Shown: positions 1 to 64,000 of the stretch, in pieces | How positions within the stretch are numbered: the first letter of the stretch is position 1 | Layout: every line of letters starts with the position of its first letter | Assembly (NCBI GenBank): GCA_000091205.1 | Contig: AP006486.2 | Reading direction: 5' to 3' (one strand) | Length of the DNA: 64,000 nt | Source: Cyanidioschyzon merolae | Lineage: Eukaryota | Program-made: the position numbers and the translations under genes | The notes under the pieces: model-generated | The model's input: the letters and a program-made list of their open reading frames with translations, nothing else | What the model was told of the DNA's origin: nothing | Database searches by the model: none

Positions 1-606
1 AAGATTTTATGAGCGCGAGGTTGTTCGTATTGAATCCAGTGCCAGACGGCGAATGCAGGCTGAAGATCAAGTCGAGAAATCTCGACTCGTCTGGACACCC
101 CCTTTGTACAAAGCGATGATGCGCTCTCCACGAACGGCAATTGTTGCCGCTTCGACAAGCGATACTTGTTCTCGGTAGATGGTTTTGAATCCATTATCCC
201 TCTGTGCGCTAAGAAGCACCGGACCGACCTGCGTGTATTCCTTCTATTCCATGTTTTGTGCAGCACGGAAACCGGTCTCTCACGAAAATGGTCAGTTTTC
301 CAGAATGAAAAGCAATACCAACGTTTCACTTGAAATCCTTCTATTCAGTGTTCAGCGGAGCAGGTAGACGAGTGCATCAGGTATTCATACGATAGCGTTT
401 GGAGACTCGCACGCGCGCCCCATTTCCATACACCACTTCAGCTCCTTTTTGTCTCGCTTTGTGCGGACTTGCGCGAGCCAGGTACGATACCGTACCGAAA
501 GCCGCTGTGGAAGCGTCGTATAGGACGCTCCCGGCACTGCCTTGCTAACGTCCCGAGCTCGAAGGCTGCTCGGAAGCAGGTACCTGGTACCTCCAGGCCA
601 ACGGCA

Positions 607-1434
607 ATGTTGGGCGTGATTGGTGGCACGTCGCTGTTCCACTCACAGCGCTTTGCGGGCTTTGACAGACGACACGTCCATACACCATACGGGGAGGTCG
701 TCTGCTATTGCGACAGTACAGAACCGTCTCTGGTATTCTTGCAGCGGCACCATGCGGACGCTCATCGTGGTGTTGACGCGTATACGCCTCCACACCGTAT
801 AAACCATCGTGCAAACCTGTACGCCTTAAAGCAAGTCGGCGTGGACCGCTGTGTAGGTGTCTACAGTGTCGGATCTCTGAACCCCGCAATTCGAGTAGGG
901 ACCTGTGTGCTTACCCACGACTTTTGCTCCCTCGCGCAACTCTGTCGGGCGGAAACGTTTTATGACGAGGACATGCGAGGCCACGCAGTCATCCGCTTTG
1001 ATCAGATGCTTCGCGACCGAGTTCTGACGTCGCTCAAGGATCTGTCTGCTGCTTCCCAGATTGGCGATTCGAAGACAGCAGAAACGTCGTCTAAGCAGTC
1101 GTTTGTCATGGCTTCAACGGCTTCTGCAGCAATGAGTTTCCACGACGGTGGCGTTTACGTGCAAACCGCTGGACCCCGCTTCGAGACACCTGCCGAGGTT
1201 CGCATGCTGCGAACGTTCGGAGACGTGGTAGGTATGACTGGTGCCTCCGAGGCCGTCTGCTGTGGCGAGCTGGGAATCCCCTACATGCAAGTCTGCTTTG
1301 TCGATAACCTGGCGAATGGTCTGATCAGTGGAGCAGAACAAACGGAGATTGCTGAATTTCACGACAATGTGAAGGCTAATCTCAAACGCGTAGAGGTAAT
1401 TATTGACCGAGTGATTGAGACGTTGCGACATTGA
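607..1434 (+). CDS. 5'-methylthioadenosine / purine nucleoside phosphorylase family (MTAP-like; PNP_UDP_1 fold)
   Basis: The ORF 469-1434 was trimmed to the ATG at 607 (MLGVIGGTSLF). Motifs match MTAP: IGIIGGTGL~LGVIGGTSL, RH..PS.VNYQANIWALKE~RHH..PHRINHRANLYALKQ, GPRFSSRAE..FR.WGADV.NMT..PE~GPRFETPAEVRMLRTFGDVVGMTGASEA. It stops at TGA. Confidence 0.8.
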   Translation: MLGVIGGTSLFHSQRFAGFDRRHVHTPYGEVVCYCDSTEPSLVFLQRHHADAHRGVDAYTPPHRINHRANLYALKQVGVDRCVGVYSVGSLNPAIRVGTCVLTHDFCSLAQLCRAETFYDEDMRGHAVIRFDQMLRDRVLTSLKDLSAASQIGDSKTAETSSKQSFVMASTASAAMSFHDGGVYVQTAGPRFETPAEVRMLRTFGDVVGMTGASEAVCCGELGIPYMQVCFVDNLANGLISGAEQTEIAEFHDNVKANLKRVEVIIDRVIETLRH

Positions 1435-2998
1435 GCGCTGTAACCTGGGCAGGGTATTGCAAGGTCTCGCGCTATCTCGCTTGAACGCCTCGTATGAGTC
1501 GTTCACCCGTAGAACGCTTTGAAATGGTGTCGAAACTGGAGCTTGTCGGATTATACGAGCGCTCCTTTTATAATGGAATGCTTGGTGCGAAAAAAGTATC
1601 AAGTGACTGCGCATTGCTGGATATTCGAGCACGATGACAAATAGATCATGGCCGTGACAAGCGGCATTCGGACCGGCAACGCGGCAGCTGAGATTGTCTA
1701 TGGCGCCGAATGCATACAGACTTGCTCTACCAGTTCTTTTAGATCGAAAGAACATGCGTTCAAGGATATTCGTTCGTTCCATTGAATTTGGGGCTCATCG
1801 ACAAGTGCCCGCTCAGGCGGAAGCATTCGCAGAGGAGCCATACCTCCATGCAAACGCTTGCGAGCATGCGTACGGTTTCGTGCACGAATACATGCATACG
1901 CTCACAGAAAAACTCAGACAAATGCATATGAATACTAGCCCCGATGCGTTGATACATGAGCATCTACCCGTGCACGTGCATACACGAACGTTCACCGCCG
2001 TGTACCTCGCTGCAGAAAAGACAAGTGCCTAACGTGCTTGATGGCGTTTGGCATCGAGGGTTCACCTCTCGGAAAGCATCGCATGCAGCCGGTGATCCGA
2101 AACGGATTCCAAAAGTCTCTGGATTCAGAGATACCAATATCAGGAAACTCTCTGTCGATCAACCGCAAGCAAGCAAGATTGTGCTTTGCAGCGTCGCTGT
2201 GCTCCATCAAGATCCATAAACATTTGCTCAACTCCATTATACCGTTGTTGTTGCATGATGCGAGACATTCACGTAGCGTATCCGCAAGCAAACGCGAGGT
2301 TTTTACAGTCTAGAACCCAGCCGGGGCATCGTTCGCGGCAATATTGGGCACTCAGGCTCCTGTGCTGACGCAGACCAGACTCTCGGTGTCGAGCTGCTAC
2401 GCACACCCCGCGTATAACATAACATATGAGACAGGTACACATCTGTTTGCTCCATGCACGCCGGATGTAACCAAGGTCCCCACTGATGCGTGCTGGTCAT
2501 TGGTCGTCGGGAAATCGATCACCATTACCACCATCATGATCATCATTTTCAGCACTTGTCCGCTGGAGAATTGCTCGGCTCTTCTGTCCACGCATGCGGC
2601 AGCGTGCACTGCGCAGGGCCTGTAGAGACCATCACCCTACACGCAAATACTGAAAGCCTCGATCCCATCTTGGTCCACGCGAACGTTCTTACGTACGACC
2701 CGTGCACATGCAGGCGCCATTGTATTCACTGAATGAAACGAGTACGAGCGGCGCGCGTGAACGCTCATCATTCCTTTCACGAAACTGGGGAAGCTGTGGA
2801 CCAGGAGCCACGTCCAAGGCCAAGCGCCACCCGATTCAGTGTTTCGCATCTTGCCTCTTTCGATATCAAGCCTTGGGAAATGCGATCAGAGCGGACGCTC
2901 ATCCGAACTCCACCCTTTGCAGTTCATGTCATGGGTGTGTACGTCCCGCGTCCAGAGAGATACCTCACAAACTGAAGGTGATCAGCGTGCGTCTCGCT

Positions 2999-4489
2999 CT
3001 AGTTCCGTGAAGCGTGTCGTGTGGTAGCAGCATAGCTGCCGTCCTCACCTCGCTGAGACCCCAGCGTGCGTATGCGCTGGTGCCAGTGTCGGATACGCTC
3101 AACGAGTTTCGCTTGCGAAATCGTCTGCAGTACTCCATCGTGGACCACCCGGCGAGCACCTATCCAAACATCCGTCACTTGGTCCGGTCCCGCTCCATAA
3201 ACCAAAGCCGAACACACATCGTGCACAGGCATTGTTGAGAGGCCATCTGCAACTCGTACGGCAATGAAATCGGCTGCCTTGCCAGGTTCCAAGGAACCCA
3301 GCAAGTGGTCCAGTCCCAGTGCTCGGGCGCCTTGAATCGTCGCCATACGCAGCACCTGATAGGCCGTAAGGCAATCGCTGCGACCTGTACTTCCTTTGGC
3401 CAAGAGCGCTGCAAGGCGCATCTCAGCCCACATGTCGAGTCGGTTGTTACTGGCAGCGCTGTCCGTTCCGAGGGCGACGTTGATGCCGGCGTCCAGCATC
3501 TTGGTAAGCGGAAAAACACCACTGCCCAGTTTCAAATTCGACGCTGGACAGTGCACGACCGAGGCACCTCTCCTGCGCACCAGCTCGATATGCGCATCCG
3601 TCACATGCACCATGTGCACAAGAGTCCAGTTTGCAGCCAACAGGCCGAGTCGCTCTAAGTTGTCCAGTGGCGCACCTGCAAACTCGCTGCGGTGGCAGAC
3701 AAGTACCCCACGATCCAGCGTTTGACTCGCCTTCACCTCCGCAGCTGTCTCGTGCATGTGGATGTGCACCCGTCGGCCTTCATCCATCGCTCGTTTCCCG
3801 ACCTCACGGAGGATTTCCTCTGATACCGAGTAAGTTGCATGGGGCGCGTAGCTGCTTTCCATTAAGGGAATCTCCCGGTGGGGATTTTCTGGCGAGTCCT
3901 TTAGGGTGCCTTCTGCGATGATCTGCGTCAAGCGGCTCGCTTTTTGAAAGTATTCTTCTGGGCCAGAGCCGTAGCGGCTCGGAAAGTCCACCACGACCAT
4001 GCCGAGCACTGCACGCATGCCGGCTTCCCGGCACACTTGCGCGGTGACCTCTGGATACCAGTACATATCGTTTAGGGTGGTGCAACCGCTTCGCAGCAGT
4101 TCCGCAACCGCCAGCATGCTACCGTCACGAACAAAGTGCTCGTCGACCAGTTCGCGTTCCAGTGGCCAGATCACGCTACGCAGCCAGGTGTCTAGCGCTT
4201 GATCGTCTCCAAGTCCTCGAAACAGGCTCATGGCAGCGTGTGTGTGCGCGTTGATCAGACCAGGAAGCAGAGCGTGCTCAGAGAGGCACACTCGCTCGGC
4301 GCTGGGGTACCGCTTCCACGCCTCTTCTCGCGGAAGAACGGCCGCTATCCGGTCACCCTCTAGAACAAGCGCGTGATCTTCCAGCCATAGCGGCTCGTTG
4401 GCATGGGTTTCATCCCATACTGGAAGCAGCCACCGCGCAGCTACCACTTGTTGAGCGACGGAACGAGCGCTCCCACGAACCAGGGCCAT
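2999..4489 (-). CDS. Amidohydrolase-superfamily nucleoside deaminase (MtaD / MTA-SAH deaminase / ATZ-TRZ-like)
   Basis: A 496 aa ORF starting at ATG. It carries the N-terminal metal-binding motif PGLINAHTHAAMSLFRGLGDDQALDTWL typical of MtaD/SsnA/guanine-deaminase-like amidohydrolases. Its C-terminal GTDSAASNN...D region is the conserved Asp-containing end of this fold. Confidence 0.75.
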   Translation of the reverse strand: MALVRGSARSVAQQVVAARWLLPVWDETHANEPLWLEDHALVLEGDRIAAVLPREEAWKRYPSAERVCLSEHALLPGLINAHTHAAMSLFRGLGDDQALDTWLRSVIWPLERELVDEHFVRDGSMLAVAELLRSGCTTLNDMYWYPEVTAQVCREAGMRAVLGMVVVDFPSRYGSGPEEYFQKASRLTQIIAEGTLKDSPENPHREIPLMESSYAPHATYSVSEEILREVGKRAMDEGRRVHIHMHETAAEVKASQTLDRGVLVCHRSEFAGAPLDNLERLGLLAANWTLVHMVHVTDAHIELVRRRGASVVHCPASNLKLGSGVFPLTKMLDAGINVALGTDSAASNNRLDMWAEMRLAALLAKGSTGRSDCLTAYQVLRMATIQGARALGLDHLLGSLEPGKAADFIAVRVADGLSTMPVHDVCSALVYGAGPDQVTDVWIGARRVVHDGVLQTISQAKLVERIRHWHQRIRTLGSQRGEDGSYAATTRHASRN

Positions 4490-7400
4490 TCGAGAGCGAG
4501 TGCCCTACAAACTATTGCAACCGCAACGCACCGCCTGTCGAGGAATGAGCGCTTTCGTTCAACGCTTCCCGTAACAGCACAGGGGTATGGATCTAGCTGG
4601 TGAAGTCGCACGAAAGCCTGGTTAATGGCGGCTTGTCTAATGGAGCTGAGAGGTATCGGTCGGTGTAGCGAAGAAGTCGCCGTTTGGCTAGCGCTCCTGC
4701 GGACAATCGCAAATTCGCTGTTTCGTGAAAACGATCGTGTGGCATCCCGAGGGATGAAAAGTGGTTGCCTCTGTATGCGGCAACTCGAGTGCCTTGCAGC
4801 TTTTTGCAACCATAGGGACATCAGCAAGCATATGCCGTGCATACCACGCCAGGATAGAATCCCAAGATAAAGAATGTTGTATGGTAGAATCCAAGGGTTC
4901 TGCAGCGAGAACAGCTCTCTATGCATACCAGTGAACTTTCGAAATCTGGTACCCACATGCATTTTTTGTTTCTGTTTGTTGTTCTCGCAAGTATTCAATG
5001 GAAGGAATGTATCCTGCAGCTCGTAGAAAGGCCATGGAGAGCCTTGATGCTGTCGCTGCTCCCCAGAAGAGAACGGTCTTGGTTGTTCAGGTCAATCATT
5101 CTACCGAAAAAACGTGGCTTGACGAGACCACAAGTCTCGAAGTCTCCACTCTGGACGTCGTGAACTCATAACAGAGCTTGCCCAGTCCGATGTACTCGAC
5201 TGCCTCCTTGTCAATCCATTCTTGGCTTCCGTTCTCTACCATATCCTATGAAAGGAGCCGCAGGATTTAGAGATTCCGTACGGTTCGTATGAAGGGTGAT
5301 GAAGAGATTCAGTTGAATAGTGAAAGCGCACGCTTCCACCCGAGAGTATCGCGTACGGATCAACAAGCTATTGATTTCTTACTGAAGCACCAGCACTTTT
5401 CACAGGAGGAACTGGTGTTTGTCCAACTCGACCAGACTCCATCCGAGAGAAACTGGAGTCATGTATACGGATTGTCAGAGAGGGATAAACCAGTTTACGA
5501 ACGGCGAGCAACGGCGAGCACATTGGAAACATGCGCCCTAGCGGCAATCGCGTCTTGTGGTAGACTAGAGATCGCGAAACTGACATGATCGTTGGACATC
5601 TCATTCTTTTCCAGAAGCTTTCTGTGGCTTCTCGTCGGCGCATACATCTGTGGTGCTCGTAGACACCGTCGTTTTCTATCGCTCTTTAGCGGTCATGGAG
5701 TACTCGACTGAGACTGGCCTTCAGCTGATAATTTTCGATCTGGCCTCCTCTGCCCTGCTGAATCGAGTCGAGGGCGTCTTCGCTGGTATCCACCTCCATT
5801 TTGACGCTCACGGATCAATGAACGAGTCTTTCGCATCCGCCATACCGTCCTCCAACCAATCATTTTCAATGTTCACCAGCCCAGACCTGTGTTGCTGCGC
5901 ATTTGCTCATGCACGGGAGGAAGCGCAGGGCCGCGCTTCGGTCTGCAGGCGTGCTTACAACGCGGAAGGTGAGGAAAACTTGCCCGAGGAATAACAGACA
6001 CTTTCATAGAACAGCTTGTTTCGGTCCTACCGTCTAACCAGTGCATATTCATCCCGGGGTAAAGGAGGGATACAGCGTATAGCATCCACATACACACCGT
6101 GCCGGCCCGTAGAGGAGAAGGAGAAGAAACCAATAGACAGAGAAGAGAAGCATCTTCACGAAAGGAAGATACAATGGAGCACAAACGATGAACTCATGAC
6201 GCGGAAAGACCAATCTGCAATCGGTGTCAAGGCCTGCTATCAAAACACAACTTCGGCATGTATCTTCCGAAACGTACGCTGCAGGACGCCAGTAGGATTC
6301 GCGTATCTTCGCTTACCCTGACACGTCTCATCAAGCATCTATTCGTAGCAGCACTGGACGCATGGCTGCCAGCTTTCACAACCCTACCGAGGTTCTCGAT
6401 GAAACCTTCAAGCGACGACTGAAATCCGAGACAGAAAACGCACTACGGCCTGATCAGCGGTTGAGCGCTGTGGAGAGGCGTTTTCCAGAATAGCTTGACG
6501 CGTCACCGCGTCGAGAAGAACCTCGCCTGCACCGGTACCAAGGGGTACCGACGCATTCTCAAGAGCCAAATCCATATGCGGGTCAATATCGAGCGCTTTA
6601 TGCGACATTGGCACACGTGTATTTTGGGCGTTCGGCTCGCTGTAGCCTGGTCTTGCAAACCCCGAAAAGTGCAAACATATGGGAGGGATTCTTGGAGTGT
6701 CGATGGAAACGGGTGACGAGCTTGTGTTCGCGGAAGACATCGAGGCTGTTGCGAGTTCGGAAACGATGTCACAACGAGAACGAGAGTCGCTCCGCATCAC
6801 TCAACTTGATGGTGCTGCTTTCGGCCTCGCTGCGGCGATATGCATATCCAAAGCATTTCTGGAACTCGATAGCCGCTTTGCTAGCGCCCTGTTATGCTAT
6901 CTTTTCCTGAACAGAGTTATACAAAACGAAAGTGACGCTCATCCCGAATCTGAGGCGCCAGCTAGCCGCCTCACGCGTCCTGGCGAAGCGATCCCTATAT
7001 ACTACATCAAGGCTCACTGTATCACTGCAGGCACGTTCGTAACGTGCTGTATGGCCTCTTCGACGAGCTGCGACTGGCCCCTGCAGCCCAGCATCAAGAA
7101 TTCGACGAGCTTCACGAAGGGCATTACGTTCGCTCGCTCGAGGTTTCACGTTTACTCGGAAGAGATGGGAAAAATTTTACAGGGACGATATAGACCAACG
7201 ACATATCAGTCTATGCCTACTTTGTGACACCTATACATGAGTCTAGCAACCAGAATCCTTCGCAACCTTTCAAGGTAGATGCAGAGAATCACTTTCTGGT
7301 GAGCGTGGATCCCACGTCTAGCAAAATCATCGCCGTCGCCGTCCCTCTACATCAAGAGAACGGAGCCAAAGACCTGAAACCGAAACAGATCATATTCCTC

Positions 7401-7600
7401 AACTTTTTTAGAGCTCGGTACCATTCAGTGTCAGACGTGATGGACCCCAAGAAGCAAACGAACATATGGAATGACGGTGACGGGACATGTTTCGATTCTC
7501 TGACCACCGTATCCAGCTGATCGGTGTATGCTTTGTAGGCTTCAGTCCGAGCGCGTATGAACGTCCAAACGGATCGTGCTAACGATATCCTCCAGAAGTA

Positions 7601-7780
7601 TACGAGGCCGCTAGAAGTGTACAACGGATACGGTTGCACACAGGCAAGAGGCATCCATTTTGCAGCGTGTTCATTGAATCGGAAAAAAAGAAGTTACCGA
7701 GGCCGCTAGAAGTGTACAACGGATACGGTTGCACACAGGCAAGAGGCATGCATTGTGCAGCGTGTTTATTGAATCGGATC
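7601..7780. repeat. Diverged tandem duplication, 2 units of about 80-90 bp separated by an A-rich linker
   Basis: The unit gaggccgctagaagtgtacaacggatacggttgcacacaggcaagaggcatSCATTKTGCAGCGTGTTYATTGAATCGGA occurs twice (7601-7688 and 7692-7780) with a few substitutions. Confidence 0.6.
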
Positions 7781-8730
7781 AAGATAGTACTGAAAAGCCT
7801 CTTCGTTAGGTGGTAGCCTACGGCACTGGACGTTCTGTGACGCGCAAGAACTACACTCCCGCTGGTTCAGCGGCAGCGCACAACGAGTACGCGGACCGAT
7901 ACAGCACGTTCGCAGTCAAAGCGTTTTGAATGACATCAGCGCATCGCGAGCACAGGTGCAAGCTGAAACAGTTCACGAAGACGATCGTGAACCAGACCCG
8001 CGTTTCTGAAATGGTGAACAGTCCGATGACCGATCCTCAAGTACCGGAGCAGTCGAAGCTAACAAGCTTGCTTCGGTGCGATTCCACCCGCAAGTGCAGG
8101 CGAAAGCGCACGCTGCACTGACACTTGAACTCTTCGATGAACGGACGGGAAAGTATCGAGCATCGGGAGCATCCGGTGGGTTTGTACACGTCGCACTCGC
8201 GAGTGAACCGCCTAGCGCTCAGAGTTGGCATCGTTTTGCAAAGTCGAGCACGTACGATGAGAGAAACATAAGCAATGGCCAGGAGAAAGGCGAACGGGTA
8301 CCCGTTTGGGGCAACGTTCCGATATGGTTTGTTCCAGGAATCCAATAAGGCTAGAGCGCCGTACATAAACATAAGGCACGGTTTTCCTAGGCAATTTCTG
8401 AATGACAATGTTGTCCCATCCTTCCAAGACGCCAAACCGACTGCACCAGTTGACCCAAAGACAAGTCGCTTGGTTTCGAAAGCCTCCAGAGATTCTGCGG
8501 CTGCTCCTGTGCTTATTACGGTTGTCTAAACAGTATGCCGATGAATCTTTGAATGAAGCGACGACATGACAATGACTAGAATACAGTGCACCGTCGATGG
8601 TGCACTCCAAGCAGTGCCGCTGTGAGCGCAGCGCCATGCCGCGTCCCCATTGGAACAACGATGCATTTTCTGATCAGGTTACACGCTTCGGCTGCATAGA
8701 TGCAGGACATAGACCAAAGATTTTTACAGC

Positions 8731-10995
8731 TCAGCGAAGCTGTTCGCTACCAATGAGACCGGTGGCTTGGCGCGCGCGGCGCTGCAGCTGCACACGCCTA
8801 CTGTGCTCGGCCTGCAACCGCTGAGCAGCAAAGACCTCCTGTCGGCGTCGGAGCACTCTCCCGGTTGCTCGCAGCTCACGTCGGAACTGCTGACGCAGTT
8901 TCTTATCCTCATCGGTTTGCTGGCTGGAACTGCGCCCCGCTCGGTCCATGTCCAGCCGCGGATTCAGCAACTTGGGCTCGTTCGCGCGATAGCGATGCCG
9001 CGGAGCTGTCGGCAGTGAACGCTCTGCTTTTTGTAGCGCTGCGGTGTATCGCTTGCACCAGGGCGGCAGGTCCGTGTCCATCACCAGAAACAATTCCCGC
9101 AAAGACGACTGTAATGCGACACCGAGCGGCAGCTGGAGGTACCGCTGCATCTGTGCGTTCTGTTCCAGTTGCTCGCAGAGTGTCCCTGTGGCGAGCGACA
9201 ACAACGCCGGGTCGACCACGGCAGTGCTCGCTGGTACCGCGCACTGGTACAAGTGATCCAGAGCCTCCGAGGCGGATGTATCACGGGTGACACTGTTCTC
9301 GATGAGTCCATGGCGATCTGCGAACGACTTTGTGGACTGGCGAAAGAGCCGCAAGAGATCCAGCAACGCGCGCAGGAAAGCGTACGCATCGGGGTGGAGT
9401 CGTCCCGAGGCCAGCACCAAGCCATCGATCCATAAGTGTGCCAGGACGATCAGCAAAGCCAGTGAGCGCCAAGTCGAGGGCGGCATTTCTGCGGTCACCG
9501 GATGCGAACCTGTCTGGGCGTCTAATGCCAGTGTCATACTGCCAAAGAACTCGCTGAGAAGCAGGGCGAGCGGTGCGGTTACCGGATGCCGAGATTGCTG
9601 CTTCGGAAACAGCCGACACAGTGCCTGCATGACTAGTGCCGCTGACCAGAGTCGTCGCCAGCCAGCCTCTTCACAAGTCCAATGCATCCACTGATCTGGT
9701 GCAATACGCAGCAATTCCTCCAATCGTCTGAGCTGGTGCAGTGCCCACTGTCCGAGCGTGGCAGCAACATGACTACCGTGGTCACTGATCTCCATATCGG
9801 AAGCGGCGTTGCCAGCACCGACAGACACCAGACCTGGGGGTGATGCTTTCGCTGGCGAGGCAGATCGTGGACGCCATCTCCCGCCCAGAAAACGAGCGGC
9901 TTCCTCGTCAATCTTTGCGAGGCAGGTATCGAGTGCGGGGTTCTCACGAATCGGCGGCATTTGTTGCCAGAGCTGCTCCAACGCGTGAAGCTGATGAGCC
10001 AGGGCCGAGTGCGCGTCTGCACCAGCAGCGTGCTGTGCGAGCGAGTCGCTGTGTGATTCATCGGGATCGGCATCGGAACTGAGCGAGTCAGGGTCCATTG
10101 GAAGCAACGGAGTTCCGTTCGCGTCTTCTGAAAGAAGCTTCTGGCTCATCGGTGTAGATTCAACAGAGAAAGTATCGTTGGTTAGCTCTTTTGCTGCAAG
10201 CAGGCCCAATGCGCGCTCTTGCCGCCGAGTTTCTTTGATGGACTCTGGTTCGGCGGGCTTCGAGCGGGGCTCCTCAGCTAGCTGCTGAAGCATCAGATCG
10301 TATTCATCCAGCGTTGCAACGGGTACGGTCGGGTGAGCATCTGCGTTCGCTGCGTCATTTTTGTTGGTGGATTTCCTTCGTACGAGCTGGTCGCTAAGCT
10401 CGCGGAACACTGCATCCAGACGTTCTGTTTGCTGCTCGTGAAGCAGGCGCTCCAACTGCCGCTCTTTTTTGACCCGTTCGCGCTGCAGTGCCCAGTTCTC
10501 CATGAGGTCTCTAAACCGAGGTTTTGAACGGGACGTTTCCGAGTCGCCGCCGGAATCATTCGTCTCGGTTGCAGCGAGCAGGTCAACTGCCCCGCCTACG
10601 TCCCCAGAACTATCGCTGCGATCGTCAGGGAGCGCATCAAACGAATCCAAGGTCAAGTCAGTCTTATGTCGCTTGCGATCGAGCGTTCGGCCCGACTTGG
10701 CTGCATCGAGCAAAGGTTTCCCGTGATGCGTCAACGTCGTTGGGACGCCACGATCCTCCTCGAGTTCCACCGGTGAGTCATCGCTGCCTTCGACACTATC
10801 CAGCTGGAAACGCTTCCGATCCCGTGAGTACTGTGACACCCGCCCCAACCGGGAGGGTTTATTCGAATCCCGGGTTCCCCGGAAAGCGGCATTTTCTCTG
10901 CTGGGCAGCGAGTTTCCCAGGGCGTTTCGTTTGGCGTCGAGCGTCCGCTCTCGTTTCCGGACGCCACGATTTATAAATCGATCAAAGAGGTTCAT
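8731..10995 (-). CDS. Large hypothetical protein (754 aa), Ser/Asp/Arg-rich with a basic C-terminus; no recognisable domain
   Basis: A long uninterrupted ORF with an ATG start in a gene-dense intron-poor genome. Composition is biased and I recognise no family. The antisense ORFs overlapping it are considered spurious. Confidence 0.4.
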   Translation of the reverse strand: MNLFDRFINRGVRKRERTLDAKRNALGNSLPSRENAAFRGTRDSNKPSRLGRVSQYSRDRKRFQLDSVEGSDDSPVELEEDRGVPTTLTHHGKPLLDAAKSGRTLDRKRHKTDLTLDSFDALPDDRSDSSGDVGGAVDLLAATETNDSGGDSETSRSKPRFRDLMENWALQRERVKKERQLERLLHEQQTERLDAVFRELSDQLVRRKSTNKNDAANADAHPTVPVATLDEYDLMLQQLAEEPRSKPAEPESIKETRRQERALGLLAAKELTNDTFSVESTPMSQKLLSEDANGTPLLPMDPDSLSSDADPDESHSDSLAQHAAGADAHSALAHQLHALEQLWQQMPPIRENPALDTCLAKIDEEAARFLGGRWRPRSASPAKASPPGLVSVGAGNAASDMEISDHGSHVAATLGQWALHQLRRLEELLRIAPDQWMHWTCEEAGWRRLWSAALVMQALCRLFPKQQSRHPVTAPLALLLSEFFGSMTLALDAQTGSHPVTAEMPPSTWRSLALLIVLAHLWIDGLVLASGRLHPDAYAFLRALLDLLRLFRQSTKSFADRHGLIENSVTRDTSASEALDHLYQCAVPASTAVVDPALLSLATGTLCEQLEQNAQMQRYLQLPLGVALQSSLRELFLVMDTDLPPWCKRYTAALQKAERSLPTAPRHRYRANEPKLLNPRLDMDRAGRSSSQQTDEDKKLRQQFRRELRATGRVLRRRQEVFAAQRLQAEHSRRVQLQRRARQATGLIGSEQLR

Positions 10996-11194
10996 ACCTT
11001 AAGCTATGCGCTGAAGGTTGTAACCTACAGTAAAGTTGCTTGGGGCCTAACAAAGACTTCAGCGCTGCACGGGTGCGTCGCAAACGCTGCACGAAAAAAG
11101 ATGCATTAAGGACTGGACAACAATGTGTGTGCGCATCAACTTAGCGCCTGCACGACGGGCACCGTCTGAAGGCGTGTTTTATGGGCTGTATCAT

Positions 11195-11425
11195 TTCGGT
11201 ACAGACGCTTCCTGCTGAAGCGTACACTGCTATGTATAGGTGCAACGGCAATAGCGACGGACGCCAGTCGTTCCTATACTGTGGTCATGATATGACGGGC
11301 TGGTATCGTTGCGTTGGAAACGCTTCCTCTTGCTGAGTACGCCAGTGACCAAAGGTGCACCGCCCGTGCCGACGGAAGCCGGTCAATGCTATACTGAGGT
11401 CATGATCGGGCTTTACTCTGTGCGA
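11195..11425. repeat. Diverged tandem duplication, 2 units of about 105 bp
   Basis: Both units share ...acgcttcctSYTGCTGARYRYRC...ggtgcaMcg...cgacggaMgccaGtc..tcctatactgWggtcatgatMKGRcgggct. The ORFs 11309-11506 that cross the junction are probably spurious. Confidence 0.5.
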
Positions 11426-12695
11426 CTAATTACAGAAGCATCCACTTGCTCGCTCTATCAACAGAGCGAGATCCCTCTTCTGCATTCTCTAGTCTCCGGG
11501 AAGTAGCACCCCGCATTCATTATTGGAGAAATGCTTTTTCTGTCGTTACGTCCTCGTTTGGGAAATCTGCCTCATTCGATTCCACCACCAAAAACCAATG
11601 ATGCCAGCCTGCTCGTAATGGCAACTCAGCGTTGCTCACTGGTCCCGAGAATGCGATTTACAGCGGGTGTTTCCTAAACTGCAAAGATCATTTGGCGACT
11701 GTGGAGCCCGTGCGCTCAGCCAGACTCTTTCAAACCCCTATTCGTGGTGGATGAGTGTTGTACGTATGGAATTGAAGCACTAGTTCCAGCTCCGAAACAT
11801 GTATACGTGCCCTTCACAGACGCTGGACTGCTTCCCTGCTGAGAAACAGTAGAGCAGAGTAACCTCGAATGCACTAGAAAGCTCCATAGTATCGATGCCG
11901 CATGCGTGGATGTTGCGAGTCCAGGACTCGTCAAGAGTACACGTGGTGAGGCTTGTGCACACGCCAGCCGCTTCGCCTGGCGTGTCTCAGCAAGGAATCG
12001 TTTTCTGACTAACAACGAATTTGACGGTTTCGCTGGTTTCGAGCAACCAACAAACTGGTCCAGCTTTCGAAACAGTCCTAGCGCAGAACATCAGCAGGTC
12101 CGCACCTACATTACAGCGCTGCATCGGAGAGCGCGTCACGCACCGTGTCGCTCCCAGGTACGACGTCCTGCTTGGAGCCACAGAAACGAAATACGCGCTC
12201 TCAGCGCGGTATCGGAGTGTGTGGCAATGAGCCCGCACTCTGGGAGCGCATGCTTTCCGCGGTACAGCATCGCCAAGCGCTTCCAGCCGGAGCCGCCCAC
12301 CTGATAGATGTACCAGCTGATAGACAGCGTCCATGTTGCTCGCAGAGCTGCAAATCATGAAGCACATGCTACACGGCTGCAATCGCTTGGACGCTCGTGT
12401 TCCAGCAGGGCAGGAAATAGTTTCGTGTTCGCATGTACCCGTCGATACTCTGCGAAGAGTCTTTGAACCGAAAGAAAAATGATTGGACGGGGTATATCAT
12501 TTATGTTTCAAGCAAGCGAGCTCTAGAAAACAGCGAAACTGCAGCTGGCCTGCCCGTCGACACGGAGCGCGACCCCGCACGCTTTAGTGCCCGTAACGAA
12601 AACCGGCCCGCACGGACTCGGAGGACGTGGCGCCTGCAGTTAGCCGCAGAGTCCCTACAACGATGTGGACATTCCTGGTTCGATATGGACATTGC

Positions 12696-12905
12696 CTAGA
12701 AACCCTCCTTCTTGCCTGTTCCCGTCACTAGGCTGTACATGCCGTTTCCGAGCGCAACGACCCCTACCAGTGCCACGCCGACCATTAACAGGTTTACATA
12801 ACGGTCTCCAGGACGTACTTGATGTGTAAACCGCCCCTCTCTCTTCGCTTTCTGAATCTCCGCCATTAGTTCCGGAACACGATTCTTGTTTTTCGTGAGC
12901 TCCAT
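12696..12905 (-). CDS. Small single-pass membrane protein (69 aa from the first ATG)
   Basis: The ORF 12696-12911 begins on an alternative TTG, and the first ATG is at 12903-12905. It has one hydrophobic segment, LLMVGVALVGVVALGNGMYSLV, flanked by charged residues. I cannot assign a family. Confidence 0.3.
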   Translation of the reverse strand: MELTKNKNRVPELMAEIQKAKREGRFTHQVRPGDRYVNLLMVGVALVGVVALGNGMYSLVTGTGKKEGF

Positions 12906-13298
12906 TCCCAATAGAGAGCGCTACCGGTCAACGCTTGGCCCACAGCGAACGAACGCTGTCACTTGACGCCTTGCTGGGCGCCTGCCGCCCGTAGCAGATC
13001 GCCGCCCAGCGAGGCCGCGGATCGCGTGCCATCTGCTCCGTCCAGATCCCCGGGGGCGGCAGGCGGACATCCATCAACGGACGGCCGCGTCCATTGTGTA
13101 ACTTTAGGTATATATCTGGATATAATATATCCTTTAGGAATCCTGAGGACATATCCATGTCGCTGGTCTGAGGTACGGGATCGCCATTCAACTGCGTTAC
13201 ATGAGGGAGGCTTCGTGCGTTTCGCTGGCCCGGATAGTGACTTCGAGTGACCTGCGCGTTTTCTCGGGCAACGAGCCGCAGCAGGTTTGCTTCCACTC

Positions 13299-14393
13299 AT
13301 GGACGCGAAATGGAGTCCTGTGGACCTAAATCGCGGGCCTCAGATGATGCGGCCTGTTCAAAGTGCATTTCTTTCAACCGCAACACCCACAGTGCCTGTG
13401 CGTTTGCTGCCGAACCTGACACTCGTGCAGCGCTCTCGCAGTCGCGCACTAGACGCACTCCATTTGATCACACTCAGAACCCGCTGCATCTGGCCTTGGA
13501 ATATGTCTGCAGCGCCTGGTGCGAACGAAGGCGACCCAGCGACGAAGAGCAACTCCGCGAACCGTTTTAATTCTAAGCGAACAGAACCCAGTTTGTTAAA
13601 CTTGTTCAGTTGGGGAGAGTTGGATGATTCACGTGCGGGAACCGAGAACGACGATGAAGATGATGGCTACGACGATATTTCATCCGACAGTGATGTGGAT
13701 CCAGTTCTCGACCGTGGACGCGTGTTCGGTGCTTGGTTAGACAACCAGGTTCTGAGACTGGATCGGATCCAGAGCGCTGCGATGCAAGCACCGGGCCAGA
13801 CGCTACAAGAGCGAGCCGAGCGGGCTTTCGCGCGAGGCGTACAAGCTCTAACTGACGGTCACTATGCCACAGCGAGCGATGCCATCTTCCAGGCATCCGC
13901 ATTGCCTGGACAGCAGACTCGACTTGGCGGCGAATATCTGCTCTGGCTTGCCCAGGCACTCGATGCTCAGGGCAAGAATGCGCGCGCTCAAGAGGTTCTC
14001 CGACGCCTGCAGTATCACAAAGACAGAGACGTGCGCCAGGTAGCTGAGAGTCTATTGTTTATCCTGCAGGCACCGCGGCTGCGTCTCGGCCCAGAGTCTT
14101 TCGTGAAAATCGACCTCGACGCCCTCTTGAATCAGAATCGGGCACGCGATATTCCCGGGTGGAAGAAGAGGCAACGGAGATACCGGTTCGGAAGCGGCTC
14201 CTCTGCAGCGCTCGCTGGCACTGGCAAGCGCCGCAGAGAGCCGACGAAATATTCCCTAGAATGGTTCACGTCGCAGGAGAGCGTCTCTGCGGAGGAACTT
14301 GAACGCGCGAACCAAGCATCACGCGCGGCTATGCTTGCATCGTCCGGTGTTATGCTGCTCATTCTGTTTATGCTACGTTTTCTCGGAAGGTAG
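13299..14393 (+). CDS. Hypothetical protein with an acidic Ser/Asp stretch and a C-terminal hydrophobic tail (possible tail anchor)
   Basis: The ORF 13287-14393 begins on TTG, and the first ATG is at 13299. It contains a DDEDDGYDDISSDSD acidic block and ends with a hydrophobic C-terminus MLASSGVMLLILFMLRFLGR. I recognise no family, and the true start may lie further downstream. Confidence 0.35.
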   Translation: MDAKWSPVDLNRGPQMMRPVQSAFLSTATPTVPVRLLPNLTLVQRSRSRALDALHLITLRTRCIWPWNMSAAPGANEGDPATKSNSANRFNSKRTEPSLLNLFSWGELDDSRAGTENDDEDDGYDDISSDSDVDPVLDRGRVFGAWLDNQVLRLDRIQSAAMQAPGQTLQERAERAFARGVQALTDGHYATASDAIFQASALPGQQTRLGGEYLLWLAQALDAQGKNARAQEVLRRLQYHKDRDVRQVAESLLFILQAPRLRLGPESFVKIDLDALLNQNRARDIPGWKKRQRRYRFGSGSSAALAGTGKRRREPTKYSLEWFTSQESVSAEELERANQASRAAMLASSGVMLLILFMLRFLGR

Positions 14394-15334
14394 CGCAAAG
14401 CCCGCCTATTTGCTCCAAGACTGAGCGTTTCGTTGTGCGGTGGAGCCACGGAATCCAACATTTCTATTTGTTCGCTTGTACACGGACATGATAAGTACGA
14501 TTTACACACACCAGCGCTATGCAACAAGCGAGGCATTCGCATACGAACGATGTCCAGTATATCGGTCTAAACATCGAAAGATACTCGGTTCGGAGGATAT
14601 TTAGCGGATGCAGTATGCAACGGTGCACCGCACGAGCGCAGCACAAGGTCCAGCCATTTCATATGTTTGCGCCGATGTTCCGCTTGAGTCACCAAGGAAA
14701 GGAACACCTGGTTTATTCGTGAGCCACTCGGTTGACCACTTACCACAGCACGCTTCCTCGGCCGCAGACAGGCAAGCGATCTCGGGTATCGATGCGACTT
14801 GCTGAAGACAAAGTCGACCACTTGAATAGGTCCAAACCAGCCAGCTGCGGAGAGACTGGTCGGTCCCGTTCAGCCAGGCTTTCTTTGCGTGAGTTTCTGA
14901 GGTACACCCCACGCCCACCCTACACTGTTGAAGCTATTTGGCATAACTTGAGCGTCCCAGTTGGACAGCAGAACACCAATAGACACGCGAAATTGAACCA
15001 CGGCCGGCCGGGTCTCTGTCACGGAAGCTTGACGCGGTGACTGCGCTGGGTCTCCTATGAGGAACCGGTCGGACGACCACGAGCGATCCGTTCCACGATA
15101 GCACCGTCTGCCAGGACGTCAACAGCTAAGCGAAGCGTGCGCACGAGCGCATCCAGTCTCTCGTCGAAGCGCTCTAGCTGGGCTTCGAGCACCCGCAGCG
15201 CTACCACTGTGCGCTGGTACGCCGCTGCCGCCTGCCGTAGACACTCCGTTTCTCGTTGTAGCTGCTTCTCCCAACTGGCAGGCGATCCCTCCGTCGTCGA
15301 CGTCTCCGCTGCCATGGAGAACACGCACACACCG

Positions 15335-17960
15335 ACAACGAATGCCTTTTACAAGAAAAAACGTTGCTGCCGCAAGTGGTATAGTAGTGGCGACAAACGC
15401 ACCGTAGACAAGGAGTCTTCAGCCGACGTGCAGACGCATCTCAGTCTTTCTCGACCGGCCACCCACTACTTCTTCCAACATTTTTTCATATAGTTCGAGT
15501 TTGAGAGGTTGTCCAACAAAATTCTATCTCGTCCACTCTGGAAGTCTATTCTCCAGCACCGCACGTCTCCTTATATTGATAGCGGCATTAATGTCTCGGT
15601 TCACAAACTCCATCCGTTTCTTGCCATCACTGGATGTACTTAATAATGCGAGTAGTCCACGAACTTTCGCTCTCCTTTCCATTTGCTCCTCCGTCAACGG
15701 TCCGTGCTTTGCTATTTCCTCAGGGCTCCGCTAATACTTTTCCATCTCGACCCTCTGAAGTGTACACCCCAGTTCATGGTGTGTATACGATGTTCGGAAG
15801 TCATCTACGGGTATCGTAACGAAACGCCGTGCGCACTCCTTGCACGTTTTTGTCGTTGGAGCTGGTGTAATGCCTTTTTTCGACGCCCAGCGCCCTGCTC
15901 CATACGCTACTACGAGCCTCTGACTTTCATTCTCCCTCAGGGCGCTCAACTGATTGAAAAAGTTCGAGAACGCCCGCTGCTTCCCACAATACAAATTCAT
16001 ACGCAAACGAGCCCACCGGGGCTTGGTGGATTCTTTCCACAGGGCATCCCAATGAGCAGCGCGAACTTCCATGAACTCCCGAAATGCTTCAAAGTCGGTT
16101 CCTCGGCTCGTCACCTCGCTCAAAGCTTCCAGGTGATCCCTCACTCCTGACTTCTAGGTCTCATTTTGTTTCCTCGCATTCATTATACCGGAATCCCGGT
16201 AGGATCTCGCTCTCGGGAACTTGAAAACTCGCATGTCTTTATGACGTAAATTGTCGTCGACACTATCTTCCGCACGCTTGGGTACAGCGACGGTTATGAT
16301 ATTTGTGTTTCCGGGGTCCGCGCCAACGACAAAGCCGTTATCGTGCACTTTCTGTGTTGCACGATCCACCTCCTTCTTTTCTCGATGCTTCGCCGCGTCA
16401 ACGACAAAGCCGTTATCGTGCACTTCGTGTGTCGCAGGATCCTCCTTCTTCGTACCTTCATCCTTCGCCACGGGCGGAGCTGGACGATCTGTCTTTAAGC
16501 GCCGATAGTGTACAGACATGGCTACTCCATCGTTTTCGATCATCCCAGTGAATACCTTTCGCTTGCTCACTTTCAGACGTTTGAAATCGACGAAATTCTT
16601 CTTCCAGTGCGTCTCCCGGCTTTCGCCGGAGAACTCCTCCCTGCTGACATTGAACTCCGGACTGATCTCCCTCATGATGCCGTAAAGGACGCCTGAATCG
16701 ATAGTCACGAAATGTGACCTGATGTTGCACATTGGAACCACGTTGAAGCGCTTCCCCATTAGGAAAGCCTTCCGCCTCTCCCACTCTTCATTTGTCTCCT
16801 CATTCAGCTTCATTTCCGCCTTGCGTTCCAGCTCTCCGTCCAGCAACACGAAATAGCGCAGGGCGAGGCGATAGTATCTTTCCTTATCTTTTTTCGACTC
16901 TGATAGCTTGTCTGTTGGACTCAGCAGCCCCAGTACCGCACGATGCTCTTCTACAACCGCACGGATGACAGAAGCTTCATTCGTGCTCTCGTTTGACGCC
17001 TTCTCTCCGACGAATTCGATCTCCTGTTCATGCTTGCGATCGTTCGTGACGCCATTGGTAATCGCCCATTTTCCTTTGCGAGCGATGCCAGGGTACAGCG
17101 CAAACACGGCGCGTATCATGAAGCGTTCGAGGTTCATAGTAAAATGGTTCTTCAGGTTCCTGATGTACTTCATCGCTCCGTATGTGTAAATGCACCAGTC
17201 AATTTTGTATCGAGTACCGTCGAAGCTCTAAAAGGGATGTTTTTCGTGGAGGGCATGCACTAGCACATTTTCCCTCGGCGCTTCCGCTGTACCAAGCATC
17301 AGGTGTCGAATAAAGGTCTTATCGAGAAACCCGTCCGGAATCCCGACCGTTTCCATCTGCGCCACGTCGCGATACATCTCCCTCGCCATATGCATCAGTC
17401 CTGAAGACGCCTTGACAATACTCTTGGAGTATGACGCAACACTGTTTTCGATAGCGTCTCGCAGCTTTTCCCTGTACGGATCCTTGATATTTTTAAGAAG
17501 ACAGACTTTCACCACCTTCTTGTCGCACAGTCGTCTTTCGTGCCGCCTTCGACGCAGAGCGTCCCACTTTCAGTCCTTCTTCTCTTCCTTTTCTTCTGGA
17601 CTTGGCACTGTTTTTCTGTTTTTTCTGGCAGCCCGCGACACTGGGCCTCCAGGATCATCGACTTGCTTTTCATAACTTCCTTTTTTTTGTTTTTTTTTGG
17701 AAAACAACGCTCCCTCCAACGCCTCTGATATAAACAGCGAGGAAAACTTGAATAAACCAAACTGAGGGTTGAAATATAACTGAACTGAAAAGTACACTCT
17801 GCTATGACTTTAACGCAAATGCAACTTGTACTTGAGAGCAACACGCTCAAGATCGCGATCCCGTTTCCCTTCAACGACGACATGCGCGTCGTATCTCATG
17901 CCTGCCAGATATGGAGGTGCGCGTATCGACCGCGATGCCCCCTGGCACTGTATGGGCCGA
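15335..17960 (-). mobile_element. Fanzor-like (eukaryotic TnpB/OMEGA-nuclease family) element, copy A, decayed
   Basis: The minus-strand ORF chain 17673->15524 is about 715 codons. It has a KKRKRRR NLS-like N-terminus, a [14 protein letters not shown] RuvC-I-like motif, a TKTCKECARRF...HH..C zinc-ribbon, and an NRDINAAINIRRRAVLEN RuvC-III motif. The 3' terminus lies near 15335 (aacgaatgcc...), and the same terminus is seen in copy B and at 53385. The 5' flank shares similarity with copy 3 out to about 17960. Confidence 0.7.
15524..17673 (-). pseudogene. Fanzor/TnpB-like nuclease gene, copy A, interrupted by in-frame stops
   Basis: An in-frame TAG at 16154-16156 sits where copy B has TGG (Trp). 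An in-frame TAG at 15731-15733 sits where copy 3 has CAG (Gln). An in-frame TGA in the N-terminal region sits where copy 3 has CGA. Otherwise the frame is colinear with copy B. Confidence 0.65.
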
Positions 17961-18839
17961 GGGGCCCACCATGCGCACCCGGTTCAGTCGGATATCCATG
18001 CAGACCCCAACGCACCGCAAGAACACTTGGATGAAATCGATGCAGATTTGGCTGAAGCGACGGTTATGCGAAAACACGCTCGAATCGTTCCCCAGAAATG
18101 TAGAAGGCTCCTACCGCCTCAAGCGAACTGTTCGAACAACCATATGGGAACGTAGACACGGAACCAGTCGCGCCAGTAACGCCCGCCTTGACTCTATACC
18201 GGAACTACAACCTAGCATACACATGCGAGTACTGGTGGGAGGCGCTGGAGTTCCCGGGACTTGCTCGCGGTATCCAGTGGCTCGCCAAAATCCGCGTTGG
18301 TGGTTGCTGACTACCAGCACCTGCGCTAAACCATATAGGAACACTGGAATCGCAGTGGGAATCACACTGTCCCTGCTGTGGAAACGATAAACCCGAGACG
18401 CTGACATATTTAGGCTTACAGTGCGCGCGCTGGAAGCAGGAGCGCAGCGAGCTCCTTGAAGGACGGCATCAGCCGGGTATCACCGTGATAGTCGAAGGCC
18501 GGACACTCACTTTGAGTGCAGCACTGGCAACTGATGGTCCGCTAACGGAGCCTCAGCGCTCATTCGTGGCCAACAGACTCACGTGCTACCTTCCAAGCGG
18601 AAGGTCTAGCGAATCGGACGCGCACACGGGTTTAGTATGCTTTCTGCGCCTATCCACTGTGGTGAGCGTCAAGCACAAACCCGCATTGCCAACCGACAAC
18701 AACGCGTTCCATGCATGATCACGAAGGAGAGAGACGACTCCCAGAATATATCTTAACGGCCAAGTGTCTCCAGCGTGTCGTGCCGCGAAGGCAAGCTTGC
18801 ATCCGCAGACCGTCCGAGCACAAACTGACGACGAGACCC

Positions 18840-18995
18840 GATTCTACGTCGGGTGAAGCACCCCTCGAGCCGACGCCCTCTGTGGTATGGAAAAGCCGTT
18901 CTAGCTCGATAAACTCTCTGCCCCAGCGGTTCAAGCGCAAAGGCGGATATGGAACGGCAGGTATTAGGTACCCACGACAGGACGTATGAGACGAT
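18840..18995 (+). repeat. Fragment of the roughly 650 bp element-R repeat family (see 21741-22400) inside the spacer of the Fanzor inverted repeat
   Basis: It encodes ..PLEPTPSVVWKSRSS.., which matches the SDP.S.EP.LE..PSVV.QSR segment of element R copies at 21840-22037 (minus) and 48692 onward (plus). Confidence 0.5.
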
Positions 18996-19154
18996 CAGTA
19001 TCTCCAAGAAGAAGTATAGGTAATGTAACTTGGAGGGAGGGGGCTTTATGGATATATTACCGCGCGCTGAAGTAAAACGCAAAACAAAAGAGAACGAAAA
19101 GAAAAAGCGCACAATAGGAGAATGCTGGCCCAAGTAAACGTCTTATCAATAGAA

Positions 19155-21705
19155 AAATTGCCGTCGTTGAAGGGAAACGGGATCGCGATCTTGAGCGTGT
19201 TGCTCTCAAGTACAAGTTGCATTTGCGTTAAAGTCATAGCAGAGTGTACTTTTCAGTTCAGTTATATTTCAACCCTCAGTTTGGTTTATTCAAGTTTTCC
19301 TCGCTGTTTATATCAGAGGCGTTGGAGGGAGCGTTGTTTTCCAAAAAAAACAAAAAAAAGGAAGTTATGAAAAGCAAGTCGATGATCCTGGAGGCCCAGT
19401 GTCGCGGGCTGCCAGAAAAAACAGAAAAACAGTGCCAAGTCCAGAAGAAAAGGAAGAGAAGAAGGACTGAAAGTGGGACGCTCTGCGTCGAAGGCGGCAC
19501 GAAAGACGACTGTGCGACAAGAAGGTCGTCAAAGTCTGTCTTCTTAAACATATCAAGGATCCGTACAGGGAAAAGCTGCGAGACGCTATCGAAAACAGTG
19601 TTGCGTCATACTCCAAGAGTATTGTCAAGGCGTCTTCAGGACTGATGCATATGGCGAGGGAGATGTATCGCGACGTGGCGCAGATGGAAACGGTCGGGAT
19701 TCCGGACGGGTTTCTCGATAAGACCTTTATTCGACACCTGATGCTTGGTACAGCGGAAGCGCCGAGGGAAAATGTGCTAGTGCATGCCCTCCACGAAAAA
19801 CATCCCTTTTAGAGCTTCGACGGTACTCGATACAAAATTGACTGGTGCATTTACACATACGGAGCGATGAAGTACATCAGGAACCTGAAGAACCATTTTA
19901 CTATGAACCTCGAACGCTTCATGATACGCGCCGTGTTTGCGCTGTACCCTGGCATCGCTCGCAAAGGAAAATGGGCGATTACCAATGGCGTCACGAACGA
20001 TCGCAAGCATGAACAGGAGATCGAATTCGTCGGAGAGAAGGCGTCAAACGAGAGCACGAATGAAGCTTCTGTCATCCGTGCGGTTGTAGAAGAGCACCGT
20101 GCGGCACTGGGGCTGCTGAGTCCAACAGACAAGATATCAGAGTCGAAAAAAGATAAGGAAAGATACTATCGCCTCGCCCTGCGCTATTTCGTGTTTCTGG
20201 ACGGAGAGCTGGAACGCAAGGCGGAAATGAAGCTGAATGAGGAGACAAATGAGGAGTGGGAGAGGCGGAAGGCTTTCCTAATGGGGAAGCGCTTCAACGT
20301 GGTTCCAATGTGCAACATCAGGTCACATTTCGTGACTATCGATTCAGGCGTCCTTTACGGCATCATGAGGGAGATCAGTCCCGAGTTCCATGTCAGCAGG
20401 GAGGAGTTCTCCGGCGAAAACCGGGAGACGTACTGGAAGAAGAATTTCGTCGATTTCAAACGTCTGAAAGTGAGCAAGCGAAAGGTATTCACTGGGATGA
20501 TCGAAAGCGATGGAGTAGCCATGTCTGTATAGTATCGGCGCTTGAAGACAGATCGTCCAGCTCCGCCCGTGGCGAAGGATGAAGGTACGAAGAAGGAGGA
20601 TCCTGCGACACACGAAGTGCACGATAACGGCTTTGTCGTTGACGCGGCGAAGCATCGAGAAAAGAAGGAGGTGGATCGTGCAACACAGAAAGTGCACGAT
20701 AACGGCTTTGTCGTTGGCGCGGACCCCGGAAACACAAATATCATAACCGTCGCTGTACCCAAGCGTGCGGAAGATAGTGTCGACGACAATTTACGTCATA
20801 AAGACAAGCGTCTGCTGATGTTGTCAAGAGCTAGATATTACCGGGAATCCGGTATAATGAATGCGAGGAAGAAAATCGTTTCATGGAATTCAGGAATGAA
20901 AGATCACCTGGAAGCTTCGAGCGAGGTTACGAGCCGAGGAGCCGACTTTGAAGCATTTCGGGAGTTCATGGAGGCTCGCGCTGCTCATTGGGATGCCCTG
21001 TGGAAAGAATCCACCAAGCCCCGGTGGGCTCGTTTGCGTATGAATTTCTGTTGTGGGAAGCAGCGGGCGTTTTCGAACTTTTTCAATCAGTTGAGCGCCC
21101 GGAGGGAGAATGAAAGTCAGAGGCTCGTAGTAGCATACGGAGCAGGGCGCTGGAAGACCCAAAAGGGACTATGCCAGCTCCAACGACAAAAACGTGCAAG
21201 GAGTGCGCACGGCGTTTCGTTACGATGCCCGTAGATGACTTCCGAACATCGTATACACACCATGGACTGGGGTGTACACTCCAGAGGGTCCAGATGGAAA
21301 AGTATTAGCGGAGCCCTGAGGAAATAGCAAAGCACGGACCTTTGACGGAAGAGCAAATGGAAAGGAGAGCGAAAGTTCGTGGACTACTCGCATTATTAAG
21401 TACATCCAGTGATGGCAAGAAACGGATGGAGTTTGTGAACCGAGACATTAATGCCGCTATCAATATAAGGAGACGTGCGGTGCTGGAGAATAGACTTCCA
21501 GAGTGGACGAGATAGAATTTTGTTGGACAACCTCTCAAACTCGAACTATATGAAAAAATGTTGGAAGAAGTAGTGGGTGGCCGGTCGAGAAAGACTGAGA
21601 TGCGTCTGCACGTCGGCTGAAGACTCCTTGTCTACGGTGCGTTTGTCGCCACTACTATACCACTTGCGGCAGCAACGTTTTTCTTTCGAAAGGCGTTCGC
21701 TAGCA
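19155..21705 (+). mobile_element. Fanzor-like element, copy B; inverted duplicate of copy A with its 5' end truncated at about 19155
   Basis: It is about 97% identical to copy A at the protein level over MKYIRNLKNHF...NRDINAAINIRRRAVLENRLPEWTR. Similarity to copy A stops at ...cccttcaacgacg near 19155, and the 3' terminus lies near 21705. Confidence 0.7.
19367..21515 (+). pseudogene. Fanzor/TnpB-like nuclease gene, copy B, with frameshifts and in-frame stops
   Basis: There is an in-frame TGA at 19468-19470 and a TAG at 20530-20532 where copy A has CAC. A 2 nt deletion near 21165 frameshifts the zinc-ribbon region. The TAG at 21306-21308 is shared with copy A. The RuvC-III motif NRDINAAINI lies at 21440-21470. 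Confidence 0.65.
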
Positions 21706-21740
21706 GCCTTCGATGATGCGTTCTTCGGGAACAGCTGCGT

Positions 21741-22400
21741 TTTTTTTTCTGATGAAAAAATGGTTAGATTCACTATGGATCCCAGAATTCGGAATGGATA
21801 ATGGCTTTCGGGAAAGCGTCCACGATGAAGCGCCTACCTTCAAGTTCTATCACGCATACTTCCTCTCGGATATACTGGTCGTTTCGTATATTCTATCGTG
21901 CGCCGAGCCTGCCGTGAACACCCGCCGTAGCGCTTATACCACTGAAGCAGATGCCACACGGAGACAGAACGGCTTTGCCATACCACTGAAGGCATCGACT
22001 CGAGGCGTGGTTCCTCCGACGTGGGGTCGGAGTACATAATATATCTGGGAGCCTGTAAGCTGCGCAGACAGACGCACTGCCTGTGGCAGCGCGGAGCGAT
22101 CTACAAGGAGTCCACTGTGACCACGGAGACGCCCAGACGCAGCATCCTGCTCCAAGTCCCCGAATGAAATGCGTTGCGGACGAGTTGTGCAGGTATCGCC
22201 ACAAAACCTGCCATTGGAGGAAGCATGAAGCACTAGCTAGCCCCGAAGACTCGTCCGGCTCGCGGGACCTTCCGCCTAGAAGGTAAAGTTTCGAAGATGC
22301 GGAAACTTTCCCCCTTTTCCATGAGTCATATCAAGGTCGAAAGAAACTGTTATCGAGTTGCTAGTCAGTTGTTAGTTTCTGTTCTTTCGTCTCTAGGAGA
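21741..22400 (-). repeat. Element R, copy i: roughly 650 bp non-coding repeat with a short A-tail (SINE/retroposon-like)
   Basis: It is about 80-85% identical to 27866-28515 and to the reverse complement of 48335-48993. On its own (minus) strand it ends ...ttttttcatcag followed by A9 (the T-run at 21741-21749 on plus). The 5' ends of all three copies coincide, which argues for a discrete unit. No conserved ORF is present. Confidence 0.65.
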
Positions 22401-22796
22401 AAGCTCGCTGCTCACGGTCGGGCACAACTCGAGGGCCCACCAGTTCGAAAACTGGCTATTGCTGCTGCTGCCCCTATGCAACGCGCTGGAGTGCGCTCGC
22501 TCTACAACCTCCTGTCCGCGCCCTTGGCCAAAACTGACCACCTGTGATCAACGCGCGATCGCAGCGTTGTGTGGTTGCGTCGCTTCGCGAGGAAGCGCGC
22601 AGGCCCACGACCCGTGTGCGGATGACGCCGACATTGAGATCGCGCTCGCGATGGCGATCGCAAACAGACTTCAGGGCTCGCCGTTGTGCTCGCGACTCTG
22701 TTTCGTGAACAAAGCCTGCGCACTTAGCACGCTCATTTTATATCGATTCATTTAGGAGCGCCAGCAGTGATCTAGAAGGAGAATAGAAGCGCTACA

Positions 22797-23873
22797 ATGT
22801 TGAGGTGCGACTTTTGTGAGACGACGGAGACGCCATTATGGCGCGCGGGCCCTCGCGGACCCAAGACTCTGTGTAACGCCTGTGGCGTGAAGTGGAAAAA
22901 GGGGAAGCTTGATGGCTTCGGTCCCGGTGCCTGTAATGTGCCCAGAACGCACACGGGAAAGAGGCATCCGCGAGCGGTATATGGAAGACCTCGTCGAGCA
23001 GGTGCCGTCGCGGATGCGCTGGAACTGCCTTCCCCGGAACGCAGCCTCAGCAAGTTCCGGGGAAGCGTCCGTCCGGGTTGGTATGTGCCGTCCGAACTCG
23101 AGTACTCTGGCAGAATTCAACACCCGAGGCGGAGTAGCTCGCCGCCTGAAACACGCTGTGCGTACGTTGACGTTGATCGTGAGGACTCAGCACCGGTCGT
23201 GCGAGAGCAGTTTGCGCCCTCTGTTTTCGCACCCAGTATTCCTTGTCGCGGAGAGAGCGCGCCTCTTAATATTGTGCGAAAGGATGCAGGTCGTGGTCCC
23301 GGAACACAACATACAACGTTACCGGCGGACCACTTGATTCGTGAGTCGCTGTTCGTTCGCGTCGATAGTGAACGGGCGTTGGCGTCGGACCCCATTGGGT
23401 ATCCAGCGGCGATACCGTCCTGGGATGACGTCTCCATTGAATCGCTCTCCGAGGATGGTGACGGTGCCGACAACTACCATGACTTGGAGCTGAACCTGCC
23501 CGAACAAATGCCTCTGCCCGACGCTGCGCATACAAGTACGCACGTCCTCGGAGGTGAGCATGACTGGCGTCACGCCCAAGGCGCTGCATCTGGGGAAACT
23601 GCCTTGCCACTGCCACTGCCGCTGGCACCCGCGAAAGGCTCACTAACGAAAACCATGGAACGTGAGCCTGTGGATGCTGCTACCAAAGGTGTCCGTCTGC
23701 TCCTAGATGCAGCGCGGTACGTGGAGTACGCGAGCAGCCCGCTCTCGTCGCAGTGGTCACCCCTGAGATCGGCATCGTCCAGCGCTCCGCCGTATCACCA
23801 GGCTGGTACCTCGTCCCCGAACCGTCTCACACCATCCTATCTAACACCAATGGTGCTGGAGAAGGACTGGTAA
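22797..23873 (+). CDS. GATA-type zinc-finger transcription factor
   Basis: It starts at ATG. The N-terminus CDFCETTETPLWRAGPRGPKTLCNACGVKWKKGK is a canonical C-x2-C-x17-C-x2-C GATA finger with the basic tail. The rest is low-complexity. Confidence 0.7.
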   Translation: MLRCDFCETTETPLWRAGPRGPKTLCNACGVKWKKGKLDGFGPGACNVPRTHTGKRHPRAVYGRPRRAGAVADALELPSPERSLSKFRGSVRPGWYVPSELEYSGRIQHPRRSSSPPETRCAYVDVDREDSAPVVREQFAPSVFAPSIPCRGESAPLNIVRKDAGRGPGTQHTTLPADHLIRESLFVRVDSERALASDPIGYPAAIPSWDDVSIESLSEDGDGADNYHDLELNLPEQMPLPDAAHTSTHVLGGEHDWRHAQGAASGETALPLPLPLAPAKGSLTKTMEREPVDAATKGVRLLLDAARYVEYASSPLSSQWSPLRSASSSAPPYHQAGTSSPNRLTPSYLTPMVLEKDW

Positions 23874-26186
23874 CGCATGTGAGTGGGTATTCGCCTGCCC
23901 CGCCGAGCGGATCATTGTCCATGGACGAGGCGTTCGGCGTACGTCATCAGATGTGCAGCGTTTAACGCGAACGACGAGAGCACCTCCCGCGCTTCCGCGA
24001 AGGGAAGCATTGTCCACGGACAAGGCGTGTGCGGATGCGTCATCAGTTATGCAGCGCTTTACGGCAACGGTGCGAGCACGTCGCACCCGAGTCCCGTAGG
24101 TGCGCCTGTGTCGTGTGCGTTTACGAATGCGCATCCGTGACATTCGTGTCCCGCGTTACCGTCAGACACGCACACACGAAGCGTGTTGCCACTGAGCTGC
24201 CGTGCAATAGCGGCACGCTCTTCTAATCTCTAATCCTTAACCTTTTGAAACAACTGAAACTTTCAACCTCATTTCTATTTTACCCACACACGGTCTCCTG
24301 ACATGAACTACAAATGTGATGTGGTCAAAAGAAGACGCATTCAGTCAGAAATATCGCTGATATGCGAGCGCCGACTTGGTACTAGTGCCGACGCTGTGCG
24401 TACCTCGACAGTGGACAGGCAGGGAGGCACACGGAGGTCATGTTGAACACAAATGCCGTGGCGGTATGGTGTTCGACTCCTGCCACCCGCTGGTCTCTTA
24501 TCGAGGCCGCACTGATGCTGCTTGCCTGTTCGCGTCGTCGGTGCGTGCGCCGAGCGGCGGCAAAGCCTGTGCTTCGTATGTAACTTAGATTGAACGCATA
24601 CCCGCAGATATCAAGTATGCTAACTCGTTTAACAGTAAAACTCACCGAGTGTCTCTTGAACGAGTGCTGTTCTGTTCATCGCGCTGCGCATGGACTTGTT
24701 CTGGGAACGCTGCGTACCGCTCTTGACCACAGACATGCGGCTGTATGGTGCGATACGCAGCGGACATCATCGCAGAGACAGTGTCCTAGATATTGGTAAA
24801 AGACAGTGATCACATCGGAGGCAGCTTCTAGTATCGCAGCGCAAGGGCGATGATCGCAGCGGGGGCGCATCCCGCAGGGCAGCACGAAGTTTGACCGAGA
24901 AACTGCTGGTGTGTGACTAGCCTCTCTCCGCATACACTCCAGGCCATTAAGCAACGGGTCACGAACACCTGCAAAAACGATCGATTTTAGAGCTGTGCTT
25001 GAAGGCCATCGCCCCAGGCCCTGGACACGACTACTCGCAGAACTGCATAACCGGGACCGAAGAGAACCTGCTCCAGCATAATGTTCGGGTCATCGGTGTT
25101 TGTTGACAAGTCGGCGGTGGCTCGAGCTGCTCCATCAGTCCGTTCAGGAAGCTTCGCTCGCGACGTGTGTCCCGGGAAGCGATCGAACAGCCCTTCATTA
25201 CAGAACGTTCACTTCCAGGCTTCCAAACTCGATATCGCGGTGGCAAGAGTGATCAGTGATGTACGTTCCACTGGCGCCGTTCTTGCCCCGTTGGCGCTAC
25301 CAGCGACACACGAAAAACCACCTGTGGCGTTCTGCAGCAACGCCTGCTGTATCGGAAGTGCATGGCTTTAAACGAACGCGAAGCGTTACCAGGTGAGGTT
25401 TCATTGCAGCTCACGGGCTCGATGTTCTCGAGCAGCCTCGAGCCGTACGAGCGATCGCGACGAGCAGTCAAAACGAGACTGTGTTGCCTGGCTGCGAGGG
25501 GCGGCGTTCGTTCGGATTCCCTCGTTCAAAACACTACTGAACGCGACTCTGCGTTTACCATCGGACGAAATCGCAGGCATTCGTTGAAGTTTATAAGAAT
25601 GCTCGATGGGAGCGCATACTCCTGCTCTATTGCCAAGGTGTTCATTGCCCAAGGCGATGGATGCTTTCTTCGCGAGCGCCAACGTCCACAACGAATGCAC
25701 GTGCGTTTGTTGCGCATCGCCCGAAGCGTAGGTTGTCCCACACGCGGCTGCAGTTCGCAACAAAAATCGCCACAGACCCCTGTCGAACGTCTGTCAGAGA
25801 GATGGACTGGAAGCGCCGGCAAAGGCCAGCAGCAATCCCGCATCCGAACGAGACCTGCTAGCTTCATGAGTCTTAGATCAGGAGTCACCACGACGACTTC
25901 GGGCAGCGTGACCGCGCTATCCAAGCTTGCCGATGCGTCATCGCGTCAAAAGTGAGCGTCTTTGCTGCACACGATGCTCATGGCTTATGTCTGCAACACA
26001 TTCGATTAGGACAGCTTCGCAAGCACCAGCTACGCACATCACCACCGCATAACTGCAGTACAATAGGCAGCGAATCGCATGCCAGGCCGCTTATCGACCC
26101 AGCTATGCTTCTGTCTACTGCAGAGGCCATGGATCAGAACTCGCTGGAGTCTGGGCAGCGCCTTTGCTGGTGACTGCACCATGCCA

Positions 26187-27728
26187 CTACGGGATCTCCT
26201 CGGGGAGCACCGGGGACGCTGCCCCGAACACCCTTTGGATGTAGTCATTATCGAATCCTTGAAAAATTTGCTCACGTTCTGCAGTTGCCTTTGAACTGCC
26301 AATGCCAGCCTCTGGCACTGCATGTTCTGAATTGTCCGAAAGCGTGGTGTCTGTAGCGCATGTATGCCGACCAAGCGACAAGTGATGGCGACGAGCGCCG
26401 TGCTCACGTAGTGCCGCTTCAATGAGGGCTGGATTGGAACGCTCTTCTTTCTTGAATTTGTTCTTGATTTGTTTTCGGTTTCGATTGGGAAAGAGCTGCT
26501 CAATCATAGAATAGTTTTGACCGAAAGCTCGTAGCGCACGATAGAAAAGCGCAGTCTCCTCAGGCGGCCAGCGCTCACAAGAGGCGCGATTCGTGAAGGA
26601 CGCAATGGTCGCAGCACCGCGGCGAGGCGCTCCAGTATGCGTTTCAACAGAGATGTTCTCGTTCTCTGCTGGACGCTGCTCGCTCGTTATGGCAGTGCGC
26701 AGAAGTCTCTGCTGCTCAGCGCGTATCGCTCGACGGTGGCGCTGGACACGGCGCTGCAGATCGCACTCGACCGACGCTGGACCCGAAGCCGCTGACGCCA
26801 TCGAAGCGTTACCTCCCACCGCACCAGCATGATCTGAATGCTGTTCAGGGTGCACGCTTTCTTGTCCAGCATCAGCGTGCGCATCCGCCACATGCGAAGC
26901 GGTGACGACTAACGAGCGCTCATCCAGGACAAGGTTGCCGCGATTATCTAAGCGGACCTGTGGTGCAAGAACGACGGTATCTGCACCAGGGATCCGTCGG
27001 TCGAGCCTGTCGGATTGTGTGTCCTCCACGATAGCAGGCGATTCATAGAGTCGTTCAGGAACCAACACATCACGTGTGGCTGGTGCCCCTGATACACCGC
27101 CTTGCCTAGGCGATGGGCCCTCGGTCTCTGCGGGTATCTGCAACCCGATGTCTTTCGCAGACGCTTCCGCAACTGTTTCTTCAGAGCCAGGTGAGCAGTG
27201 TGCGGTACCCGTACGGTTGTCAGCCTGTCGTCGACGGCGGTCCACAGTTGGAGTGCGGTTGACGGGGCGCTGGCGGCTTCGTACGAGTTCTCGGATCCCT
27301 AGAGAGAGAGGATCAACGCTCATGGCTCCCGTATAACTTTTCTCAGCGTCTACTGCGCTTGCATCACTTGGTCGCGAGTGGCCCAGGCTGCTTCCGCCCG
27401 TCATTCGCGTGCGTTCAACATCCTGCACGAACCGAGACAACGGCGGAGAGACTAGCAGCCGTGTCATACCGCCCTGTTCAGAGACAGCTTCAGCGTCCAA
27501 ATAGTCGTCCGAGCCGACATCAACTTCGGGGACGCTGCGTTGACCCGGAACTACGTGACTTGCGACCTCCGAGTGAGGAGCTTCGTTGACTCCCACAGTG
27601 CCGCTGGACGGGTGCGTGTTCGGCGACCTTGGGGTCTGCCGCGGCACACGCCGTTGGCGCTTTCGCGAAGCACCCTCTGGCGGTAGTGAGGCTACCAACT
27701 CGATATTTTCAGTTGGTGAAGTCGACAT
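26187..27728 (-). CDS. TFIIIB B'' (Bdp1)-like protein with a SANT/Myb domain
   Basis: It starts at ATG. The C-terminal segment WPPEETALFYRALRAFGQNYSMIEQLFPNRNRKQIKNKFKKEERSNPALIEAAL matches the Bdp1 extended SANT domain (..LF..AL..FG.DFS.I..L.P.RTRRQIK.KFK.EE..NP..I..AL). The remainder is low-complexity. Confidence 0.6.
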   Translation of the reverse strand: MSTSPTENIELVASLPPEGASRKRQRRVPRQTPRSPNTHPSSGTVGVNEAPHSEVASHVVPGQRSVPEVDVGSDDYLDAEAVSEQGGMTRLLVSPPLSRFVQDVERTRMTGGSSLGHSRPSDASAVDAEKSYTGAMSVDPLSLGIRELVRSRQRPVNRTPTVDRRRRQADNRTGTAHCSPGSEETVAEASAKDIGLQIPAETEGPSPRQGGVSGAPATRDVLVPERLYESPAIVEDTQSDRLDRRIPGADTVVLAPQVRLDNRGNLVLDERSLVVTASHVADAHADAGQESVHPEQHSDHAGAVGGNASMASAASGPASVECDLQRRVQRHRRAIRAEQQRLLRTAITSEQRPAENENISVETHTGAPRRGAATIASFTNRASCERWPPEETALFYRALRAFGQNYSMIEQLFPNRNRKQIKNKFKKEERSNPALIEAALREHGARRHHLSLGRHTCATDTTLSDNSEHAVPEAGIGSSKATAEREQIFQGFDNDYIQRVFGAASPVLPEEIP

Positions 27729-27865
27729 GTCACCCTGCAGCTGAAAGCACAGGCGAAACGGCGCTTTCCTGAACCGCTACCAGCCACGTAGATACAGCAC
27801 TTTGAGCATTGAAAAAGTAAGGCTGCGGGCGCCTGCCGCAGTGCCGGTGCGCTGGCTCTGTTATC

Positions 27866-28515
27866 CCTTTTTTTCGATGACGAAACGTTTATATGGACCG
27901 TGGATCCCAGATTGCTGAATCCATACAGGCTTTCGGGAATGTTTCCATTATGCAGGGCAATACTCCCAAGTTCCGTCACGTATACTTCCTTTCGGATATA
28001 CTGGTCGTGTTGTACATGCTATCGTTCACAGAGTACCCGCTGTGAGCGCTCGCCGTAGCGCCTTTACCGCTGGTGCGGATGAAGCGCGGAGACGGAACGG
28101 CGTTGGTATGCCCATAGACATGTAGGCTCGAGGCATGGTGCACCTGATACGGTGTCGGAGTACGTAGTAATTCTGGGAGCCTGCAAACTGCGTAGACAGA
28201 CCTACTGCCTGCGGTACCGGGAGGCGATAAACTAGGAGTCCACCGCGACCGGGGTGATATCCAGATGCAGCTTAACTGCCCCTAGTCCTGGAATAAACTG
28301 CACTGCGGACGAGTTGCTCAGATCTCACTGAGGCACGAGGCACAGTGGGGAGCAAGAAGCGCAAGCGCGGCAAACTCGTCCGGCTCACGGGACCTTCCGC
28401 CTGGAAGGTAAACTAGCGATAATACGGAAACCTTTTCCCCTTTTACCGTCTACGTTAGAGAGGGAAAGAAATCGCTATCTCGTTCCTAGTTCGTGGTTCG
28501 TCTCTGTTCTCTTTT
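27866..28515 (-). repeat. Element R, copy ii (solo copy, not next to a Fanzor gene)
   Basis: It aligns end to end with copies i and iii. The T7 run at 27866-27872 corresponds to an A-tail on the minus strand. Confidence 0.65.
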
Positions 28516-30202
28516 CTATCCCACATCAATCTATGATACCGAATCGCAGCTCGAGACGCTTCAGCGGTAGACATGTTCAATACACTTGGTGCGGTGTGCC
28601 TGCATGCTAGGGTGCGTTATTCGGATATGAACGTGTGTCTCTTGCACCTCTGGCGGGTATTTTCACGAACGCTACCTGGGGAGGTTTCGAGCACCTGCAC
28701 GCCACGATGCAGTGTTCCGATACCTGGGTTTACCTTTTGGCACCTCGTGGACGCATTTCCATGCACCCTTCACGGGCAGGTTTCGTGCAATTGCATGCTA
28801 TGGCGTGGTGCTGGAATGCAAAAACGTGTCATTTGTGTCGTATGTCGGGGCTGTATACACGAGATCTGTTCATGACTGCAGATAAAGCGCGGTTTATGGC
28901 TCGCTATGCGATTACGTTCCCGTATCCGGAAGCGTTTGGCGAAAGCCCCGTTCGAACTTCGCTAACAGCGCAGGATGCCCATGACTTGTGTTTGCGGAGA
29001 ACTCGTTCGTTCTGTCTGTCTCCGCAAGTCTCCCGGCAGATGCATACGAACATGGATTCTTGGCCGCTGCACCATATGGAATTTCCCGACGAATGCACCA
29101 TCTGATGTAGAGCTCTTCTCGGATCGAGTTTCGCGAACGAGTCGCTCCACGACGTCCCAGACAGCTTTGTACGACTAGAAGAGTGTTGGAGCATCTTGCA
29201 GTCCAGAGAGATGTTCCCGTATCATGACCAAGCAACACGGCGCCCTCATGGAGCAAGTCGAAGTGCTCACCTCTAGCGCACGCTCTCCTGTGCGCCCCCT
29301 GGTACTTGCAACGCTCGTTCGCTCGAGTCCAGCGATGGATGCTGCTGTCTCACATGTACCTCACAAGCGAATCTCCGCTGCCTTGTCTGGGCGTCTCGAA
29401 TGCGATGCTCGACGCTTTAGCGCCGAATCGTAGGTGCCAGTCGGGCACCGCCCGGTAATCCGCTCGGACTATGCGTTATGCGTCTCGTCAATCTAAACGA
29501 GGACCATTGCAATACGCTTGGAACTGCTGCACGGGTCAAGTGATGTGCCACGGTCAGCGCCGACCTGGGACTCGCTCCAAGCCACTTGTCCGTGTTGCAT
29601 CGATCAGCGCTCATGCCGTGCACACGATGCTACCCCGAATTCCTATTACACGCTTCATTTGGACGACCAGTGAGCATCCAAACAGCCGCTCACTTCAGGC
29701 TCTGGTGAATCCTCCGTACAAGGGGCGCTTGCACGACGATTTCTTTTCGCACTGGAAGAGCGGTCGGCCTCGTGACCCTGTTCGCTCGTTAGTCGACCAG
29801 TTGCTCAGGACCAGCACCCATCAGATGTCAACAAGACGTCACCTTCAGGGAATACCAAGCCCGTAGACCAACACATTCTGCAGGGAGTACCGAGCGCAGA
29901 GTATTTCTGATTAAAGCTTGCCTTACAAATGCCCAATGCATAGCTTCGTTGTATGAGGACACCAGCTTCTGCAAGGCGTGCTCCAGTCAGAAAGATTCTG
30001 CTTTGGGTACGCCATACACAAAAGCCCACTGCATAGCTTCATCCTACAAGAAGGGCTGTCACGACGGCCTTGCGTCTGTTCTGGCAGCAGCGTCGGGTGC
30101 GCAACGTTGCGTCGTGGTGCGGTAGGGCCGCAAAGAACAGCAACGAAGGCTGTGCTTGGGGGGTTTTTTATCCCGGCAAAGAGCTCTTTTCGAGATTGGA
30201 AT

Positions 30203-31549
30203 ATGGCCTCTCCTCCAGTGACTGACTGGGCTGAGGATGAGGTGGAAGGGTTCGGAAGAAGCTATGAGGAAAGGCGAGGTCTATGGATGGGCGTTGGTGC
30301 GAAGTCACGTGGCGAGACCGTTGCTGGGCGTTCGGGCGTCGCTACAGACGTTCATCTGGCACCGGAGCGCTCGTCCCAGTCTCATGGGGAGCACGCTTCT
30401 GTCCATGCCGCTGAAAGCACTGAGATCAAGCATAGCACTGTTCGTTCCACGCTTCCAGGATCTGCAAAAGTGGCAAGCGCACGTAAGGATCCCGGCAGCG
30501 CGCACCAGAGGGAGGGAAGAGCTGCGTCTTCCTGCCCACAGGAGGGCAGGAAGACGCGCTCGCCTGCACGGACGGGTATGCGGCAAGGTCTCGACGAAGC
30601 CTTTGGGCGTATATCCGTGCGCGCGGAATCACTGAATCCTCAACCCGCCGCAACAAAGAATGAAACAACAAACGGCGCACAGCAGGGAGCGCCTCCCGAG
30701 CCTGACGTCACGGAAGTGGATGCCTTGAATGCCCGCATCGTGAAGAATGCTCGAGACGAGGCCGAAGGGACCGAGCAGCTTCTGCGTGAAGACAGGGAGC
30801 GAGAGACGCGCTCGAGGCGTTTGTTTCCCACCGAGCCTCCCTACAGAGCGTACGTTGGTCACGTACCCGCTGGGGTCCAGGAGGATCAGATCCGACAACT
30901 GTTCCATGGTTGCCAAATCAGTCGTATCCGATTTCTGCGTCGAGCGCCTCTGGCACCGGAAAGCGGTAGCAAGGACCCAGGTGGAAACGCATCAGAGCTG
31001 GACTCGGGCACAAGCACGAAACACACAGTCGTCCGCGCTGCATTTGTGGATTTTGCAAACGCGGAATCCCTTTCCGATGCGCTGAAACGTCACGGCACCC
31101 TAATCGACGAATGTGCAGTTGTTGTGGACATTGCGCAATACGCCGGGAACCCAGCAACAGCGGATGCTTCTGGCTCAACGCGCACTGCACACAGAGGGCG
31201 GCATTCGTATCGAACACCCTCAGCAGCGCCTTCGGAACGTGTGGACTCGCGGTTTGCAGGCCAGCACCGACGGGGAAACGCGCCCACCATACCTTTGAAA
31301 GGCGCAGCACTTGGGCATCATGTGAACGGCACTGGACGCACCGGAGCCAGCGCCCAAGGATCGCGGAGAGCTCGGGCCTCGCGTCAGGGATGGGTGCACG
31401 TAACAGACGGTCTCCGCCCGCAGATACTCAGAGAGCAGGACGGGAAGGCTTCTGCAGCACCTGACAAATCCAGTGGGTCCATATTGGCCCGGAACGACTT
31501 TGCAGTGCTGGCCTCGCTTGATTCGAGTTTGTCTGACGACGATGAATGA
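30203..31549 (+). CDS. RRM-domain protein, eIF4B/eIF4H-like, with an RG-rich and acidic C-terminus
   Basis: The ORF 29978-31549 was trimmed to the ATG at 30203 (MASPPVTDWAEDE...). The RRM is PPYRAYVGHVPAGVQEDQIRQLFHGCQISRIRFL....AAFVDFANAESLSDALKRHGTLIDECAVVVDIA, which matches the eIF4B/4H RRM pattern (PPYTAYVGNLP...VRLVRD...FCYVEFDEV.SLKEAL..DG.LL..R.LRVDIA). The start position is uncertain. Confidence 0.6.
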   Translation: MASPPVTDWAEDEVEGFGRSYEERRGLWMGVGAKSRGETVAGRSGVATDVHLAPERSSQSHGEHASVHAAESTEIKHSTVRSTLPGSAKVASARKDPGSAHQREGRAASSCPQEGRKTRSPARTGMRQGLDEAFGRISVRAESLNPQPAATKNETTNGAQQGAPPEPDVTEVDALNARIVKNARDEAEGTEQLLREDRERETRSRRLFPTEPPYRAYVGHVPAGVQEDQIRQLFHGCQISRIRFLRRAPLAPESGSKDPGGNASELDSGTSTKHTVVRAAFVDFANAESLSDALKRHGTLIDECAVVVDIAQYAGNPATADASGSTRTAHRGRHSYRTPSAAPSERVDSRFAGQHRRGNAPTIPLKGAALGHHVNGTGRTGASAQGSRRARASRQGWVHVTDGLRPQILREQDGKASAAPDKSSGSILARNDFAVLASLDSSLSDDDE

Positions 31550-32269
31550 AACAAACGACGCCGTACCTCGCTAGATTCTGTGCATGGCGGTGGACCGCAG
31601 CATGCTACTGGTGCCGCGCGGTGCTGGCGAACGCTCCGATGTCGTCGTTAGTCGTTGTCGTTGGAGCAGCAGCTGCGAGGCGCGCAGCGGAAGCAAAACC
31701 CGTGGATGCTTCTTGCCCATTTTACTGGATAAAGCAGGAATAGAAGATCATGCATCGGGCACCGCATGCCCCGAGTTTCTTGTTCGAGTCCCAAAGTCCG
31801 CCGGCACGCTGCGCATGTCCATTGTATTGCGGCACAAGTGAGCTTGCATCCTCATCCACGCCTTGAATCAAACAATGGTTATCATGTTGCAACGGGTTCA
31901 CAACATGCGTATCACGTACACCACCAGTGTCGCAGATTCGAAAAGAGACGAACGGCAAGAGGCGTGCCCGCTTCCGCGACTCCAGTTGCGCACCTATACA
32001 CTGCTGTATAGGAAATGCGGGAATTGTAAAGTATTCTATCCCAGCTGCTGGCTAGCGTCCTCTATCGATCGTGCCAATGTATCGATCTCAGTGTCTGTCC
32101 AGAGACCAGCCAGTTCAGCGGCATCCGCGCTATACCATCGTGCGAGACGCATCGACCGGGATGGATTCAAGCCCGGAGAGCGCACTGGATGCCTAAAAGA
32201 AATCATCGAGTAGACAAATTGAATCGAGGATAGCGGTCTTTGTTCTAACAAAATAAAATGGCGAGAGAA

Positions 32270-33100
32270 CCCGACCTGTACAGAGCAGTCTGCATCCGGG
32301 CCAGAAAAGGCATACGCATCCCAGCCTGCAGTGTCGTGCATTTCCGATAATCCGAATTACACATAGAGCAGTCTGCATCCCGACCAGAAAAGGCATACGC
32401 ATCCCAGCCTGCAGTGTCGTGCATTTCCGATAATCCGAATTACACATAGAGCAGTCTGCATCCGGGCCAGAAAAGGCATACGCATCCCAGCCTGCAGTGT
32501 CGTGCATTTCCGATAATCCGAATTACACATAGAGCAGTCTGCATCCCGACCAGAAAAGGCATACGCATCCCAGCCTGCAGTGTCGTGCATTTCCGATAAT
32601 CCGAATTACACATAGAGCAGTCTGCATCCGGGCCAGAAAAGGCATACGCATCCCAGCCTGCAGTGTCGTGCATTTCCGATAATCCGAATTACACATAGAG
32701 CAGTCTGCATCCCGACCAGAAAAGGCATACGCATCCCAGCCGGCAGTGTCGTGCATTTCCGATAATCCGAATTACACATAGAGCAGTCTGCATCCCGACC
32801 AGAAAAGGCATACGCATCCCAGCCTGCAGTGTCGTGCATTTCCGATAATCCGAATTACACATAGAGCAGTCTGCATCCCGACCAGAAAAGGCATACGCAT
32901 CCCAGCCTGCAGTGTCGTGCATTTCCGATAATCCGAATTACACATAGAGCAGTCTGCATCCGGGCCAGAAAAAGCATACGCATCCCAGCCTGCAGTGTCG
33001 TGCTTTTCCGATAATCCGAATTACACATAGAGCAGTCTGCATCCGGGCCAGAAAAAGCATACACATCCCAGCCTGCAGTGTCGTGCATTTGCAATGGAGT
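32270..33100. repeat. Minisatellite, 83 bp unit x about 10, two alternating unit variants
   Basis: The unit is cacatagagcagtctgcatccSgRccagaaaaggcatacgcatcccagcctgcagtgtcgtgcatttccgataatccgaattaca. Its periodicity shows in the identical 77 aa minus-strand ORFs spaced exactly 83 nt apart from 32357 to 33021. It lies in the intergenic region upstream of Rab7. Confidence 0.9.
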
Positions 33101-33259
33101 CACAGGGGCGCTGCCTATGATAGGGAGTGGGGCGCGTTCGTGGAGCATCCGCGAGGAAATGTTGAGCGCTTCTATTCGCTTTTTTATGGGTGCGCTTCTC
33201 AGGGCCCACCATATCGGACACAATCGTAGAGTGGTGAGGGCCTTTTGGAGTCGTCGTTG

Positions 33260-34009
33260 ATGTCGACCTCTCCGATCCTTTTGAAACTGGTCATCCTGGG
33301 TGACTCTGGAGTAGGCAAGACTTCGTGTCTGGAGCGTTTCGTTAATCGACGCTTCTCGCTGCAGTACAAGGCCACCATCGGAGCCGATTTTTTAACGAAA
33401 GAACTGGAACTTTTTGACGATAGCCCCTGCGACGAAGGCGTCACTGCTCCCAAAGAAAAAACAGGAACGTCGGAGCCTGGAGGCGCTGGTGTAGCGACTT
33501 GCGAGTTCAGCACCGAAGCGTGCGGAAGAAGACGGCAAGTGTGTCTGCAAATCTGGGATACGGCCGGACAAGAACGATACCAGTCACTTGGTGCTGCATT
33601 CTATCGTGGTGCAGACGGTTGCGCCCTCATGTTCGACTTTAGCGAGGCCAGTTCGCTCGCGAGTGTAACGTCGTGGCGCGAAGAGTTTCTGTTGCTAGCG
33701 GCACCACCAGCTGCGTCTACGTTTCCATTTGTGCTTCTGGGAAACAAGGTCGACCTTGTGCGCTCCCAAACATCGGTATACGAAGCCACTCGCGAGCATG
33801 CGCTTTCGTGGTGTGCCGCTCATCACGCGATACCATTTTTTGAGACCAGCGCTCTCGAGAATACGGGCATTGACCGAGCCATGACGACGCTGGCGCGAAC
33901 AGCGCTTCTCTATCACGAACAGGTGCACAAAGCAGCCGGCTATGAACCAGATGCCATTCTCGATTCCCTGCAAAACAACCGGGCGGCAGCGAATAACTGC
34001 GCGTGTTAG
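33260..34009 (+). CDS. RAB7: Rab7-family small GTPase
   Basis: The ATG is at 33260 (the ORF track start at 33245 is TTG). It has the P-loop [62 protein letters not shown] and ETSALE, which is near-identical in pattern to Rab7 ([41 protein letters not shown]...[23 protein letters not shown]...GNKIDL...ETSAKE). An insertion sits in the switch region. The C-terminal CAC prenylation motif is followed by a TAG stop. Confidence 0.85.
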   Translation: [249 protein letters not shown]

Positions 34010-37000
34010 TATCCTTTCCGCTGTCATTCGCGTGTGTATTTGTGTCTTCTGCACAGTCATTGCGCCACTTGATGGATCCACTTAGGGCGCAGAGACGCTA
34101 AATTGCTCACAGTGCTCGCGAATGATGTACTGGCAGCAGCTGTGCGGGGCACAAGACGCCGCAGGTGTTCATCCTACTCATTAGGTGACTGGAGGCACCT
34201 TTACTGCTTGTTCGGCGGATGTTGCTGGGCGATTCCTACTGGTTAGTAGCACCTCACCTTATTCGCTACGAGATGCAGATCAAAAATTGCCCAGATCAGT
34301 GAGTATGCTTCTCTAAATTGCCCCTAGAACGTTGTTCGATTGCAGCGGCATCGCTTCGAGTGCAACACACGTTTGCCCCTGTGTTCGTTGGCGACGTTTG
34401 TGTCTCTCGATCAGCACTGGTATTGAGAGTGAGTGAATGCATTGGTACCATTCAGGATGCATCCATGGCGAGCGATACTCAACCTGAAGGGCGCGTGTAG
34501 ATGAACGAATATGCTGCATTTTTGTGTATGGAGTCGCGTACGTTCTCCCATTGGTAGTCACAGGTCAGATGGTGGCCCGTAAGTGCCTTAATGGATGGAA
34601 TGTGCATCGGATTTGGTTTTAGAGTTGACGCCCAAACGCATGTGGCGAATTCGTTCTATCTCTCTGTGCTGATCGCGGAGCAGCGCATCCAGCGTCACAA
34701 CAAGCGCCTACGGCAAGCTCGGCACCTAAAGAGTCGTTAGTCTTGCAGGCTGCGCGCTGCCAGTGATCGTATTTGCCGCGCTTTGCATGGCTCAGTTGAA
34801 GCACCACCTGCTCACGGCACGAGTGAGCGCAAGCGTGTCACCCGATCAGCTTCTGGAGATTGGTAGGCATAGGAGGCGCCGACGGGTCCTGCTCTGCATA
34901 TGCAGGTTACCTTAGCCCGAGCGATGACCACTTACGAGACGCCGTCATGTGTGCGGAGGATCGTTCGCAAAGCGGTTGCCTTCCAAAGCATGCGCATTTG
35001 TTTGTGGTACGCTATTTGGCAACAACATGCTGCGCCCATGTTCGGCACCGATCTGCGGCAGCGATGCACTCGAGTCCCAAAATCCCATGGATGCTCGCTG
35101 CGGTCAAAGTCGTATCGACCGCACGTCCAGGGGCCTCTTGTACATAAGTGAATATTCGCCCTCGGATTGCAGCACAAGCATTCGGTGTGATCGAACTGAG
35201 GGCCATTTCATGACATCTGTCCAGAACCAAACCTGAGAGCGAGTTTGCGCCTGATCATCCCGCATTCGCAATCAACGGGAATGCGAGCGTCTGCGTTTCG
35301 TTCCGAACTCGCCTTTGTATTCCATTTTGATGATCGCCGCTGCGACGCACAGAGCTTCAGGAGCTACAAGGACCTGAGCCTTGGTCCTCGTTGGCCCGAT
35401 ATGATAACACTGCGATGCGTTGCGTAATCCATTTGTACTGGGTGCTCGCAAGGCATCGCAGCCGGATGCCTGGAGGCCGTGCGTCTCGTGCACCTGACCG
35501 AATCCCGCGCCGAGTTGGCCACGGAGGCATCTGCAGCATTGCTTCCCGAATCACACCTGCTAATATTCATCGGATAAATCGTGCTCCGTACGAGACGCTC
35601 TCTCCTTGCCCGTGTTTCTCCACGCGCACAACCCGAGGAATGCGATGCTGGTGAACGGTTCCCACCGGGAACTCGTATACGGAGACGAGTTTCGCGAGTC
35701 AGTCAGGGCAACTGCTGTTGACGAACCTTAAGTTTGCCGCGGTGGCCCTTGTGTTCTCAACATCTGCATCGACACCAGCATGCAACATGTCCACGACGAT
35801 CGCACATCGTTCCAGCGCGATGCAGCAACATAGGAAAAGCGCCCAAGTTCTAACCGTCGCTTTAGATTAAGAACGAACGCTGAACTGCTCGCACTATCCC
35901 AGATTTTTGATTTATGGCCTTATTCTTTTAAATATACGTTCTCTGCGTTCCAAATGTAGTGATGAGGGCTACGGTACTCAAACGTCGATTTACGCGTCTC
36001 GAGCATGCTTACGGATCGGCACCTTTGACATTTTGCGCCAAGAATCTGTGACGAAACTGGAATCAAGATGATTCGCGATGTCGTCGAGCCAGGGTCCGTA
36101 AAACAGCCGGTATCTTTATCCGATTCAGAAGCAGAACCCTACACTCTTCTCCATTCCACGTATTTGGCATGCTCTTATCGCGTATCCTCCAAGTTTTCGA
36201 TCGTTCTGTTTCAAGTCAACTCGTGCGCGGAAATTCGCGCCCCTCGGCTTGTTACGGGAAAATACTCAGCGTCGTTCCTTGACGAATCCCTCCCAAGCTT
36301 ATGCCAAATCTTCACTAAATTTGTCACGTCTAGTCAGCGACGCAGCTCGATGGACGAATTTGTCTCTCATTGTGGCCATGGACGAGCCAGCATACCAGAG
36401 TAGCACCACGACGGCTCTCACGGGAGATGCTCACAGAGGCTCCGATCTCTTCTATTCGCACGGAAAAAGGTTTTGGAATCGAACTGTAGGATTCGTATCG
36501 ATCACTCGCCATTGGGGCATGCGTCACCGCTTGGATCAAACGGAGCATTGACGATTCGAAGCTTCTCGTCTTGATGTCCAGTATGGGTCTCCTACTCGTG
36601 CTACTTTCATCATAGAGAACATTGCGTTCCTGAAATCATCCGCCGAACGGAATGCGCAGTGCACGCACGTGCGACGCAGCGCGTACTTGCCGATGAGATT
36701 GCTCACAACAATTCCGTGATCGGACAGTACAGACCGGACGCGGACACGCACCCAGCCATCCATAGGAGAGTTTGAGACACGTCAAGGCCGTGTACCGTGC
36801 GGTGAAGAATGCCTCCAGGCACCAGAGGACGTCCCTCAAAACAGAAGTTTGTACCGCCGATTTGACGACACTCGAGCACATGCAGGTGTCACTGCGACGA
36901 GCGGCACACCGAGCCTGTGCACAAAGCACACATCAATTGAAAAACAAAGTCTAGATCGCAACTTCCGTCTATCCATGCTGGGCAACAGTAGCAGCTGGAA

Positions 37001-37672
37001 GCAGCGTCATGGGGCTCTGCACCCTGCTGTTACCACCCTTCGGCTGCTGATTAAGGTTTCTGGCAGAACGGAAAGACTGGAGCACTCAAAGTCCGAGATG
37101 TGAGAGTGAGGTGAAGGAACCATTCGCAGAGAAAACCCACATAGGCTGCTGTCCAAGAAACTGGTACGAGACTCAAACTTGGGCATGCTTTCCCGAAGAA
37201 AGTGCATCGACGATTGGCCTCCCGGGGGAATGCGCTGAGGCGTGCGGCGCGCACGCATCAGCGCCCTCGTGACGCGCATCCGTGCGCAACACCGCGCCAA
37301 CGCCCGCCATTCGTTCGGCGCACTGCCTCTGCGCAGCAGCAGCGGCGATGAGCAGCAGCAGCAGCAGCAGCTCCAGGAACAGATTAGGCCTCTAGAGCGC
37401 TTGCGCTGCGTTTCGTTGATTCGCGTGTGGCGGGTCTTACGAGCCGGTCGTATTGTTCTCCTTGCCTGGTAGTATATTCTAGGTAGGCAAGGCTGTGATC
37501 TTTCGTTTGAGACCTATCAAAGGAACAGATCGGTGATACGAAGAGAAGAGAAAGCACCAGCGGTACGATCACAGTTGATCGCTAGCACCGACTTTACCAG
37601 CGTGACAGATATTTGCGGGGTGGGTACGAAAACGGACGCCACACGAGCAACGTGGACGGATCAATCACTAGC

Positions 37673-40408
37673 ATGCCATTCGAACGGAAACATCGCACAG
37701 CATCATTTCAGGATCTGGCGGTGGGCGTTGTCTCACCGCCGGAAATGCGGCCGCAGCCGCTGGCTGTGAGTGGATCCACTACTCCCGTCGGAGTCGAGAG
37801 TCTGAGCAAAGTCTTGGGAACGATCGAGCTGAGTCCGGAGGAGGAGGAACGTCGCCGGCAGCTGCTCTGGTCGCTTATGTCATCGTACCTGGCACGCGAC
37901 GTTTCATCCATTCAGAAGTACATCGTGAACCATCTGGAGTATTCACTGGCGCGGACCAGGTACAACTTCGATCGCTCTGGTGCGTACTACGCGACGGCGC
38001 TTTCCGTGAGGGATCGCCTGATCGAAGCATGGAATGATACACAGCAGTATTTTACGGAGAAAGATTGTCGTCGCATGTACTACTTATCTTTGGAGTTTCT
38101 CATGGGTCGTTTCCTTGACAATGCGCTGATCAACCTGGGACTTCGAGAGCAGTACAGGGAGGCGCTCATCGAGCTTGGCTTTGACCTGGACGAGGTGGAA
38201 GCCGAGGAGCGAGAGCCAGGACTCGGTAACGGTGGCCTCGGAAGGCTCGCCGCCTGTTTCCTTGACTCGGTGGCAACGCTAAACTACCCAGGCTGGGGCT
38301 ACGGTATTCGTTATCGCTACGGCATGTTCGAGCAGCGGATCAAGAACGGGTATCAAATTGAGTTGCCAGACTTTTGGTTGACGCGCGGTAATCCCTTCGA
38401 GATTGAGCGCCTCGATGTGACCTATCCCGTGTATTTTGGAGGCAGCGTGAGTCAGTTCACTGACAATAAGGGAAACTTGCGCTTCAAATGGGAGCCAGCC
38501 GAGGCCGTGTTGGCGGTGGCATTCGATGTTCCTGTGCCCGGGTATGATACATACAATTGCATCAATCTGCGCTTGTGGGACAGTAAGCCTGCGCGTGAGT
38601 TCGATCTTAGCTCTTTCAACGTTGGCGACTATTATAAGATTCTTGAAATGCGGCAGACGAGTGAGACGCTCTCCGCCGTCCTGTACCCGAACGATAGCAC
38701 TGAAGCAGGCAAGGAGCTGCGCCTCAAGCAACAGTATTTCTTCGTTTCGGCGACGCTGCAGGACATCATTCGGAGGTTCCTGAAGAAGGACCGACCACTC
38801 ACGCAACTTGCCGAAAAAGTGTGCATTCAGCTGAACGACACGCATCCGACGATCGGGATTGTTGAAATGATGCGCCTTCTCCTGGACGAGTACGCATTGG
38901 GCTGGACGGATGCGTGGAAAACCGTCAAAGCGGTGTTCTCGTACACGAATCACACGGTGCTGCCGGAGGCCTTGGAAAAGTGGCCTGTGCCACTCATGGA
39001 ACGGCTCTTGCCTCGCCACATGCAGCTCATCTTCGAAATCAACTTTCGTCATCTCCAGGAGTATGCTCGTCTAAGCAACAACGATGGCCATCTGTTGGAG
39101 CGAGTGAGCATCATCGAGGAGGGTTTTCCAAAAATGGTGCGCATGGCCCAGCTGGCCGTCGTTGGCTCACATACTGTCAATGGTGTCGCGGAAATACACT
39201 CGGAACTCGTGCGAACCCGTCTCTTCCCTGATTTTAACCGCTTCGAGCCGAAAAAGTTTGTGAACATCACAAACGGTGTGACCCCTCGACGCTGGATACT
39301 GGAAGCAAATCCCGCCTTGAGTGCGGTGTTTTCCCGCTGGACGGAGAGCGATGAATGGATTTTGGATTTGAACCAGATCCGCCAGTTGGAACAGTACGCC
39401 GAGAACCCTGACCTGCAACGGGAATTTTTCGAAGCCAAAAAGGAAAATAAGCGGCGTCTCGCTGAATACATTCGAGAAAAGAATGGCGTCCACGTGGATG
39501 TGAATGCCCTCTTCGACATCCAGGTCAAGCGAATTCACGAGTACAAGCGCCAGTTGTTGAATATTCTCGGTGTGATTGCGCGCTACAATTTGATCAAGTC
39601 GGGCAAGCGTGATCTCGTGCCGCGGGTCTTCATCTTCGGAGGCAAAGCAGCGGCTGGTTACGCACAAGCCAAGCGCATCATTCGTCTCATTAATGGTGTA
39701 GCAGACGTGGTCAACAATGATCCAGATGTTGGCGACCTCCTGAAAGTTGTATTTCTCGAAAACTACAGCGTGTCTCTTGCCGAGATCATCATTCCGGCGA
39801 GCGACATTAGCGAGCATATATCGACTGCCGGCATGGAGGCGTCAGGAACGAGCAACATGAAGTTTGTGATGAACGGCGGTCTCATCATCGGCACTATGGA
39901 CGGAGCGAACATTGAAATCCGAGAAGAAATCGGGCCGGAGAACATCTTTATTTTCGGTCTGTTGGCTCAAGAAGTTGACCAGGCGCGCAATGAACTCAAG
40001 TACCATGGCTGGAAATGTACCGATGGGCGCTTCCAGAACGCACTGGGTCAGCTCAGTCGCGGTATGTACTGCGGTCAAGACACTTTTCAGGAAATTGTAC
40101 GAGCCCTCGATCCAGCCAACGACTACTACCTGATCAGTCGCGACTTTACCTCGTATATGGAAGCCCAGGATCGCGTCGACGCTGCCTATAGGGACCAGCG
40201 CTCGTGGCTGGCTAAGTGTATTGTGAGCACGGCTCGCATGGGTAAGTTCAGTTCTGATCGCAGTATCCATGAGTACGCGGAGCGCATTTGGCGCATTGAG
40301 CCATGTGCCTATACACCGTCCAGCATCACATACAAGGAACCAGTTGAGGGTGTCTCAGAGCCCACCGCAGACGGTACAGCGCCGAAGACGACGCTCCGAG
40401 GAACGTAA
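37673..40408 (+). CDS. Alpha-glucan (glycogen/starch) phosphorylase, GT35
   Basis: The ATG is at 37673 (the ORF track start at 37613 is TTG). It is about 910 aa with full-length similarity to glycogen phosphorylases, including the pyridoxal-phosphate lysine motif EASGTSNMKFVMNGGLIIGTMDGANIEI plus LNDTHP and GKAAAGY. It stops at TAA. Confidence 0.9.
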   Translation: MPFERKHRTASFQDLAVGVVSPPEMRPQPLAVSGSTTPVGVESLSKVLGTIELSPEEEERRRQLLWSLMSSYLARDVSSIQKYIVNHLEYSLARTRYNFDRSGAYYATALSVRDRLIEAWNDTQQYFTEKDCRRMYYLSLEFLMGRFLDNALINLGLREQYREALIELGFDLDEVEAEEREPGLGNGGLGRLAACFLDSVATLNYPGWGYGIRYRYGMFEQRIKNGYQIELPDFWLTRGNPFEIERLDVTYPVYFGGSVSQFTDNKGNLRFKWEPAEAVLAVAFDVPVPGYDTYNCINLRLWDSKPAREFDLSSFNVGDYYKILEMRQTSETLSAVLYPNDSTEAGKELRLKQQYFFVSATLQDIIRRFLKKDRPLTQLAEKVCIQLNDTHPTIGIVEMMRLLLDEYALGWTDAWKTVKAVFSYTNHTVLPEALEKWPVPLMERLLPRHMQLIFEINFRHLQEYARLSNNDGHLLERVSIIEEGFPKMVRMAQLAVVGSHTVNGVAEIHSELVRTRLFPDFNRFEPKKFVNITNGVTPRRWILEANPALSAVFSRWTESDEWILDLNQIRQLEQYAENPDLQREFFEAKKENKRRLAEYIREKNGVHVDVNALFDIQVKRIHEYKRQLLNILGVIARYNLIKSGKRDLVPRVFIFGGKAAAGYAQAKRIIRLINGVADVVNNDPDVGDLLKVVFLENYSVSLAEIIIPASDISEHISTAGMEASGTSNMKFVMNGGLIIGTMDGANIEIREEIGPENIFIFGLLAQEVDQARNELKYHGWKCTDGRFQNALGQLSRGMYCGQDTFQEIVRALDPANDYYLISRDFTSYMEAQDRVDAAYRDQRSWLAKCIVSTARMGKFSSDRSIHEYAERIWRIEPCAYTPSSITYKEPVEGVSEPTADGTAPKTTLRGT

Positions 40409-40440
40409 ACATCAAGTCCCGAGGGTGACGCGGAAACCGC

Positions 40441-40809
40441 TCAGCGACCAAGCGACTCGAGCTCGCCACCTCGTCGCGTGGTCTCGTCGATGACCTCCTT
40501 CATCGCTACCAAGTAGTTCACGCGACGCAACTTGCGCAGATCTTTTCTCAGAAGAAACCTCAGGTCACTCACATCGGGGTACTTTCGGCCACGCGTGTTC
40601 GCAACTTCAACACAGCGCTGCACGACAGCGGTGAGGTACGTCCGCAACAAGTCCTCGACAAGCTCAGCCGTATCACGCCGCGGCTGCCGCGCATCCCCGA
40701 AACCGTACAGCATCTGGCGAATTTCATTCTGGAATAAGCGCTTCGAAGCGTCTTCTTCGGGGTCGTTCGCGAAAAAAGCATCCCAGTCGTTTCCATCGCT
40801 GGACTGCAT
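40441..40809 (-). CDS. TAF13: TFIID subunit TAF13 (histone-fold)
   Basis: The ATG is at 40807-40809 (the track start is GTG). KRLFQNEIRQMLYGFGDARQP....LVEDLLRTYLTAVV........RGRKYPDVSDLRFLLRKDLRKLRRVNYLVAMKEV matches TAF13 (KRLFSKELRCMMYGFGDDQNPYTESVDILEDLVIEFITEM.....GRQGRVQVEDIVFLIRKDPRKFARVKDLLTMNEEL). Confidence 0.7.
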   Translation of the reverse strand: MQSSDGNDWDAFFANDPEEDASKRLFQNEIRQMLYGFGDARQPRRDTAELVEDLLRTYLTAVVQRCVEVANTRGRKYPDVSDLRFLLRKDLRKLRRVNYLVAMKEVIDETTRRGGELESLGR

Positions 40810-41451
40810 CGCACTCGCCGACTCGGTTCCTAGCACGAGGCCGCTGCCTAGACAACGCGACGTACGCAGATACTGTAAGCAATAATAGTGCTGATGCTGC
40901 CACTAACGAACCTCGAGCGCGTGTCAGGGCGCATACACGTCGTTAACGTACCGCGGTGGCAGGCACGGCGAGCTTGGCGTATGCGCGATACGTAAATACA
41001 TGCTGCGTTGGATAGCGACTCTGCTGCCGCATGGCGACGCTTTCATCAGATGCGGCGCTGCTGGGAAGAAGGCCGTATCCGGTGCATCTGGATGGTAGTT
41101 TTGTATAATAATAGGCTTAAATGTCGTTGCGTTCAAAGGATGTGCAATCTTTCTGGAAGAAATGGAATATATGGGACAAAAAAGTACGGAAGGAAAAGCA
41201 TCTTTAGGTCCATATATGAATAGATTGGACACTGCATTTCCTGGGTCCAATAACGCCATCGAACAAAATGGATATATCGGACAAAACATGTACGGAACGT
41301 GAAGCACCGTTCCCTACGTCATCAACACTAGACCTCGTGTTCTCTCGCCGATGCTCCGGAGCTATATGTACGGGATCGGGCGTGCGCCTGCGCGTTCCTC
41401 TTCTGGACAGGGCAGCATCTCGGTAGCAACTACTGCAGTGACTCACGCGTG

Positions 41452-42243
41452 ATGGTGTTTGTTGCACCTGTTCTACGACACGTGAGCAAGCACCGGGCAA
41501 GGAGCAAGCGACTGGTGCGCGCAAGCGTCAGCACGACGGAATGGTACGTGCCGGCGACACTGGCCCCCAGGGTGTCGGTGAATAACACCCAGAATCTTCG
41601 CAACTGGAGCGCGCCAGTGCGAACCGTTCGCGTCCCTGTGGCTACGGTAGGCGTTGGTTCCGTTGAACAGCACCAAAAGCACCTCGGACACCGCATAGCG
41701 TTTTGGCTTCGGCGCGAGACCCGTCTGCCGGACTGGGCTACCTTGATGTTGGTGTCAGCGCTTCCTGTTGTTGAGCTACGCGGTGGCGTGCCGGTAGGGC
41801 TCTGGCTCGGTTTGTCGCCGGCCGAGACTTTTCTCTTCTGCGTTATCGGCAACATGCTTCCAATACCGTTTCTAGTTTTTGGTCTTCGACACGAGCGGAT
41901 GCGTCGCCTCGCGCGCCCCCTGTTGGACTCTGTGGCGCGGCGCCTGCCGAGTCATGCGAATACCCCGTCGAGTCAGGCGCTGGCCCTGGCCTTGTTTGTT
42001 GGCGTACCATTGCCGGGCACTGGAGCGTGGTCTGGCGCTATTGCCGCGTTCCTTCTGCAAATGGACATCTGGCTTGCGCTGGTCTCCATCGCGGCGGGCG
42101 TCGCGATCGCTGGCTGCATCATGATTGCACTCGTTCTAATGGGACGCATCGGTGGACTCATTGTCGCGTTTGCGCTTTTAGGAGTTGGTGCTAGTGCGCT
42201 GTGGCGCATGCTGAAACCACCGTCGTCGGCGGAAAACTCGTGA
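41452..42243 (+). CDS. Multi-pass membrane protein, possibly of the 'putative small multidrug export' (Sm_multidrug_ex-like) family, with an N-terminal extension
   Basis: The ATG is at 41452 (the track start is GTG). The core ALPVVELRGGVPVGLWLGLSPAETFLFCVIGNMLPIPFLVFGL resembles the ELRGAIP.G...GL.P.......GN.LP.PF motif of that DUF. Several further hydrophobic helices follow. The family call is tentative. Confidence 0.4.
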   Translation: MVFVAPVLRHVSKHRARSKRLVRASVSTTEWYVPATLAPRVSVNNTQNLRNWSAPVRTVRVPVATVGVGSVEQHQKHLGHRIAFWLRRETRLPDWATLMLVSALPVVELRGGVPVGLWLGLSPAETFLFCVIGNMLPIPFLVFGLRHERMRRLARPLLDSVARRLPSHANTPSSQALALALFVGVPLPGTGAWSGAIAAFLLQMDIWLALVSIAAGVAIAGCIMIALVLMGRIGGLIVAFALLGVGASALWRMLKPPSSAENS

Positions 42244-45200
42244 CATCAACGCCGCCGCATCTGAGTGGGTAAGGTCAGCAAGCTGCGTCCGCCTTTTGGC
42301 TGTTGGATCGCACCCAGTGGCATCATGGAGCTGTTCGGGACGATATTTTGCTCTGATGCCAAGGGAGCACTCCTGGACACCGTGTGCGACTAGACAGTGG
42401 TGTCTGTACCGTCCGAGCGCGGAGCTTGTTTGCACCGACGTCTTAGACGGTGGTGTGCGAAAACGGTGATGTGGTGGTGGACGGCTTCTTGCGTCGTATA
42501 GCGGTACCGCCACTGACCCATTTACAAATATTCCAGCGGAAACGCAGGCCGATACAAAGTCAAGTATCGGAGCTCGGCTCGCTGCGTACGCATTACATTG
42601 TGCAAGCCTGGAGCGTCATGGTGGCTGTTCTCGCGCTTGCTCTGCGTTACGTCCGTGGACATTCCCAATCGGGGCACTGGAGCTGCAAATGCAACTTTGC
42701 AAGAATCCTTTTCGGTTTTGGGAGGCGATGGCGGGCGCTAACACGAGCATCTGGGGCCGAAAAAGTGCTTTTTAAGCATTTATCTACCAGCATCAGGGAC
42801 ACAAAGTGCACGCGACCTTATGAGCACACACCCCCGGATGGCGATAGAGAGAGAGCATTGAACGCCAGTCGGCACGGTACTCTGCGACCTGTACGCTGTG
42901 GGCGTTACGAACGATCCCCGGTTCCTGGGCGATTCGACGCCCCGTGACTGGTGGTATGGGCGTCCAAGGCTGGCCTTGGCGGATCCGTTAGCCTCCGCCC
43001 TGTGCCTGGAACCTGCTGCCGTCGTAGTGCTGTTGCGCGATGCGTCTTGGGGCACGAGTACTCCAGAGGCGAGCGGTCTCCGTTCTGTCACGTGTGCGGC
43101 CAGCTGTGCATCGTTCGTTACGTGGAGAAGCTGCATTCAGAAGTGCAAGGAATCTTCTGAGGCGTGCAGCTCGATTCATAAGATTTAGGTGTCCACGGGG
43201 GATATGCATAGTGGAACTGTGAGCCACGGGCTGTCAGCTCCAAGCGTACGGCGTTGAGCACGGGCCCACAAGCGACGCGGCCATCTGTTTGATCTGATAT
43301 GCACTCCTGAGTCGTCTGATCTTTTGAAGTCCAAGCAAAGTCGACGCATCTACAGGGAATCTGACGCACGGACCTGAAATGCGGTCAATTTTGATGCAAC
43401 CGAAGATTCTGGCTGGATGCGTTGGTGCTACAGCGTTAGAAATACCGATGTGGTGCCTTGGTTCGCGATTCTAGGTTGCTTGCCTCGCAAGCAGGCATCG
43501 AGAGCACAGCGGTAGCCTTGTTCACGGTATGTAACTGCTCTAGAATGCGAAGCGAGCGCAACTGCTGGCTGTTCACCGTAAGCAAACCAAATGATGTTCC
43601 GTGGATCCATAGCAGAGCGTCTGCCCGAGCAGGCAGCGTGACATCATTGCGATCTGGATGTAACATGCTGGAGAACGATCCCTGAAGTCCCAAGGAGCGC
43701 TGGCCTCGACCTGGCTGCTGCCCAGATTGCTGGAATGCCGCGGTCTGCATGCCGCTTCTGCTTCTATATCAAACTTAAAAACGATCAGGTCATCCTGGCT
43801 TGCTCGAGTGTATACGCTAACGAGTGGACCTCATCCCATTGTCATCAACAACAGCTTTTGAGATGTTTTTCAGCGACTTGTTCCTTTCCCTCTCTGTTTT
43901 CTTCGGATTTGAATACGTCGGACTCTCTTGTCAATCCAGCTTCAATTTTAGCGGGCGAAGTATGTTCACACTAGCATTACCAGCTTGATTTCACTGTTCC
44001 TGGCTGTTGTCTAATCGTTTCATGCGCAGACGCAGATTGCGATGATCGCTTCGCTTGGCGCTTGCACCTTCTCTGGGCGTATTCTCGATGCGCCCCTCAC
44101 AGCAGTGACACTTAACTGTCGTAAGATATTCCCCAATGTCCAGCACACGTCCTCCACCGAGGGCCATTCAGTGGCTCGCAAATGTATTTCTCTTCGCTTG
44201 GTACATGCCCTTGGCGAGCACAGAGGGCTCGCCTGGATGCGATCCTTCGGTTTCGATTCAAGAGCTGCACCCTGCGATCACTCGTTTCTGCAGTGCGGTA
44301 CCGTCGGCGACTAGGTTGCCCGCTGCACCTGCAAACGCACAAGGGCCCATTCGATGCAAGCACTGTGGAATGTGATGTTGTCCGTGAAGGAACGACGCTC
44401 AGAATGAAAATCCATGGTGGAATAGGTATTGAGAAGAGTCGATCGGTTTATGCGCCCGAAATGCAAAAAGTTAGTGCACACTTTAGAAGAAATTATTGTT
44501 GCAGCTGTGCAAGTCCGAGTACAAGGCACTTCTACATACAAGCAAAAGAGACCGGATCTTCTGCATGCATAGATTTCGAGGGGTATCATGCTGCCGTGGA
44601 ATGCCGTTCAGTGGATGCCCACAAAGAAAGAAAGATTTGTGCCTCGAGCTTGAACGGTTATAACAACGTTGCATGTGCAGAGAACATGCGACGTGAGCGT
44701 TCCATGTTGTCGATAGCCGACGTCGAGATTAATTCCCGTCAATTCAGGGCCCTGTATTGCTGCACCCACGAGATGCCTTGATACGCATAGATCGAAAAGC
44801 GTGCAGAGTGTCTGATTTTAGATTGCTGTATGAAACGAAGGGGGAAGCGTGGAGGCTCTTTCGTTTCCGCTAAAAAATGATATGGATGATATCCTTCATG
44901 AGACCTCGATCAAGGGCGTTGCGAATCATCTTGATCCCGGTGCAGAAACGAATTTCAGCGGCAAAGCGTCGACCTAGTCACTCCGAAAAACGACCAAGAA
45001 TCCTAAAAATATGCGTACATTAGTTATCGTTTCTTACTGCATTCAAATGTCGAGAGTGTTCACTTATAAAGTGTTCGGAAAAATCGAATGCAAGGATAAA
45101 AGCGAGCGGTTTACTGTCCCATGAAAAAATATGACGGAAATGTCGCCAGCCTTGCAGTTCTCCACGCTAGAGAGGGCCCGTGCCTTACTTGGCAACCAAG

Positions 45201-46024
45201 TCGAGCGCGAAGCACGCTTGGCTACCTCCATTCCTGTCCTCGAGAAACGCAACCAGAGTTGCACTGCGGCGTTCGGAAGAATCCGAATGACGGCCGCCTC
45301 CAGATTCGTCACCCGCCACAATGGCATCGCTGGGGGCGCTGCATCGCCTCCTTGAGCGTCACCCGGCGGCTTGCACGCTCGGACCTGGAAGAAATCGCTT
45401 CAAGCGTTACGGTCTGCTGGTTGGTGCTCGGCTGTTCTGTGGTCCAGAGAATACCGCAAATCCCAGGTCGTTGAAGGCAATTACTGGCCCGGTCACGTGT
45501 CAGTGGGAACCGGTTCGATGTCTGCGCGCTTTGCTGCAGGCGATCTTTACACCAGGCGACGCCGAAAACATCGTCCTCGGTAAGCACTATCAAGCAGACT
45601 CTCGCTGCCTCATGAAACTCGCTGTCCAAGAGGCATGCAACAATCAGAAGCGTATAATTGTGTGTCCCCAAGCAGAAGCAGGCAGACTGACAATTACCAG
45701 CCACCTCGTTTCGCGCTTTGCTGGGGATGTGCTCGCAACAAAGCACTGCTACCCCAGCGCCGCCGGGCTCCGGAAGCTCCACAGAGTTGTCTCCAATCGA
45801 CATGGTGAATGTTCACCACTGTGCAACGGAGGACACGATAAGCGCAGCCTTGCGCCAATTCATCGTTGGTGTCTTGATGGAAGATGGCGTGTGAAATGCT
45901 GGTGGCATATCGAGAATGAGATCCAGGCCGCATTGCCCAGCGGTATCCGCACGCACTGCCTAGAGAAAAGGCTGCACAAAGAATCGCGTTCACGCGCCTT
46001 ATTCTTGGCCGGATGGAGAGCATG

Positions 46025-46867
46025 TTAGAAGCAGATCATCACAGCAATGGACTCGAGAAAGAGCAACGTTGCCACAGACAAGCACGCCATTCCCTGTACA
46101 GCAAGATACGGATTCAAACTAGGACGGATAAATGCGTACTGGCATCCTGGTACGTTTCTACCAACTGGTCCACACAGAGGCGGAGCGGTCCCATCGCTAG
46201 CTCGATAGAACCCGCTGCACTGATAAATGTGCTGGAACAGACACCGGAGTTCCGGTCTCGTATCCCGCCAAGCAGCAAGCTCAGCTGACTCATCGCCTGC
46301 AGCATACACGATGCATAGCGCCGCCAGTAGCGCTAGCAGAACTGCGCAGAGCAGCGAGACTGTTCGGTAGAGAATACGCCAAGCATACTGTCTCGGAACA
46401 AGCGCACTTACGATCGCAAGCAGCAGCGTCAAGCTCCCGAGAACCACGTACACAACTCCTTGTCCCAGGAACGCCCGGTATAGTCCGTTCCAGGCCAGTC
46501 GATTGACGAGTGCGTCCCCACTCTGCACCTGATTGTAGATGCCGAGACCAAGCACGGCTCCGGATGCAAGCGCCAAGTACGCGAGGAAGGCCGCCCGGTG
46601 CGCCGAAAAGCGTCGTCGACTGTTGTGCTTTCTCGGAGTCGTTACCGCAACACTTGCTCTTTGTTGTGGTTGTTCTCCCTCCTGGGAAGCAGCGTTACTT
46701 TGTAAACCAAGGAGACCTTCCAAGTCGGCAAACCCGTGCGGGTCTCCATCAAGAGGCGGTGCAGAGGCAGCCTCGAGCTTCATGGGAGACCTGCGCAAAG
46801 TCCCCGAATCGACTCGATTGAAGATAAAATTGGCGCTGAACGTTTCTTTTCTGTTCCAGCGATGCAT
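46025..46867 (-). CDS. Four-TM tetraspanin-like membrane protein with a Cys-rich large loop (no CCG motif)
   Basis: The first ATG is at 46865-46867 (the track start is TTG). It has four hydrophobic segments in a 1-3 / 4 arrangement, with cysteines in the second loop (CLFQHIYQCSGFY...CGPVGRNVPGC). The canonical CCG is absent, so the family is uncertain. Confidence 0.35.
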   Translation of the reverse strand: MHRWNRKETFSANFIFNRVDSGTLRRSPMKLEAASAPPLDGDPHGFADLEGLLGLQSNAASQEGEQPQQRASVAVTTPRKHNSRRRFSAHRAAFLAYLALASGAVLGLGIYNQVQSGDALVNRLAWNGLYRAFLGQGVVYVVLGSLTLLLAIVSALVPRQYAWRILYRTVSLLCAVLLALLAALCIVYAAGDESAELAAWRDTRPELRCLFQHIYQCSGFYRASDGTAPPLCGPVGRNVPGCQYAFIRPSLNPYLAVQGMACLSVATLLFLESIAVMICF

Positions 46868-48334
46868 CCACAGCGTGTGCAGTCGGTGCCTGAACGCGAC
46901 GAGGAGCAGTACGAGCTCCGTAAAAGTGTGAAGCAAGGCTTAGTTCAGCTTGAACGCCATCATGGTGGGTTTTCCCAGGGCGCAAGGGCCCACGAGCGCA
47001 AGGAACGGGAGGTACACAAGGGAGGACACGGACGCGGTGGCGCCCCTGGCAGCCTCGACGAGGAGATTTCTCGTGTTCTGAAAAAGAGTGGAGGAAAAGC
47101 TGAGGAGGCGCTGCGAATTGCACAGGAAGACGAAGAACCGTACGCGGAAGGAGAAGCTGAGGACGATGCTGAGGATGCGCACGCCGCAGAAGCCACAGGC
47201 ACGGAGCCACTTGAGAACGGGTCCCTGGACGCTTCCGCACCGAGCAGTGCAACACCGGGGGAGAGCGTGCCGTAGAGACTATCGGACGTGTAGTTGGTCG
47301 GTGTCGCTGCGCCGGGAGTGTTCGTCGCGTTAGGAATGTTGGGGGAGTCTTGAGCTGCAACAGCAAAACGAGTCACTCGGGAGGTCTCAGTTCTGGTCGC
47401 GGGTCGACTGCGAGTGCTATTGAGAGCTCTGCACGTAAGTGTCAAACATGTTCCGGAAACGGGCCAGTGGGACGACTTTTGCAACTCCTGGGCTTTGCGG
47501 TGTCTAGTATAGCGTTGTTTTCGGAACGGTCTCGAGACAGAAAGGGTTCGGCAATTCTAGTAGCAACAACCTGAATTGGACATACTGGACACGAGGCTGG
47601 CGCTCGCGGTTAACTGTTCGGAACATACGAATAGAAGAACAGTAAACAATCTTTTACGAGTTGAGTGCGTTTCCCGGGCTATTGATGTAGCTCTCGAAAT
47701 GATTGAAACGTCAGAGCACAGCATATATACTTGAGCGAGAGCCGCGCCCGCCGAGGATCCTCCGTGGATTCGAGGCCCTCCCATGAGATGCTTCAAGCGC
47801 TGAGACGTTGGCGAGACGCGGCGGCCGTGTGTAGAAATGATTCACTAGGGAGCTTTCCAGGTCATTTTCATCATCGACAAAGAGGTTCGGAACGTTTTAT
47901 GCTCAGAGTTTTTCCCGATTATCATGTCAGGGTCATGAATGGTTGTTCGCGGAAACTGTCTCGCCAGCAGGCGCGAAGATGACCTGAGAGACGAGCGTTG
48001 CAGCACGCCGAAGACTACTGGAGCCAATCTTCGACCGGTTCTCATCACGTCGATGACTGTGCATGAACACATCTGGAATTCTGTAGCAGCGCAGTGCTTT
48101 CATGCGTTTCTGACGACGGAACCAAGAGGGCAACATCAGTAAAGGATCTGTCGAAACTACAGGCCCGCGTCACGCTCGATGCTCTGCATATTTCGATATG
48201 TGGCATGGAGTCCATGCATCCCAATGCAAGTCCATTGATTGGTCGACTCCGTATCTGATGCTTTTGTGGGAATATGCAAGTGGCATCCGTGCAAAACCTC
48301 CGGAACTGGAGCGGGTTGAGTGTGAAATTGCACC

Positions 48335-48993
48335 TAGGGTGCTGACAAGCGACAAGCGCGGCATCGACGACTGCGAGAAAGAACTGAAACGAACCACTGA
48401 CTAGCAGCTCGATAACAGTTTCTTTCGACCTTGATAGCAATCGATGAAATCGGGAAAAGTTTCCGAATCTTCGAAAGTTTATCTTCCAGACGGAAGGTCC
48501 AGCGGTCCGGACGAGTCTGCGGGGCTAGTGCTTCATGCTTCCTCCAGTGCAAGGTGCTATGGCGAGACCTGCGTAGCTCGTCTGCAACACAAGCAATCGG
48601 GAAGTAGGGAAAGGAAGCCGCGCCTGGGCGTCGCCCTTGTCGCAGTGGACTCCTGGTAGATCGGTTCGCCCTGGCGCGGGCTCCCAGAACGATGATGTAC
48701 TCCGACCCCGTGTCGGATGAGCCCTGCCTCGAGACGACGCCCTCAGTGGTCTTGCAAAGCCGCTACGTCTCAGTGCAGCATCTGCTTCAGCAGTATATCA
48801 GCGCTACGGAAGGTGCTCGCGGCAGGTACTCGGCGCAGGATAGAACATACGAAACGACCAGTATATCCGAGACCAAGTATGCGTTATGGAACTTGGAGGT
48901 AGATGCCTTATGGCGGACGATTCCCCGGGAGCCATTATCGATTTCGAGTTCTGGGATCCATGGTCAATTGTCCACGGATTGTCATCGAAAAAA
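48335..48993 (+). repeat. Element R, copy iii, plus orientation, with an A6 tail at 48987-48992 pointing toward Fanzor copy 3
   Basis: It aligns over its full length with the reverse complement of 21741-22400 and 27866-28515. It ends ...gtcatcgAAAAAAg. Confidence 0.65.
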
Positions 48994-49136
48994 GAAATCG
49001 ACCGCTGTGATCGAAGCGCTCGGGCCGAGGCGAGGCGCGATCTCGAATGCGGCGCGATCCAAGCGCTATGAGTATATATATAAATTTAGACGGTTGCATC
49101 GCCACCGGCATGGCGCGGTGTGCGCCAAGCAGAGAT

Positions 49137-49248
49137 CCAGTGATAGCTCACTCGCTTCCCATGCGAGGCTACGAGTTGGTAGAGCATTCGGCTGTAGTGG
49201 TACTTTGCATCTACCGAAGGGTCCCTGGTTCGAGTCCGGGTCACTGGA
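49137..49248 (+). tRNA. Probable tRNA-Tyr(GTA) with a 15 nt canonical anticodon-loop intron and an extra 24 nt insertion (intron-like) in the D-arm
   Basis: The 7 bp acceptor stem is perfect: CCAGTGA/TCACTGG. The D-stem is GCTC/GAGC around the D-loop AGTTGGTA, with 24 nt (49150-49173, containing the hairpin CTCGC..GCGAG) inserted after the 5' D-stem strand. The anticodon stem is TTCGG/CCGAA, and the loop CTGTAG|tggtactttgcatct|A matches the eukaryotic tRNA-Tyr loop CUGUAGA split at 37/38. The variable loop is GGGTC and the T-arm is CCTGG-TTCGAGT-CCGGG. The discriminator is A, followed by a T7 run. Confidence 0.55.
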
Positions 49249-49251
49249 AGA

Positions 49252-49258
49252 TTTTTTT
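49252..49258 (+). terminator. Pol III-type oligo-T terminator (T7) immediately 3' of the tRNA
   Basis: The sequence is ttttttt, starting 4 nt after the discriminator base. Confidence 0.4.
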
Positions 49259-49959
49259 CGAAACTTGAGAATCTCGGGATCTGCTCGAAACCACTGCCTA
49301 GGTAAGTCATTTTCTGAATCGGGACTCTGCAGCAACTAGCCGATCCCCGAAAAATTTACAATTCTTGTTCGCAGCCTGCGCAAGGATACTTGCGTCCCGG
49401 CAGACGCTTGTCCCTTCCGCAAGCTCCAACGAGAGTGCCTGGAGGAATCATGTTACAGTCCGTCAAACATTCTAGGATCACCGGGTGCCGGGCATTTGGA
49501 TAGTGCAAGGCCGCTGGATGCGTCTTTGCGAATTCTGTACACTCACAGAATGGCTTCGCGTTTTGTTGATTCGTATCATATCCAGGCGCACAGTACGACA
49601 CATGTGAGGAACGTGGACACAAGGCCGGAACCTGTGGAAAGAACGAATTTCCCGCGACTCCTGGGAGAATCTGCGCGGCATAAGAACAGCTTTGATTTCG
49701 CCGCACCACCAACCAGATGAGGACACACGGAGCAGTTGGCCGGCAGGTTTGTCCCGATCGCCGGATCTTCTTACAATGTAAACTTGGAGACTCGACAAAA
49801 AACCTTGCCCCCATTATGCGCTGCAATATATTAGAACAGGAGCCGTTCGCTAATTGCTCAACCGCGGTCTGTATTCGTTTATCCTGAATAACGATTCATT
49901 GGTTCCGGCACACACCTCGAAAGGAGGCACCGCCGCCTCCAAACACCTCTCGAAAGTTC

Positions 49960-52700
49960 AACGACGTCACCGTTGTACAGTAGTGGCGAGTGACCCGCCC
50001 TAGACAAGAAGTCTCCGACTGCTATGCAGACGCCTCCGCGTCTTTCTCGACCGGCCAACTACTACTGCATCCAACTTTTTCTCATATACTTCGACTTTGA
50101 GAGGCTGTCCAACTATGTTCTCTCTTGTCGACTCTGGAGGTGTTTCCTCCAGCACTGCACATCGCCTTGTATTGATAGCGGCGATAAAGTACCGGCCCAC
50201 AAACTCCATCCGTTTCGTGCCCCCGTTGGTTGTACTTACTAGCGTGAGTAGTCCACGAACTTTCGCTCTCCTTTCCACTTCCTCCTCCGTCAGCGGTCCG
50301 TACTTTGCTATTTCCTCAGGGCTCCTCTGGCAATTTTCCATTTCGACCCTCTGAAGTGTGCACCCTAGCTCGTGTTGTGTGTAGGAGGTTCGGAACAGAT
50401 CTATCGGTTTTGCAACGAAAAGCCTTGCGCACTCCTTGAACACCCTCGTCGTTGGAGCTGGCTTAGTGCCTTTCTTGGGCGCCCAGCGCCCTGCTCTGTA
50501 TGCTGCTACTAGCCTCTGATTTTCACCCTCGTTCAAGGCGCTCAACTGATTGAAAAAATTCGCGAACGCTCGCTACTTACCACAATACAGATTCATTCGC
50601 AAACGAGTCCATCGGGGCTTTATATACTCCTCCCACACCGCATCCCAATGCACAATGCGAACTTCCATGAATATTCCGAAAAGATTCAAAGTCCGCTCCA
50701 CGGCTCGTCACCTTGCTCATAGCTTCCAGGTGCTTCTTCAGTCCAGCATTCATATCTCGATTTTCTTCCACTCATTCAATATACCGGATTCTCGATAGTA
50801 TGTCGCTCTCGAGAACCTCAAAAGGCGCATATCGTTCTGACGAAAGTAACCGTCAGTAACATCTTCCGCGCGCTTGGGTACAGCGATGGTTACGATATTT
50901 GTGTTTCCGGTGTCCCCGCCAACGAAAAAGTCGATATCTTGCACTTTCTGCGTCACAGGATCCACCTCCTTCTTCTCTTCATGCTTCGCCGCGCCAACCA
51001 TAACGTGGTTATCCTGCACTTTCTGTGTGGCAGGATCCGCCTACCTCTCATCTTCATCCTTCACCGCGCCAACGACAAGGTCGTTATCCTGCACGTTCTG
51101 TGTCGCAGGTTCCGCCCCCTTCTCATCTTGATCCTTCACCGCGTCAACAACAAGTTCGTTATTCTCCACCTCCTGCGTTGCAGGATCAGACTCCCCCTTT
51201 TCTTCATCCTTCGTGACGGGCGCAGCCGAGGGAGGGACTGGCCGATCTTTCTTCAACCACCGATAGTGTACAGACATGGCTACTCCATCGGTTTCGATCA
51301 TCCCTGTGAATACCTTTTATTTGCTGACTTTCACACGTTTGAAATCGAAGATATTCTTCCACAAAGGCTCCCGGATTTCACCGGTGAGGTCCTCCCTGTT
51401 AACATTGAACTCCGGACTGATCTCCCTCATGATGCCGTAAAGGACGCCTGAATCGATAGTCACAAAATGTGACTTGATGTTGCTCATTAGAACCACGTTG
51501 AAGCGCTTCCCCATTAGGACAGCCTTCCGTCTCTCCCATTCTTCATTTCTTCCTCAAACAGCTTCATCTCCGCCTTCCGCTCGAGCTCCCGGTCCAGAAA
51601 CACAAAATACCGCATTATGAGATAATAGTATCTTTCCTTATCTTTTTTCGACTCTGATATCATATCTCTTGGATTCGCCAACCACAGTACCGCACGTTGC
51701 TCTTGTCTAGCCGCACGGATCGCAGAAGCTTCGTTCGCGCTCTCGTTTACGCCTTCTCTCTGACAAATTCGACCTCATCTTCACGCTTGCGATCTTTCGT
51801 GATGGCCTTGATAGTCGCCCGTTTTCCATTGCGAGATAGGCCCGGGTAGAGTGCAACCACGGCACGTAACATAAAACGTTCGAGGTTCACTGTCAAATGG
51901 TCCTTCAGATTCGTGGGGTACTTCATGGGCCCATATGAGTGAACATCCCGGTAACCCCAGTATCGAGTACCACTGAAGCTGTAAAAGGGATGTTTTTCGT
52001 GGAGGGCATGCACCCGCTCATTTTCCTTCCGAGCTTCCTCTGTGCCAAGCATCAGCTGACTAACAAAGGTCTTGTCGAAAAAATCTTTCGGAATCTCTAC
52101 CGTTTCCATGTGGGTCACGTCGCGATCCATCTCCCTCGGCAAATGCATCAGTCCTGACAACGCGTTGACAATACTCTTGGAGTAAGAGGCCACATGTTTT
52201 TCGATAGCGTCTCGCAACTTACCCTGTAGGGATCCTTGATATGTCCAAGAAGGAAGGTTTTCACCACCTTCTCGTTGTAAAGTCGACTTTCTTGCCGCCT
52301 TCGATGTAGGGCCTCCTGCTTTCGGTTCTTCAGCTCTTCCTTTTCTTCAGGACTCGGCACTGCTTTTTGTTCTTTTCTGGCAGCCGGCGACCTTGGACCT
52401 CCAGGATCGTGGGCTTGCTTTTTCATAAATTTCCTTTTCTTGTTTTTTAAAGATAACGCTCTTTGAACGCTTCTGTTAGATACTGCGCAAAACACTTGAC
52501 TAGACTTGTTTGAAGCTTGAAACGAAAATGAACAGAAACACTGTACTTTGCTAGGACCTGAACGGAAATTTAACTTTTTTCCAGCTGAACAACACGCTAG
52601 AGATCATAATCACGTTTCCCTTCAACAGCGGCACGCGCGTCGTGTCTCATGTCTGTCTGATCTCCGAGGTGCACTCACCGAGCGCGATGCCTGCACCGCG
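49960..52700 (-). mobile_element. Fanzor-like element, copy 3 (diverged family member, decayed)
   Basis: The minus-strand ORF chain 52426->50000 is colinear with copies A and B at about 60-70% identity. It contains [71 protein letters not shown]...HELGCTLQRVEME and KRMEFVGRYFIAAINTRR. Its 3' terminal sequence (49960-50030) is related to the copy A/B termini, and its 5' flank (about 52600-52700) resembles the copy A 5' flank. Confidence 0.65.
50000..52426 (-). pseudogene. Fanzor/TnpB-like nuclease gene, copy 3, with frame breaks, a lost RuvC-III Asp and an internal tandem repeat expansion
   Basis: The conserved NRDINAAINI is replaced by GRYFIAAINT, so the catalytic Asp is lost. Several frame breaks lie between 50545 and 52150. 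Segment 50930-51240 holds about 4 tandem ~75 nt units encoding (D/E)PATQ.V.DN.LVV.A.K, against 2 units in copies A and B. Confidence 0.6.
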
Positions 52701-53384
52701 CGAGACGCCTCAGCGATCGATGAAGGACACGTGTTCGACAACCCGCCTTGGCACATGCTTGTACGCATCGCACTGCAGCTGAAATAAACTATCGTAGATC
52801 GGAAATTGACGTAGAACGATCTCCTGCTATAGACTCTGTCGCTGGTGCCGACGCTACTGCCCATCGCAGTACCGCCCCGACATACAAGGGGCTGTTGGGG
52901 CCTGACACAAAACCCCTCGACGCTTCTATCAAAAGCGTAGCGTTCTCTGCAGCTTCCGCTTGTGTGGATGAGTTGTGCATCAATCTTCTCGTTAGGAATT
53001 TCATTTGTTTTATTGATCGTAACCAAACAAGGTAAGGTAGTATTCCTGGACTCGTATATGCGTCTGTTCGTGATGCTTGTTATGCATGCCGCACGGACGC
53101 TGCAATGAGGAAATGACCTGAATTGTGCTTCGATCTTGCGTCATACGCTGGTACTGATGGCAGTTCAAGCCATTTGCATGCTATCGTCTTTGTCCAAGTT
53201 ATGGTGCTTGCTACTCTCCCGGATCCGGTGATCTTGGTAGAGGCATCGCATACATAGAGTGTCTATACTTAGCATTCCATTTGACCGACGCATCCGCCAA
53301 AAGCACATACTGTATTCTGATCTACTCTATAAGATTAGTTTCAAGAGCCTAACCCGAACATCGAGCCCGGAAGCGACAAAGCGA

Positions 53385-53490
53385 ACAACGAATGCCTTTG
53401 AGAAAAACGCTGCCGCCCGCGGTGTACAATAGTGCCGAATGACCTGCCCTAGACATGAAGTCTCCAACTGACGTGCAGACGTTTGCAAAA
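53385..53490. repeat. Solo fragment of a Fanzor-element 3' terminus
   Basis: The fragment aacgaatgcctttgagaaaaacgctgccgc...gtgtacaatagtgccgaatgacctgccctagacatgaagtctccaactgacgtgcagacg matches the terminal about 100 nt of copy A (15337-15440) and of copy 3 (49965-50030). No adjacent ORF is present. Confidence 0.5.
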
Positions 53491-54024
53491 AATACAGAGC
53501 ACCGTAGGAAATTTCCTTATGCCTCCTCTACGGTATTCGTCGGAGAGCTGTGGTGAAGTCCATTTACGATCGTTGTGATTTCTGAGCGCAGCACTGCGGA
53601 ACCCTTGGCACTACGTACTGGTGAAGTTGTTGTTCGAAATGGTCTGAGTTCTGCCTAGTTTCTGAAAAGGCATTGAGCGCTTGTGCTAGTTGCGCTGAAC
53701 GCTAGACAATCTACGGGAGATTTAGCTCGGACTCTGGACAATTGACGGGCGATCACTCGTGCCGCTACGCAAAAGAGGTTTTTGACTGGATACGCACACT
53801 TACGCGATCGATTCTAGCCGATGACGTGATCGGCAGCTTTCGCACCGGAGACGACCTAACCCGAGAAAGTACAAGGCATGTTTGTCTCTGATCCGCTGTA
53901 CCGGGGCTAAAGAGTAGTTCGCTCACCTGCTGTAAGTAGAGCACCGTTTCCGCTGGGTACCGAACATGACAGGTGCTTCACAGCTGGACATCGTCACCAC
54001 TGCCAGCGTCCGCTTCCTTTGGTA

Positions 54025-55080
54025 ATGCAGCGTTCGCCTGTAGCGCGCCGGCATCGTATGCTGCATCTTCGTATGGGCCCGAAACAGTCGCAGATCGCCG
54101 TGGTCACTGGCGCGTCCTCTGGGGTCGGTCTGTATGCAGCTCACGCTCTGATCAACAAGGGCAACTGGCACATCGTCATGGCATGTCGTGACGTCGACCG
54201 GGCGGAGCGCGCAGCAAACAGCGTAAACCTTCCAAAGGACGCCTATACAGTGCTGCATTGTGATCTGGCTGATTTCGCCTCTGTACTAAAGTTTGTGAAA
54301 GGGCTATCGAGTGTGGCGCGCGTCGATCACCTGGATGCCCTGATCTGCAATGCCGCAATCTGGCATCCGCGGGTCAAGAAACCGCGTTTCACGGTGGACG
54401 GCATCGAGAAAACCATGCAGGTATGCCATCTGAGCCATTTGCTTCTATGTCGGGAGCTGTTGCCGAAGCTGAAAATATCGCGCGGGCGCATTGTGTTTCT
54501 GACGACTCAGACACACTCGCCGGATTCGCTGCCGGGAAAGATCCCCCCGCAGGCTCGTCTCGGGGATTTATCTGGTCTAGCCGCGGGGCTTGATCCGCAG
54601 ACGACGGACATGGTAGAAAGTGGCCCGTTTCAGCCCACAAAAGCTTTCAAAGACGCCAAAGCCGAGAACGTGTTGACAATGAAGGCGCTCAGTGATCGAT
54701 ACGGCCGCGACGGGGTGACCTCTGTGGCGATTTTCCCGGGATGTGTCGCCGAAAGCAACCTCTTCCGCGAAAAGCGTGGCTGGTTCCGGTACGTATTCTT
54801 CCCGATTCTTCAGAAGTATATCACTCGGCAATACGTTCCGAATGATGAGGCCGGCCGCCGTGTAGCCGAAGTGGCGACCCAGGGACAGTTCTCGGACGCG
54901 GGCTCGTATTGTCAGTGGCGTGGCAAATATACGGAAGGTCGAGAGAAGACGAAATCGCAGGTTATTGAACCAACGTACGAAATCGACAAGGCAGATCAGC
55001 TATACGAACTGAGTCTTGATCTGATCGACCAGGCGTTACGGAGGCGAGGCCTCAAGTCGACTATCTTGGCCCCTGTCTAA
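54025..55080 (+). CDS. POR: Light-dependent NADPH:protochlorophyllide oxidoreductase (SDR family)
   Basis: The ATG is at 54025 (the track start at 54019 is TTG). VVTGASSGVGLYAAHAL...WHIVMACRD..RAERAA.S...P..YTVLHCDLA....V.KFV, IPPQARLGDLSGLAAGL and FPGCVAESNLFREKRGWFRYVFFPILQKYITRQYVPNDEAGRRVAEV closely match plant and algal LPOR (IITGASSGLGL...WHVIMACRDFLKAERAAKS...[80 protein letters not shown]). It stops at TAA. The N-terminal presequence looks short. Confidence 0.85.
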   Translation: MQRSPVARRHRMLHLRMGPKQSQIAVVTGASSGVGLYAAHALINKGNWHIVMACRDVDRAERAANSVNLPKDAYTVLHCDLADFASVLKFVKGLSSVARVDHLDALICNAAIWHPRVKKPRFTVDGIEKTMQVCHLSHLLLCRELLPKLKISRGRIVFLTTQTHSPDSLPGKIPPQARLGDLSGLAAGLDPQTTDMVESGPFQPTKAFKDAKAENVLTMKALSDRYGRDGVTSVAIFPGCVAESNLFREKRGWFRYVFFPILQKYITRQYVPNDEAGRRVAEVATQGQFSDAGSYCQWRGKYTEGREKTKSQVIEPTYEIDKADQLYELSLDLIDQALRRRGLKSTILAPV

Positions 55081-57868
55081 GGTTTGTTAGTGATGAAAAT
55101 GAGATGCGGCTTCGGAGCACAGACCGCTGCTTCTAGAACAGATGTAAGAGCAACAGCGTAACGATGAGACGACACCCCACTGTCACAATCGGATATTGAA
55201 CGGATGGGTGGGCACTCCTCCTGATGTAGAGAACCAAAATTGCTTCGCGAGTCATGAAGCGTACTGCAATAGTGATTAATATAGCTATAGCTATGACCTA
55301 CTTCGCATCGAATGCGCCAGAGTATGCTAAAATCGGTCGTCCGTGAGTGTAGAGCATATGTGCGGCCACTGCAGATAGCGTATCCGCTATGGAGTGTACG
55401 CGAAAGCGTTCAGAATTAGGGACATTTATTGTTGAATCTCATCGTGTGACCTGGTACTGAATATGAAATGCATCCGATTCTTTTTCTCCGGCCGTGAGAC
55501 AGATGCATGGAATCAGGATTTTCCTGGTCCCTAGGAGCTGCCTGGGGACAGGGGATGCTATGAGTGCCCTCTTCCGAATTTGAATGGATTCTACGAGTTT
55601 CAGAGCGGTCTCTCATGTTATATTAGTGGGTCGTACCTTCCGGGCAGTGCGCTAGGACATGTCATTAGTCTGCGACAGCCGAGCGACAGCCATCGAGTGG
55701 CGGGCTAGAAGAAGCTAGATTACTACGGCACGGTGCTGACCAACACAGCCTTCCCCGTGTGTACTGGGAAAGCGGTGCCGAAGAGGAGCAACGTAGGTCG
55801 TGTTTGAACACCGCCACTACGGGGAGGAAACGGGATGTACGATCTCCACAGATTTTACCCTTTCGAGGCAGATTCTGCCAAGAAGGCGAATCGTCAAATT
55901 GAAGGATGATTTCGGCTTTCAACTTCTACTCTGGGGGATTAATTGCGAATATCTAGTTGCGAGCATGTATTTAGCTTCTGTTTTCTTTTTTCTTTGGATA
56001 CAGTAGGGCAAGCAGGTGAACCACGCAAGCAGCCCGCATGTTAGATTGCGAAAAATATTGCAGAAGCGGGATCGTAGCATGAAGAAGCTCTAAACTCCAG
56101 ATTGCGCCTTCGCATGCGAGAACATCCAAATAAACTCCGATGAAGCCGTAGCAGCGAGCCATCGAACACAGAACAATGCGAGAGGCCCAAGGAATGGATC
56201 ATGGCTCCGCTCACTGACAGAGCCGGTGATCGTGCCTCCCGCGAATCATTGGACAAAAGAGAACAAGGAATCCAGGGCAATATGTCTGGGGAGAGCGTTC
56301 AAGAAAAAAGGATATGTACTGGGCAATGTGCTGTATGAAAAGCACATTGCGAGACAGGTGCTGGCATCATTGCCTGAGCACGGTTGAAGTTCGACATAGA
56401 ATTTGTCCGTAGACTTGGTCGCCAAGTCTCGCTGTTTGCTCGATAACTATGCGGAGATTTTCGTGGATCCTGCTGGGAAGACTGTCGGATCGCCAAAGGT
56501 GTATATGGTACTTATAAATTGCCCGCTACTCAACTAAACAGTTACGGAACGACGCCTCTGGGAATACAATTGTTCATGATGCTAGGCACCGTCTTGAAAA
56601 AGCAGCTACACATTCAGCGACTCTGATCAAGCAGGCAAACATGATCTGATTTCAGTTCTCGAGCCCCCAGACGTTGGACCATTGTCTTGGCTGCTGCCAA
56701 AAGACCAATTCAGACTAGAGCATTTTCAAAGTTCAACAAGTTCCCACTCCGAAATGCGAGCATGGATATTCATTGGTGTCATGACGCCCTTGGCGGGTTA
56801 CGGATCGAGGCCGACATTCATGTAGACAGTGTCATCTGAAGCAACAGAGCTCTCTTTCCGGGGCGGGGATGTAAACATACACTCCACGGAGGATTTTTCG
56901 GTATATTGGATGAAACGTGAGGAAGTCTCCGATTGTGAAAGTATTCTACGCGGATCATTGGTCTGCGCCAGCCCTGCAAATGCATGGTGATGCAAGGCTT
57001 GCCAGCGGCAGTTGAAATACATGCTCAAAGCTTACGCCGAATACGGTTAGATGAAGAAGTGACTTACGAGTTCCCACTTCGTGGGTTGATAGCTGAAGCA
57101 TGGGTACGGACATGTGCGGGTGTTTTCGAGCAACGAGGCAGGGTCCCGAATCAGAGACCACATTCCTCGCGAGCAATATTGTTTAGTTTTCCTCGCAATA
57201 GAAATATTGGAGCTCACTAGTTAATGTTTCTTATCTAAGACAAATACCAATGGTACAGACCTACATAAACCTCCCAACTACTCAGCTTGGCTATCACCAC
57301 GAGAACAGGACTGCAACACAATAAGTCTAACACGGAATATTTCCACTACAATCGTCTTCCTAAAATATAAAATAGAAAATACGCCTTAGAGATTCATCTG
57401 CCTTTCAGGTGGAAGACGAACCTCAGCAACCGATAGTTCGTTATTCGCTATCCTTCTTACCCCAAGCCATAGTCTGTTGAGCCCTGCTGACTCGCACCTG
57501 GAAGGAGCAGTACTCGGGAGTTACTCATTCCAATGAAATCCCACTAGCCTATATATAGCTTTCAGTACCTCTCTCAACTTGGATATTTCGGACTATGAAC
57601 CCCGAAATCCCTACGTCCGTTACGCTCCAGTCTCGACATCAACGTGAATTCTTCATCGCATCATGATGACTCCAATTCAAATTCCTCTGCAGTGCGCGCG
57701 CGCGTTTCGCGTTTTTGGCGCTATCACGTTGTGCGTTGTTGTATTGGCTTTCACAACACACGGCGGTTACGTTCGTGTTGACCATATCGAAAAAACAATA
57801 GTGAAGATATATTCACGCAAGAAAGAACAAATATCCGTATTTATTGGACTGAGAGAGCGTCGAACGAG

Positions 57869-60625
57869 ATGTTTCGAGCTCGCTCTCTGGCGCGTGGCCT
57901 GGGAGTTGCTGGTTGTCTATTGTTGGCGGCGACGTTTTCCGTGTCGGTTGTAGCTGCGTTGTCGCCTGTGAGTACGGTTAGCTGGACCTGGATAGGTGGA
58001 GAGACGGGCACAGGTAAGTATGGAAAGTATGGAACGTTGAACGAGACGTCTCCAGAGAGTGTCCCTGGTGGACGTCAAAATCCAGCAGCCTGGGTCGGAA
58101 GTTCGAGCTTGGTATACTTGTTTGGCGGGTTTGGGAATGGAAACACAACAGGGGGCTACCTCAACGATTTTTGGAGCTTCAACCTCACATCACTCGAGTG
58201 GATGTGGATAGGCGGCTCTTCAGACGTCAACAAACAAGGAGTATATGGCACACTCGGCATAAGCAGCCCAGCCAATATACCTGGCAGTCGTTATGCAAGC
58301 GCATATTGGCAGGCGGACGAGCAGCACTTCTGGTTGTTTGGTGGTTTCGGCTCTGATGTGAACGGTAATGAGGGCGAACTGAACGATATGTGGCGGTACG
58401 ATACTGAAACGGGAATCTGGACGTGGTTCAGTGGGAATGATACTATTAACGCCAATCCAGTCTATGGACCGAAGGATATCTACAGTCAAATTTACAACCC
58501 CGGAGGCCGATATAGCGCGGCATTCTGGCTAGGCACGGACGGTCTGTTTTGGATTTTTGGTGGTGTGGGTATTGCGGGGGATTTTCTGTCAGATCTTTGG
58601 TCATTCAACCCTGTGACATTCGTATGGGCATACAGAGGCGGATCACAACTTGTTAACCAGCCCGGTAACTATAGCGCACCTGGCGTGGCGAGCAACTCAA
58701 ATGCCCCAGGTGCGCGCGGCGCCTCGTATACATGGACAGATTTTGAAGGAAATCTCTGGTTGTTCGGTGGCGCTGGCTACGGAAACAGCACAGCACGAGG
58801 ACCAGGGGACTTGAATGATCTCTGGGTCTACAACATAAGCCAATCCGTATGGATTTTTATCACAGGGAATACCACTATTAGTAATCCAGGATCGTATGGA
58901 ACTCTCGGTGCTTTCTCCCCAACCAGTTACCCAGGTGCAAGAGACTCAGGCGTGAGTTTTGTGGATTCTTTTGGTAATCTACAGCTGTTTGGCGGTGAGG
59001 GATTCGCTAATACAAGCGAATCCTTTGGCAATTTGAACGATCTTTGGGTATTTGATATCACGCTTGGTCAGTGGGCGTGGATCAATGGCAGCCAAAGTGC
59101 GGATGCTCTTTCAGTATATGGAGTTTTGAACGAGTCCAGCTCGAGTGTTGTACCTGGCGGTCGCTATGGACCAGCTTTCTGGAATACAAGTGGGACCGAT
59201 CCGATCCTATTTGGCGGATTTGGATACTCAAACACTAGCAGACCTGGCTATCTCAATGATGTTTTCGCACTGCGTGAAACGTTCTTTACGCCTACCTCTA
59301 CGCCTACGCCAACATCAACGCCAACTGCTACATCGACCCCAACATTCTCGGCAACCGCTTCATCTACGGCTACATCTACGATAACAGCAACCGTAACCTC
59401 GACGTTCACACTGACGCCAACGCCTACATCTACTCCGGTGTGCACCAATGAGATCTGCGGTTCCCCGGGACAGTACACGAACCAGGACGCTTGCGAGCAA
59501 GTCGGATGCTGCTTCAACGCCCAGACGAACGCGTGCACCCTGAAGAGCGTCGCAGCGGCGTGCAGCGCTGTTCCAGTGACACAGCGCGTCCCCTGCGGCT
59601 GGAGCTACATCTATCCCGACGAGTGCACTGCGATACCGGGATGCTGCTGGCAGCCCACAGCGAACGGCATCCTCGCGCCCTGGTGCTACTACGACATCGA
59701 CCATGCACCCCAGGCTTCTGTAGCGCTACAGGAGGTGCAGGCACCGGTTCCCGTCTGCCCGTCACCGGGAGCGCAGCGGCAGCCGTGCGGCAACGCGGGT
59801 ATCAACCAGTTTACCTGCTATGAACAGGGCTGCTGCTACGACTCGCAGGCGCAGAACCAGTGGGTGCAGAACGGCAAGCAGCAGAGTGACTTTACGTCGA
59901 ACCCGTACTGCTTCCAGCCCGAGAAGACGTGCGCGGTGGGTGAGTTTGAGCGCCAGCCGTGCACGAACGCGGTGAATCAGAACCAGCAGCTGACCAACAA
60001 TAACATCAACAATAACCAGTTTGTGCGTCTGCTGAACACGCTGCTGTACGGAGAGCAGCACGGGACGCAGCGCACGAGCTACGCGCCGCAGCAGTGTCTG
60101 GAGGCTGGTTGCTGCCTGGGGCTCGGCAACGAGTGCTTCCAGCCGGTAACCGAGTACGTGTGCCAGACCTACGGGTATGTGTCGAACTCGCTGAGCGGCA
60201 CGACCGGCAACGTATCGAACTCGAGCTATATTCCGTGTGGCCCGGAGTGCTGCAACGCCGAGACGCAGAACTGCACGTACATCCCGTTCAGCAACAACAA
60301 TAACCAGCAGCAGCAGCAGCTGCAACTGCAGCAACAGCAGCAGCAACAACAGGTGCTGCTGCCGTCGTTCTGTGTGTGCAAGGACCCTACAAAGCAGTGC
60401 GGGACGTACCTGATCCCTTCGGATAACCTTGTGAACAAGATGCGTTGCTGCCGCGCTGACGAGGAGTGCATCAACAACCAGTGTGTCGTGATTAGTTCAA
60501 CACCGACTCCGAGTCCCGTGGCTGCGACAGCGACACCCTCTGCGACGGTGTCTGCGACAGCTTCTGCGGCGGTGTCTGCGAGTGCGTCAACATCGGTTTC
60601 GGGTTCAGCTTCAGTTTCTGCTTGA
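57869..60625 (+). CDS. Secreted Kelch/beta-propeller protein with a Thr/Pro-rich linker, about 4 trefoil (P-domain)-like cysteine modules and poly-Gln tracts
   Basis: It starts at ATG with a signal-peptide-like MFRARSLARGLGVAGCLLLAATFSVSVVAALS. Repeated kelch-like blades fit W.WIGG....G.YG....PG.R..A..W.....L.LFGG.G. The linker is TPTSTPTPTSTPTATSTPT. Modules such as QRVPCGWSYIYPDECTAIPGCCWQPTANGILAPWCYY fit R..CG......C....GCC[FWY]......PWC[FY]. The CAG-encoded Q-runs lie at about 60300-60355. Confidence 0.7.
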   Translation: MFRARSLARGLGVAGCLLLAATFSVSVVAALSPVSTVSWTWIGGETGTGKYGKYGTLNETSPESVPGGRQNPAAWVGSSSLVYLFGGFGNGNTTGGYLNDFWSFNLTSLEWMWIGGSSDVNKQGVYGTLGISSPANIPGSRYASAYWQADEQHFWLFGGFGSDVNGNEGELNDMWRYDTETGIWTWFSGNDTINANPVYGPKDIYSQIYNPGGRYSAAFWLGTDGLFWIFGGVGIAGDFLSDLWSFNPVTFVWAYRGGSQLVNQPGNYSAPGVASNSNAPGARGASYTWTDFEGNLWLFGGAGYGNSTARGPGDLNDLWVYNISQSVWIFITGNTTISNPGSYGTLGAFSPTSYPGARDSGVSFVDSFGNLQLFGGEGFANTSESFGNLNDLWVFDITLGQWAWINGSQSADALSVYGVLNESSSSVVPGGRYGPAFWNTSGTDPILFGGFGYSNTSRPGYLNDVFALRETFFTPTSTPTPTSTPTATSTPTFSATASSTATSTITATVTSTFTLTPTPTSTPVCTNEICGSPGQYTNQDACEQVGCCFNAQTNACTLKSVAAACSAVPVTQRVPCGWSYIYPDECTAIPGCCWQPTANGILAPWCYYDIDHAPQASVALQEVQAPVPVCPSPGAQRQPCGNAGINQFTCYEQGCCYDSQAQNQWVQNGKQQSDFTSNPYCFQPEKTCAVGEFERQPCTNAVNQNQQLTNNNINNNQFVRLLNTLLYGEQHGTQRTSYAPQQCLEAGCCLGLGNECFQPVTEYVCQTYGYVSNSLSGTTGNVSNSSYIPCGPECCNAETQNCTYIPFSNNNNQQQQQLQLQQQQQQQQVLLPSFCVCKDPTKQCGTYLIPSDNLVNKMRCCRADEECINNQCVVISSTPTPSPVAATATPSATVSATASAAVSASASTSVSGSASVSA

Positions 60626-60717
60626 GTATGCGCGTTGACGTTTACGTCGTTTAAGGTCTATATCATGTCTATGCTGATCCTCTGTTATGACAATGTTGCA
60701 GACATGTACACAAGATC

Positions 60718-60762
60718 GGTGAATACGAATGAATGAACGAACGAACGAACGAATGAATGCGG
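60718..60762. repeat. GAAT/GAAC microsatellite
   Basis: The sequence is gaatacgaatgaatgaacgaacgaacgaacgaatgaatg. Confidence 0.6.
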
Positions 60763-63700
60763 CTACAGATGTGCGCGGAGAGCACTCTGAAATCCTGCCG
60801 AGGGGGCGTGATTCAGAGGCGATACACATGGAACGACGGGGCAGGAATTCTCTCTCGGAACCTAAAGGAATGATTACCTATGAGCACGAGCGCGCCTATG
60901 ACTATCGCTTTTTCGGCCACGTCGCTGAGTTGCAAAACTTTGCCTTCGTTGCCCCGGAAACCCGGTGCACAGGTTGCGACTAGCGAGTTTTGTGCGACGA
61001 CGCAAACGGATGTAAGCATTGTAGGATTGATGTACTAGCTCGCATTCTGTCCACGACTAGTAGTTCCAGAGCAAGTGCGGTTCGATCCGTGCAACTGAAC
61101 ATTTCACCAGAATACGGTATCCCTAGGGTAAGCGTACATATCAATGAATCCATTTCATCTGCAGCAGCGTCGCTGAGTAAGCAAGTCGCAGAGTTACCAG
61201 CATCAGAGCGCATGTACAGCTCTAGCATCGAAAGCGCATATTGCCTGCTCCAAATGCGGAAGGGTCGTCTCAGAAGTTCTCAGACTCTTGCCTGCTGTCT
61301 GTTGGACAAAACGTGTACAAAAACGACTGTAGCGCACTGTTGGGATCCAGTCCCCGATTTGGGCTTGTTGTCGAGAAAATGACTCCAAGCAGAGGGCGCA
61401 AGTAAGCTATAAGACCATGGACATGTCGCAAGCGTGCTAAATCGTAGAGGCAAGATAGAGCGCACAGCGAGATCCAGAGGGCGAATCTAGCCAAAGTGAG
61501 AGTTACCGCAGCACGGCGAGCAGAGTTGAAGGCAACCTGAGCGCTTTCTTTCTGTAACCGTACCTATCGATTATGTGCAAGGTGGTTGCGAGATGCCCTA
61601 TGATTGAATCTACTGCTGATGAATGGAGGCTTGTCCTCCGGCCAAGGGAGCAACCGAGATGCAGAATATGATGTATCGACTAAAGAAGGTCTCAAGCTTC
61701 ACGATTGACACAGTCGCGGATTCTTTTATCATATGGACGCCATCGCAGCAATATCTGAACGGGGCGGCCACCGACTAATAGTGTAAAGGATTGAGGTGCT
61801 TTTCGCAGACATGATCTTAATAAGCGACGGCAACCTGGATGCTGACCTGAACTAGCGAGACCCTGCAGTGCCGACCAGGATCGCTTTGAGTGTAGACGGA
61901 AGGCAACAATAGCCGGCGCGATCGGGGCTCTTGGTTGTTGACGGTGTTTTCGTTGGTTGACCCGGGTCGCATGTGTCTCAAGAGACGGCGTGCGTTGTGC
62001 TCTGGCACGCTTGCGAGCACCGGTGCGACGGATCTAAGATGCAACCCTAGGCAGAAAGGGTACCAGAGGTGTCATGATGATAGCCGAATGATAGTACCAG
62101 CAGTGGACGGGCGGAACAGCAAATTTACGCTTCATTCGTTGCGGCCATGAAGTAGGTGCTTGCTGATGTGGCGAATGGATCGCTAATGCAGTAGTTTGTC
62201 ATAGTCAATAGACTTGGCATATTGAAAGTGGTCAAAAGAGCTTGTCTGTCTGCTTCATGATAGTTGGAATGGTGATGTTGGATCGATAGCGGTAGCCACT
62301 TGAAAAATGCATGATCAGGCATCTTGTGCAGCGATAGCAGCCTGGCATCGAGCATAAACGCAAGACCTTGGATAGCAGCTTGCAGTCTGGCGATGTAAAG
62401 GAGGTTCTGGTGATGATCCAGTTCGACAGCAGAGATGGAGATATCTCTGGAAGAGGATACCGGAATCAGAGCAAAGATTCCGGATTCTCGAGAAACGGCG
62501 GCCAGGGAGGCAGACCCATCGATGAAGATGAAGGCTTTCATGACAAGCGACTGAAGGTATACGCCCGTACTGTATGTTCATTTGTGAATTTGTGCTCTCA
62601 TATTTGCTGCCACACATTTTCCTAAGCGGTATGGTAGTGTGCGCTATCTTGCCCATGAAAAAGGGTGATACAGTATGTTATCGAGTATATACAGTCTTAA
62701 ATAGAGTAGGAGCCCACGAAGCATTCGATATCTATTCCAGAGATTGGCATCTGAAGCCCGAAAGGCAAAAGATACCTGGTGATACAGTTTGTCCCCCTTG
62801 CAGATTCCAGAGGCCTACGATGAAGATTATGTGGAAAGCGGATCACAAGCAATATGGATCATCGGTGAGTCGATCGCTGTCGATGCAATACCTGCACTAG
62901 TGCGACATACGTAAAAGTTCCAATAGCAGTCTACGGAACATAAAGTTGTGCACGAGACTGCAGTATCGTTCCGTAGAGCACAGCAATCGCACACTGTTGC
63001 GCAGAAACATTAAAGAGAGCGCAATGCGTTGGAGTCCATGATAAATATGAGAAGACGTTCTACACTGAATATACGCCGCGGAACGTACAACATGCTTGAT
63101 ATGATCCGTAACAGCAAAAAGCATATATTTAGTGCTGCGAACACCAAATGTTGGGCGCAAAAACATGCAACGACAAAAGTGTACGGACGCACCGAACAAA
63201 GAGATCGCCAGTTCCAGATAACGAATTGTCATAGGAAGGTAAAGTCATCAAAACCGTAAAGCATGGGGGTGCTCGGAGGAGTCTGGGCTCTCCAGGCGGG
63301 GCCCCAAAGCGTGCTGGGTGCAAGCCAACAGATAAACCAAAACGTCCAAGCCGAATGCTGTCTTTGGCATTGCAGCCCCGGAAATAAAAACAGGGCTCAC
63401 ACCAGGCAATGACAATAAAAGAAAAAAGACACAGACCGAAACCAATCGCTTCACAGCACCCTAATCGATAAAAAATTAGTGACGAGCCGTAGCCCATGGG
63501 TAAGGATGCGTAGCGCCTCGATGAAAATCAGCACAAAGACATATCCCCGAACGGGAGTACAAGAAAGGCTAGATAACCAGTCGTTGACAAAGAGAGGCCA
63601 GGAAAAAAAACCAAGAGATACAAAACACGTAAGCCAACAAATTCGAGCGTGGTAATCGTGAAGAACTGAAACATGTTGGAGTTGCAAAAAATAATTACTT

Positions 63701-63981
63701 GGTTGATAGTAAGGGGCACAGGTGCAAGTAAGCTAGAGTTTTGTTTGCAGCATCGCTACGAAAGTTAGGGTCGCATCCAAACAAAAGTTCGCGTTGATTC
63801 CAAGTGACCACGGTTGCCTATCGATCACAGCTCCAAAATAACTGGATAGCGAGAGTCCGCAATCGCCTAGTAAAAAAAATTCCACAAAAAAAGCCATGAA
63901 AAAAAGAAACGCCAACGAGACTATGGGTCATTAAAAGAATTCCCGACAAGAATAAGCATCGCGACTTGTAGGAGTTGAAGG

Positions 63982-64000
63982 GAATGGGGGGAATGGGGGG
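63982..64000 (+). repeat. Start of the telomeric repeat (AATGGGGGG)n at the window end
   Basis: The last bases are gaatggggggaatgggggg, two AATGGGGGG units. The G-rich strand runs 5'->3' toward the end, as expected for a right-arm telomere. I recall AATGGGGGG as the Cyanidioschyzon merolae telomere unit. Confidence 0.55.

Follow-up and report, generated by a model that had tools for sequence, protein, structure and literature searches.

Two inactivated Fanzor1 copies form a palindrome in Cyanidioschyzon merolae that probably arose by gene conversion between old inverted copies

Structure of the locus

The window analyzed is a stretch of 64,000 nucleotides of Cyanidioschyzon merolae contig AP006486.2 (assembly GCA_000091205.1). 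A repeat search of the window found an inverted repeat made of three collinear pieces (15873-17703/19337-21167, 15348-15878/21161-21691, and 17682-17882/19159-19359), which BLAST merges into 15339-17882 versus 21699-19159, with 96.97% identity over 2544 nt and an inter-arm gap of 1276 nt. These values agree with the original prediction of head-to-head copies about 97% identical around a spacer of about 1.27 kb. The window ends with GGGAATGGGGGGAATGGGGGG, which matches the C. merolae telomere unit AATGGGGGG (PMC1955436); the telomere is therefore 42.3 kb from the outer end of arm B.

Each arm contains a copy of the same element (Table 1). Copy A extends from a 5' end at 17939 to a 3' end at about 15339, and homology to copy C and to dozens of metagenome copies begins at E1-E7 and stops at E2594-2601. 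The first 57 nt are common to copies A and C and missing from copy B. Module S, which makes up the rest of the spacer, is found at other loci directly upstream of Fanzor copies. Spacer positions 18838-19040 are similar to the R650 repeat in reverse orientation, and no spacer ORF matched Pfam. Furthermore, the at least three copies and one solo end expected in the 64 kb are all present, and copy C is more decayed than copy A (IDLFRTS, GRYFIAAINT).

Table 1. Coordinates of the palindrome and related features in the window
Feature	Position	Strand	Description or basis
Palindrome left arm	15339-17882		Repeat search, BLAST
Copy A, CMe-1A/WSV-repeat Fanzor1 element	15339-17939	-	Complete E unit, 2601 nt; homology limits
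Copy A 3' non-coding tail	15339-15418	-	After natural TGA; two short hairpins and a terminal stem-loop
Copy A Fanzor1 pseudogene	15419-17674	-	Single frame, 751 codons repaired; translation, family HMM
Copy A RuvC-I motif	16324-16298	-	
Copy A alternative-Glu motif	15811-15788	-	PVDDFRTS, Asp replacing Glu
Copy A RuvC-III motif	15601-15572	-	NRDINAAINI
Tandem repeats in copy A ORF	16318-16467	-	Two of 75 nt (25 codons); mirrored in copy B at 20568-20717
Divergence island 1	16139-16233		27 differences in 95 nt, 72% identity; copy B counterpart about 20807-20901
Divergence island 2	15866-15905		13 differences in 40 nt, 70% identity
Divergence island 3	15343-15356		Extreme 3' terminus; 6 differences in 14 nt
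Spacer	17883-19158		Copy A start, then module S
Spacer, copy A part	17883-17939		First 57 nt of copy A; no counterpart in copy B
Spacer, module S	17940-19158		Repeated 1.2-kb sequence
Palindrome right arm, copy B	19159-21699	+	First nt is element position 58, directly after module S
Copy B Fanzor1 pseudogene	19366-21620	+	751 codons repaired; translation, family HMM
Copy B GADPGNTNI	20716-20742	+	
Copy B PVDDFRTS	21228-21251	+	
Copy B NRDINAAINI	21438-21467	+	
Copy B 3' non-coding tail	21621-21699	+	Terminal 10-12 bp stem-loop intact
Copy C	49972-52691	-	Same element, about 80% identical to copy A
Solo 3'-end fragment	53385-53481	-	About 700 nt upstream of copy C, co-oriented

The family HMM matched copy A from 17593 to 15470 (iE 1.4e-168) and copy B in two segments, 19447-21159 (iE 2.5e-134) and 21162-21569 (iE 4.3e-29). 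The start codon of copy A is gone, with YEKQ where copy C has MKKQ, and its frame is interrupted by a TGA (17572-17570) and four TAGs (17230-17228, 16156-16154, 15733-15731, and 15526-15524). The last of these had been taken as the end of a gene of about 715 codons; the repaired frame is longer (Table 1). The lost ATG and four of the five in-frame stops in each copy are common to A and B, while copy B shows a private stop at about 20530 (AMSV*YRRLK) and a private 1-nt deletion at 21167 that causes a frameshift. Given the lost start, the in-frame stops, the frameshift in copy B, and the change of the catalytic Glu to Asp, neither copy can make a protein and the locus has no nuclease function today, so both are pseudogenes as first proposed.

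Identification as Fanzor1

Copies A and B are almost certainly dead copies of the Fanzor1 element CMe-1A. Relatives of the family number 2496 in a library of 1.8 billion proteins, and a profile of 66 of them matched only Fanzor1 structures in PDB: PpFz1 (9CF0, E = 1.4e-23), SpuFz1 (8GKH, E = 9e-17), and GtFz1 (9CER, E = 4.2e-11). The closest near-intact relative, P0001 (752 aa), is 67% identical to the repaired ORF, and its AlphaFold model has a pLDDT of 82 and a pTM of 0.80. Foldseek with this model gave Fanzor1 proteins as the best seven matches (E = 1e-16 to 4e-14), with SpuFz1 at E = 1e-16 and a TM of 0.70-0.72 normalized to SpuFz1, and Cas12 proteins came after them at E of about 1e-2. 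Profile and structure model both support the assignment to a Fanzor1-type relative of TnpB.

In the profile matches, the DPG, DEFRT, and NRD motifs are in register with those of the solved Fanzor1 proteins, so that GADPGNTNI and NRDINAAINI were correctly read as RuvC-I and RuvC-III. In the 66-sequence alignment, D484, E656, and D725 are invariant. Three residues form the RuvC site of the family: the Asp of GxDPG, a relocated Glu within VDEFRTS, and the Asp of NRDxNAAxNI. An inert residue at the canonical RuvC-II site together with a downstream Glu agrees with the rearranged site and relocated catalytic Glu of Fanzors (PMC10530073). By analogy, an intact family protein is predicted to cut, with its RuvC domain, DNA specified by an omega-RNA from the 3' end of the element.

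Two other proposed motifs did not hold. The KKRKRRR stretch read as a nuclear localization signal (17595-17575) lies one base outside the conserved frame, in which the basic stretch is RRRRHERR (17554-17531). The proposed C-x2-C...HH..C zinc ribbon corresponds to TCKEC, a stretch that precedes the catalytic Glu and whose first Cys gives way to Tyr in the family consensus; where PpFz1 and SpuFz1 have their CxxC...C..C cysteines, the aligned consensus columns are not Cys. PF07282 (Cas12f1-like TNB) was matched by 13 of the 66 relatives (best E = 2e-8), and by the window ORF alone at only E = 0.11.

Besides fold and motifs, the family shares with SpuFz1, PpFz1, and GtFz1 a length of about 650-750 aa and an ORF that adjoins a structured 3' non-coding end. 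However, the sequences are only 12-15% identical, conservation does not extend to the four zinc-finger cysteines, RuvC-I is preceded by a variable insert of 25-aa tandem repeats, and neither terminal inverted repeats nor an associated known transposase are present. The number of 25-codon repeats differs among family members, and their region is a low-confidence loop (residues 388-470) of the P0001 model. Furthermore, unlike the characterized Fanzor1 proteins, every copy examined here is dead, so that RNA-guided cleavage is attributed to the family by analogy. With bacterial TnpB (IS200/IS605, IS607; OMEGA) the family shares the RuvC nuclease core, PF07282 in some relatives, and hairpins at the 3' end of the element, where a guide-RNA scaffold is expected; it differs in being eukaryotic and nuclear, with a much longer N-terminal half and the rearranged RuvC-II Glu.

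The 3' tail may be a relic of an omega-RNA scaffold or of a transposon-end signal. Its paired cells amount to 79-80%, versus 35-61% in slid controls, and its folding z-scores are modest; covariation did not exceed shuffles and Rfam gave no match. The terminal stem-loop is degraded in copy A.

A known repeat family of C. merolae

The family is already described. The WSV repeat, with 253 copies of 3.2 kb, makes up about 5% of the C. merolae genome (Nozaki et al. 2007, PMC1955436), which does not fit the original view of a family unexpected in a nearly transposon-free red alga, and it was assigned to Fanzor1 under the name CMe-1A (Bao and Jurka 2013, PMC3627910). In these reports, all copies match the consensus at about 80% identity and have truncated ORFs (PMC3627910, PMC1955436). 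The window copies resemble CMe-1A in a core of about 2.6 kb (about 3.25 kb with a 650-nt 5' module), multiple copies of about 80% mutual identity, truncated ORFs, absence of terminal inverted repeats, a 5' module common with a short non-autonomous repeat, and the telomere unit of the host. No description of head-to-head near-identical mosaic arms or of a second paralogous palindrome was found in the CMe-1A literature (PMC1955436, PMC3627910); these are local arrangements and involve no difference at the family level.

Among 21 copies in one assembly, median pairwise identity is 80% and non-adjacent copies reach at most 87%; the sole pair above this value (94.8%) consists of two physically adjacent copies, so high identity goes with adjacency and not with recent transposition. 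The nearest relative of A and B among about 45 distinct copies is 85-87% identical.

Origin of the palindrome

The arms show 78 differences, which are strongly clustered: a single 100-nt window holds 27 of them, whereas the count stayed at or below 15 in all 20,000 uniform simulations. Arm identity is 98.6% outside three islands and 57-72% inside them. It stops a few nt from the 3' terminus of the element on both sides, and neither arm contains flanking DNA. Copy B directly follows module S, as do the copies at L018/L020, L059, L042-44, and the left arm of L002, and at least four paralogous loci of greater age share this S-to-element junction. The inverted copy-S-copy layout recurs at L002, where the arms are just 82% identical. 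The spacer and its L002 paralogue share 84% identity; unlike the arms, the spacer is not homogenized.

We favor gene conversion between two old inverted copies, with a probability of roughly 60%, on the basis of the clustered differences, the S junction shared with older paralogues, and the 82% identity of the L002 arms. The starting point would be two old copies inverted on both sides of module S: copy B, originally an S-class copy (S, then the element) like those at several other loci, and copy A, abutting the far end of S. At least one arm-to-arm conversion, possibly double-strand-break repair by synthesis-dependent annealing with the inverted partner as template, would have overwritten most of one copy with the other. 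Conversion would have halted where homology halts, at the element 3' terminus, leaving three short unconverted islands, and the first 57 nt of copy B would have been lost at the non-homologous S junction. The E bodies of S-class copies form no tight clade, so the discordance between the body of copy B and its S junction is suggestive only. Among sampled copies, the islands are no closer to S-class copies than to others, and they are therefore not taken as remnants of the original copy B.

Arm-to-arm gene conversion keeps the arms of primate Y ampliconic palindromes and plastid inverted repeats alike. As in those, the arms here are far more similar (98.6% outside the islands) than dispersed paralogues (about 80%) around a non-homogenized spacer; however, they are only 2.5 kb long, consist of transposon pseudogenes for which no selected function is evident, and retain unconverted islands.

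The same mosaic could result from a recent local inverted duplication of A into B, by replication template switching, fold-back, or local re-insertion of a 5'-truncated copy at a distance of 1.3 kb, if some of the about 250 genomic copies later donated short ectopic conversion patches. The common stops and lost start point to one already-dead source, and the 98.6% identity, the missing 57 nt, and the 5'-truncated copies and solo 3' end known elsewhere also fit this history. We consider it unlikely, as a random segment should not stop at the element 3' terminus in both arms, nor should the inner end of B fall exactly at the junction used by older paralogues. Furthermore, divergence is among the highest in the final 14 nt of the element, which would not be expected of a fresh copy, the non-adjacent pairs reveal no further young copies, and none of the sampled copies matched either island as a donor. 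The inverted duplication or breakage-fusion originally proposed is not supported, given the arm ends at the element terminus, the absence of flanking DNA, the mosaic differences, and the older S junction. The 5' truncation of copy B, which had been cited for it, is real, but it does not bear on the origin as proposed, since B lies at a junction of older loci.

Two separate recent insertions from a single young subfamily, in opposite orientation and 1.3 kb apart, would explain why the element's own 3' terminus bounds both arms, and the family does cluster locally (tandem pairs at L067, L072/73, and L058/59). This is nevertheless very improbable: neither the window nor the about 45 distinct copies include another young member, the published copies all match their consensus at about 80% identity and carry truncated ORFs (PMC3627910, PMC1955436), and uniform young copies would have no islands of 57-72% identity.

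Assembly check with metagenome contigs

The arrangement at 15339-21699 is genuine. Contig L087, from another metagenome sample, covers 13210-17782; L092 covers 17754-19496, which includes the entire spacer and the inner end of each arm; L093 covers 17524-18839; and L040 and L081 cover 19182-25000 and 19893-32592. Identity to the locus is 97.6-99% in all of these. The left flank with copy A is present in L087-L090, copy A with the spacer in L093 and L094, and copy B with the right flank in L040, L081, L084, and L086. A collapsed or mis-joined repeat placed in inverted orientation, which the difficulty of assembling 2.5-kb inverted repeats and breaks inside arm B in several metagenome contigs might suggest, is effectively refuted by these independent contigs from different samples, which tile both flanks, both arms, and the spacer with 97.6-99.4% identity to the locus, and by the private differences and unique outer flanks of each arm. 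The states of the divergent islands vary among contigs (L040, L087), which may reflect path switching by the assembler. Finally, L049 shows a B-like body, a spacer only 89% identical, and an intact 5' end, and it may represent another strain or a chimeric assembly.

Identification of the repeated gene as Fanzor1

The original prediction described the repeated gene as Fanzor-like and closest to Fanzor1-type proteins; a sequence profile of its relatives and the predicted fold of one of them match characterised Fanzor1 proteins. With the repaired ORF alone, Pfam showed only PF07282 (E = 0.11) and the PDB search gave nothing relevant; a shallow profile of 15 sequences also found no match. When 1.84 billion representatives were searched with a profile, 2496 relatives were recovered, many at full length (600-700 aa). 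The nearest near-intact relative, the metagenome protein P0001, shares 67% identity with the repaired copy A, in the left arm of the palindrome, over 93% of its length. The Fanzor1 match needed a deeper profile of 66 sequences with P0001 as lead sequence. This profile has exactly three matches in PDB, all Fanzor1: PpFz1 of Parasitella (1.4e-23), SpuFz1 of Spizellomyces (9e-17) and GtFz1 of Guillardia (4.2e-11). In the window it detects copy A (iE 1.4e-168), copy B of the right arm (2.5e-134) and the third copy, C (9.4e-85). PF07282 was matched by 13 of the 66 relatives, with a best E of 2e-8. The approximately 2500 public metagenome proteins related to this Fanzor1 subfamily lie mostly on contigs of 2-4 kb.

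The motifs DPG, DEFRT and NRDxNAAxNI are in register with RuvC-I, the alternative Glu and RuvC-III of the PDB Fanzor1 proteins. GADPGNTNI, proposed earlier as RuvC-I, aligns to MDPGR of PpFz1 and IDPNK of SpuFz1 with an invariant Asp column, and NRDINAAINI, proposed as RuvC-III, aligns to NRDQAAVLNF and NRDMLSTCNM of solved Fanzor1 proteins. Residues D484, E656 and D725 show no variation across the 66 aligned relatives. In RuvC-II, the family shows a Gly (AYG) at the canonical position and the invariant Glu of VDEFRTS approximately 33 residues downstream, which is the same rearranged site, with an inert canonical residue and an alternative downstream Glu, described for Fanzors (PMC10530073).

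The suggested structure prediction was made on P0001, not on the pseudogene. AlphaFold with an alignment of 14 sequences gave a useless model (pLDDT 37), while the alignment of 66 sequences gave a pLDDT of 82 and a pTM of 0.80. Foldseek comparison of this model with PDB placed Fanzor1 proteins in the first seven positions (E = 1.1e-16 to 3.6e-14), with TM scores of 0.70-0.72 normalised to SpuFz1, and Cas12 proteins next (E of about 1e-2), in agreement with a Fanzor/TnpB fold (WED, REC and RuvC).

The zinc ribbon claimed for the protein is unsupported, since the zinc-finger cysteines of PpFz1 and SpuFz1 (CPKC/CPRC and a second pair) correspond to non-Cys consensus columns in the family, and TCKEC lies upstream of the Glu, its first Cys being Tyr in the family consensus. 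The family conserves a single Cys (LWC), and it is absent from the window copies. The four zinc-finger cysteines of SpuFz1 and PpFz1 are not conserved in the Fanzor1 subfamily related to CMe-1A, the C. merolae element to which A, B and C belong.

Relationship to the published repeat family

A Fanzor family had been considered unexpected in a transposon-poor alga; this premise fails because the repeat was described in 2007 and 2013. In C. merolae, Nozaki et al. (2007) counted 253 copies of an interspersed repeat of 3.2 kb, the WSV repeat, which represents approximately 5% of the genome, is transcribed and contains a truncated ORF weakly similar to the WSSV protein WSV486 (PMC1955436). Bao and Jurka (2013) classed it as the Fanzor1 element CMe-1A, whose approximately 150 copies share about 80% identity with a consensus of approximately 3 kb; they found no terminal inverted repeats, left target-site duplications undetermined and reported that its 5' 635 nt are common to a short repeat, TE-N2_CMe (PMC3627910). 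H3K27me3 was found on about half of the repeats (PMC5405695). Our sampled copies match these descriptions in their identity (median pairwise identity of 80.4% among 21 copies of one assembly) and in their fragmented ORFs. Thus the existence and abundance of the family, like its assignment to Fanzor1, are already published, and A and B are inactive; the present data carry little weight as a discovery, and their value is modest and descriptive.

Coding state of the window copies

As the original prediction stated, A and B are both pseudogenes without intact coding capacity. Copy A shows a single frame with five in-frame stops and no ATG, its start codon region reading YEKQ where copy C has MKKQ. 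Copy B has the lost start and four stops in common with A; a further stop, within AMSV*YRRLK, and the loss of 1 nt at 21167, which causes its one frameshift, are private to B and bring its stops to five. The predicted nuclear localisation signal KKRKRRR is one base off the frame of the gene, whose in-frame basic stretch is RRRRHERR.

The motif of RuvC-I and that of RuvC-III are present in A and B. In C, RuvC-I reads GGDTGNTNI and RuvC-III is lost (GRYFIAAINT), so that this copy lacks the RuvC-III Asp as well as the alternative Glu. The latter is absent from all three window copies, with Asp in A and B (PVDDFRTS) and Leu in C (IDLFRTS); this is a decay lesion and not counter-evidence on ancestry. 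A near-complete ORF was found in only one of approximately 45 distinct copies, the right arm of metagenome locus L002, which encodes P0001 (778 codons, D/E/D present, premature stop approximately 30 codons before the normal end).

A RIP-like or deamination bias behind the stops and the A/B differences was rejected: the polarised substitutions (G>A 8, A>G 7, C>T 6, T>C 5, transversions 22) show no C-to-T or G-to-A excess. The ORF also contains, just before RuvC-I, a tandem repeat of 75 nt (25 codons) with a variable number of units, which is the sole disordered segment of the AlphaFold model (residues 388-470).

Coordinates of the features described in the window and in metagenome loci (L numbers)
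Feature	Position	Strand	Details
Arm A	15339-17882	-	
Arm B	19159-21699	+	
Core unit E, copy A	17939-15339	-	2601 nt
Copy A reading frame	17674 to natural TGA at 15421-15419	-	751 codons
Copy A in-frame stops	TGA 17572; TAG 17230, 16156, 15733, 15526	-	
GADPGNTNI (RuvC-I)	A 16324-16298; B 20716-20742		
NRDINAAINI (RuvC-III)	A 15601-15572; B 21438-21467		
Island 1	16139-16233		27 differences, 72% identical
Island 2	15866-15905		13 differences, 70% identical
Island 3	15343-15356		last 14 nt; 6 differences, 57% identical
Spacer module S	17940-19158		
Copy C	49972-52691	-	about 80% identical
Solo 3' end	53385-53481		97 nt
Element 5' boundary (E1-E5)	window 17939 and 52691; L013, L020, L045, L052, L068 and others		
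R650 (650-nt repeat)	21742-22388; 27868-28510	+	
R650	48377-48993	-	
R650, partial	18838-19040	-	
75-nt tandem repeat	A 16318-16467; B 20568-20717		2 units each
75-nt tandem repeat	C 50914-51212		about 4 units
75-nt tandem repeat	L018 7160-7671		up to about 6 units
Same-orientation pairs or 3' fragments	window 53385-53481 with 52692-53384; L006 814-1039; L067; L072/L073; L058/L059; L026/L030		
L087	13210-17782		unique left flank and almost all of arm A
L088-L090			cross left-flank/A junction
L092	17754-19496		one piece: A inner end, whole spacer, B inner end; junctions as in window
L093, L094			cross A/spacer junction
L040, L081, L084, L086			B joined to unique right flank
L002 (Ga0078972_1000527)	1-5649		paralogous palindrome; L001 from another sample
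Older Fanzor-family relic	6243-8274	+	
Family HMM matches in relic	7041-7604; 7654-8274	+	iE 1.8e-19; 6.9e-13
90-nt duplication in relic	7594-7683; 7689-7778		93% identical
83-nt tandem array	32282-33090		about ten units, 96-98% identical

Anatomy of the element

The anatomy of the element was drawn from 80 metagenome loci. Many copies begin at positions E1-E7 of the core unit E and finish at E2594-2601. No terminal inverted repeats were found: matching the first 80 nt to the reverse-complemented last 80 nt gave a best local score of 7, where shuffles averaged 7.6. Four or more distinct repeats (R650, S and two others) meet the element at one 5' nucleotide, and this common junction of unrelated modules points to a 5' end that is discrete, with either target preference or modular recombination. 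R650, which is probably the TE-N2_CMe of Bao and Jurka, is located immediately upstream of the Fanzor core at 10 or more metagenome loci, where core (2.6 kb) plus module compare with the approximately 3 kb of CMe-1A; in the window, one copy lies 43 nt past the 3' end of arm B. No ORF of the spacer or of R650 has a Pfam match. Same-orientation pairs, or a 3' fragment located 0.7-1.3 kb upstream from a complete copy, were found at approximately six loci, and inverted pairs are rare, being found only in the window and in L002.

The 80-nt tail past the stop codon shows three recurrent hairpins, of which two are short and the third is a terminal stem-loop. In 36 of 37 distinct copies, the stem of the latter measures 7 bp or more. 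Its sequence comes in two versions, and in one of these G-U pairs are conserved on the sense strand; the mean folding z-score of this stem is -2.2, versus -0.4 and +0.07 in coding controls. RNAalifold found no meaningful consensus in the 3' alignment of 37 sequences, and the helices were then specified by hand and counted: 79-80% of cells are paired, versus 35-61% with slid partners. The covariation score of the tail was no higher than in shuffles, and the tail has no match in Rfam. On these sequence features, the tail is a reasonable candidate for an omega-RNA or for the right end of the element. The discrete 5' boundary with interchangeable upstream modules, the hairpin-rich 3' tail and the loss of the zinc-finger Cys could help to rebuild, by consensus, a Fanzor1 of an organism whose habitat is at approximately 45 degrees C and pH 2.

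Layout and verification of the palindrome

The inverted repeat is as originally described, and a repeat search returned it as three collinear inverted pieces. According to BLAST, the arms align over 2544 nt with 96.97% identity and are separated by 1276 nt. The third copy and the solo 3' end of the element were likewise recovered. The window terminates in GGGAATGGGGGGAATGGGGGG, repeats of AATGGGGGG, the telomere unit reported to be unique to Cyanidioschyzon merolae (PMC1955436); therefore, the outer end of arm B lies 42.3 kb from the chromosome end. A neighbouring gene of the window has its nearest named homologue in Cyanidiococcus (74% identity), and for three ORFs of the window no identical protein was on record.

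Misassembly, which had been raised as a possible refutation, is practically excluded: several unrelated samples of hot-spring metagenomes yielded contigs that together cover the entire structure with 97.6-99.4% identity. The locus is thus a clean small palindrome, confirmed by independent contigs, in a genome that is very compact.

Origin of the palindrome

The 78 differences between A and B are clustered, most of them in three islands, and the arms are 98.6% identical beyond these. The maximum in a 100-nt window was 27 differences, a clustering reached by none of 20,000 uniform simulations, which all gave 15 or fewer. On both sides, the arm identity ends at the 3' terminus of the element, as set by copy C, the solo end and metagenome copies, and no unique flanking DNA is duplicated in the arms. 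Copy B starts at E58 directly after S. At L018/L020, L059, L042-44 and in L002's left arm, a complete copy from E4 comes next after S; therefore B is in the place of an older copy of this S-class, and it has lost 57 nt at the junction with S.

Locus L002, also found in a second sample, shows the same inverted copy-S-copy layout, with arms 82% identical and unrelated flanks; it was treated as a paralogue because no synteny with the window flanks was found. The copy nearest to A and B is the right arm of L002 (85.5-86.6%, versus approximately 84% for other copies). Among the 21 copies of one assembly, the top non-adjacent pair is 87% identical and the single higher pair (94.8%) consists of two adjacent tandem copies in L067, so high identity tracks physical adjacency and not recent transposition.

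The islands, the shared 3' terminus, the S junction, L002 and the adjacency effect together favour arm-to-arm gene conversion, to which the mosaic arms also point. We give a probability of about 0.6 to two old inverted neighbour copies that were largely homogenised in this way, the islands being unconverted segments that such conversion would have left behind. Two results weaken this reading: the islands are no closer to S-class copies than to others, and the bodies of S-class copies do not group in a clear clade.

An inverted duplication of recent date, or a local re-insertion, with ectopic patches added later is unlikely but is the more serious alternative. An inverted segmental duplication or breakage-fusion event, as proposed originally, would give near-uniform arm divergence and arm ends independent of the element ends, with unique flanking DNA in the arms; the observed differences are strongly clustered, and the outer ends coincide with the shared 3' terminus. 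Inverted duplication or breakage-fusion is therefore not the best reading. Two independent young insertions are very improbable.

Beyond the homogenisation by gene conversion, a joint reading to which we give little chance would take the inverted copy-S-copy layout as family-specific and recurrent, the 3' hairpins as an omega-RNA and the family as a resurrectable Fanzor1 without zinc-finger Cys. The layout could then come from break repair or homing at the 5' boundary of the element, and the source of the resurrectable Fanzor1 would be a thermo-acidophile.

Divergent contigs and additional repeats

In L049 (1-1109), the B-like body and right flank are 98-99.7% identical to the window, whereas the identity of the spacer is only 89% and the 5' end is of the S-class and intact; the contig represents another haplotype or a chimera formed with a paralogue outside the sample. 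Its use as a sign that the 57-nt loss of B is strain-specific was withdrawn on account of this spacer and because L092 has the same short junction. Furthermore, island states are swapped in some metagenome contigs: island 1 of L040, which lies at the B position, is in the A state (~1616-1727), and L087, at the A position, has B states (~2646-3030). These swaps could reflect a real exchange between the arms or an inversion of the spacer, or could equally be produced by assembler path switching within a 99%-identical repeat.

A fourth, much older Fanzor-family relic is present in the window, without nucleotide similarity to CMe-1A copies. The family HMM detects it in two frames, with weaker pieces extending to 6243; it has many stops, retains the remnants vsvDPTSSKI and VVAYGTGR, and contains a 90-nt tandem duplication. 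Finally, a tandem array of 83-nt units is located just upstream of an ORF at 33245-34009.

Follow-up and report, generated by a model that had tools for sequence, protein, structure and literature searches.

TE-N2_CMe, a Fanzor1-associated repeat of Cyanidioschyzon merolae, as a probable LINE-tail retroposon

The repeat and its neighbours

The window, the whole 64,000-nt stretch analysed here, comes from Cyanidioschyzon merolae 10D, chromosome 4, and its 911-aa phosphorylase ORF has 100% identity with the protein of that strain (BAM79237.1/XP_005535523.1). Within it, copies of a non-coding repeat, element R, lie among 2.5-kb units that carry a Fanzor1 nuclease gene, and the truncated end of a non-LTR retrotransposon (R′) separates two of these units (Table 1). 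The Fanzor1 assignment rests on profile matches, in which a profile of 20 homologues matches PDB 9cf0 (Parasitella Fanzor1, 2e-18), 8gkh (SpuFz1, 1e-11) and 9cer (GtFz1, 4e-5). Pfam returned only a weak Cas12f1-like_TNB match for the protein, a single-sequence PDB search was negative, and the AlphaFold model was uninformative (pLDDT 35). The protein is near-identical to CMe-1 (Bao and Jurka, 2013; PMC3627910).

Table 1. Positions of the repeat copies, the LINE tail and the Fanzor units in the window; Fanzor1 labels follow the profile matches.
Feature	Position	Strand	Remarks
Fanzor1 unit A, pseudogene	15339..17939	-	CMe-1A positions 648-3168, 84-87% identity
R′, last ~1.2 kb of RT-encoding non-LTR retrotransposon, 5′-truncated	17940..19157	+	tail ...GTCTTATCAATAGAAAAA
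Fanzor1 unit B	19159..21699	+	CMe-1A positions 703-3169; 97% to unit A, inverted
R1, TE-N2_CMe copy	21740..22388	-	A9 run 21740-21748; 5′ start GAAAGAACAG at 22388
R1 5′ extension ("group 2")	22389..22520	-	~130 bp, absent from CMe-1A
R2, solo TE-N2_CMe	27868..28516	-	A7 tail; 80% to CMe-1A positions 1-643
R3, solo TE-N2_CMe	48376..48996	+	tail A6GAA; internal ~28-bp deletion; 75% to CMe-1A 1-636
Fanzor1 unit C, pseudogene	49965..52691	-	CMe-1A positions 648-3145; different upstream module
Orphan Fanzor-unit right end, ~100 bp	53385..53481	-	CMe-1A positions 3078-3158, 85%

By its match to the published consensus, element R is the catalogued C. merolae repeat TE-N2_CMe, which is non-coding and ~640 bp long. 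Against positions 1-644 of the CMe-1A consensus (Additional file 2, PMC3627910), R1 is 82% identical over 651 bp (the match spans consensus positions 2-644), R2 80% over 646 bp and R3 75% over 642 bp, and nothing at the sequence level sets R apart from TE-N2_CMe/CMe-1A. The Fanzor units of the window are 81-87% identical to positions 648-3169 of the same consensus, which begins CGATGAC and thus leaves out the T/A-run. TE-N2_CMe has been described as the 5′ 635 bp of CMe-1A, with a Repbase class given as unknown and target-site duplications (TSDs) not found (Bao and Jurka, 2013, Mob DNA 4:12; PMC3627910), so that neither the family nor its link with Fanzor1 is new, and the repeat in itself is an ordinary, catalogued one. 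The same study gives ~70 copies of TE-N2 and ~150 of CMe-1A, at ~80% identity to consensus. TE-N2/CMe-1A very probably also accounts for a 3.2-kb interspersed element reported in "253 copies" and having a WSV486-like ORF (Nozaki, 2007; PMC1955436). Published estimates give CMe-1A about 150-250 copies and a share of about 5% of the genome. CMe-1A/TE-N2 is the largest repeat family of this model "minimal" eukaryote.

The original prediction recognised three full copies of R in the window, and self-BLAST and alignment bear these out. Their pairwise identity is lower than the 80-85% first given, at 77% (R1/R3), 72% (R1/R2) and 66% (R2/R3), and the alignment puts the start of R3 at ~48376 rather than 48335. 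The tails (A9, A7 and A6) each follow ...CATC(A/G)G, as had been noticed, and an invariant 17-mer, ACGACCAGTATATCCGA, is present in all three copies (chance expectation 0.05). The 5′ extension of R1 is common to two further copies, L083 (-149..0) and L080 (-158..0), and is 5′-truncated relative to both, while the 3′ flank of R1 in an orthologous contig (L061) reads A|TCGCAG. R2 is directly flanked by GGGATA at 28517-28522 and 27862-27867, a 6-bp match that alone is weak evidence, and R3 by a degenerate 15-bp repeat, ATCGACGACTGCGAG (48361-48375) and ATCGACCGCTGTGAT (48997-49011), with 11/15 positions matching in a hand count. R1 and R2, in the same orientation and 5.5 kb apart, were considered as an LTR pair and rejected, being only 72% identical and having host GATA and Myb genes between them. 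LTR retrotransposons are reported to be absent from C. merolae (PMC1955436).

Two copies had also been noted to lie with their A-tails close to Fanzor 3′ ends, and the measured distances of 41 bp (21699 to 21740) and ~975 bp (48993 to 49965) agree with this. These placements are separate insertions. A shared preference of both elements for T-rich targets, one of two explanations offered at the time, is not supported: no T-run is present in the empty sites as reconstructed, and targets begin ATC(G). The other, a composite unit, came nearer the truth, but the geometry differs, with R on the Fanzor 5′ side in CMe-1A.

Ends, targets and coding potential across the family

Family behaviour was read from 17 distinct near-full loci, taken from the window plus metagenome contigs. 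The 3′ terminus is ...GTCATCG followed by a short A-run in 17/17 copies, whereas the 5′ starts fall at position 1 (+/-5), +74, -13, -62, -110, -136, -205 and -215. The identical boundaries at first assigned to the copies are therefore real for the 3′ end, but the 5′ ends are ragged. The ends of R read (T)AGAAAAAAGAAC... and ...GTCATCGA(n). Several 5′ ends cluster at AAAGAAC, and some copies continue at their 5′ side through a 2.5-kb Fanzor unit.

TSDs and variation in tail length, which had been proposed as checks, were both looked for in the window and the metagenome contigs. Perfect TSDs are seen in the youngest copies, ATCACGAGCTGCG (L010), TCGCATGCGCCAA (L083) and ATCTGCGATTCGGA (L080), and are 13, 13 and 14 bp long, against a control maximum of 11 in 272 mismatched pairs. 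They begin 0-2 nt past the tail, and in L083 and L080 (13 and 14 bp) they are placed at each copy's own 5′ end. The A-run sits between the element and the 3′ copy of the TSD, and reconstructed empty sites have none; lying inside the TSDs, it was brought in by the element. The A-runs are short (5-9) and not longer in the youngest copies, which counts against reading R as a retroposon; they look templated rather than like post-transcriptional poly(A).

Insertion prefers G(T/G)(C/T)|ATC(G), a target motif that repeats the element's own end, ...GTC|ATCG. At least 4 nt of the motif preceding the A-run are repeated at the start of the target in 7/24 junctions (P=3e-6 vs shuffled flanks), and copy-specific covariation of motif and target is marginal beyond the shared ATC preference (29% vs 14.5% in mismatched pairs). 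Several known element types were compared with these ends. Before the T-run, in the Fanzor orientation, (C/T)GAT occurs in ~9-11/27 copies (hand tally) and resembles an IS605-type target motif; set against IS200/IS605, the R family has clear 13-14 bp TSDs, and no TnpA was seen. R does not fit a Helitron or Helitron2, since the ends are not 5′-TC...CTRR-3′, the targets are GKY|ATC(G) and TSDs are present, nor a solo LTR, since the ends are not TG/CA and the TSDs vary in length.

The lack of a conserved ORF, part of the original prediction, is upheld: no frame is open across the 17 copies, lag-3 periodicity is absent, and in 264 of the 330 gap runs the length is not divisible by 3. A search for tRNA/5S/7SL-like Pol III boxes, suggested at the same time, was negative throughout, with 0 tRNAs found by ARAGORN, 0 Rfam matches at gathering thresholds (only two irrelevant ones at E<=10) and no A/B boxes that keep their position in the R 5′ region of the 17 copies. 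A SINE of the classical Pol III kind, in which a tRNA/5S/7SL head and a fixed 5′ end go with a tail that is A-rich or LINE-derived, would fit a short, non-coding element that has an A-rich tail and TSDs and shares its tail with a LINE (see below). It would not fit the null searches for a head or the variable 5′ ends, and a length of ~640 bp is extreme for a SINE, which leaves this origin with next to no probability. From the SINE/retroposon proposal it is the retroposed, non-coding unit that survives, on its A-rich 3′ end, its variable TSDs and the tail shared with an RT-encoding LINE, but not the strict SINE, which would call for a tRNA, Rfam match or A/B boxes and a fixed 5′ end.

The consensus fold of R has a z-score of -8.6 in the R sense and -3.6 in antisense (column shuffle), which is a hint only, and the alifold SCI for R is only 0.24; the copies are dead TEs, so covariation is unreliable as a test of a conserved R RNA structure. 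Palindromes are conserved within R (GGATCC, CCATGG and AAACGTTT). R was also considered as the Fanzor omega-RNA and rejected, as its place is 5′ of the Fanzor gene and its strand the opposite one. A guide RNA would be expected at the Fanzor 3′ end, where a stem-rich region is conserved.

Comparison with a resident LINE

R′ is 87% identical to reference LINE positions 3061-4259, and 85-90% identical to segments of three contigs (L093 4176-5352, L094 1677-2879 and L092 332-1) that lie directly downstream of RVT_1 ORFs. These ORFs (E=3e-22) carry the RT motifs RGLRQGD.ASPLLFN and LLFADG, and their homologues are annotated as "retroelement, alive [C. merolae 10D]". In the window, ORF 17911-18390 has a homologue in L092, the ORF that follows the RT. 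An endonuclease domain was looked for in the LINE ORFs and none was identified. The full ~4.3-kb LINE copies studied are metagenome contigs of C. merolae-like algae, from outside the window. LINE copies start at 1, 2988, 3061, 3694 and 3968 (two loci) and every one ends at 4258-4259, the distribution of classic 5′ truncation. One truncated LINE tail is inserted in another R tail and has a 14-bp TSD (13/14 match, hand count). For C. merolae, 26 non-LTR elements have been reported, with an intact RT in 3 (PMC1955436).

The 3′ half of R resembles this LINE. Positions ~330-646 of R and the final ~320 nt of the LINE are collinear, with 68-84% identity, terminal 30 nt included; the shared tail, which makes up the last ~310 nt of R, includes the terminal GTAAACGTTTTGTCA..GAAAAAA, and a conserved hairpin block further upstream in R also matches the LINE. 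The 5′ 330 nt of R have no significant similarity to the LINE except for one ~35-nt block, and R resembles the LINE 5′ end by eye only, over a short AAAGAACA..ACTA. This relationship also explains the piece at 18840-18995 that was originally taken for a fragment of R. The block at 18837-19040 (+) lies in R′ and is homologous to R positions ~370-576, but it is the homologous core of the 5′-truncated LINE at 17940-19157 and so merely related to R.

Taken together, we consider R to be a LINE-tail, non-autonomous non-LTR retroposon that would be copied by the machinery of the resident LINE, with a probability of roughly 0.75. The sequence features suggest both an RNA intermediate for R and its mobilisation in trans by the RT of that LINE. 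The RNA would be read in the R sense, antisense to the Fanzor gene in a composite, and would end in the ~310-nt 3′ module and the terminal GTAAACGTTTTGTCATCG-A(6-9), homologous to the LINE 3′ end. The LINE machinery would recognise this tail and copy the RNA into a nicked target by target-primed reverse transcription, with nicking that favours G(T/G)(C/T)|ATC(G), like the element's own end. The predicted outcome is a 3′ end that is fixed and A-rich, 5′ ends that are ragged and TSDs of 6-15 bp, while the 5′ extensions would represent transduced upstream sequence, up to a whole antisense Fanzor unit. The AAAGAAC 5′ end of solo R copies may correspond to a transcription start beside the R/Fanzor junction.

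Stringent-type SINE/LINE pairs include UnaSINE1/UnaL2 and tortoise SINE/CR1, and RIME/ingi exemplifies the deletion derivatives of LINEs. Like retroposons that share a LINE tail, R is non-coding and has variable TSDs and a short A-rich end that appears templated, and its 3′ ~300 nt and terminal motif are common to an RT-encoding LINE. Unlike these retroposons, R lacks a Pol III head, varies at its 5′ end by raggedness or extension, and can carry a 2.5-kb antisense Fanzor1 gene upstream. While the TE-N2_CMe family is known, its classification as a LINE-tail retroposon seems to be new. The published description has no TSDs and an unknown class (PMC3627910), whereas the present analysis finds TSDs, 3′-anchoring and a LINE-derived tail, which would give CMe-1A/TE-N2 a testable class.

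Fanzor1 composites and their possible spread

In the canonical composite, CMe-1A, R lies antisense on the Fanzor 5′ side with the A/T-run outermost, and contiguous R+Fanzor composites occur at L051, L063/74/79, L007/49/66, L011, L085, L088/89 and L090. Unit A and R′ form a composite of an antisense Fanzor gene and a LINE tail, a layout that recurs with an intact 752-aa gene in L087, and at some loci (L092, L093) the Fanzor gene lies on the 5′ side of a complete LINE. The left end of unit B is short by about 55-78 bp and is cut exactly at the R′ tail, and in an orthologous contig (L030) the complete left end of unit B adjoins the R′ A-run. Full Fanzor+R composites are older copies, and those at L051, L063/74, L007, L011, L087 and window unit A have no convincing TSD. 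The composites at L051, L063/74, L087 and window unit A have no ATC target either, which counts against the retroposon reading.

The composites could instead mean that R is an integral part of a DNA-type Fanzor transposon, serving as its left end or promoter, with solo R copies as deletion remnants or segmental duplicates. CMe-1A was so described (PMC3627910), and at least five independent composites have R upstream of the Fanzor ORF, the two having diverged as a unit; one continuous alignment of L051 with L074 runs from -2617 to +575 at 78% identity. The conserved palindromes of R could, on this account, be protein-binding sites. However, solo and 5′-extended copies of R have perfect TSDs of their own and unrelated flanks, R is also found with a non-Fanzor 5′ extension, and R-type tails are present on LINE copies without a deletion history, which makes such a module quite improbable.

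Alternatively, R/CMe-1A might move as DNA elements through an HUH/Rep-type (rolling-circle, Helitron2-/Replitron-like) enzyme that nicks GTC|ATCG both at the fixed end of the element and in the target. Ragged far ends would then come from one-ended or imprecisely ended replication, and the odd TSDs might arise via Fanzor cleavage. That the target motif repeats the terminal motif of the element is in line with the logic of HUH enzymes, the short forms of R carry a TSD while the full composites do not, and Fanzor/TnpB genes classically partner DNA transposons. The Chlamydomonas Fanzor1 elements CRe-1..3 show intact 3′ ends, 5′ truncation and extra 5′ sequence, with TSDs of 7-19 bp on truncated copies only (PMC3627910), and de novo Replitron-1 insertions have variable TSDs and "fuzzy ends" (PMC10288648). 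We nevertheless regard an HUH/Rep-type enzyme as unlikely. By homology, R's fixed end corresponds to the 3′ terminus of an RT-encoding LINE whose own copies show LINE-type 5′ truncation, and no 5′-TC/CTRR-3′ ends, terminal hairpin, A|T or TTTT target were found. Replitron-like proteins were not detected in red algae (PMC10288648), and reports on C. merolae list non-LTR elements and only weak "bacterial transposase" matches (PMC1955436). The latter belong to eight transposase-related class II elements, with E values from 0.071 to 6e-7, and given such weak matches no clear C. merolae DNA transposase is known (PMC1955436).

The whole CMe-1A Fanzor1 family could have been amplified by LINE-mediated retroposition and not by a DNA transposase, a tentative extension that we place a little short of even odds. 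The Fanzor gene would then travel in antisense, directly 5′ of a LINE 3′ tail, and the ~270-bp R/Fanzor junction would be a divergent promoter, launching the 640-nt R transcripts that give rise to solo TE-N2. Fanzor/TnpB nucleases are thought to help cut-and-paste/peel-and-paste DNA transposons persist. Were this extension true, a Fanzor1 family multiplying antisense on a LINE tail would need a different rationale for its nuclease, the TnpB-type "homing after excision" logic would not apply, and CMe-1A would be a natural case of a programmable nuclease gene maintained on a retroelement. Bao and Jurka cited HAL1 (L1-derived, ORF1 only) as an analogy (PMC3627910). HAL1 resembles CMe-1A, as interpreted here, in being non-autonomous and LINE-dependent and in keeping one protein-coding gene long-term, but HAL1 keeps the LINE's own sense ORF, whereas CMe-1A would keep a foreign antisense RNA-guided nuclease.

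Among known Fanzor1 carriers, CRe-1..3 (non-autonomous Helitron2; PMC3627910) are like R in their cargo, in having one intact end and one truncated end, in their variable TSDs (7-19 bp, mainly on truncated copies) and in the extra sequence at the ragged end. The CRe ends are shared with verified Helitrons and insertion follows TTTT, whereas the end of R is shared with a LINE and insertion is at ATC(G); in R, the Fanzor 5′ side carries the fixed end. It counts against the retroposon reading that the syndrome of 3′-anchoring, 5′ truncation, variable TSDs and extra 5′ sequence is also seen in Chlamydomonas DNA elements, both CRe-1..3 (PMC3627910) and Replitron-1 (PMC10288648).

Identity and copies of element R

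The repeat termed element R, ~640-650 bp long and non-coding, corresponds to Repbase TE-N2_CMe and to the 5′ 635 bp of CMe-1A, a 3.2-kb Fanzor1-carrying repeat. Its link with Fanzor is already known, as Bao and Jurka described the same architecture for CMe-1A and TE-N2_CMe, with no TIRs, TSDs that "could not be determined", and an unknown class (Bao and Jurka, 2013; PMC3627910). Nozaki et al. (2007; PMC1955436) had earlier put the copy number of a transcribed 3.2-kb interspersed element at 253, amounting to ~5% of the genome; their inventory also lists 26 non-LTR retroelements, of which three retain an intact RT, and eight elements that weakly resemble transposases. Using the CMe-1A consensus (Additional file 2 of PMC3627910), positions 1-644 are 82%, 80% and 75% identical to the window copies R1, R2 and R3, and positions 648-3169 match the three window Fanzor units at 81-87%.

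Self-BLAST of the window recovered the three copies and one fragment of the original prediction, with pairwise identities between the R copies of 77%, 72% and 66% in place of 80-85%, and with R3 starting at ~48376 instead of 48335. In a three-way alignment that included the flanks, similarity begins near GAAAGAAC and stops at ...GTCATCG plus A6-A9, and one 17-mer is invariant in all three copies (chance expectation 0.05). Scanning metagenome contigs with this 17-mer gave 83 loci, which together with the window were reduced by BLAST and clustering to 17 distinct near-full R loci, besides numerous 5′-truncated pieces. The common 3′ end extends to 17/17 loci (...GTCATCG, then a short A-run), but the 5′ end, thought to be fixed, varies: it lies within 5 nt of AAAGAAC in five copies and at +74 in one, three copies including R1 share an alternative 5′ extension of ~130-215 bp, and several run on upstream into a Fanzor unit. 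The predicted lack of a conserved ORF was borne out across the 17 copies, where no open frame is kept, conservation shows no 3-nt periodicity, and indels are mostly not multiples of three. Inverted head-to-head pairs of 5′-truncated R, tails outward, were also seen (L053, also L036; L006, also L018 and L069), and could come from template switching or snap-back in copying.

Features of the window and of related metagenome loci (L-numbers)
Feature	Location	Strand	Remarks
R1	21740-22388	-	
R2	27868-28516	-	
R3	48376-48996	+	
R′ (5′-truncated LINE, R-like tail)	17940-19157	+	LINE's last 1.2 kb, 85-90% identity
LINE with RVT_1 ORF, R-like tail	L092 1-3420	-	
LINE with RVT_1 ORF, R-like tail	L093 1116-5358	+	
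LINE with RVT_1 ORF, R-like tail	L094 1-2879	+	
Fanzor unit A	15339-17939	-	self-BLAST, ~2.5 kb
Fanzor unit B	19159-21699	+	self-BLAST, ~2.5 kb
Fanzor unit C	49965-52691	-	self-BLAST, ~2.5 kb
75-bp tandem repeats, unit A	16318-16469		2 copies
75-bp tandem repeats, unit B	20568-20722		2 copies
75-bp tandem repeats, unit C	50917-51212		~4 copies
Fanzor right-end fragment, orphan	53385-53481		~100 bp
Head-to-head R pair	L053 6267-6914		
Head-to-head R pair	L006 1333-1641		
CMe-1A plus second Fanzor unit	L090 267-5910		inverted
83-bp tandem array	32282-33090		x9.7, 97% identity
Ras/Rab-like ORF	33245-34009		
95-bp tandem duplication	7594-7778		1.9 copies, 94% identity
Glycogen phosphorylase gene			within window; 100% identical to that of C. 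merolae 10D

A LINE with a related tail

In contigs fetched around further Fanzor homologues, an RT-domain gene adjoins the Fanzor homologue. Its translation carries non-LTR RT motifs (Pfam RVT_1, 3e-22), and its homologues include the entry "retroelement, alive [C. merolae 10D]". Two more copies defined a LINE of ~4.26 kb, whose copies show classic 5′ truncation, with starts at 1, 2988, 3061, 3694 and, at two loci, 3968, and a common end at 4258-4259. The presumed R fragment in the window falls within R′, and so belongs to the 3′ 1.2 kb of this LINE. The R consensus is collinear with the last ~650 nt of the LINE, with 68-84% identity over the 3′ ~310 nt of R, and the terminal AATGTAAACGTTTTGTCATCGAAAAAA of R pairs with AAGTAAACGTTTTGTCAATGGAAAAA of the LINE in the alignment. 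Farther upstream, the two share only a ~35-nt hairpin block (ACCTTCYAGGCGGAAGGT...).

Insertion signatures and mechanism

For TSDs, the 28 nt after each tail were compared with the 300 nt upstream, using 272 mismatched pairs as controls. Perfect direct repeats flank three R copies (13, 13 and 14 bp); they start 0-2 nt past the tail and abut each copy's own 5′ end, while the best control score was 11. Two of these copies carry a common 5′ extension with starts 12 nt apart and a separate TSD each, a pattern characteristic of copying that begins at a fixed 3′ terminus and stops at variable 5′ points. Repeats weaker than these flank R2 (GGGATA) and R3 (11/15, hand count); L032 has an 11-nt match with one mismatch (~12/14 by hand count), and a truncated R′-type copy inserted in another R's tail shows a 14-bp repeat (13/14 matching, hand count). 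Older copies, including every full Fanzor and R composite examined, have no detectable TSD.

Since the duplications enclose the A-run, and the empty sites as reconstructed contain no A/T-run, the tail belongs to the element, not the target. Even in the youngest copies the runs reach no more than 5-9 A, and they therefore look templated. Nor do the targets fit a shared preference of R and Fanzor ends for T-rich sites: they are not T-rich, start with ATC(G/A/T) and are usually preceded by G(T/G)(C/T), echoing R's own ...GTC|ATCG. Element end and target share at least 4 nt at 7/24 junctions (shuffled flanks as control, P=3e-6); beyond the shared motif, the two covary copy by copy only marginally.

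For R, a non-coding element with TSDs, ragged 5′ ends and a 3′ end in common with that of an RT-encoding LINE, the best explanation is target-primed reverse transcription, in which the machinery of the LINE would be used for insertion. The signatures of insertion alone are insufficient against movement by a rolling-circle mechanism, since a like syndrome is seen in Chlamydomonas Fanzor1/Helitron2 elements, with an intact 3′ end, 5′ truncation and extra 5′ sequence, and with TSDs of 7-19 bp on truncated copies only (PMC3627910), and in Replitron-1, where TSDs are variable and a Fanzor contribution has been speculated (Craig, 2023; PMC10288648). A rolling-circle origin is nevertheless disfavoured, as the fixed end of R is LINE-derived, Helitron-type ends and targets are absent in R, and, of the machinery reported for C. 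merolae, only the non-LTR elements are clearly autonomous. The retroposon half of the SINE/retroposon reading is upheld and the SINE half is not; a strict Pol III SINE was rejected, with no tRNA (ARAGORN), no Rfam match and no conserved A/B boxes in the 17 copies. The proposed placing of R among LINE-tail retroposons appears to be absent from the literature searched, as does the idea that retroposition may spread the Fanzor1 family CMe-1A.

Fanzor units and other repeats

R and Fanzor form one contiguous element in L051, L063/74, L007/49, L011 and L085, and these composites diverged as a whole (L051-L074 alignment unbroken from -2617 to +575, 78% identity), with R on the Fanzor 5′ side, antisense to the gene, and the A/T-run outermost. 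In LINE/R orientation, an antisense Fanzor unit always lies directly 5′ of LINE-type sequence, which is R in CMe-1A, the LINE's last 1.2 kb in unit A and L087, and a complete LINE in L092 and L093. In the latter two, both copies with a visible 5′ end, the Fanzor1 unit abuts the LINE 5′ end at CMe-1A position ~648-670.

The proposed placement of R tails near Fanzor 3′ ends holds for R1 (41 bp) and R3 (~1 kb), but not for the canonical composite. In the orthologous contig the target of R1, a 5′-extended copy, is A|TCGCAG, and a partial R lies just past a Fanzor 3′ end in L006/L018; these three cases may be no more than clustering of nested repeats. In unit B, L030, L068 and L090, an R-family tail meets the left end of Fanzor as well, and in L030 and L090 it does so at an ATCG. 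In L090, a complete CMe-1A is joined to a second, inverted Fanzor unit, the A-rich tail of the first element being inserted at GAATCG in the left end of the second; this junction type also occurs in L030 and unit B. The left end of unit B is short by ~55-78 bp in the window and complete in the orthologous L030.

Fanzor1 identity of the units was not demonstrable by Pfam, single-sequence PDB search or AlphaFold; a broader profile matches solved Fanzor1 structures (9cf0, 2e-18; 8gkh, 1e-11; 9cer, 4e-5). All three window copies (15239-18100, 19100-21760, 49900-52800) are pseudogenes with stops and frameshifts, and an intact 752-aa copy (P0001) is found on metagenome contig Ga0504780_000149 (L087). 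Units A (15339-17882) and B face opposite ways and share 97% identity, compared to 72-82% for other family pairs, which suggests recent gene conversion or duplication. The Fanzor ORFs hold in-frame 75-bp tandem repeats encoding a variable acidic 25-aa unit, with more copies in L089 than in the window. The orphan right-end fragment lies ~700 bp past the left end of unit C, and the arrangement at 52609-54000 recurs in L018 at 80% identity.

Elsewhere in the window, the 83-bp array is located ~150 bp upstream of the Ras/Rab-like ORF, and the unit of the 95-bp duplication ends in GGAAAAAA.

Follow-up and report, generated by a model that had tools for sequence, protein, structure and literature searches.

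A probable tRNA-Tyr(GUA) gene of Cyanidioschyzon merolae 10D with a D-arm intron and a canonical anticodon-loop intron

We analyzed a 64,000-nt stretch of contig AP006486.2 (hereafter the window) and found that 49137-49248 (+) is very probably a functional nuclear gene for tRNA-Tyr(GUA) in Cyanidioschyzon merolae 10D, whose three exons, delimited by sequence reading and by ARAGORN on edited sequence, are separated by two introns of the endonuclease type; judging from sequence and predicted folds, its transcript would give a mature tRNA-Tyr. The translations of four ORFs of the window are exact matches to the C. merolae 10D proteins BAM79229, BAM79230, BAM79233, and BAM79234, all encoded on a 513,455-bp chromosome, and the GC content (about 53-55%) agrees with this host. 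Genes of this kind, with ectopic and multiple bulge-helix-bulge (BHB) introns, are already known for C. merolae, since a genome-wide catalogue has been published for strain 10D (Soma et al. 2013, Sci Rep 3:2321, PMC3728597).

Gene structure and tRNA identity

As the first-pass annotation of this DNA had claimed, the gene is missed by default scanners. ARAGORN at default settings called 0 tRNA genes in the unedited window, and Rfam at gathering thresholds gave 0 matches to it. A permissive search of 49050-49330 with the Rfam tRNA model (RF00005) reached 15.8 bits (E = 1.1) against a cutoff of 29, with an alignment that starts at the D-loop and loses the acceptor stem; a shortfall is to be expected of a model that cannot span the D-arm insert, and we did not count it against the spliced product being a tRNA. 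When 49150-49173 was deleted, ARAGORN at default thresholds called tRNA-Tyr(gta) with a 15-nt anticodon-loop intron, and when both blocks were deleted, it cleanly recognized the remaining 73 nt as a tRNA-Tyr with no intron, lengthening the acceptor stem by one pair and reporting 75 bases.

Table 1. Parts of the tRNA-Tyr(GUA) gene, its flanking signals, and the predicted splice element of intron 1
Feature	Coordinates	Strand	Content	Basis
TATA-like box	49073..49088	+	TATATATATAAATTTA; likely upstream Pol III promoter element	Read directly; invariant in three related strains
Exon 1	49137..49149	+	tRNA positions 1-13: acceptor 5' strand CCAGTGA, T8 A9, D-stem 5' strand GCTC	Sequence reading
Intron 1, 24 nt	49150..49173	+	ACTCGCTTCCCATGCGAGGCTACG, read as A-CTCGC-TTCCCAT-GCGAG-GCTA-CG; site 13/14, D-stem/D-loop boundary	ARAGORN call after its deletion
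Exon 2	49174..49197	+	Positions 14-37: D-loop AGTTGGTA, D-stem 3' strand GAGC, A26, TTCGG (anticodon stem, 5' strand), loop CTGTAG	Sequence reading
Anticodon GTA	49194-49196		In exon 2	
Intron 2, 15 nt	49198..49212	+	TGGTACTTTGCATCT; canonical 37/38 site	ARAGORN on edited sequence
Exon 3	49213..49248	+	Positions 38-73: A38, CCGAA (anticodon stem, 3' strand), GGGTC (variable loop), CCTGG-TTCGAGT-CCGGG (T arm), TCACTGG (acceptor, 3' strand), discriminator A73	Sequence reading
T7 run	49252..49258	+	Starts 4 nt past the discriminator base; likely Pol III terminator	Sequence reading
Relaxed BHB (HBh') element	49144..49174	+	Spans both cut sites of intron 1	Local MFE and precursor MFE
Central helix H, 4 bp	49144-47 : 49168-71		UAGC (exon U8-C11) : GCUA (intron 1)	MFE
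5' bulge, 3 nt	49148-50		UC|A	MFE
Intron helix h', 5 bp	49151-55 : 49163-67		CUCGC:GCGAG, the self-complementary CTCGC...GCGAG of intron 1	MFE
3' cut site of intron 1	49172-74		Within CG|A	

The spliced sequence forms a class-I cloverleaf with 7/4/5/5-bp stems and a 5-nt variable loop (ARAGORN default), and carries the universally conserved bases U8, A14, G15-C48, G18G19, A21, U33, G53-T54-T55-C56-G57-A58, and C61. All of the stems claimed by the first-pass annotation are present, although its description of their pairing as perfect is not strictly right because the T stem contains one G.U (T51.G63), which with 20 Watson-Crick pairs makes 21 paired positions. The eukaryotic and archaeal identity set read by tyrosyl-tRNA synthetase (TyrRS) consists of the C1-G72 pair and the A73 discriminator, together with the anticodon GUA. 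The whole set is found here (C49137-G49247, A49248, and the GUA anticodon), and the Tyr-GUA anticodon loop CUGUAG|A is split at the canonical site by the 15-nt intron, as had been proposed. ARAGORN sets the boundary of this intron one base further 3', which gives the loop CTGTAGT; placement at 37/38 gives the usual CTGTAGA. A base-by-base reading returned exactly the limits that had been assigned to the 24-nt block, and also confirmed the 15-nt block and the run of seven T. The exons are colinear (1-13, 14-37, 38-73), so the gene is not circularly permuted with its 3' half upstream of its 5' half, and exon 3 stops at A73, with the CCA end not encoded.

The TATA-like sequence ends 49 nt before tRNA position 1, and no run of four or more T occurs inside 49137-49248. 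The gene thus has the arrangement of the BHB-disrupted C. merolae tRNA genes of Soma et al., with a TATA-like sequence upstream, a T-stretch downstream, and no such signals between the exons.

Could the resemblance to a tRNA be a product of the choice of deleted bases? The deletion was picked to make the fold work, and ARAGORN with lowered thresholds does yield a tRNA-Phe(gaa) with a 12-nt intron at 26815-26905 (-), which we rejected as a false positive lying inside the coding region of a TFIIIB B'' homolog (BAM79234) and having a poor or non-canonical T-loop and D-loop. Set against this, ARAGORN calls the tRNA-Tyr at default thresholds once the block is deleted, the spliced sequence has all universally conserved bases and the 21 stem pairs, a BHB-type structure arises independently from the deleted block, and, according to the text of the catalogue, no eukaryote other than C. 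merolae is known to abound in such genes (PMC3728597). A rough estimate that allows all deletion positions and lengths across the window puts a chance origin of the cloverleaf at <1e-6. A resemblance by chance is therefore exceedingly improbable and in practice negligible for this tRNA, being effectively refuted by the post-deletion ARAGORN calls together with the precursor and local folds.

Predicted folds and splice geometry of the two introns

The D-arm insert and its flanks are predicted to form a relaxed BHB element (Table 1). In the 31-nt local segment, this structure is the minimum free energy (MFE) fold at -10.0 kcal/mol, compared with a mean of -5.1 +/- 2.0 kcal/mol for dinucleotide shuffles of the segment, 1.7% of which are as low as -10.0; in the ensemble, H pairs with a probability of 0.48-0.80 and h' with one of 0.81-0.96. 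The MFE fold of the full 112-nt precursor (-41.5 kcal/mol) contains the acceptor stem, the T arm, the UAGC:GCUA helix, the UCA bulge, and the intron hairpin. Cleavage of a BHB by the endonuclease falls two nucleotides 3' of both strands of the 4-bp helix (A-I pair, 37/38 geometry). This geometry reportedly goes back to work by Marck and Grosjean in 2003 and by Baldi et al. in 1992. Applied to H, the rule puts the cuts within UC|A and CG|A, at 49149|49150 and 49173|49174, and these are exactly the cuts that rebuild the D-arm GCUC-AGUUGGUA-GAGC, so that the D-arm exon boundaries agree with the cleavage rule on both sides. Since an A is present at both junctions of intron 1, cuts one base further 3' would yield an identical product, and it is the BHB rule that picks between these equivalent choices.

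The element belongs to an intron outside 37/38 and comprises a 4-bp central helix, a 3-nt bulge (a strict or relaxed motif needs at least one), and a flanking helix longer than the 2 bp that the motif has to exceed. A BHB-like structure at the boundaries of the D-arm insertion, whose absence the first-pass annotation had named beforehand as refuting its reading, is accordingly present in the precursor MFE in relaxed HBh' form. The strict hBHBh' form was not found: the fold lacks a second closed 3-nt bulge at the 3' splice site as well as an outer helix h (>2 bp) between the exons. A7/G15 and U5/U17 are unable to pair, and the sole outer pairing (CCAGU with A.UUGG, in a fold of the 5' half) comes at the expense of the acceptor stem and still contains a 2x2 loop. 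The fold of the full precursor has the 3' site of intron 1 in an open multibranch junction beside the acceptor stem, and because this site does not sit in a closed 3-nt bulge, the motif is classed as relaxed rather than strict (HBh' in the nomenclature of Soma et al.). Together, the folds support the view that intron 1 is an endonuclease-type intron with a relaxed BHB motif.

The 37/38 intron is weakly structured. In the best hBH-like fold, U33-G37 pair with nucleotides 8-12 of the intron, leaving the 3' site within a 1x4 internal loop; the whole anticodon arm then reaches -5.2 kcal/mol versus -2.3 for the anticodon stem alone, and this fold is one of many that are nearly equal in energy. The motif at 37/38 thus contributes about -3 kcal/mol beyond the anticodon stem, compared with -10.0 for the D-intron motif. 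The anticodon stem was not recovered in the predicted precursor fold (pair probability <0.01), nor after removal of the D intron, because 49176-49186 (UUGGUAGAGCA, D-loop and D-stem 3' strand) has 8+3-bp complementarity to 49206-49217 (UGC.A.UCUACCGA, the 3' end of intron 2 and the anticodon-stem 3' strand). We treated its absence as a limitation of nearest-neighbour prediction for tRNA and not as counter-evidence. The complementarity is at about chance level and is absent from an environmental tRNA-Tyr gene with a similar D-arm insert (L020, described below). A folding interlock as an explanation of the intron order, in which this pairing would mask the anticodon-arm motif until the D intron leaves, was rejected on these two grounds and because the pairing persists after removal of that intron.

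These predictions suggest how the gene may be expressed. RNA polymerase III would start from the upstream TATA-like box, the A box being split by intron 1 in an organism with no recognisable TFIIIC, and would stop at the T7 run. In the precursor, U8-C11 would pair with GCUA near the 3' end of intron 1 and, with the 5-bp intron hairpin, make up the relaxed BHB; with U8-C11 held by the intron, the D-stem could not form. The tRNA-splicing endonuclease (cmSen2/cmSen34, with or without cmSen54) would make its cuts behind C13 and ahead of A14, in both cases two nucleotides 3' of a strand of the 4-bp helix, and a ligase would join the ends, whereupon the D-arm would form. According to the text of Soma et al., the strong non-anticodon introns (about -11 kcal/mol) of C. 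merolae tRNA-Phe and tRNA-Ile are removed before their weak 37/38 intron (PMC3728597). By analogy, we infer that in tRNA-Tyr the strongly structured D-arm intron would leave first and the weak 37/38 intron last. End trimming and CCA addition would then give a 73+3-nt tRNA.

Genomic setting and conservation among related strains

Self-BLAST of the window revealed a dispersed element of about 2.5 kb in three copies, two of which (15339-17882 and 19159-21699) form an inverted pair with 97% identity, while the third (49972-52691), about 80% identical to 15376-17939 and to the inverted copy over 19159-21663, starts about 720 nt downstream of the tRNA-Tyr gene. The element holds a 339-aa ORF (16154-17173, -) with no Pfam match, and is probably what the first-pass annotation called element R. 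A second family, of about 600 bp, also has three copies (21742-22388, 27868-28444, and 48377-48968; 72-78% identity), and the last of these, about 78% identical to an inverted copy over 21768-22388, ends about 170 nt upstream of the gene. The locus had been placed between a dead Fanzor copy and an element-R copy: the downstream repeat agrees with the latter, but the Fanzor copy was not confirmed, with no Pfam matches, TnpB/Fanzor-type domains included, in the six frames of 44400-48999 or for ten flanking ORFs. Elsewhere in the window, 32282-33090 is a tandem array with an 83-bp period and about ten copies that are 96-98% identical (self-BLAST offsets).

The presence of repeats at 48377-48968 and 49972-52691 on the two sides raises the question of whether the sequence is a tRNA-derived repeat, such as a SINE-like element or a fragment carried by its neighbours, rather than a dedicated gene. 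We consider this highly improbable, given that both repeats stop well short of the gene, that the tRNA segment occurs only once in the window, and that the cloverleaf is complete and comes with its own TATA box and terminator.

We further scanned metagenomes for inserts of 10-40 nt at exactly the 13/14 site of tRNA-Tyr. The pattern returned 33 loci, of which most were set aside as normal tRNA-Tyr genes that happen to be preceded by TAGCTC. Three loci (L005, L019, and L027) come from strains closely related to C. merolae (96.5-98.8% identity, or 1.2-3.5% difference, over kilobases), and none of the three differs from the window in the tRNA-Tyr gene, its two introns, the TATA box, or the terminator. 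In the four-way alignment, 30 of 1,722 columns are variable, none of them in 49135-49342 (208 nt), while eight fall within the 41 nt of 49094-49134, between the TATA-like box and tRNA position 1, which is presumed to be the 5' leader of the transcript. This invariance is consistent with constraint, but is statistically weak and no proof of it, because only about 2 changes were expected in the 112-nt gene, where 0 were seen. As the gene is 100% identical in the three orthologous loci, no covariation for the BHB helices was obtainable from them.

To reach more distant Cyanidiales, a synteny probe with the neighbouring protochlorophyllide reductase gene (54025-55077) was used; it retrieved two homologs (69% and 85% identity; L034 and L035), and no tRNA-Tyr was found in their 10-kb flanks, so synteny is not kept. 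L035 comes from the same hot-spring metagenome (Ga0078972) as L005, a metagenome that holds two Cyanidioschyzon-like populations: L005 has 96.5% DNA identity to the window, whereas the protochlorophyllide reductase of L035 has only 85% protein identity, and the upstream 10 kb of L035 has a different gene order and no tRNA-Tyr.

These data bear on whether the locus is a tRNA-Tyr pseudogene, its D-arm inactivated by the 24-nt insertion and a working tRNA-Tyr encoded elsewhere. Rejection of 49137-49248 by the standard scanners and its position between dispersed repeats are what such a pseudogene would lead one to expect. Nevertheless, the geometry of the insert exactly suits the splicing endonuclease, as that of a random insertion would not; the promoter-like element and the terminator are intact; the stems and conserved bases have no substitutions; and the gene is identical in three diverged strains. 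Moreover, no other tRNA-Tyr-like sequence occurs in the window, and the published set, as its text describes it, is single-copy for all anticodons except Gly(CCC) (PMC3728597). A pseudogene is therefore very unlikely, and a functional gene remains the preferred reading.

Environmental inserts and comparison with known systems

The metagenome scan also returned a different tRNA-Tyr(GTA) with a 19-nt insert (ATCCCAGGAGGGAGCTAGT) at 13/14, on two freshwater contigs (L020, Ga0164297_10005283, 4166-4214, -; L032, Ga0164296_1003237, 9404-9452, -; coordinates on reverse-complemented loci). Its insert has the UAGC:GCUA helix and UCA bulge as in C. merolae, with a different inner hairpin (UCCC/GGGA), and the gene includes a 37/38 intron of 14 nt and ends in a T5 terminator; an alternative 6-bp UAGCUC:GAGCUA fold (-8.7 kcal/mol) competes with the BHB fold (-8.3). 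HemW, an aspartyl protease, CYP38, sortilin, and a nuclear-encoded plastid L1 are encoded on the contig, which is compact nuclear DNA of a eukaryote, and its best named matches are to Picochlorum, Chlorella, and Micractinium (66-69% identity), which suggests a green-lineage alga as host. Green algae are reported to lack ectopic tRNA introns almost entirely. The 13/14 position is common to this gene and that of C. merolae because the search pattern found only inserts there, so the fold in common and the host lineage are the only independent observations in the comparison. We consider it rather unlikely that the design of the D-arm intron, in which U8-C11 pairs with GCUA two nucleotides before the intron 3' end, extends beyond C. 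merolae. Two further environmental tRNA-Tyr genes (L029, 11187-11242, +; L023, 832-887, +) carry 26-nt D-arm inserts. In both, the central helix would be GCUC:GAGC, so that the BHB rule puts the intron at 15/16; L029 is AT-rich with a long 37/38 intron, and the T-loop of L023 apparently contains a further insert, of 10 nt.

What the present gene adds is limited. BHB ectopic introns, TFIIIC-independent transcription, and ordered intron removal were published for C. merolae in 2013 (PMC3728597). The exact exon, intron, and BHB coordinates can now be used for annotating the tRNA-Tyr gene, and the case indicates that a disrupted tRNA gene missed by ARAGORN and Rfam can be recovered by direct, tool-less reading of sequence. 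The forward-looking value lies solely in the D-arm intron of the uncultured, presumably green-lineage alga, which bears on how widespread such introns are: if the two introns were homologous, or if insertion at 13/14 had happened repeatedly, ectopic tRNA introns would have an earlier origin or a wider spread in Archaeplastida than a picture confined to red algae allows.

Soma et al. applied SPLITS/SPLITSX to the C. merolae genome and, according to the text of their paper, found 43 nuclear tRNA genes, 27 of them with introns and nine with two; of the 42 introns, which measure 11-69 bp, 17 interrupt the 37/38 site and 19 the D-arm, namely the D-stem in 5 cases and the D-loop in 14 (PMC3728597). 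Most genes have TATA-like sequences upstream and T-stretches downstream, and the genome has no TFIIIC homologs. The ectopic introns and permuted tRNAs that the first-pass annotation had described as a peculiarity of C. merolae match this catalogue. The running text, figures and supplement aside, does not name tRNA-Tyr, and our literature search found neither a report specific to this C. merolae tRNA-Tyr nor another gene-level list. However, the catalogued set covers sufficient anticodons, only Gly(CCC) is duplicated, and Tyr is not among the 11 permuted genes, from which it follows that the single tRNA-Tyr of the catalogue, going by its completeness as stated in the text, is almost certainly the locus at 49137-49248. 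C. merolae non-canonical introns are also annotated in PlantRNA 2.0 (Cognat et al., bioRxiv 10.1101/2021.12.21.473619).

Compared with the catalogued C. merolae genes, as far as the text of the catalogue describes them, the tRNA-Tyr gene fits all of the listed properties: both intron lengths lie within 11-69 bp, and a TATA-like box, a T-stretch, and a disrupted A box are present. It has the two-intron layout of tRNA-Phe(GAA) (D-stem and 37/38), with a BHB motif at the junction, and resembles tRNA-Ile(UAU), which is interrupted at 12/13, 37/38, and 53/54, where tRNA-Tyr is interrupted at 13/14 and 37/38. There is no difference in kind, the D-arm motif being relaxed (HBh') here versus strict (hBHBh') in the D-stem introns of tRNA-Phe and tRNA-Ile. 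[quoted passage not shown] The two genes share the combination of a D-region intron with a canonical anticodon-loop intron, but the D intron of C. crispus lies at 20/21, as in all of its D-intron genes, rather than at 13/14. [quoted passage not shown] In yeast and plants, the tRNA-Tyr intron is required for pseudouridine 35 (cited in PMC9602550). With the tRNA-Tyr(GUA) of yeast, plants, and animals, the gene has in common C1-G72, A73, G34-U35-A36, and a canonical intron beside the anticodon, whereas in ordinary eukaryotic tRNA-Tyr genes the internal A box is intact and the D-arm is not interrupted by an intron.

Follow-up and report, generated by a model that had tools for sequence, protein, structure and literature searches.

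The window analysed here is a stretch of 64,000 nucleotides of the Cyanidioschyzon merolae 10D genome (contig AP006486.2), its first letter being position 1. It contains three copies of a Fanzor1-encoding sequence, called copies A, B and 3, which we assign below, with a probability of about 90%, to the published element CMe-1A. The features on which this account draws are as follows.

15345–19157, minus strand: copy A, consisting of the Fanzor core (15345–17949) and a 1.2-kb 5' region common to locus L001
19159–21694, plus strand: copy B, 97% identical to A and head-to-head with it, with five in-frame stops in common
48377–48993, minus strand: repeat of ~640 bp, probably TE-N2_CMe-like, 950 bp downstream of copy 3 (repeat finding)
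49946–52690, minus strand: core of copy 3, very probably of CMe-1A, with 5' leader, decayed Fanzor1 ORF and 3' terminal module; 80% nucleotide identity to A and B
49946–50050, minus strand: 3' terminal module, three small hairpins running up to the element boundary, the terminal one degraded in copy 3
50000–52426, minus strand: decayed Fanzor1 reading frame of copy 3 (ATG at 52426–52424, terminal stop at 50002–50000)
50168–50197, minus strand: RuvC-III, GRYFIAAINT, catalytic Asp replaced by Tyr (family NRDFNAAINI; alignment)
50384–50404, minus strand: RuvC-II, IDLFRTS, catalytic Glu replaced by Leu (family VDEFRT; alignment)
50573–50575, minus strand: premature TAG, context CGK*RAF, where A reads CAG
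50673–50752, minus strand: compensating pair, a deletion at ~50752 and an insertion at ~50673 with 79 nt out of frame between them
50897–50920, minus strand: RuvC-I, GGDTGNTN, catalytic Asp kept (family GADPGNTN; alignment)
50912–51211, minus strand: four tandem 75-nt (25-aa) units in codon register, unit 3 carrying a TAG (Tandem Repeats Finder and alignment)
51041–51043, minus strand: that premature TAG in repeat unit 3, context DEDER*ADP
51317–51319, minus strand: premature stop, context VSK*KVF
52691–53294, minus strand: subfamily-specific 5' extension of copy 3, outer limit approximate, 76–82% identity in other loci
53385–53481, minus strand: solo copy of the ~100-nt 3' module, ~1 kb upstream of the copy 3 ATG and in the same orientation
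54019–55080: protochlorophyllide-reductase-like (POR-like) gene adjoining copy 3

The first-pass annotation had described the three copies as homologous and colinear, and repeat finding together with a three-way MAFFT alignment confirmed this throughout. The colinear span runs from approximately 17949 in copy A and 52700 in copy 3 to 15345 (A), 21694 (B) and 49946 (copy 3), with A and copy 3 on the minus strand and B on the plus strand. Nucleotide identity is 97.0% between A and B, 80.4% between A and copy 3, and 80.0% between B and copy 3. The 60–70% identity originally given therefore holds for protein (tblastn segments of 61.5–72.7%) but not for nucleotides (~80%). Since A and B have five stops in common and are 97% identical, the pair is clearly a local inverted duplication, made after the copies had died.

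Related stretches in Cyanidiales-type hot-spring metagenomes number 318, and 80 loci were kept. The homology of L001 and of most of these 80 loci begins at ~52688–52691 and stops at ~49939–49975, and the core at 49946–52690 is the part common to copy 3, A, B and nearly all related loci. The 5' extension is absent from A, B and most loci; it is carried by L044, L046, L059 and L060 (to 53128), L006 and L063 (to 53254), and L055 and L056 (to 53294), eight loci at which flank synteny to the window was not detected. The copy 3 element probably reaches ~53294.

Copy 3 is a pseudogene, without function today. Its frame amounts to 808 codons once frame-corrected and contains eight disabling lesions, namely the three premature stops listed above, four 1-nt deletions (~52222, ~51749, ~51549 and ~50752) and one 1-nt insertion (~50673); the longest open piece is 190 aa. 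It had been proposed that copy 3 reads through the positions at which A and B carry stops. This is correct for five of them, where copy 3 has sense codons: the TAG of A and B at 15733–15731 and 21306–21308, respectively, is CAG in copy 3 and the TGA at 17572–17570 of A is CGA, both as first described, while the TAG at 17230–17228 is TAC, the TAG at 15526–15524 is GAG, and the TGA at 15421–15419 is CGG (coordinates of A). It fails at the stop at 16156–16154, found only in A, where copy 3 has a frameshift instead. RIP-like mutation was considered as the origin of the stops and rejected, the transition/transversion ratio being only 1.1–1.2 and transversions accounting for two of the stops by which A/B differ from copy 3. 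The disabling lesions are almost entirely private to each of A, B and copy 3, and an ancestral ORF could be rebuilt by combining the copies, as had been anticipated. In the three-copy alignment it is uninterrupted and 756 aa long, and over 92% of its own length it aligns, with 68% identity, to a database protein of 752 aa which is intact.

As first reported, RuvC-III of copy 3 reads GRYFIAAINT against NRDINAAINI in A and B, with Asp changed to Tyr; the orthologs at L064, L065 and L023 retain NRDF. RuvC-II is altered as well, the motif being VDDF in A and B; in the syntenic orthologs the Glu survives (IDEF, VDEF or VNEF). The catalytic triad residues D484 and E656 do not vary among 39 diverse relatives, and at least 90% of these have D725. 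Of the Asp-Glu-Asp triad copy 3 has only the RuvC-I Asp left, two of three catalytic residues being gone. Judged by these motifs, with Leu in RuvC-II, Tyr in RuvC-III and the RuvC-I Asp alone kept, copy 3 is a Fanzor1 member by descent which is dead and not functional.

The label "Fanzor-like" given to the family at first was borne out by a profile of diverse relatives and by a fold match to Fanzor1. Single sequences and a shallow profile of near-identical ones gave no match in Pfam or the PDB. The profile of 39 relatives, compared with PDB sequences, matched Parasitella PpFz1 (9cf0; E-value=1.6e-23), Spizellomyces SpuFz (8gkh; E-value=2.6e-17) and Guillardia GtFz1 (9cer; E-value=1e-10). Pfam domain PF07282 remained below threshold on the CMe-1A proteins (reconstruction, frame-corrected copy 3 and close relatives; E-value 0.12–0.23), and reached E ≤ 0.01 in 7 of the 39 wider relatives. 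An exhaustive search put the family at 2,584 cluster representatives; relatives carry a weak precomputed label, DUF8286. The fold comparison was made not with copy 3 itself but with the intact relative P0001, which is 68% identical to the reconstructed ORF and for which the AlphaFold2 model has a pLDDT of 80.5 and a pTM of 0.78. In a Foldseek search of the PDB, seven Fanzor1 entries were the sole matches at E ≤ 0.001 (E-values of 1e-16 to 1e-13; target-normalised TM up to 0.71, with SpuFz at 0.69–0.71); Cas12 entries ranked after them, with E > 5e-3.

Solved Fanzor1 structures are those of SpuFz from Spizellomyces punctatus (8GKH, 9CEU-9CEZ), PpFz from Parasitella parasitica (9CF0-3) and GtFz from Guillardia theta (9CER). 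With these the CMe-1A lineage shares profile-level homology over the WED/REC-like region and the RuvC domain, the overall fold, and Asp-Glu-Asp in the corresponding motifs DPG, DEFRT and NRDxNAAxNI. It differs from them in having just 12–15% sequence identity and in lacking the canonical CxxC...CxxxxC form of the zinc ribbon, with RGLLALVST where relatives have RGLLWC; between RuvC-II and RuvC-III there are two His and two Cys (THHELGC...EKC) and no canonical Cys pairs. A further difference is a predicted disordered, repeat-bearing linker ahead of RuvC-I, and copy 3 in particular is broken, with two catalytic residues missing. The Fanzor1 protein of active members would have ~750 aa and be TnpB-like, with its RuvC nuclease split; homology to SpuFz, PpFz and GtFz predicts it to be an RNA-guided DNA endonuclease.

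A Fanzor1-encoding element of this type has already been published for the C. merolae genome. CMe-1A was described as present in ~150 copies, ~80% identical to their consensus and ~3 kb long, without terminal inverted repeats or clear target-site duplications and of unknown transposon class; its 5' 635 bp correspond to the repeat TE-N2_CMe, and intact copies exist (Bao and Jurka 2013, Mobile DNA 4:12; PMC3627910). We consider it about 90% probable that window positions 49946–52690, probably extending to ~53294, are a decayed copy of CMe-1A, an identification based on the organism and the type of protein, on the divergence between copies, and on the length and architecture of the element. The host is C. 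merolae 10D, the protein is a Fanzor1, and three copies ~80% identical (97% for A and B) occur in 64 kb. The core of 2.75 kb is accompanied by a 5' module of 0.4–0.65 kb, and a few ORFs are intact while many are broken. No terminal inverted repeats joining the ends of 49900–53520 and no target-site duplications were found. A companion repeat of ~640 bp, as in CMe-1A, lies immediately 5' of the core in many loci (at least 15 of those from metagenomes), with further copies in the window at 21742–22388 and 27868–28510; copy 3 has a different 5' module in that place. Copy 3 is then one copy of a known family, with nothing essential to set it apart, and as one fossil among ~150 copies it matters little by itself.

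The 3' end of the element carries a structured terminal module. In a three-hairpin model 78% of cells pair, versus 36–53% with the partners slid, a comparison biased in favour of the model, since the sequences used for the count are those from which it was built. There is covariation at one pair, with a clean exchange of GC (15) for CG (13), and the observed covariation score was reached by none of 500 shuffles. The terminal hairpin has z < -2 in 18 of 43 distinct ends and exists in at least two sequence versions, which the homology-based alignment sets in different registers. The consensus which RNAalifold derived from all 322 columns of the 3' alignment was weak (-10 kcal/mol), and an Rfam gathering scan of the whole window had no match.

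In bacterial IS200/IS605 elements the gene for the TnpB nuclease is placed towards one side, and a segment coding for a structured RNA overlaps its 3' end and goes no further than the element boundary. Short non-autonomous derivatives of these elements (PATEs) share one element end. CMe-1A resembles the TnpB/omega RNA arrangement, as a resemblance only, in its conserved structured 3' module and in the solo copy of that module at 53385–53481. It differs in its eukaryotic host, in the absence of an associated TnpA-type transposase, and in its companion repeat, TE-N2_CMe having the 5' part in common with CMe-1A and not the 3' part. The module may be an omega-RNA scaffold or the end of the transposon, and its hairpins could equally be DNA end signals; a guide RNA (omega RNA), if made, would be transcribed from this structured 3' end. 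The solo module also occurs at the syntenic loci L023, L064, L065 and L080, and is absent from loci which have the 5' module of copy 3 and no detected flank synteny. It was considered as a terminal direct repeat of the subfamily and rejected, only syntenic loci having one.

The upstream flank, including the POR-like gene, is common to the window, L064, L065 and L080. Identity of these three loci to the window is 91–93% in the POR CDS, 80.5% in the Fanzor ORF and 73–75% in intergenic DNA. Synteny is visible on the 5' side only; a search of the syntenic loci for an empty site or a common 3' flank found neither, the window, L064/L065 and L080/L048 being unrelated to one another on that side. The dN/dS ratio is 0.43–0.50 for copy 3 versus its syntenic orthologs, 0.40–0.46 among A, B, copy 3 and an intact relative, and 0.40 for A versus B despite their stops in common, values below 1 which could partly come from gene conversion by intact paralogs rather than from selection in place. 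A diversification of the family earlier than the decay of these copies, as first proposed, agrees with both the 0.40–0.46 range and the nearly complete privacy of the lesions. Among the syntenic orthologs, the lesions of copy 3 and its E-to-L and D-to-Y changes are private to the window copy. The deletion at ~51549 may also occur in L080 and L023, in which case part of the lineage split could be later than the death of this copy.

Could copy 3 still be a working gene, expressed by means of introns, a variant code, RNA editing or programmed frameshifting and making a nuclease-dead Fanzor still able to bind guide RNA? The five frameshifts (four deletions and one insertion) do total a multiple of three, the RuvC-I Asp is retained and dN/dS is below 1, but we find this hardly credible. 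Each 1-nt indel can be aligned, base for base, to sequence that is intact in A and L001, and none is therefore an intron. The three premature stops mix TAA and TAG, and the stops of A and B correspond in copy 3 to codons for Arg, Tyr, Gln and Glu, a spread which no single codon reassignment explains; the neighbouring host ORFs, moreover, are long, uninterrupted and in the standard code, four in the window exactly matching the C. merolae 10D proteins BAM79229, BAM79230, BAM79233 and BAM79234. On these points a variant genetic code is rejected. Syntenic orthologs have lesions of their own that differ from those of copy 3, and its terminal hairpin is degraded as well. Very improbable, too, is an origin of all three copies by segmental duplication of host DNA, with copy 3 a host-derived gene rather than a mobile element. 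Such an origin would agree with the local inverted duplication of A and B and with the failure to find target-site duplications and inverted ends; against it stand the 318 metagenome stretches, with the 80 kept loci having no common flanks, the sharp 3' boundary common to dozens of loci, the interchangeable 5' modules and the ~150 copies reported in a 16.5-Mb genome (PMC3627910). A decayed mobile element of the CMe-1A family remains the preferred reading.

The tandem array ahead of RuvC-I was located by Tandem Repeats Finder at 50917–51212, with a period of 75, 3.9 copies, 79% matches, no indels and a score of 333; its last unit contains the RuvC-I beta-strand. The first-pass annotation had spoken of an expansion to about four units. 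Four units are present in copy 3 against two in A and B, but the direction does not follow, as the two units of A and B could equally be a contraction. Linkers of 1, 2, 3, 4, 5 and 6 units occur among relatives, although the counts from metagenomes may suffer from repeat collapse in assembly, and the divergence of units within a copy equals that between copies (69–85%). From these alignments, the repeat is a copy-number-variable coding minisatellite, the four units of copy 3 being one state among 1–6. It sits in a predicted disordered linker between WED-like strands and RuvC-I, and the variation in unit number suggests that this number most likely drifts through slippage or unequal exchange. 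The minisatellite is unmentioned in the published description of CMe-1A, where "tandem" occurs 0 times in the text (PMC3627910).

An adaptive, lineage-specific expansion, in which the four-unit array lengthens a functional linker ahead of RuvC-I, we judge improbable. The units do remain in frame at 75 nt without indels, and intact or nearly intact relatives are multi-unit (P0001 has 4 units, L007 a linker of four-unit length), which means that coding copies tolerate long arrays. The number of units, however, ranges from 1 to 5 among dead copies of one syntenic locus (2, 3, 1, 5 and 4), and L064 and L065, near-identical strains with flanks 99.5% identical, differ by one unit. One unit of copy 3 contains a stop, the region is predicted to be disordered (P0001 residues 374–470, pLDDT 30–35), and unit number shows no visible relation to ORF intactness. 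Differences in repeat number between copies of a variable 25-aa repeat of this kind need not signal functional innovation.

The history of copy 3 can be outlined as follows. As the synteny shows, it was inserted beside the POR-like gene before C. merolae 10D split from the related hot-spring lineages, and the dN/dS values, together with an ORF conserved better than its flanks, suggest that it was then held for a time under partial purifying selection. It then died, with eight frame-breaking lesions, two catalytic residues lost and the terminal hairpin degraded. The ortholog dN/dS of ~0.45 and the better conservation of the ORF also invite a broader reading, which we consider doubtful: that single CMe-1A copies are kept under selection long after insertion and have a role beyond a transposition burst, with the minisatellite as a tolerated, fast-changing linker of active enzymes and the hairpin-rich 3' module, of which 53385–53481 is one solo copy, as the omega RNA of the family. 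If true, this would point to guide-directed homing or maintenance, or to partial domestication. The minor new points are the retention at a syntenic locus with a dN/dS of ~0.45 and the structured 3' terminal module. For work on Fanzors in an algal genome as small and as well assembled as this one, three side results may be of use. The defined 3' boundary and terminal module provide a candidate omega RNA, and the 756-aa reconstruction and the intact relatives P0001, L007 and L018 are candidates for activity of a zinc-ribbon-poor Fanzor1 lineage. The syntenic copies in related hot-spring lineages offer a way to date insertion and decay.

Repeat finding across the whole window recovered three colinear copies of one element, as the first-pass annotation had described:

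approximately 15348–17900, minus strand: copy A
19159–21691, plus strand: copy B
49972–52661, minus strand: copy 3, the diverged copy

Three-way alignment defined a 3' end common to all three (A15345, B21694 and copy 3 49946) and a 5' end common to A and copy 3 (approximately A17949 and copy 3 52700). Copies A and B are 97.0% identical in nucleotide sequence, with copy 3 being 80.4% and 80.0% identical to A and B, respectively. The 60–70% previously given for copy 3 therefore holds for protein (61.5–72.7% in tblastn segments) but not for nucleotides. Copies A and B stand head to head as an inverted pair (15345–21694) and abut at 19157/19159. Since they share five in-frame stops, the duplication postdates the death of the copy. 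Their 77 differences are clustered, with a dN/dS of 0.40, and resemble the outcome of ectopic gene conversion by other members of the family rather than of point decay.

Translation of the three copies in a common frame revealed that the in-frame stops of A and B are sense codons in copy 3 (CGA, TAC, CAG, GAG and CGG), and that the RuvC-III aspartate is indeed lost from copy 3, which reads GRYFIAAINT against NRDINAAINI in A and B. The RuvC-II glutamate is also gone (IDLFRTS versus the family VDEFRT), leaving the RuvC-I aspartate (GGDTGNTN) as the sole catalytic residue. In addition, copy 3 carries four 1-nt deletions (approximately 52222, 51749, 51549 and 50752), a 1-nt insertion (approximately 50673) and three premature stops (51319–51317, 51043–51041 and 50575–50573), its longest open piece being 190 amino acids. 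As had been proposed, the ancestral ORF could be rebuilt by joining the copies; the result is an uninterrupted 756 amino acid protein with 68% identity to an intact 752 amino acid database protein across 92% of its length.

Neither single sequences nor a shallow profile found any match in Pfam or PDB. An exhaustive profile search yielded 2,584 family cluster representatives. In an alignment of 39 diverse members the RuvC-I aspartate and RuvC-II glutamate are invariant and the RuvC-III aspartate is present in at least 90%, these residues being located in the motifs DPG, DEFRT and NRDxNAAxNI. Against PDB, the profile of these relatives matched Parasitella Fanzor1 (E=1.6e-23), Spizellomyces Fanzor (2.6e-17) and Guillardia Fanzor1 (1e-10), and beyond these three entries nothing under E=1. 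The AlphaFold2 model of an intact relative, P0001, built from a deeper alignment, had a pLDDT of 80.5. In a fold search its only matches at E≤0.001 were seven Fanzor1 entries (E=1e-16 to 1e-13, target-normalised TM up to 0.71), with Cas12 proteins far below. Since profile and fold both lead to Fanzor entries, the assignment of the family to Fanzor, as in the first-pass annotation, is supported. Unlike the solved Fanzor1 proteins, this lineage lacks canonical cysteine pairs in its zinc ribbon.

Four host ORFs in the window exactly match C. merolae 10D proteins (BAM79229, BAM79230, BAM79233 and BAM79234). For this alga Bao and Jurka (2013; PMC3627910) listed one Fanzor1 family, CMe-1A, comprising approximately 150 copies that each share about 80% identity with a consensus of about 3 kb. 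They found neither terminal inverted repeats nor clear target-site duplications, and reported that some copies still encode an intact protein and that the first 635 bp (5') match another repeat of its own, TE-N2_CMe, at 95% identity. The window copies are likewise 80% identical, no inverted ends were found at the element, most copies are dead and a few intact, and at least 15 related loci carry a repeat of approximately 640 bp directly 5' of the Fanzor core. All of the observed features fit CMe-1A as described, and copy 3, a pseudogene, very probably belongs to this previously described family of the C. merolae genome, a placement based on organism, protein type, copy divergence, length and architecture. 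The 640-bp repeat, which is probably TE-N2_CMe, occurs three times in the window (66–77% mutual identity), one copy lying immediately beyond the 3' end of B and another 950 bp beyond that of copy 3:

21742–22388, plus strand: 640-bp repeat
27868–28510, plus strand: 640-bp repeat
48377–48993, minus strand: 640-bp repeat

The 25 amino acid repeat before RuvC-I was located by Tandem Repeats Finder at 50917–51212 (period 75, 3.9 copies, 79% matches, no indels). Copy 3 does have four units against two in A and B, but the direction implied by "expansion" does not follow, since linkers in close relatives correspond to 1, 2, 3, 4, 5 or 6 units and A and B may have contracted. At the syntenic locus the window has four units and the hot-spring metagenome loci L064, L065, L080 and L023 have 2, 3, 1 and 5, respectively, counts drawn from assemblies in which repeats can be miscounted; between L064 and L065, with flanks of 99.5% identity, the count changes by one unit. 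Units of one copy have diverged from each other (69–85%) to the same extent as units of different copies, and positional correspondence is weak and confined to the first and last units. In the P0001 model the array (residues 374–470) is the only long low-confidence segment, preceded by WED-like strands and followed by the first strand of RuvC. Given the variable counts, the unit divergence and this segment, the array has the behaviour of a minisatellite that is coding and occupies a predicted disordered linker. The four units of copy 3 are then one of several states through which the unit number drifts.

Among 80 related loci from hot-spring metagenomes, the 3' boundary of the element is sharp and shared (approximately 49939–49975 in copy 3). 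The 5' side is modular: most loci are homologous to copy 3 only from approximately 52690, with a subset continuing to 53128–53294, which places copy 3 in a subfamily that has a 5' module of its own. Copy A and locus L001 have in common another 5' region, of 1.2 kb (17951–19157 versus 8403–9600, 86% identical). In L001 this region lies upstream of an intact relative and contains, on the opposite strand, a 255 amino acid ORF with no match in Pfam.

The element ends in a conserved stretch of roughly 100 nt that can form three small hairpins. Standard pairs occupy 78% of sequence-by-pair cells under this model versus 36–53% with the partners slid, one pair is GC in 15 sequences and CG in 13, and the covariation score was equalled by none of 500 shuffles. 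For the terminal hairpin at least two sequence versions occur, each pairing well. Of 43 distinct ends, 18 have this hairpin with z<-2; copies 3 and A carry it in degraded form (z approximately 0). Rfam gave no match for the module. By analogy with TnpB and the solved Fanzor complexes, we infer a candidate scaffold of the omega (guide) RNA that would terminate at the element boundary. A solo copy of this module (53385–53481, minus strand, approximately 100 nt) lies upstream of the start codon of copy 3, at a distance of about 1 kb. Syntenic loci L023, L064, L065 and L080 retain this solo copy, but loci that have the 5' module and no flank synteny lack it; it may be the remnant of an older neighbouring copy.

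On the 5' side, synteny with the window extends in L064, L065 and L080 from the element through a protochlorophyllide-reductase-like gene (54019–55080); L023 is probably syntenic too, though its homology ends at 53850, short of that gene. Identity to the window is 91–93% in the reductase coding sequence, 73–75% in intergenic DNA and 80.5% in the Fanzor ORF. The syntenic orthologs are also dead, through lesions other than those of copy 3, with the deletion at approximately 51549 possibly common to copy 3, L080 and L023. They retain the RuvC-II glutamate (IDEF, VDEF, VNEF), and L064, L065 and L023 keep NRDF (NRVF in L080); the catalytic losses of copy 3 are therefore private and late. The dN/dS is 0.43–0.50 between copy 3 and these orthologs and 0.40–0.46 among A, B, copy 3 and L001. 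In the simplest history, the element would have inserted before the lineages of the window and the syntenic loci split, passed through a period of constraint and then decayed independently in each. Gene conversion by other copies may partly account for the low dN/dS, since A and B also give 0.40 despite their shared stops. Compared with L064, L065, L080 and L048, synteny ends exactly at the element 3' end (49939–49975); the 3' flanks of the three lineages are mutually unrelated, and 49016–49940 matched none of the 80 fetched loci.

Together these results confirm what was first observed for copy 3 and support its interpretation. The reconstructed ORF, intact relatives, candidate omega-RNA module, syntenic retention and variable linker may be of modest use for testing the CMe-1A Fanzor1 lineage. 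The window also contains a fourth, much more diverged Fanzor1-like relic (6679–8148, plus strand), with 27–28% protein identity to residues 329–702 of the reconstructed CMe-1A protein, a RuvC-I-like VSVDPTSSKI in an ORF at 7224–7520 and a 95-nt tandem duplication at 7594–7778. A further tandem array, at 32199–33162, has a period of 83 nt and at least nine overlapping copies with 97–100% identity.
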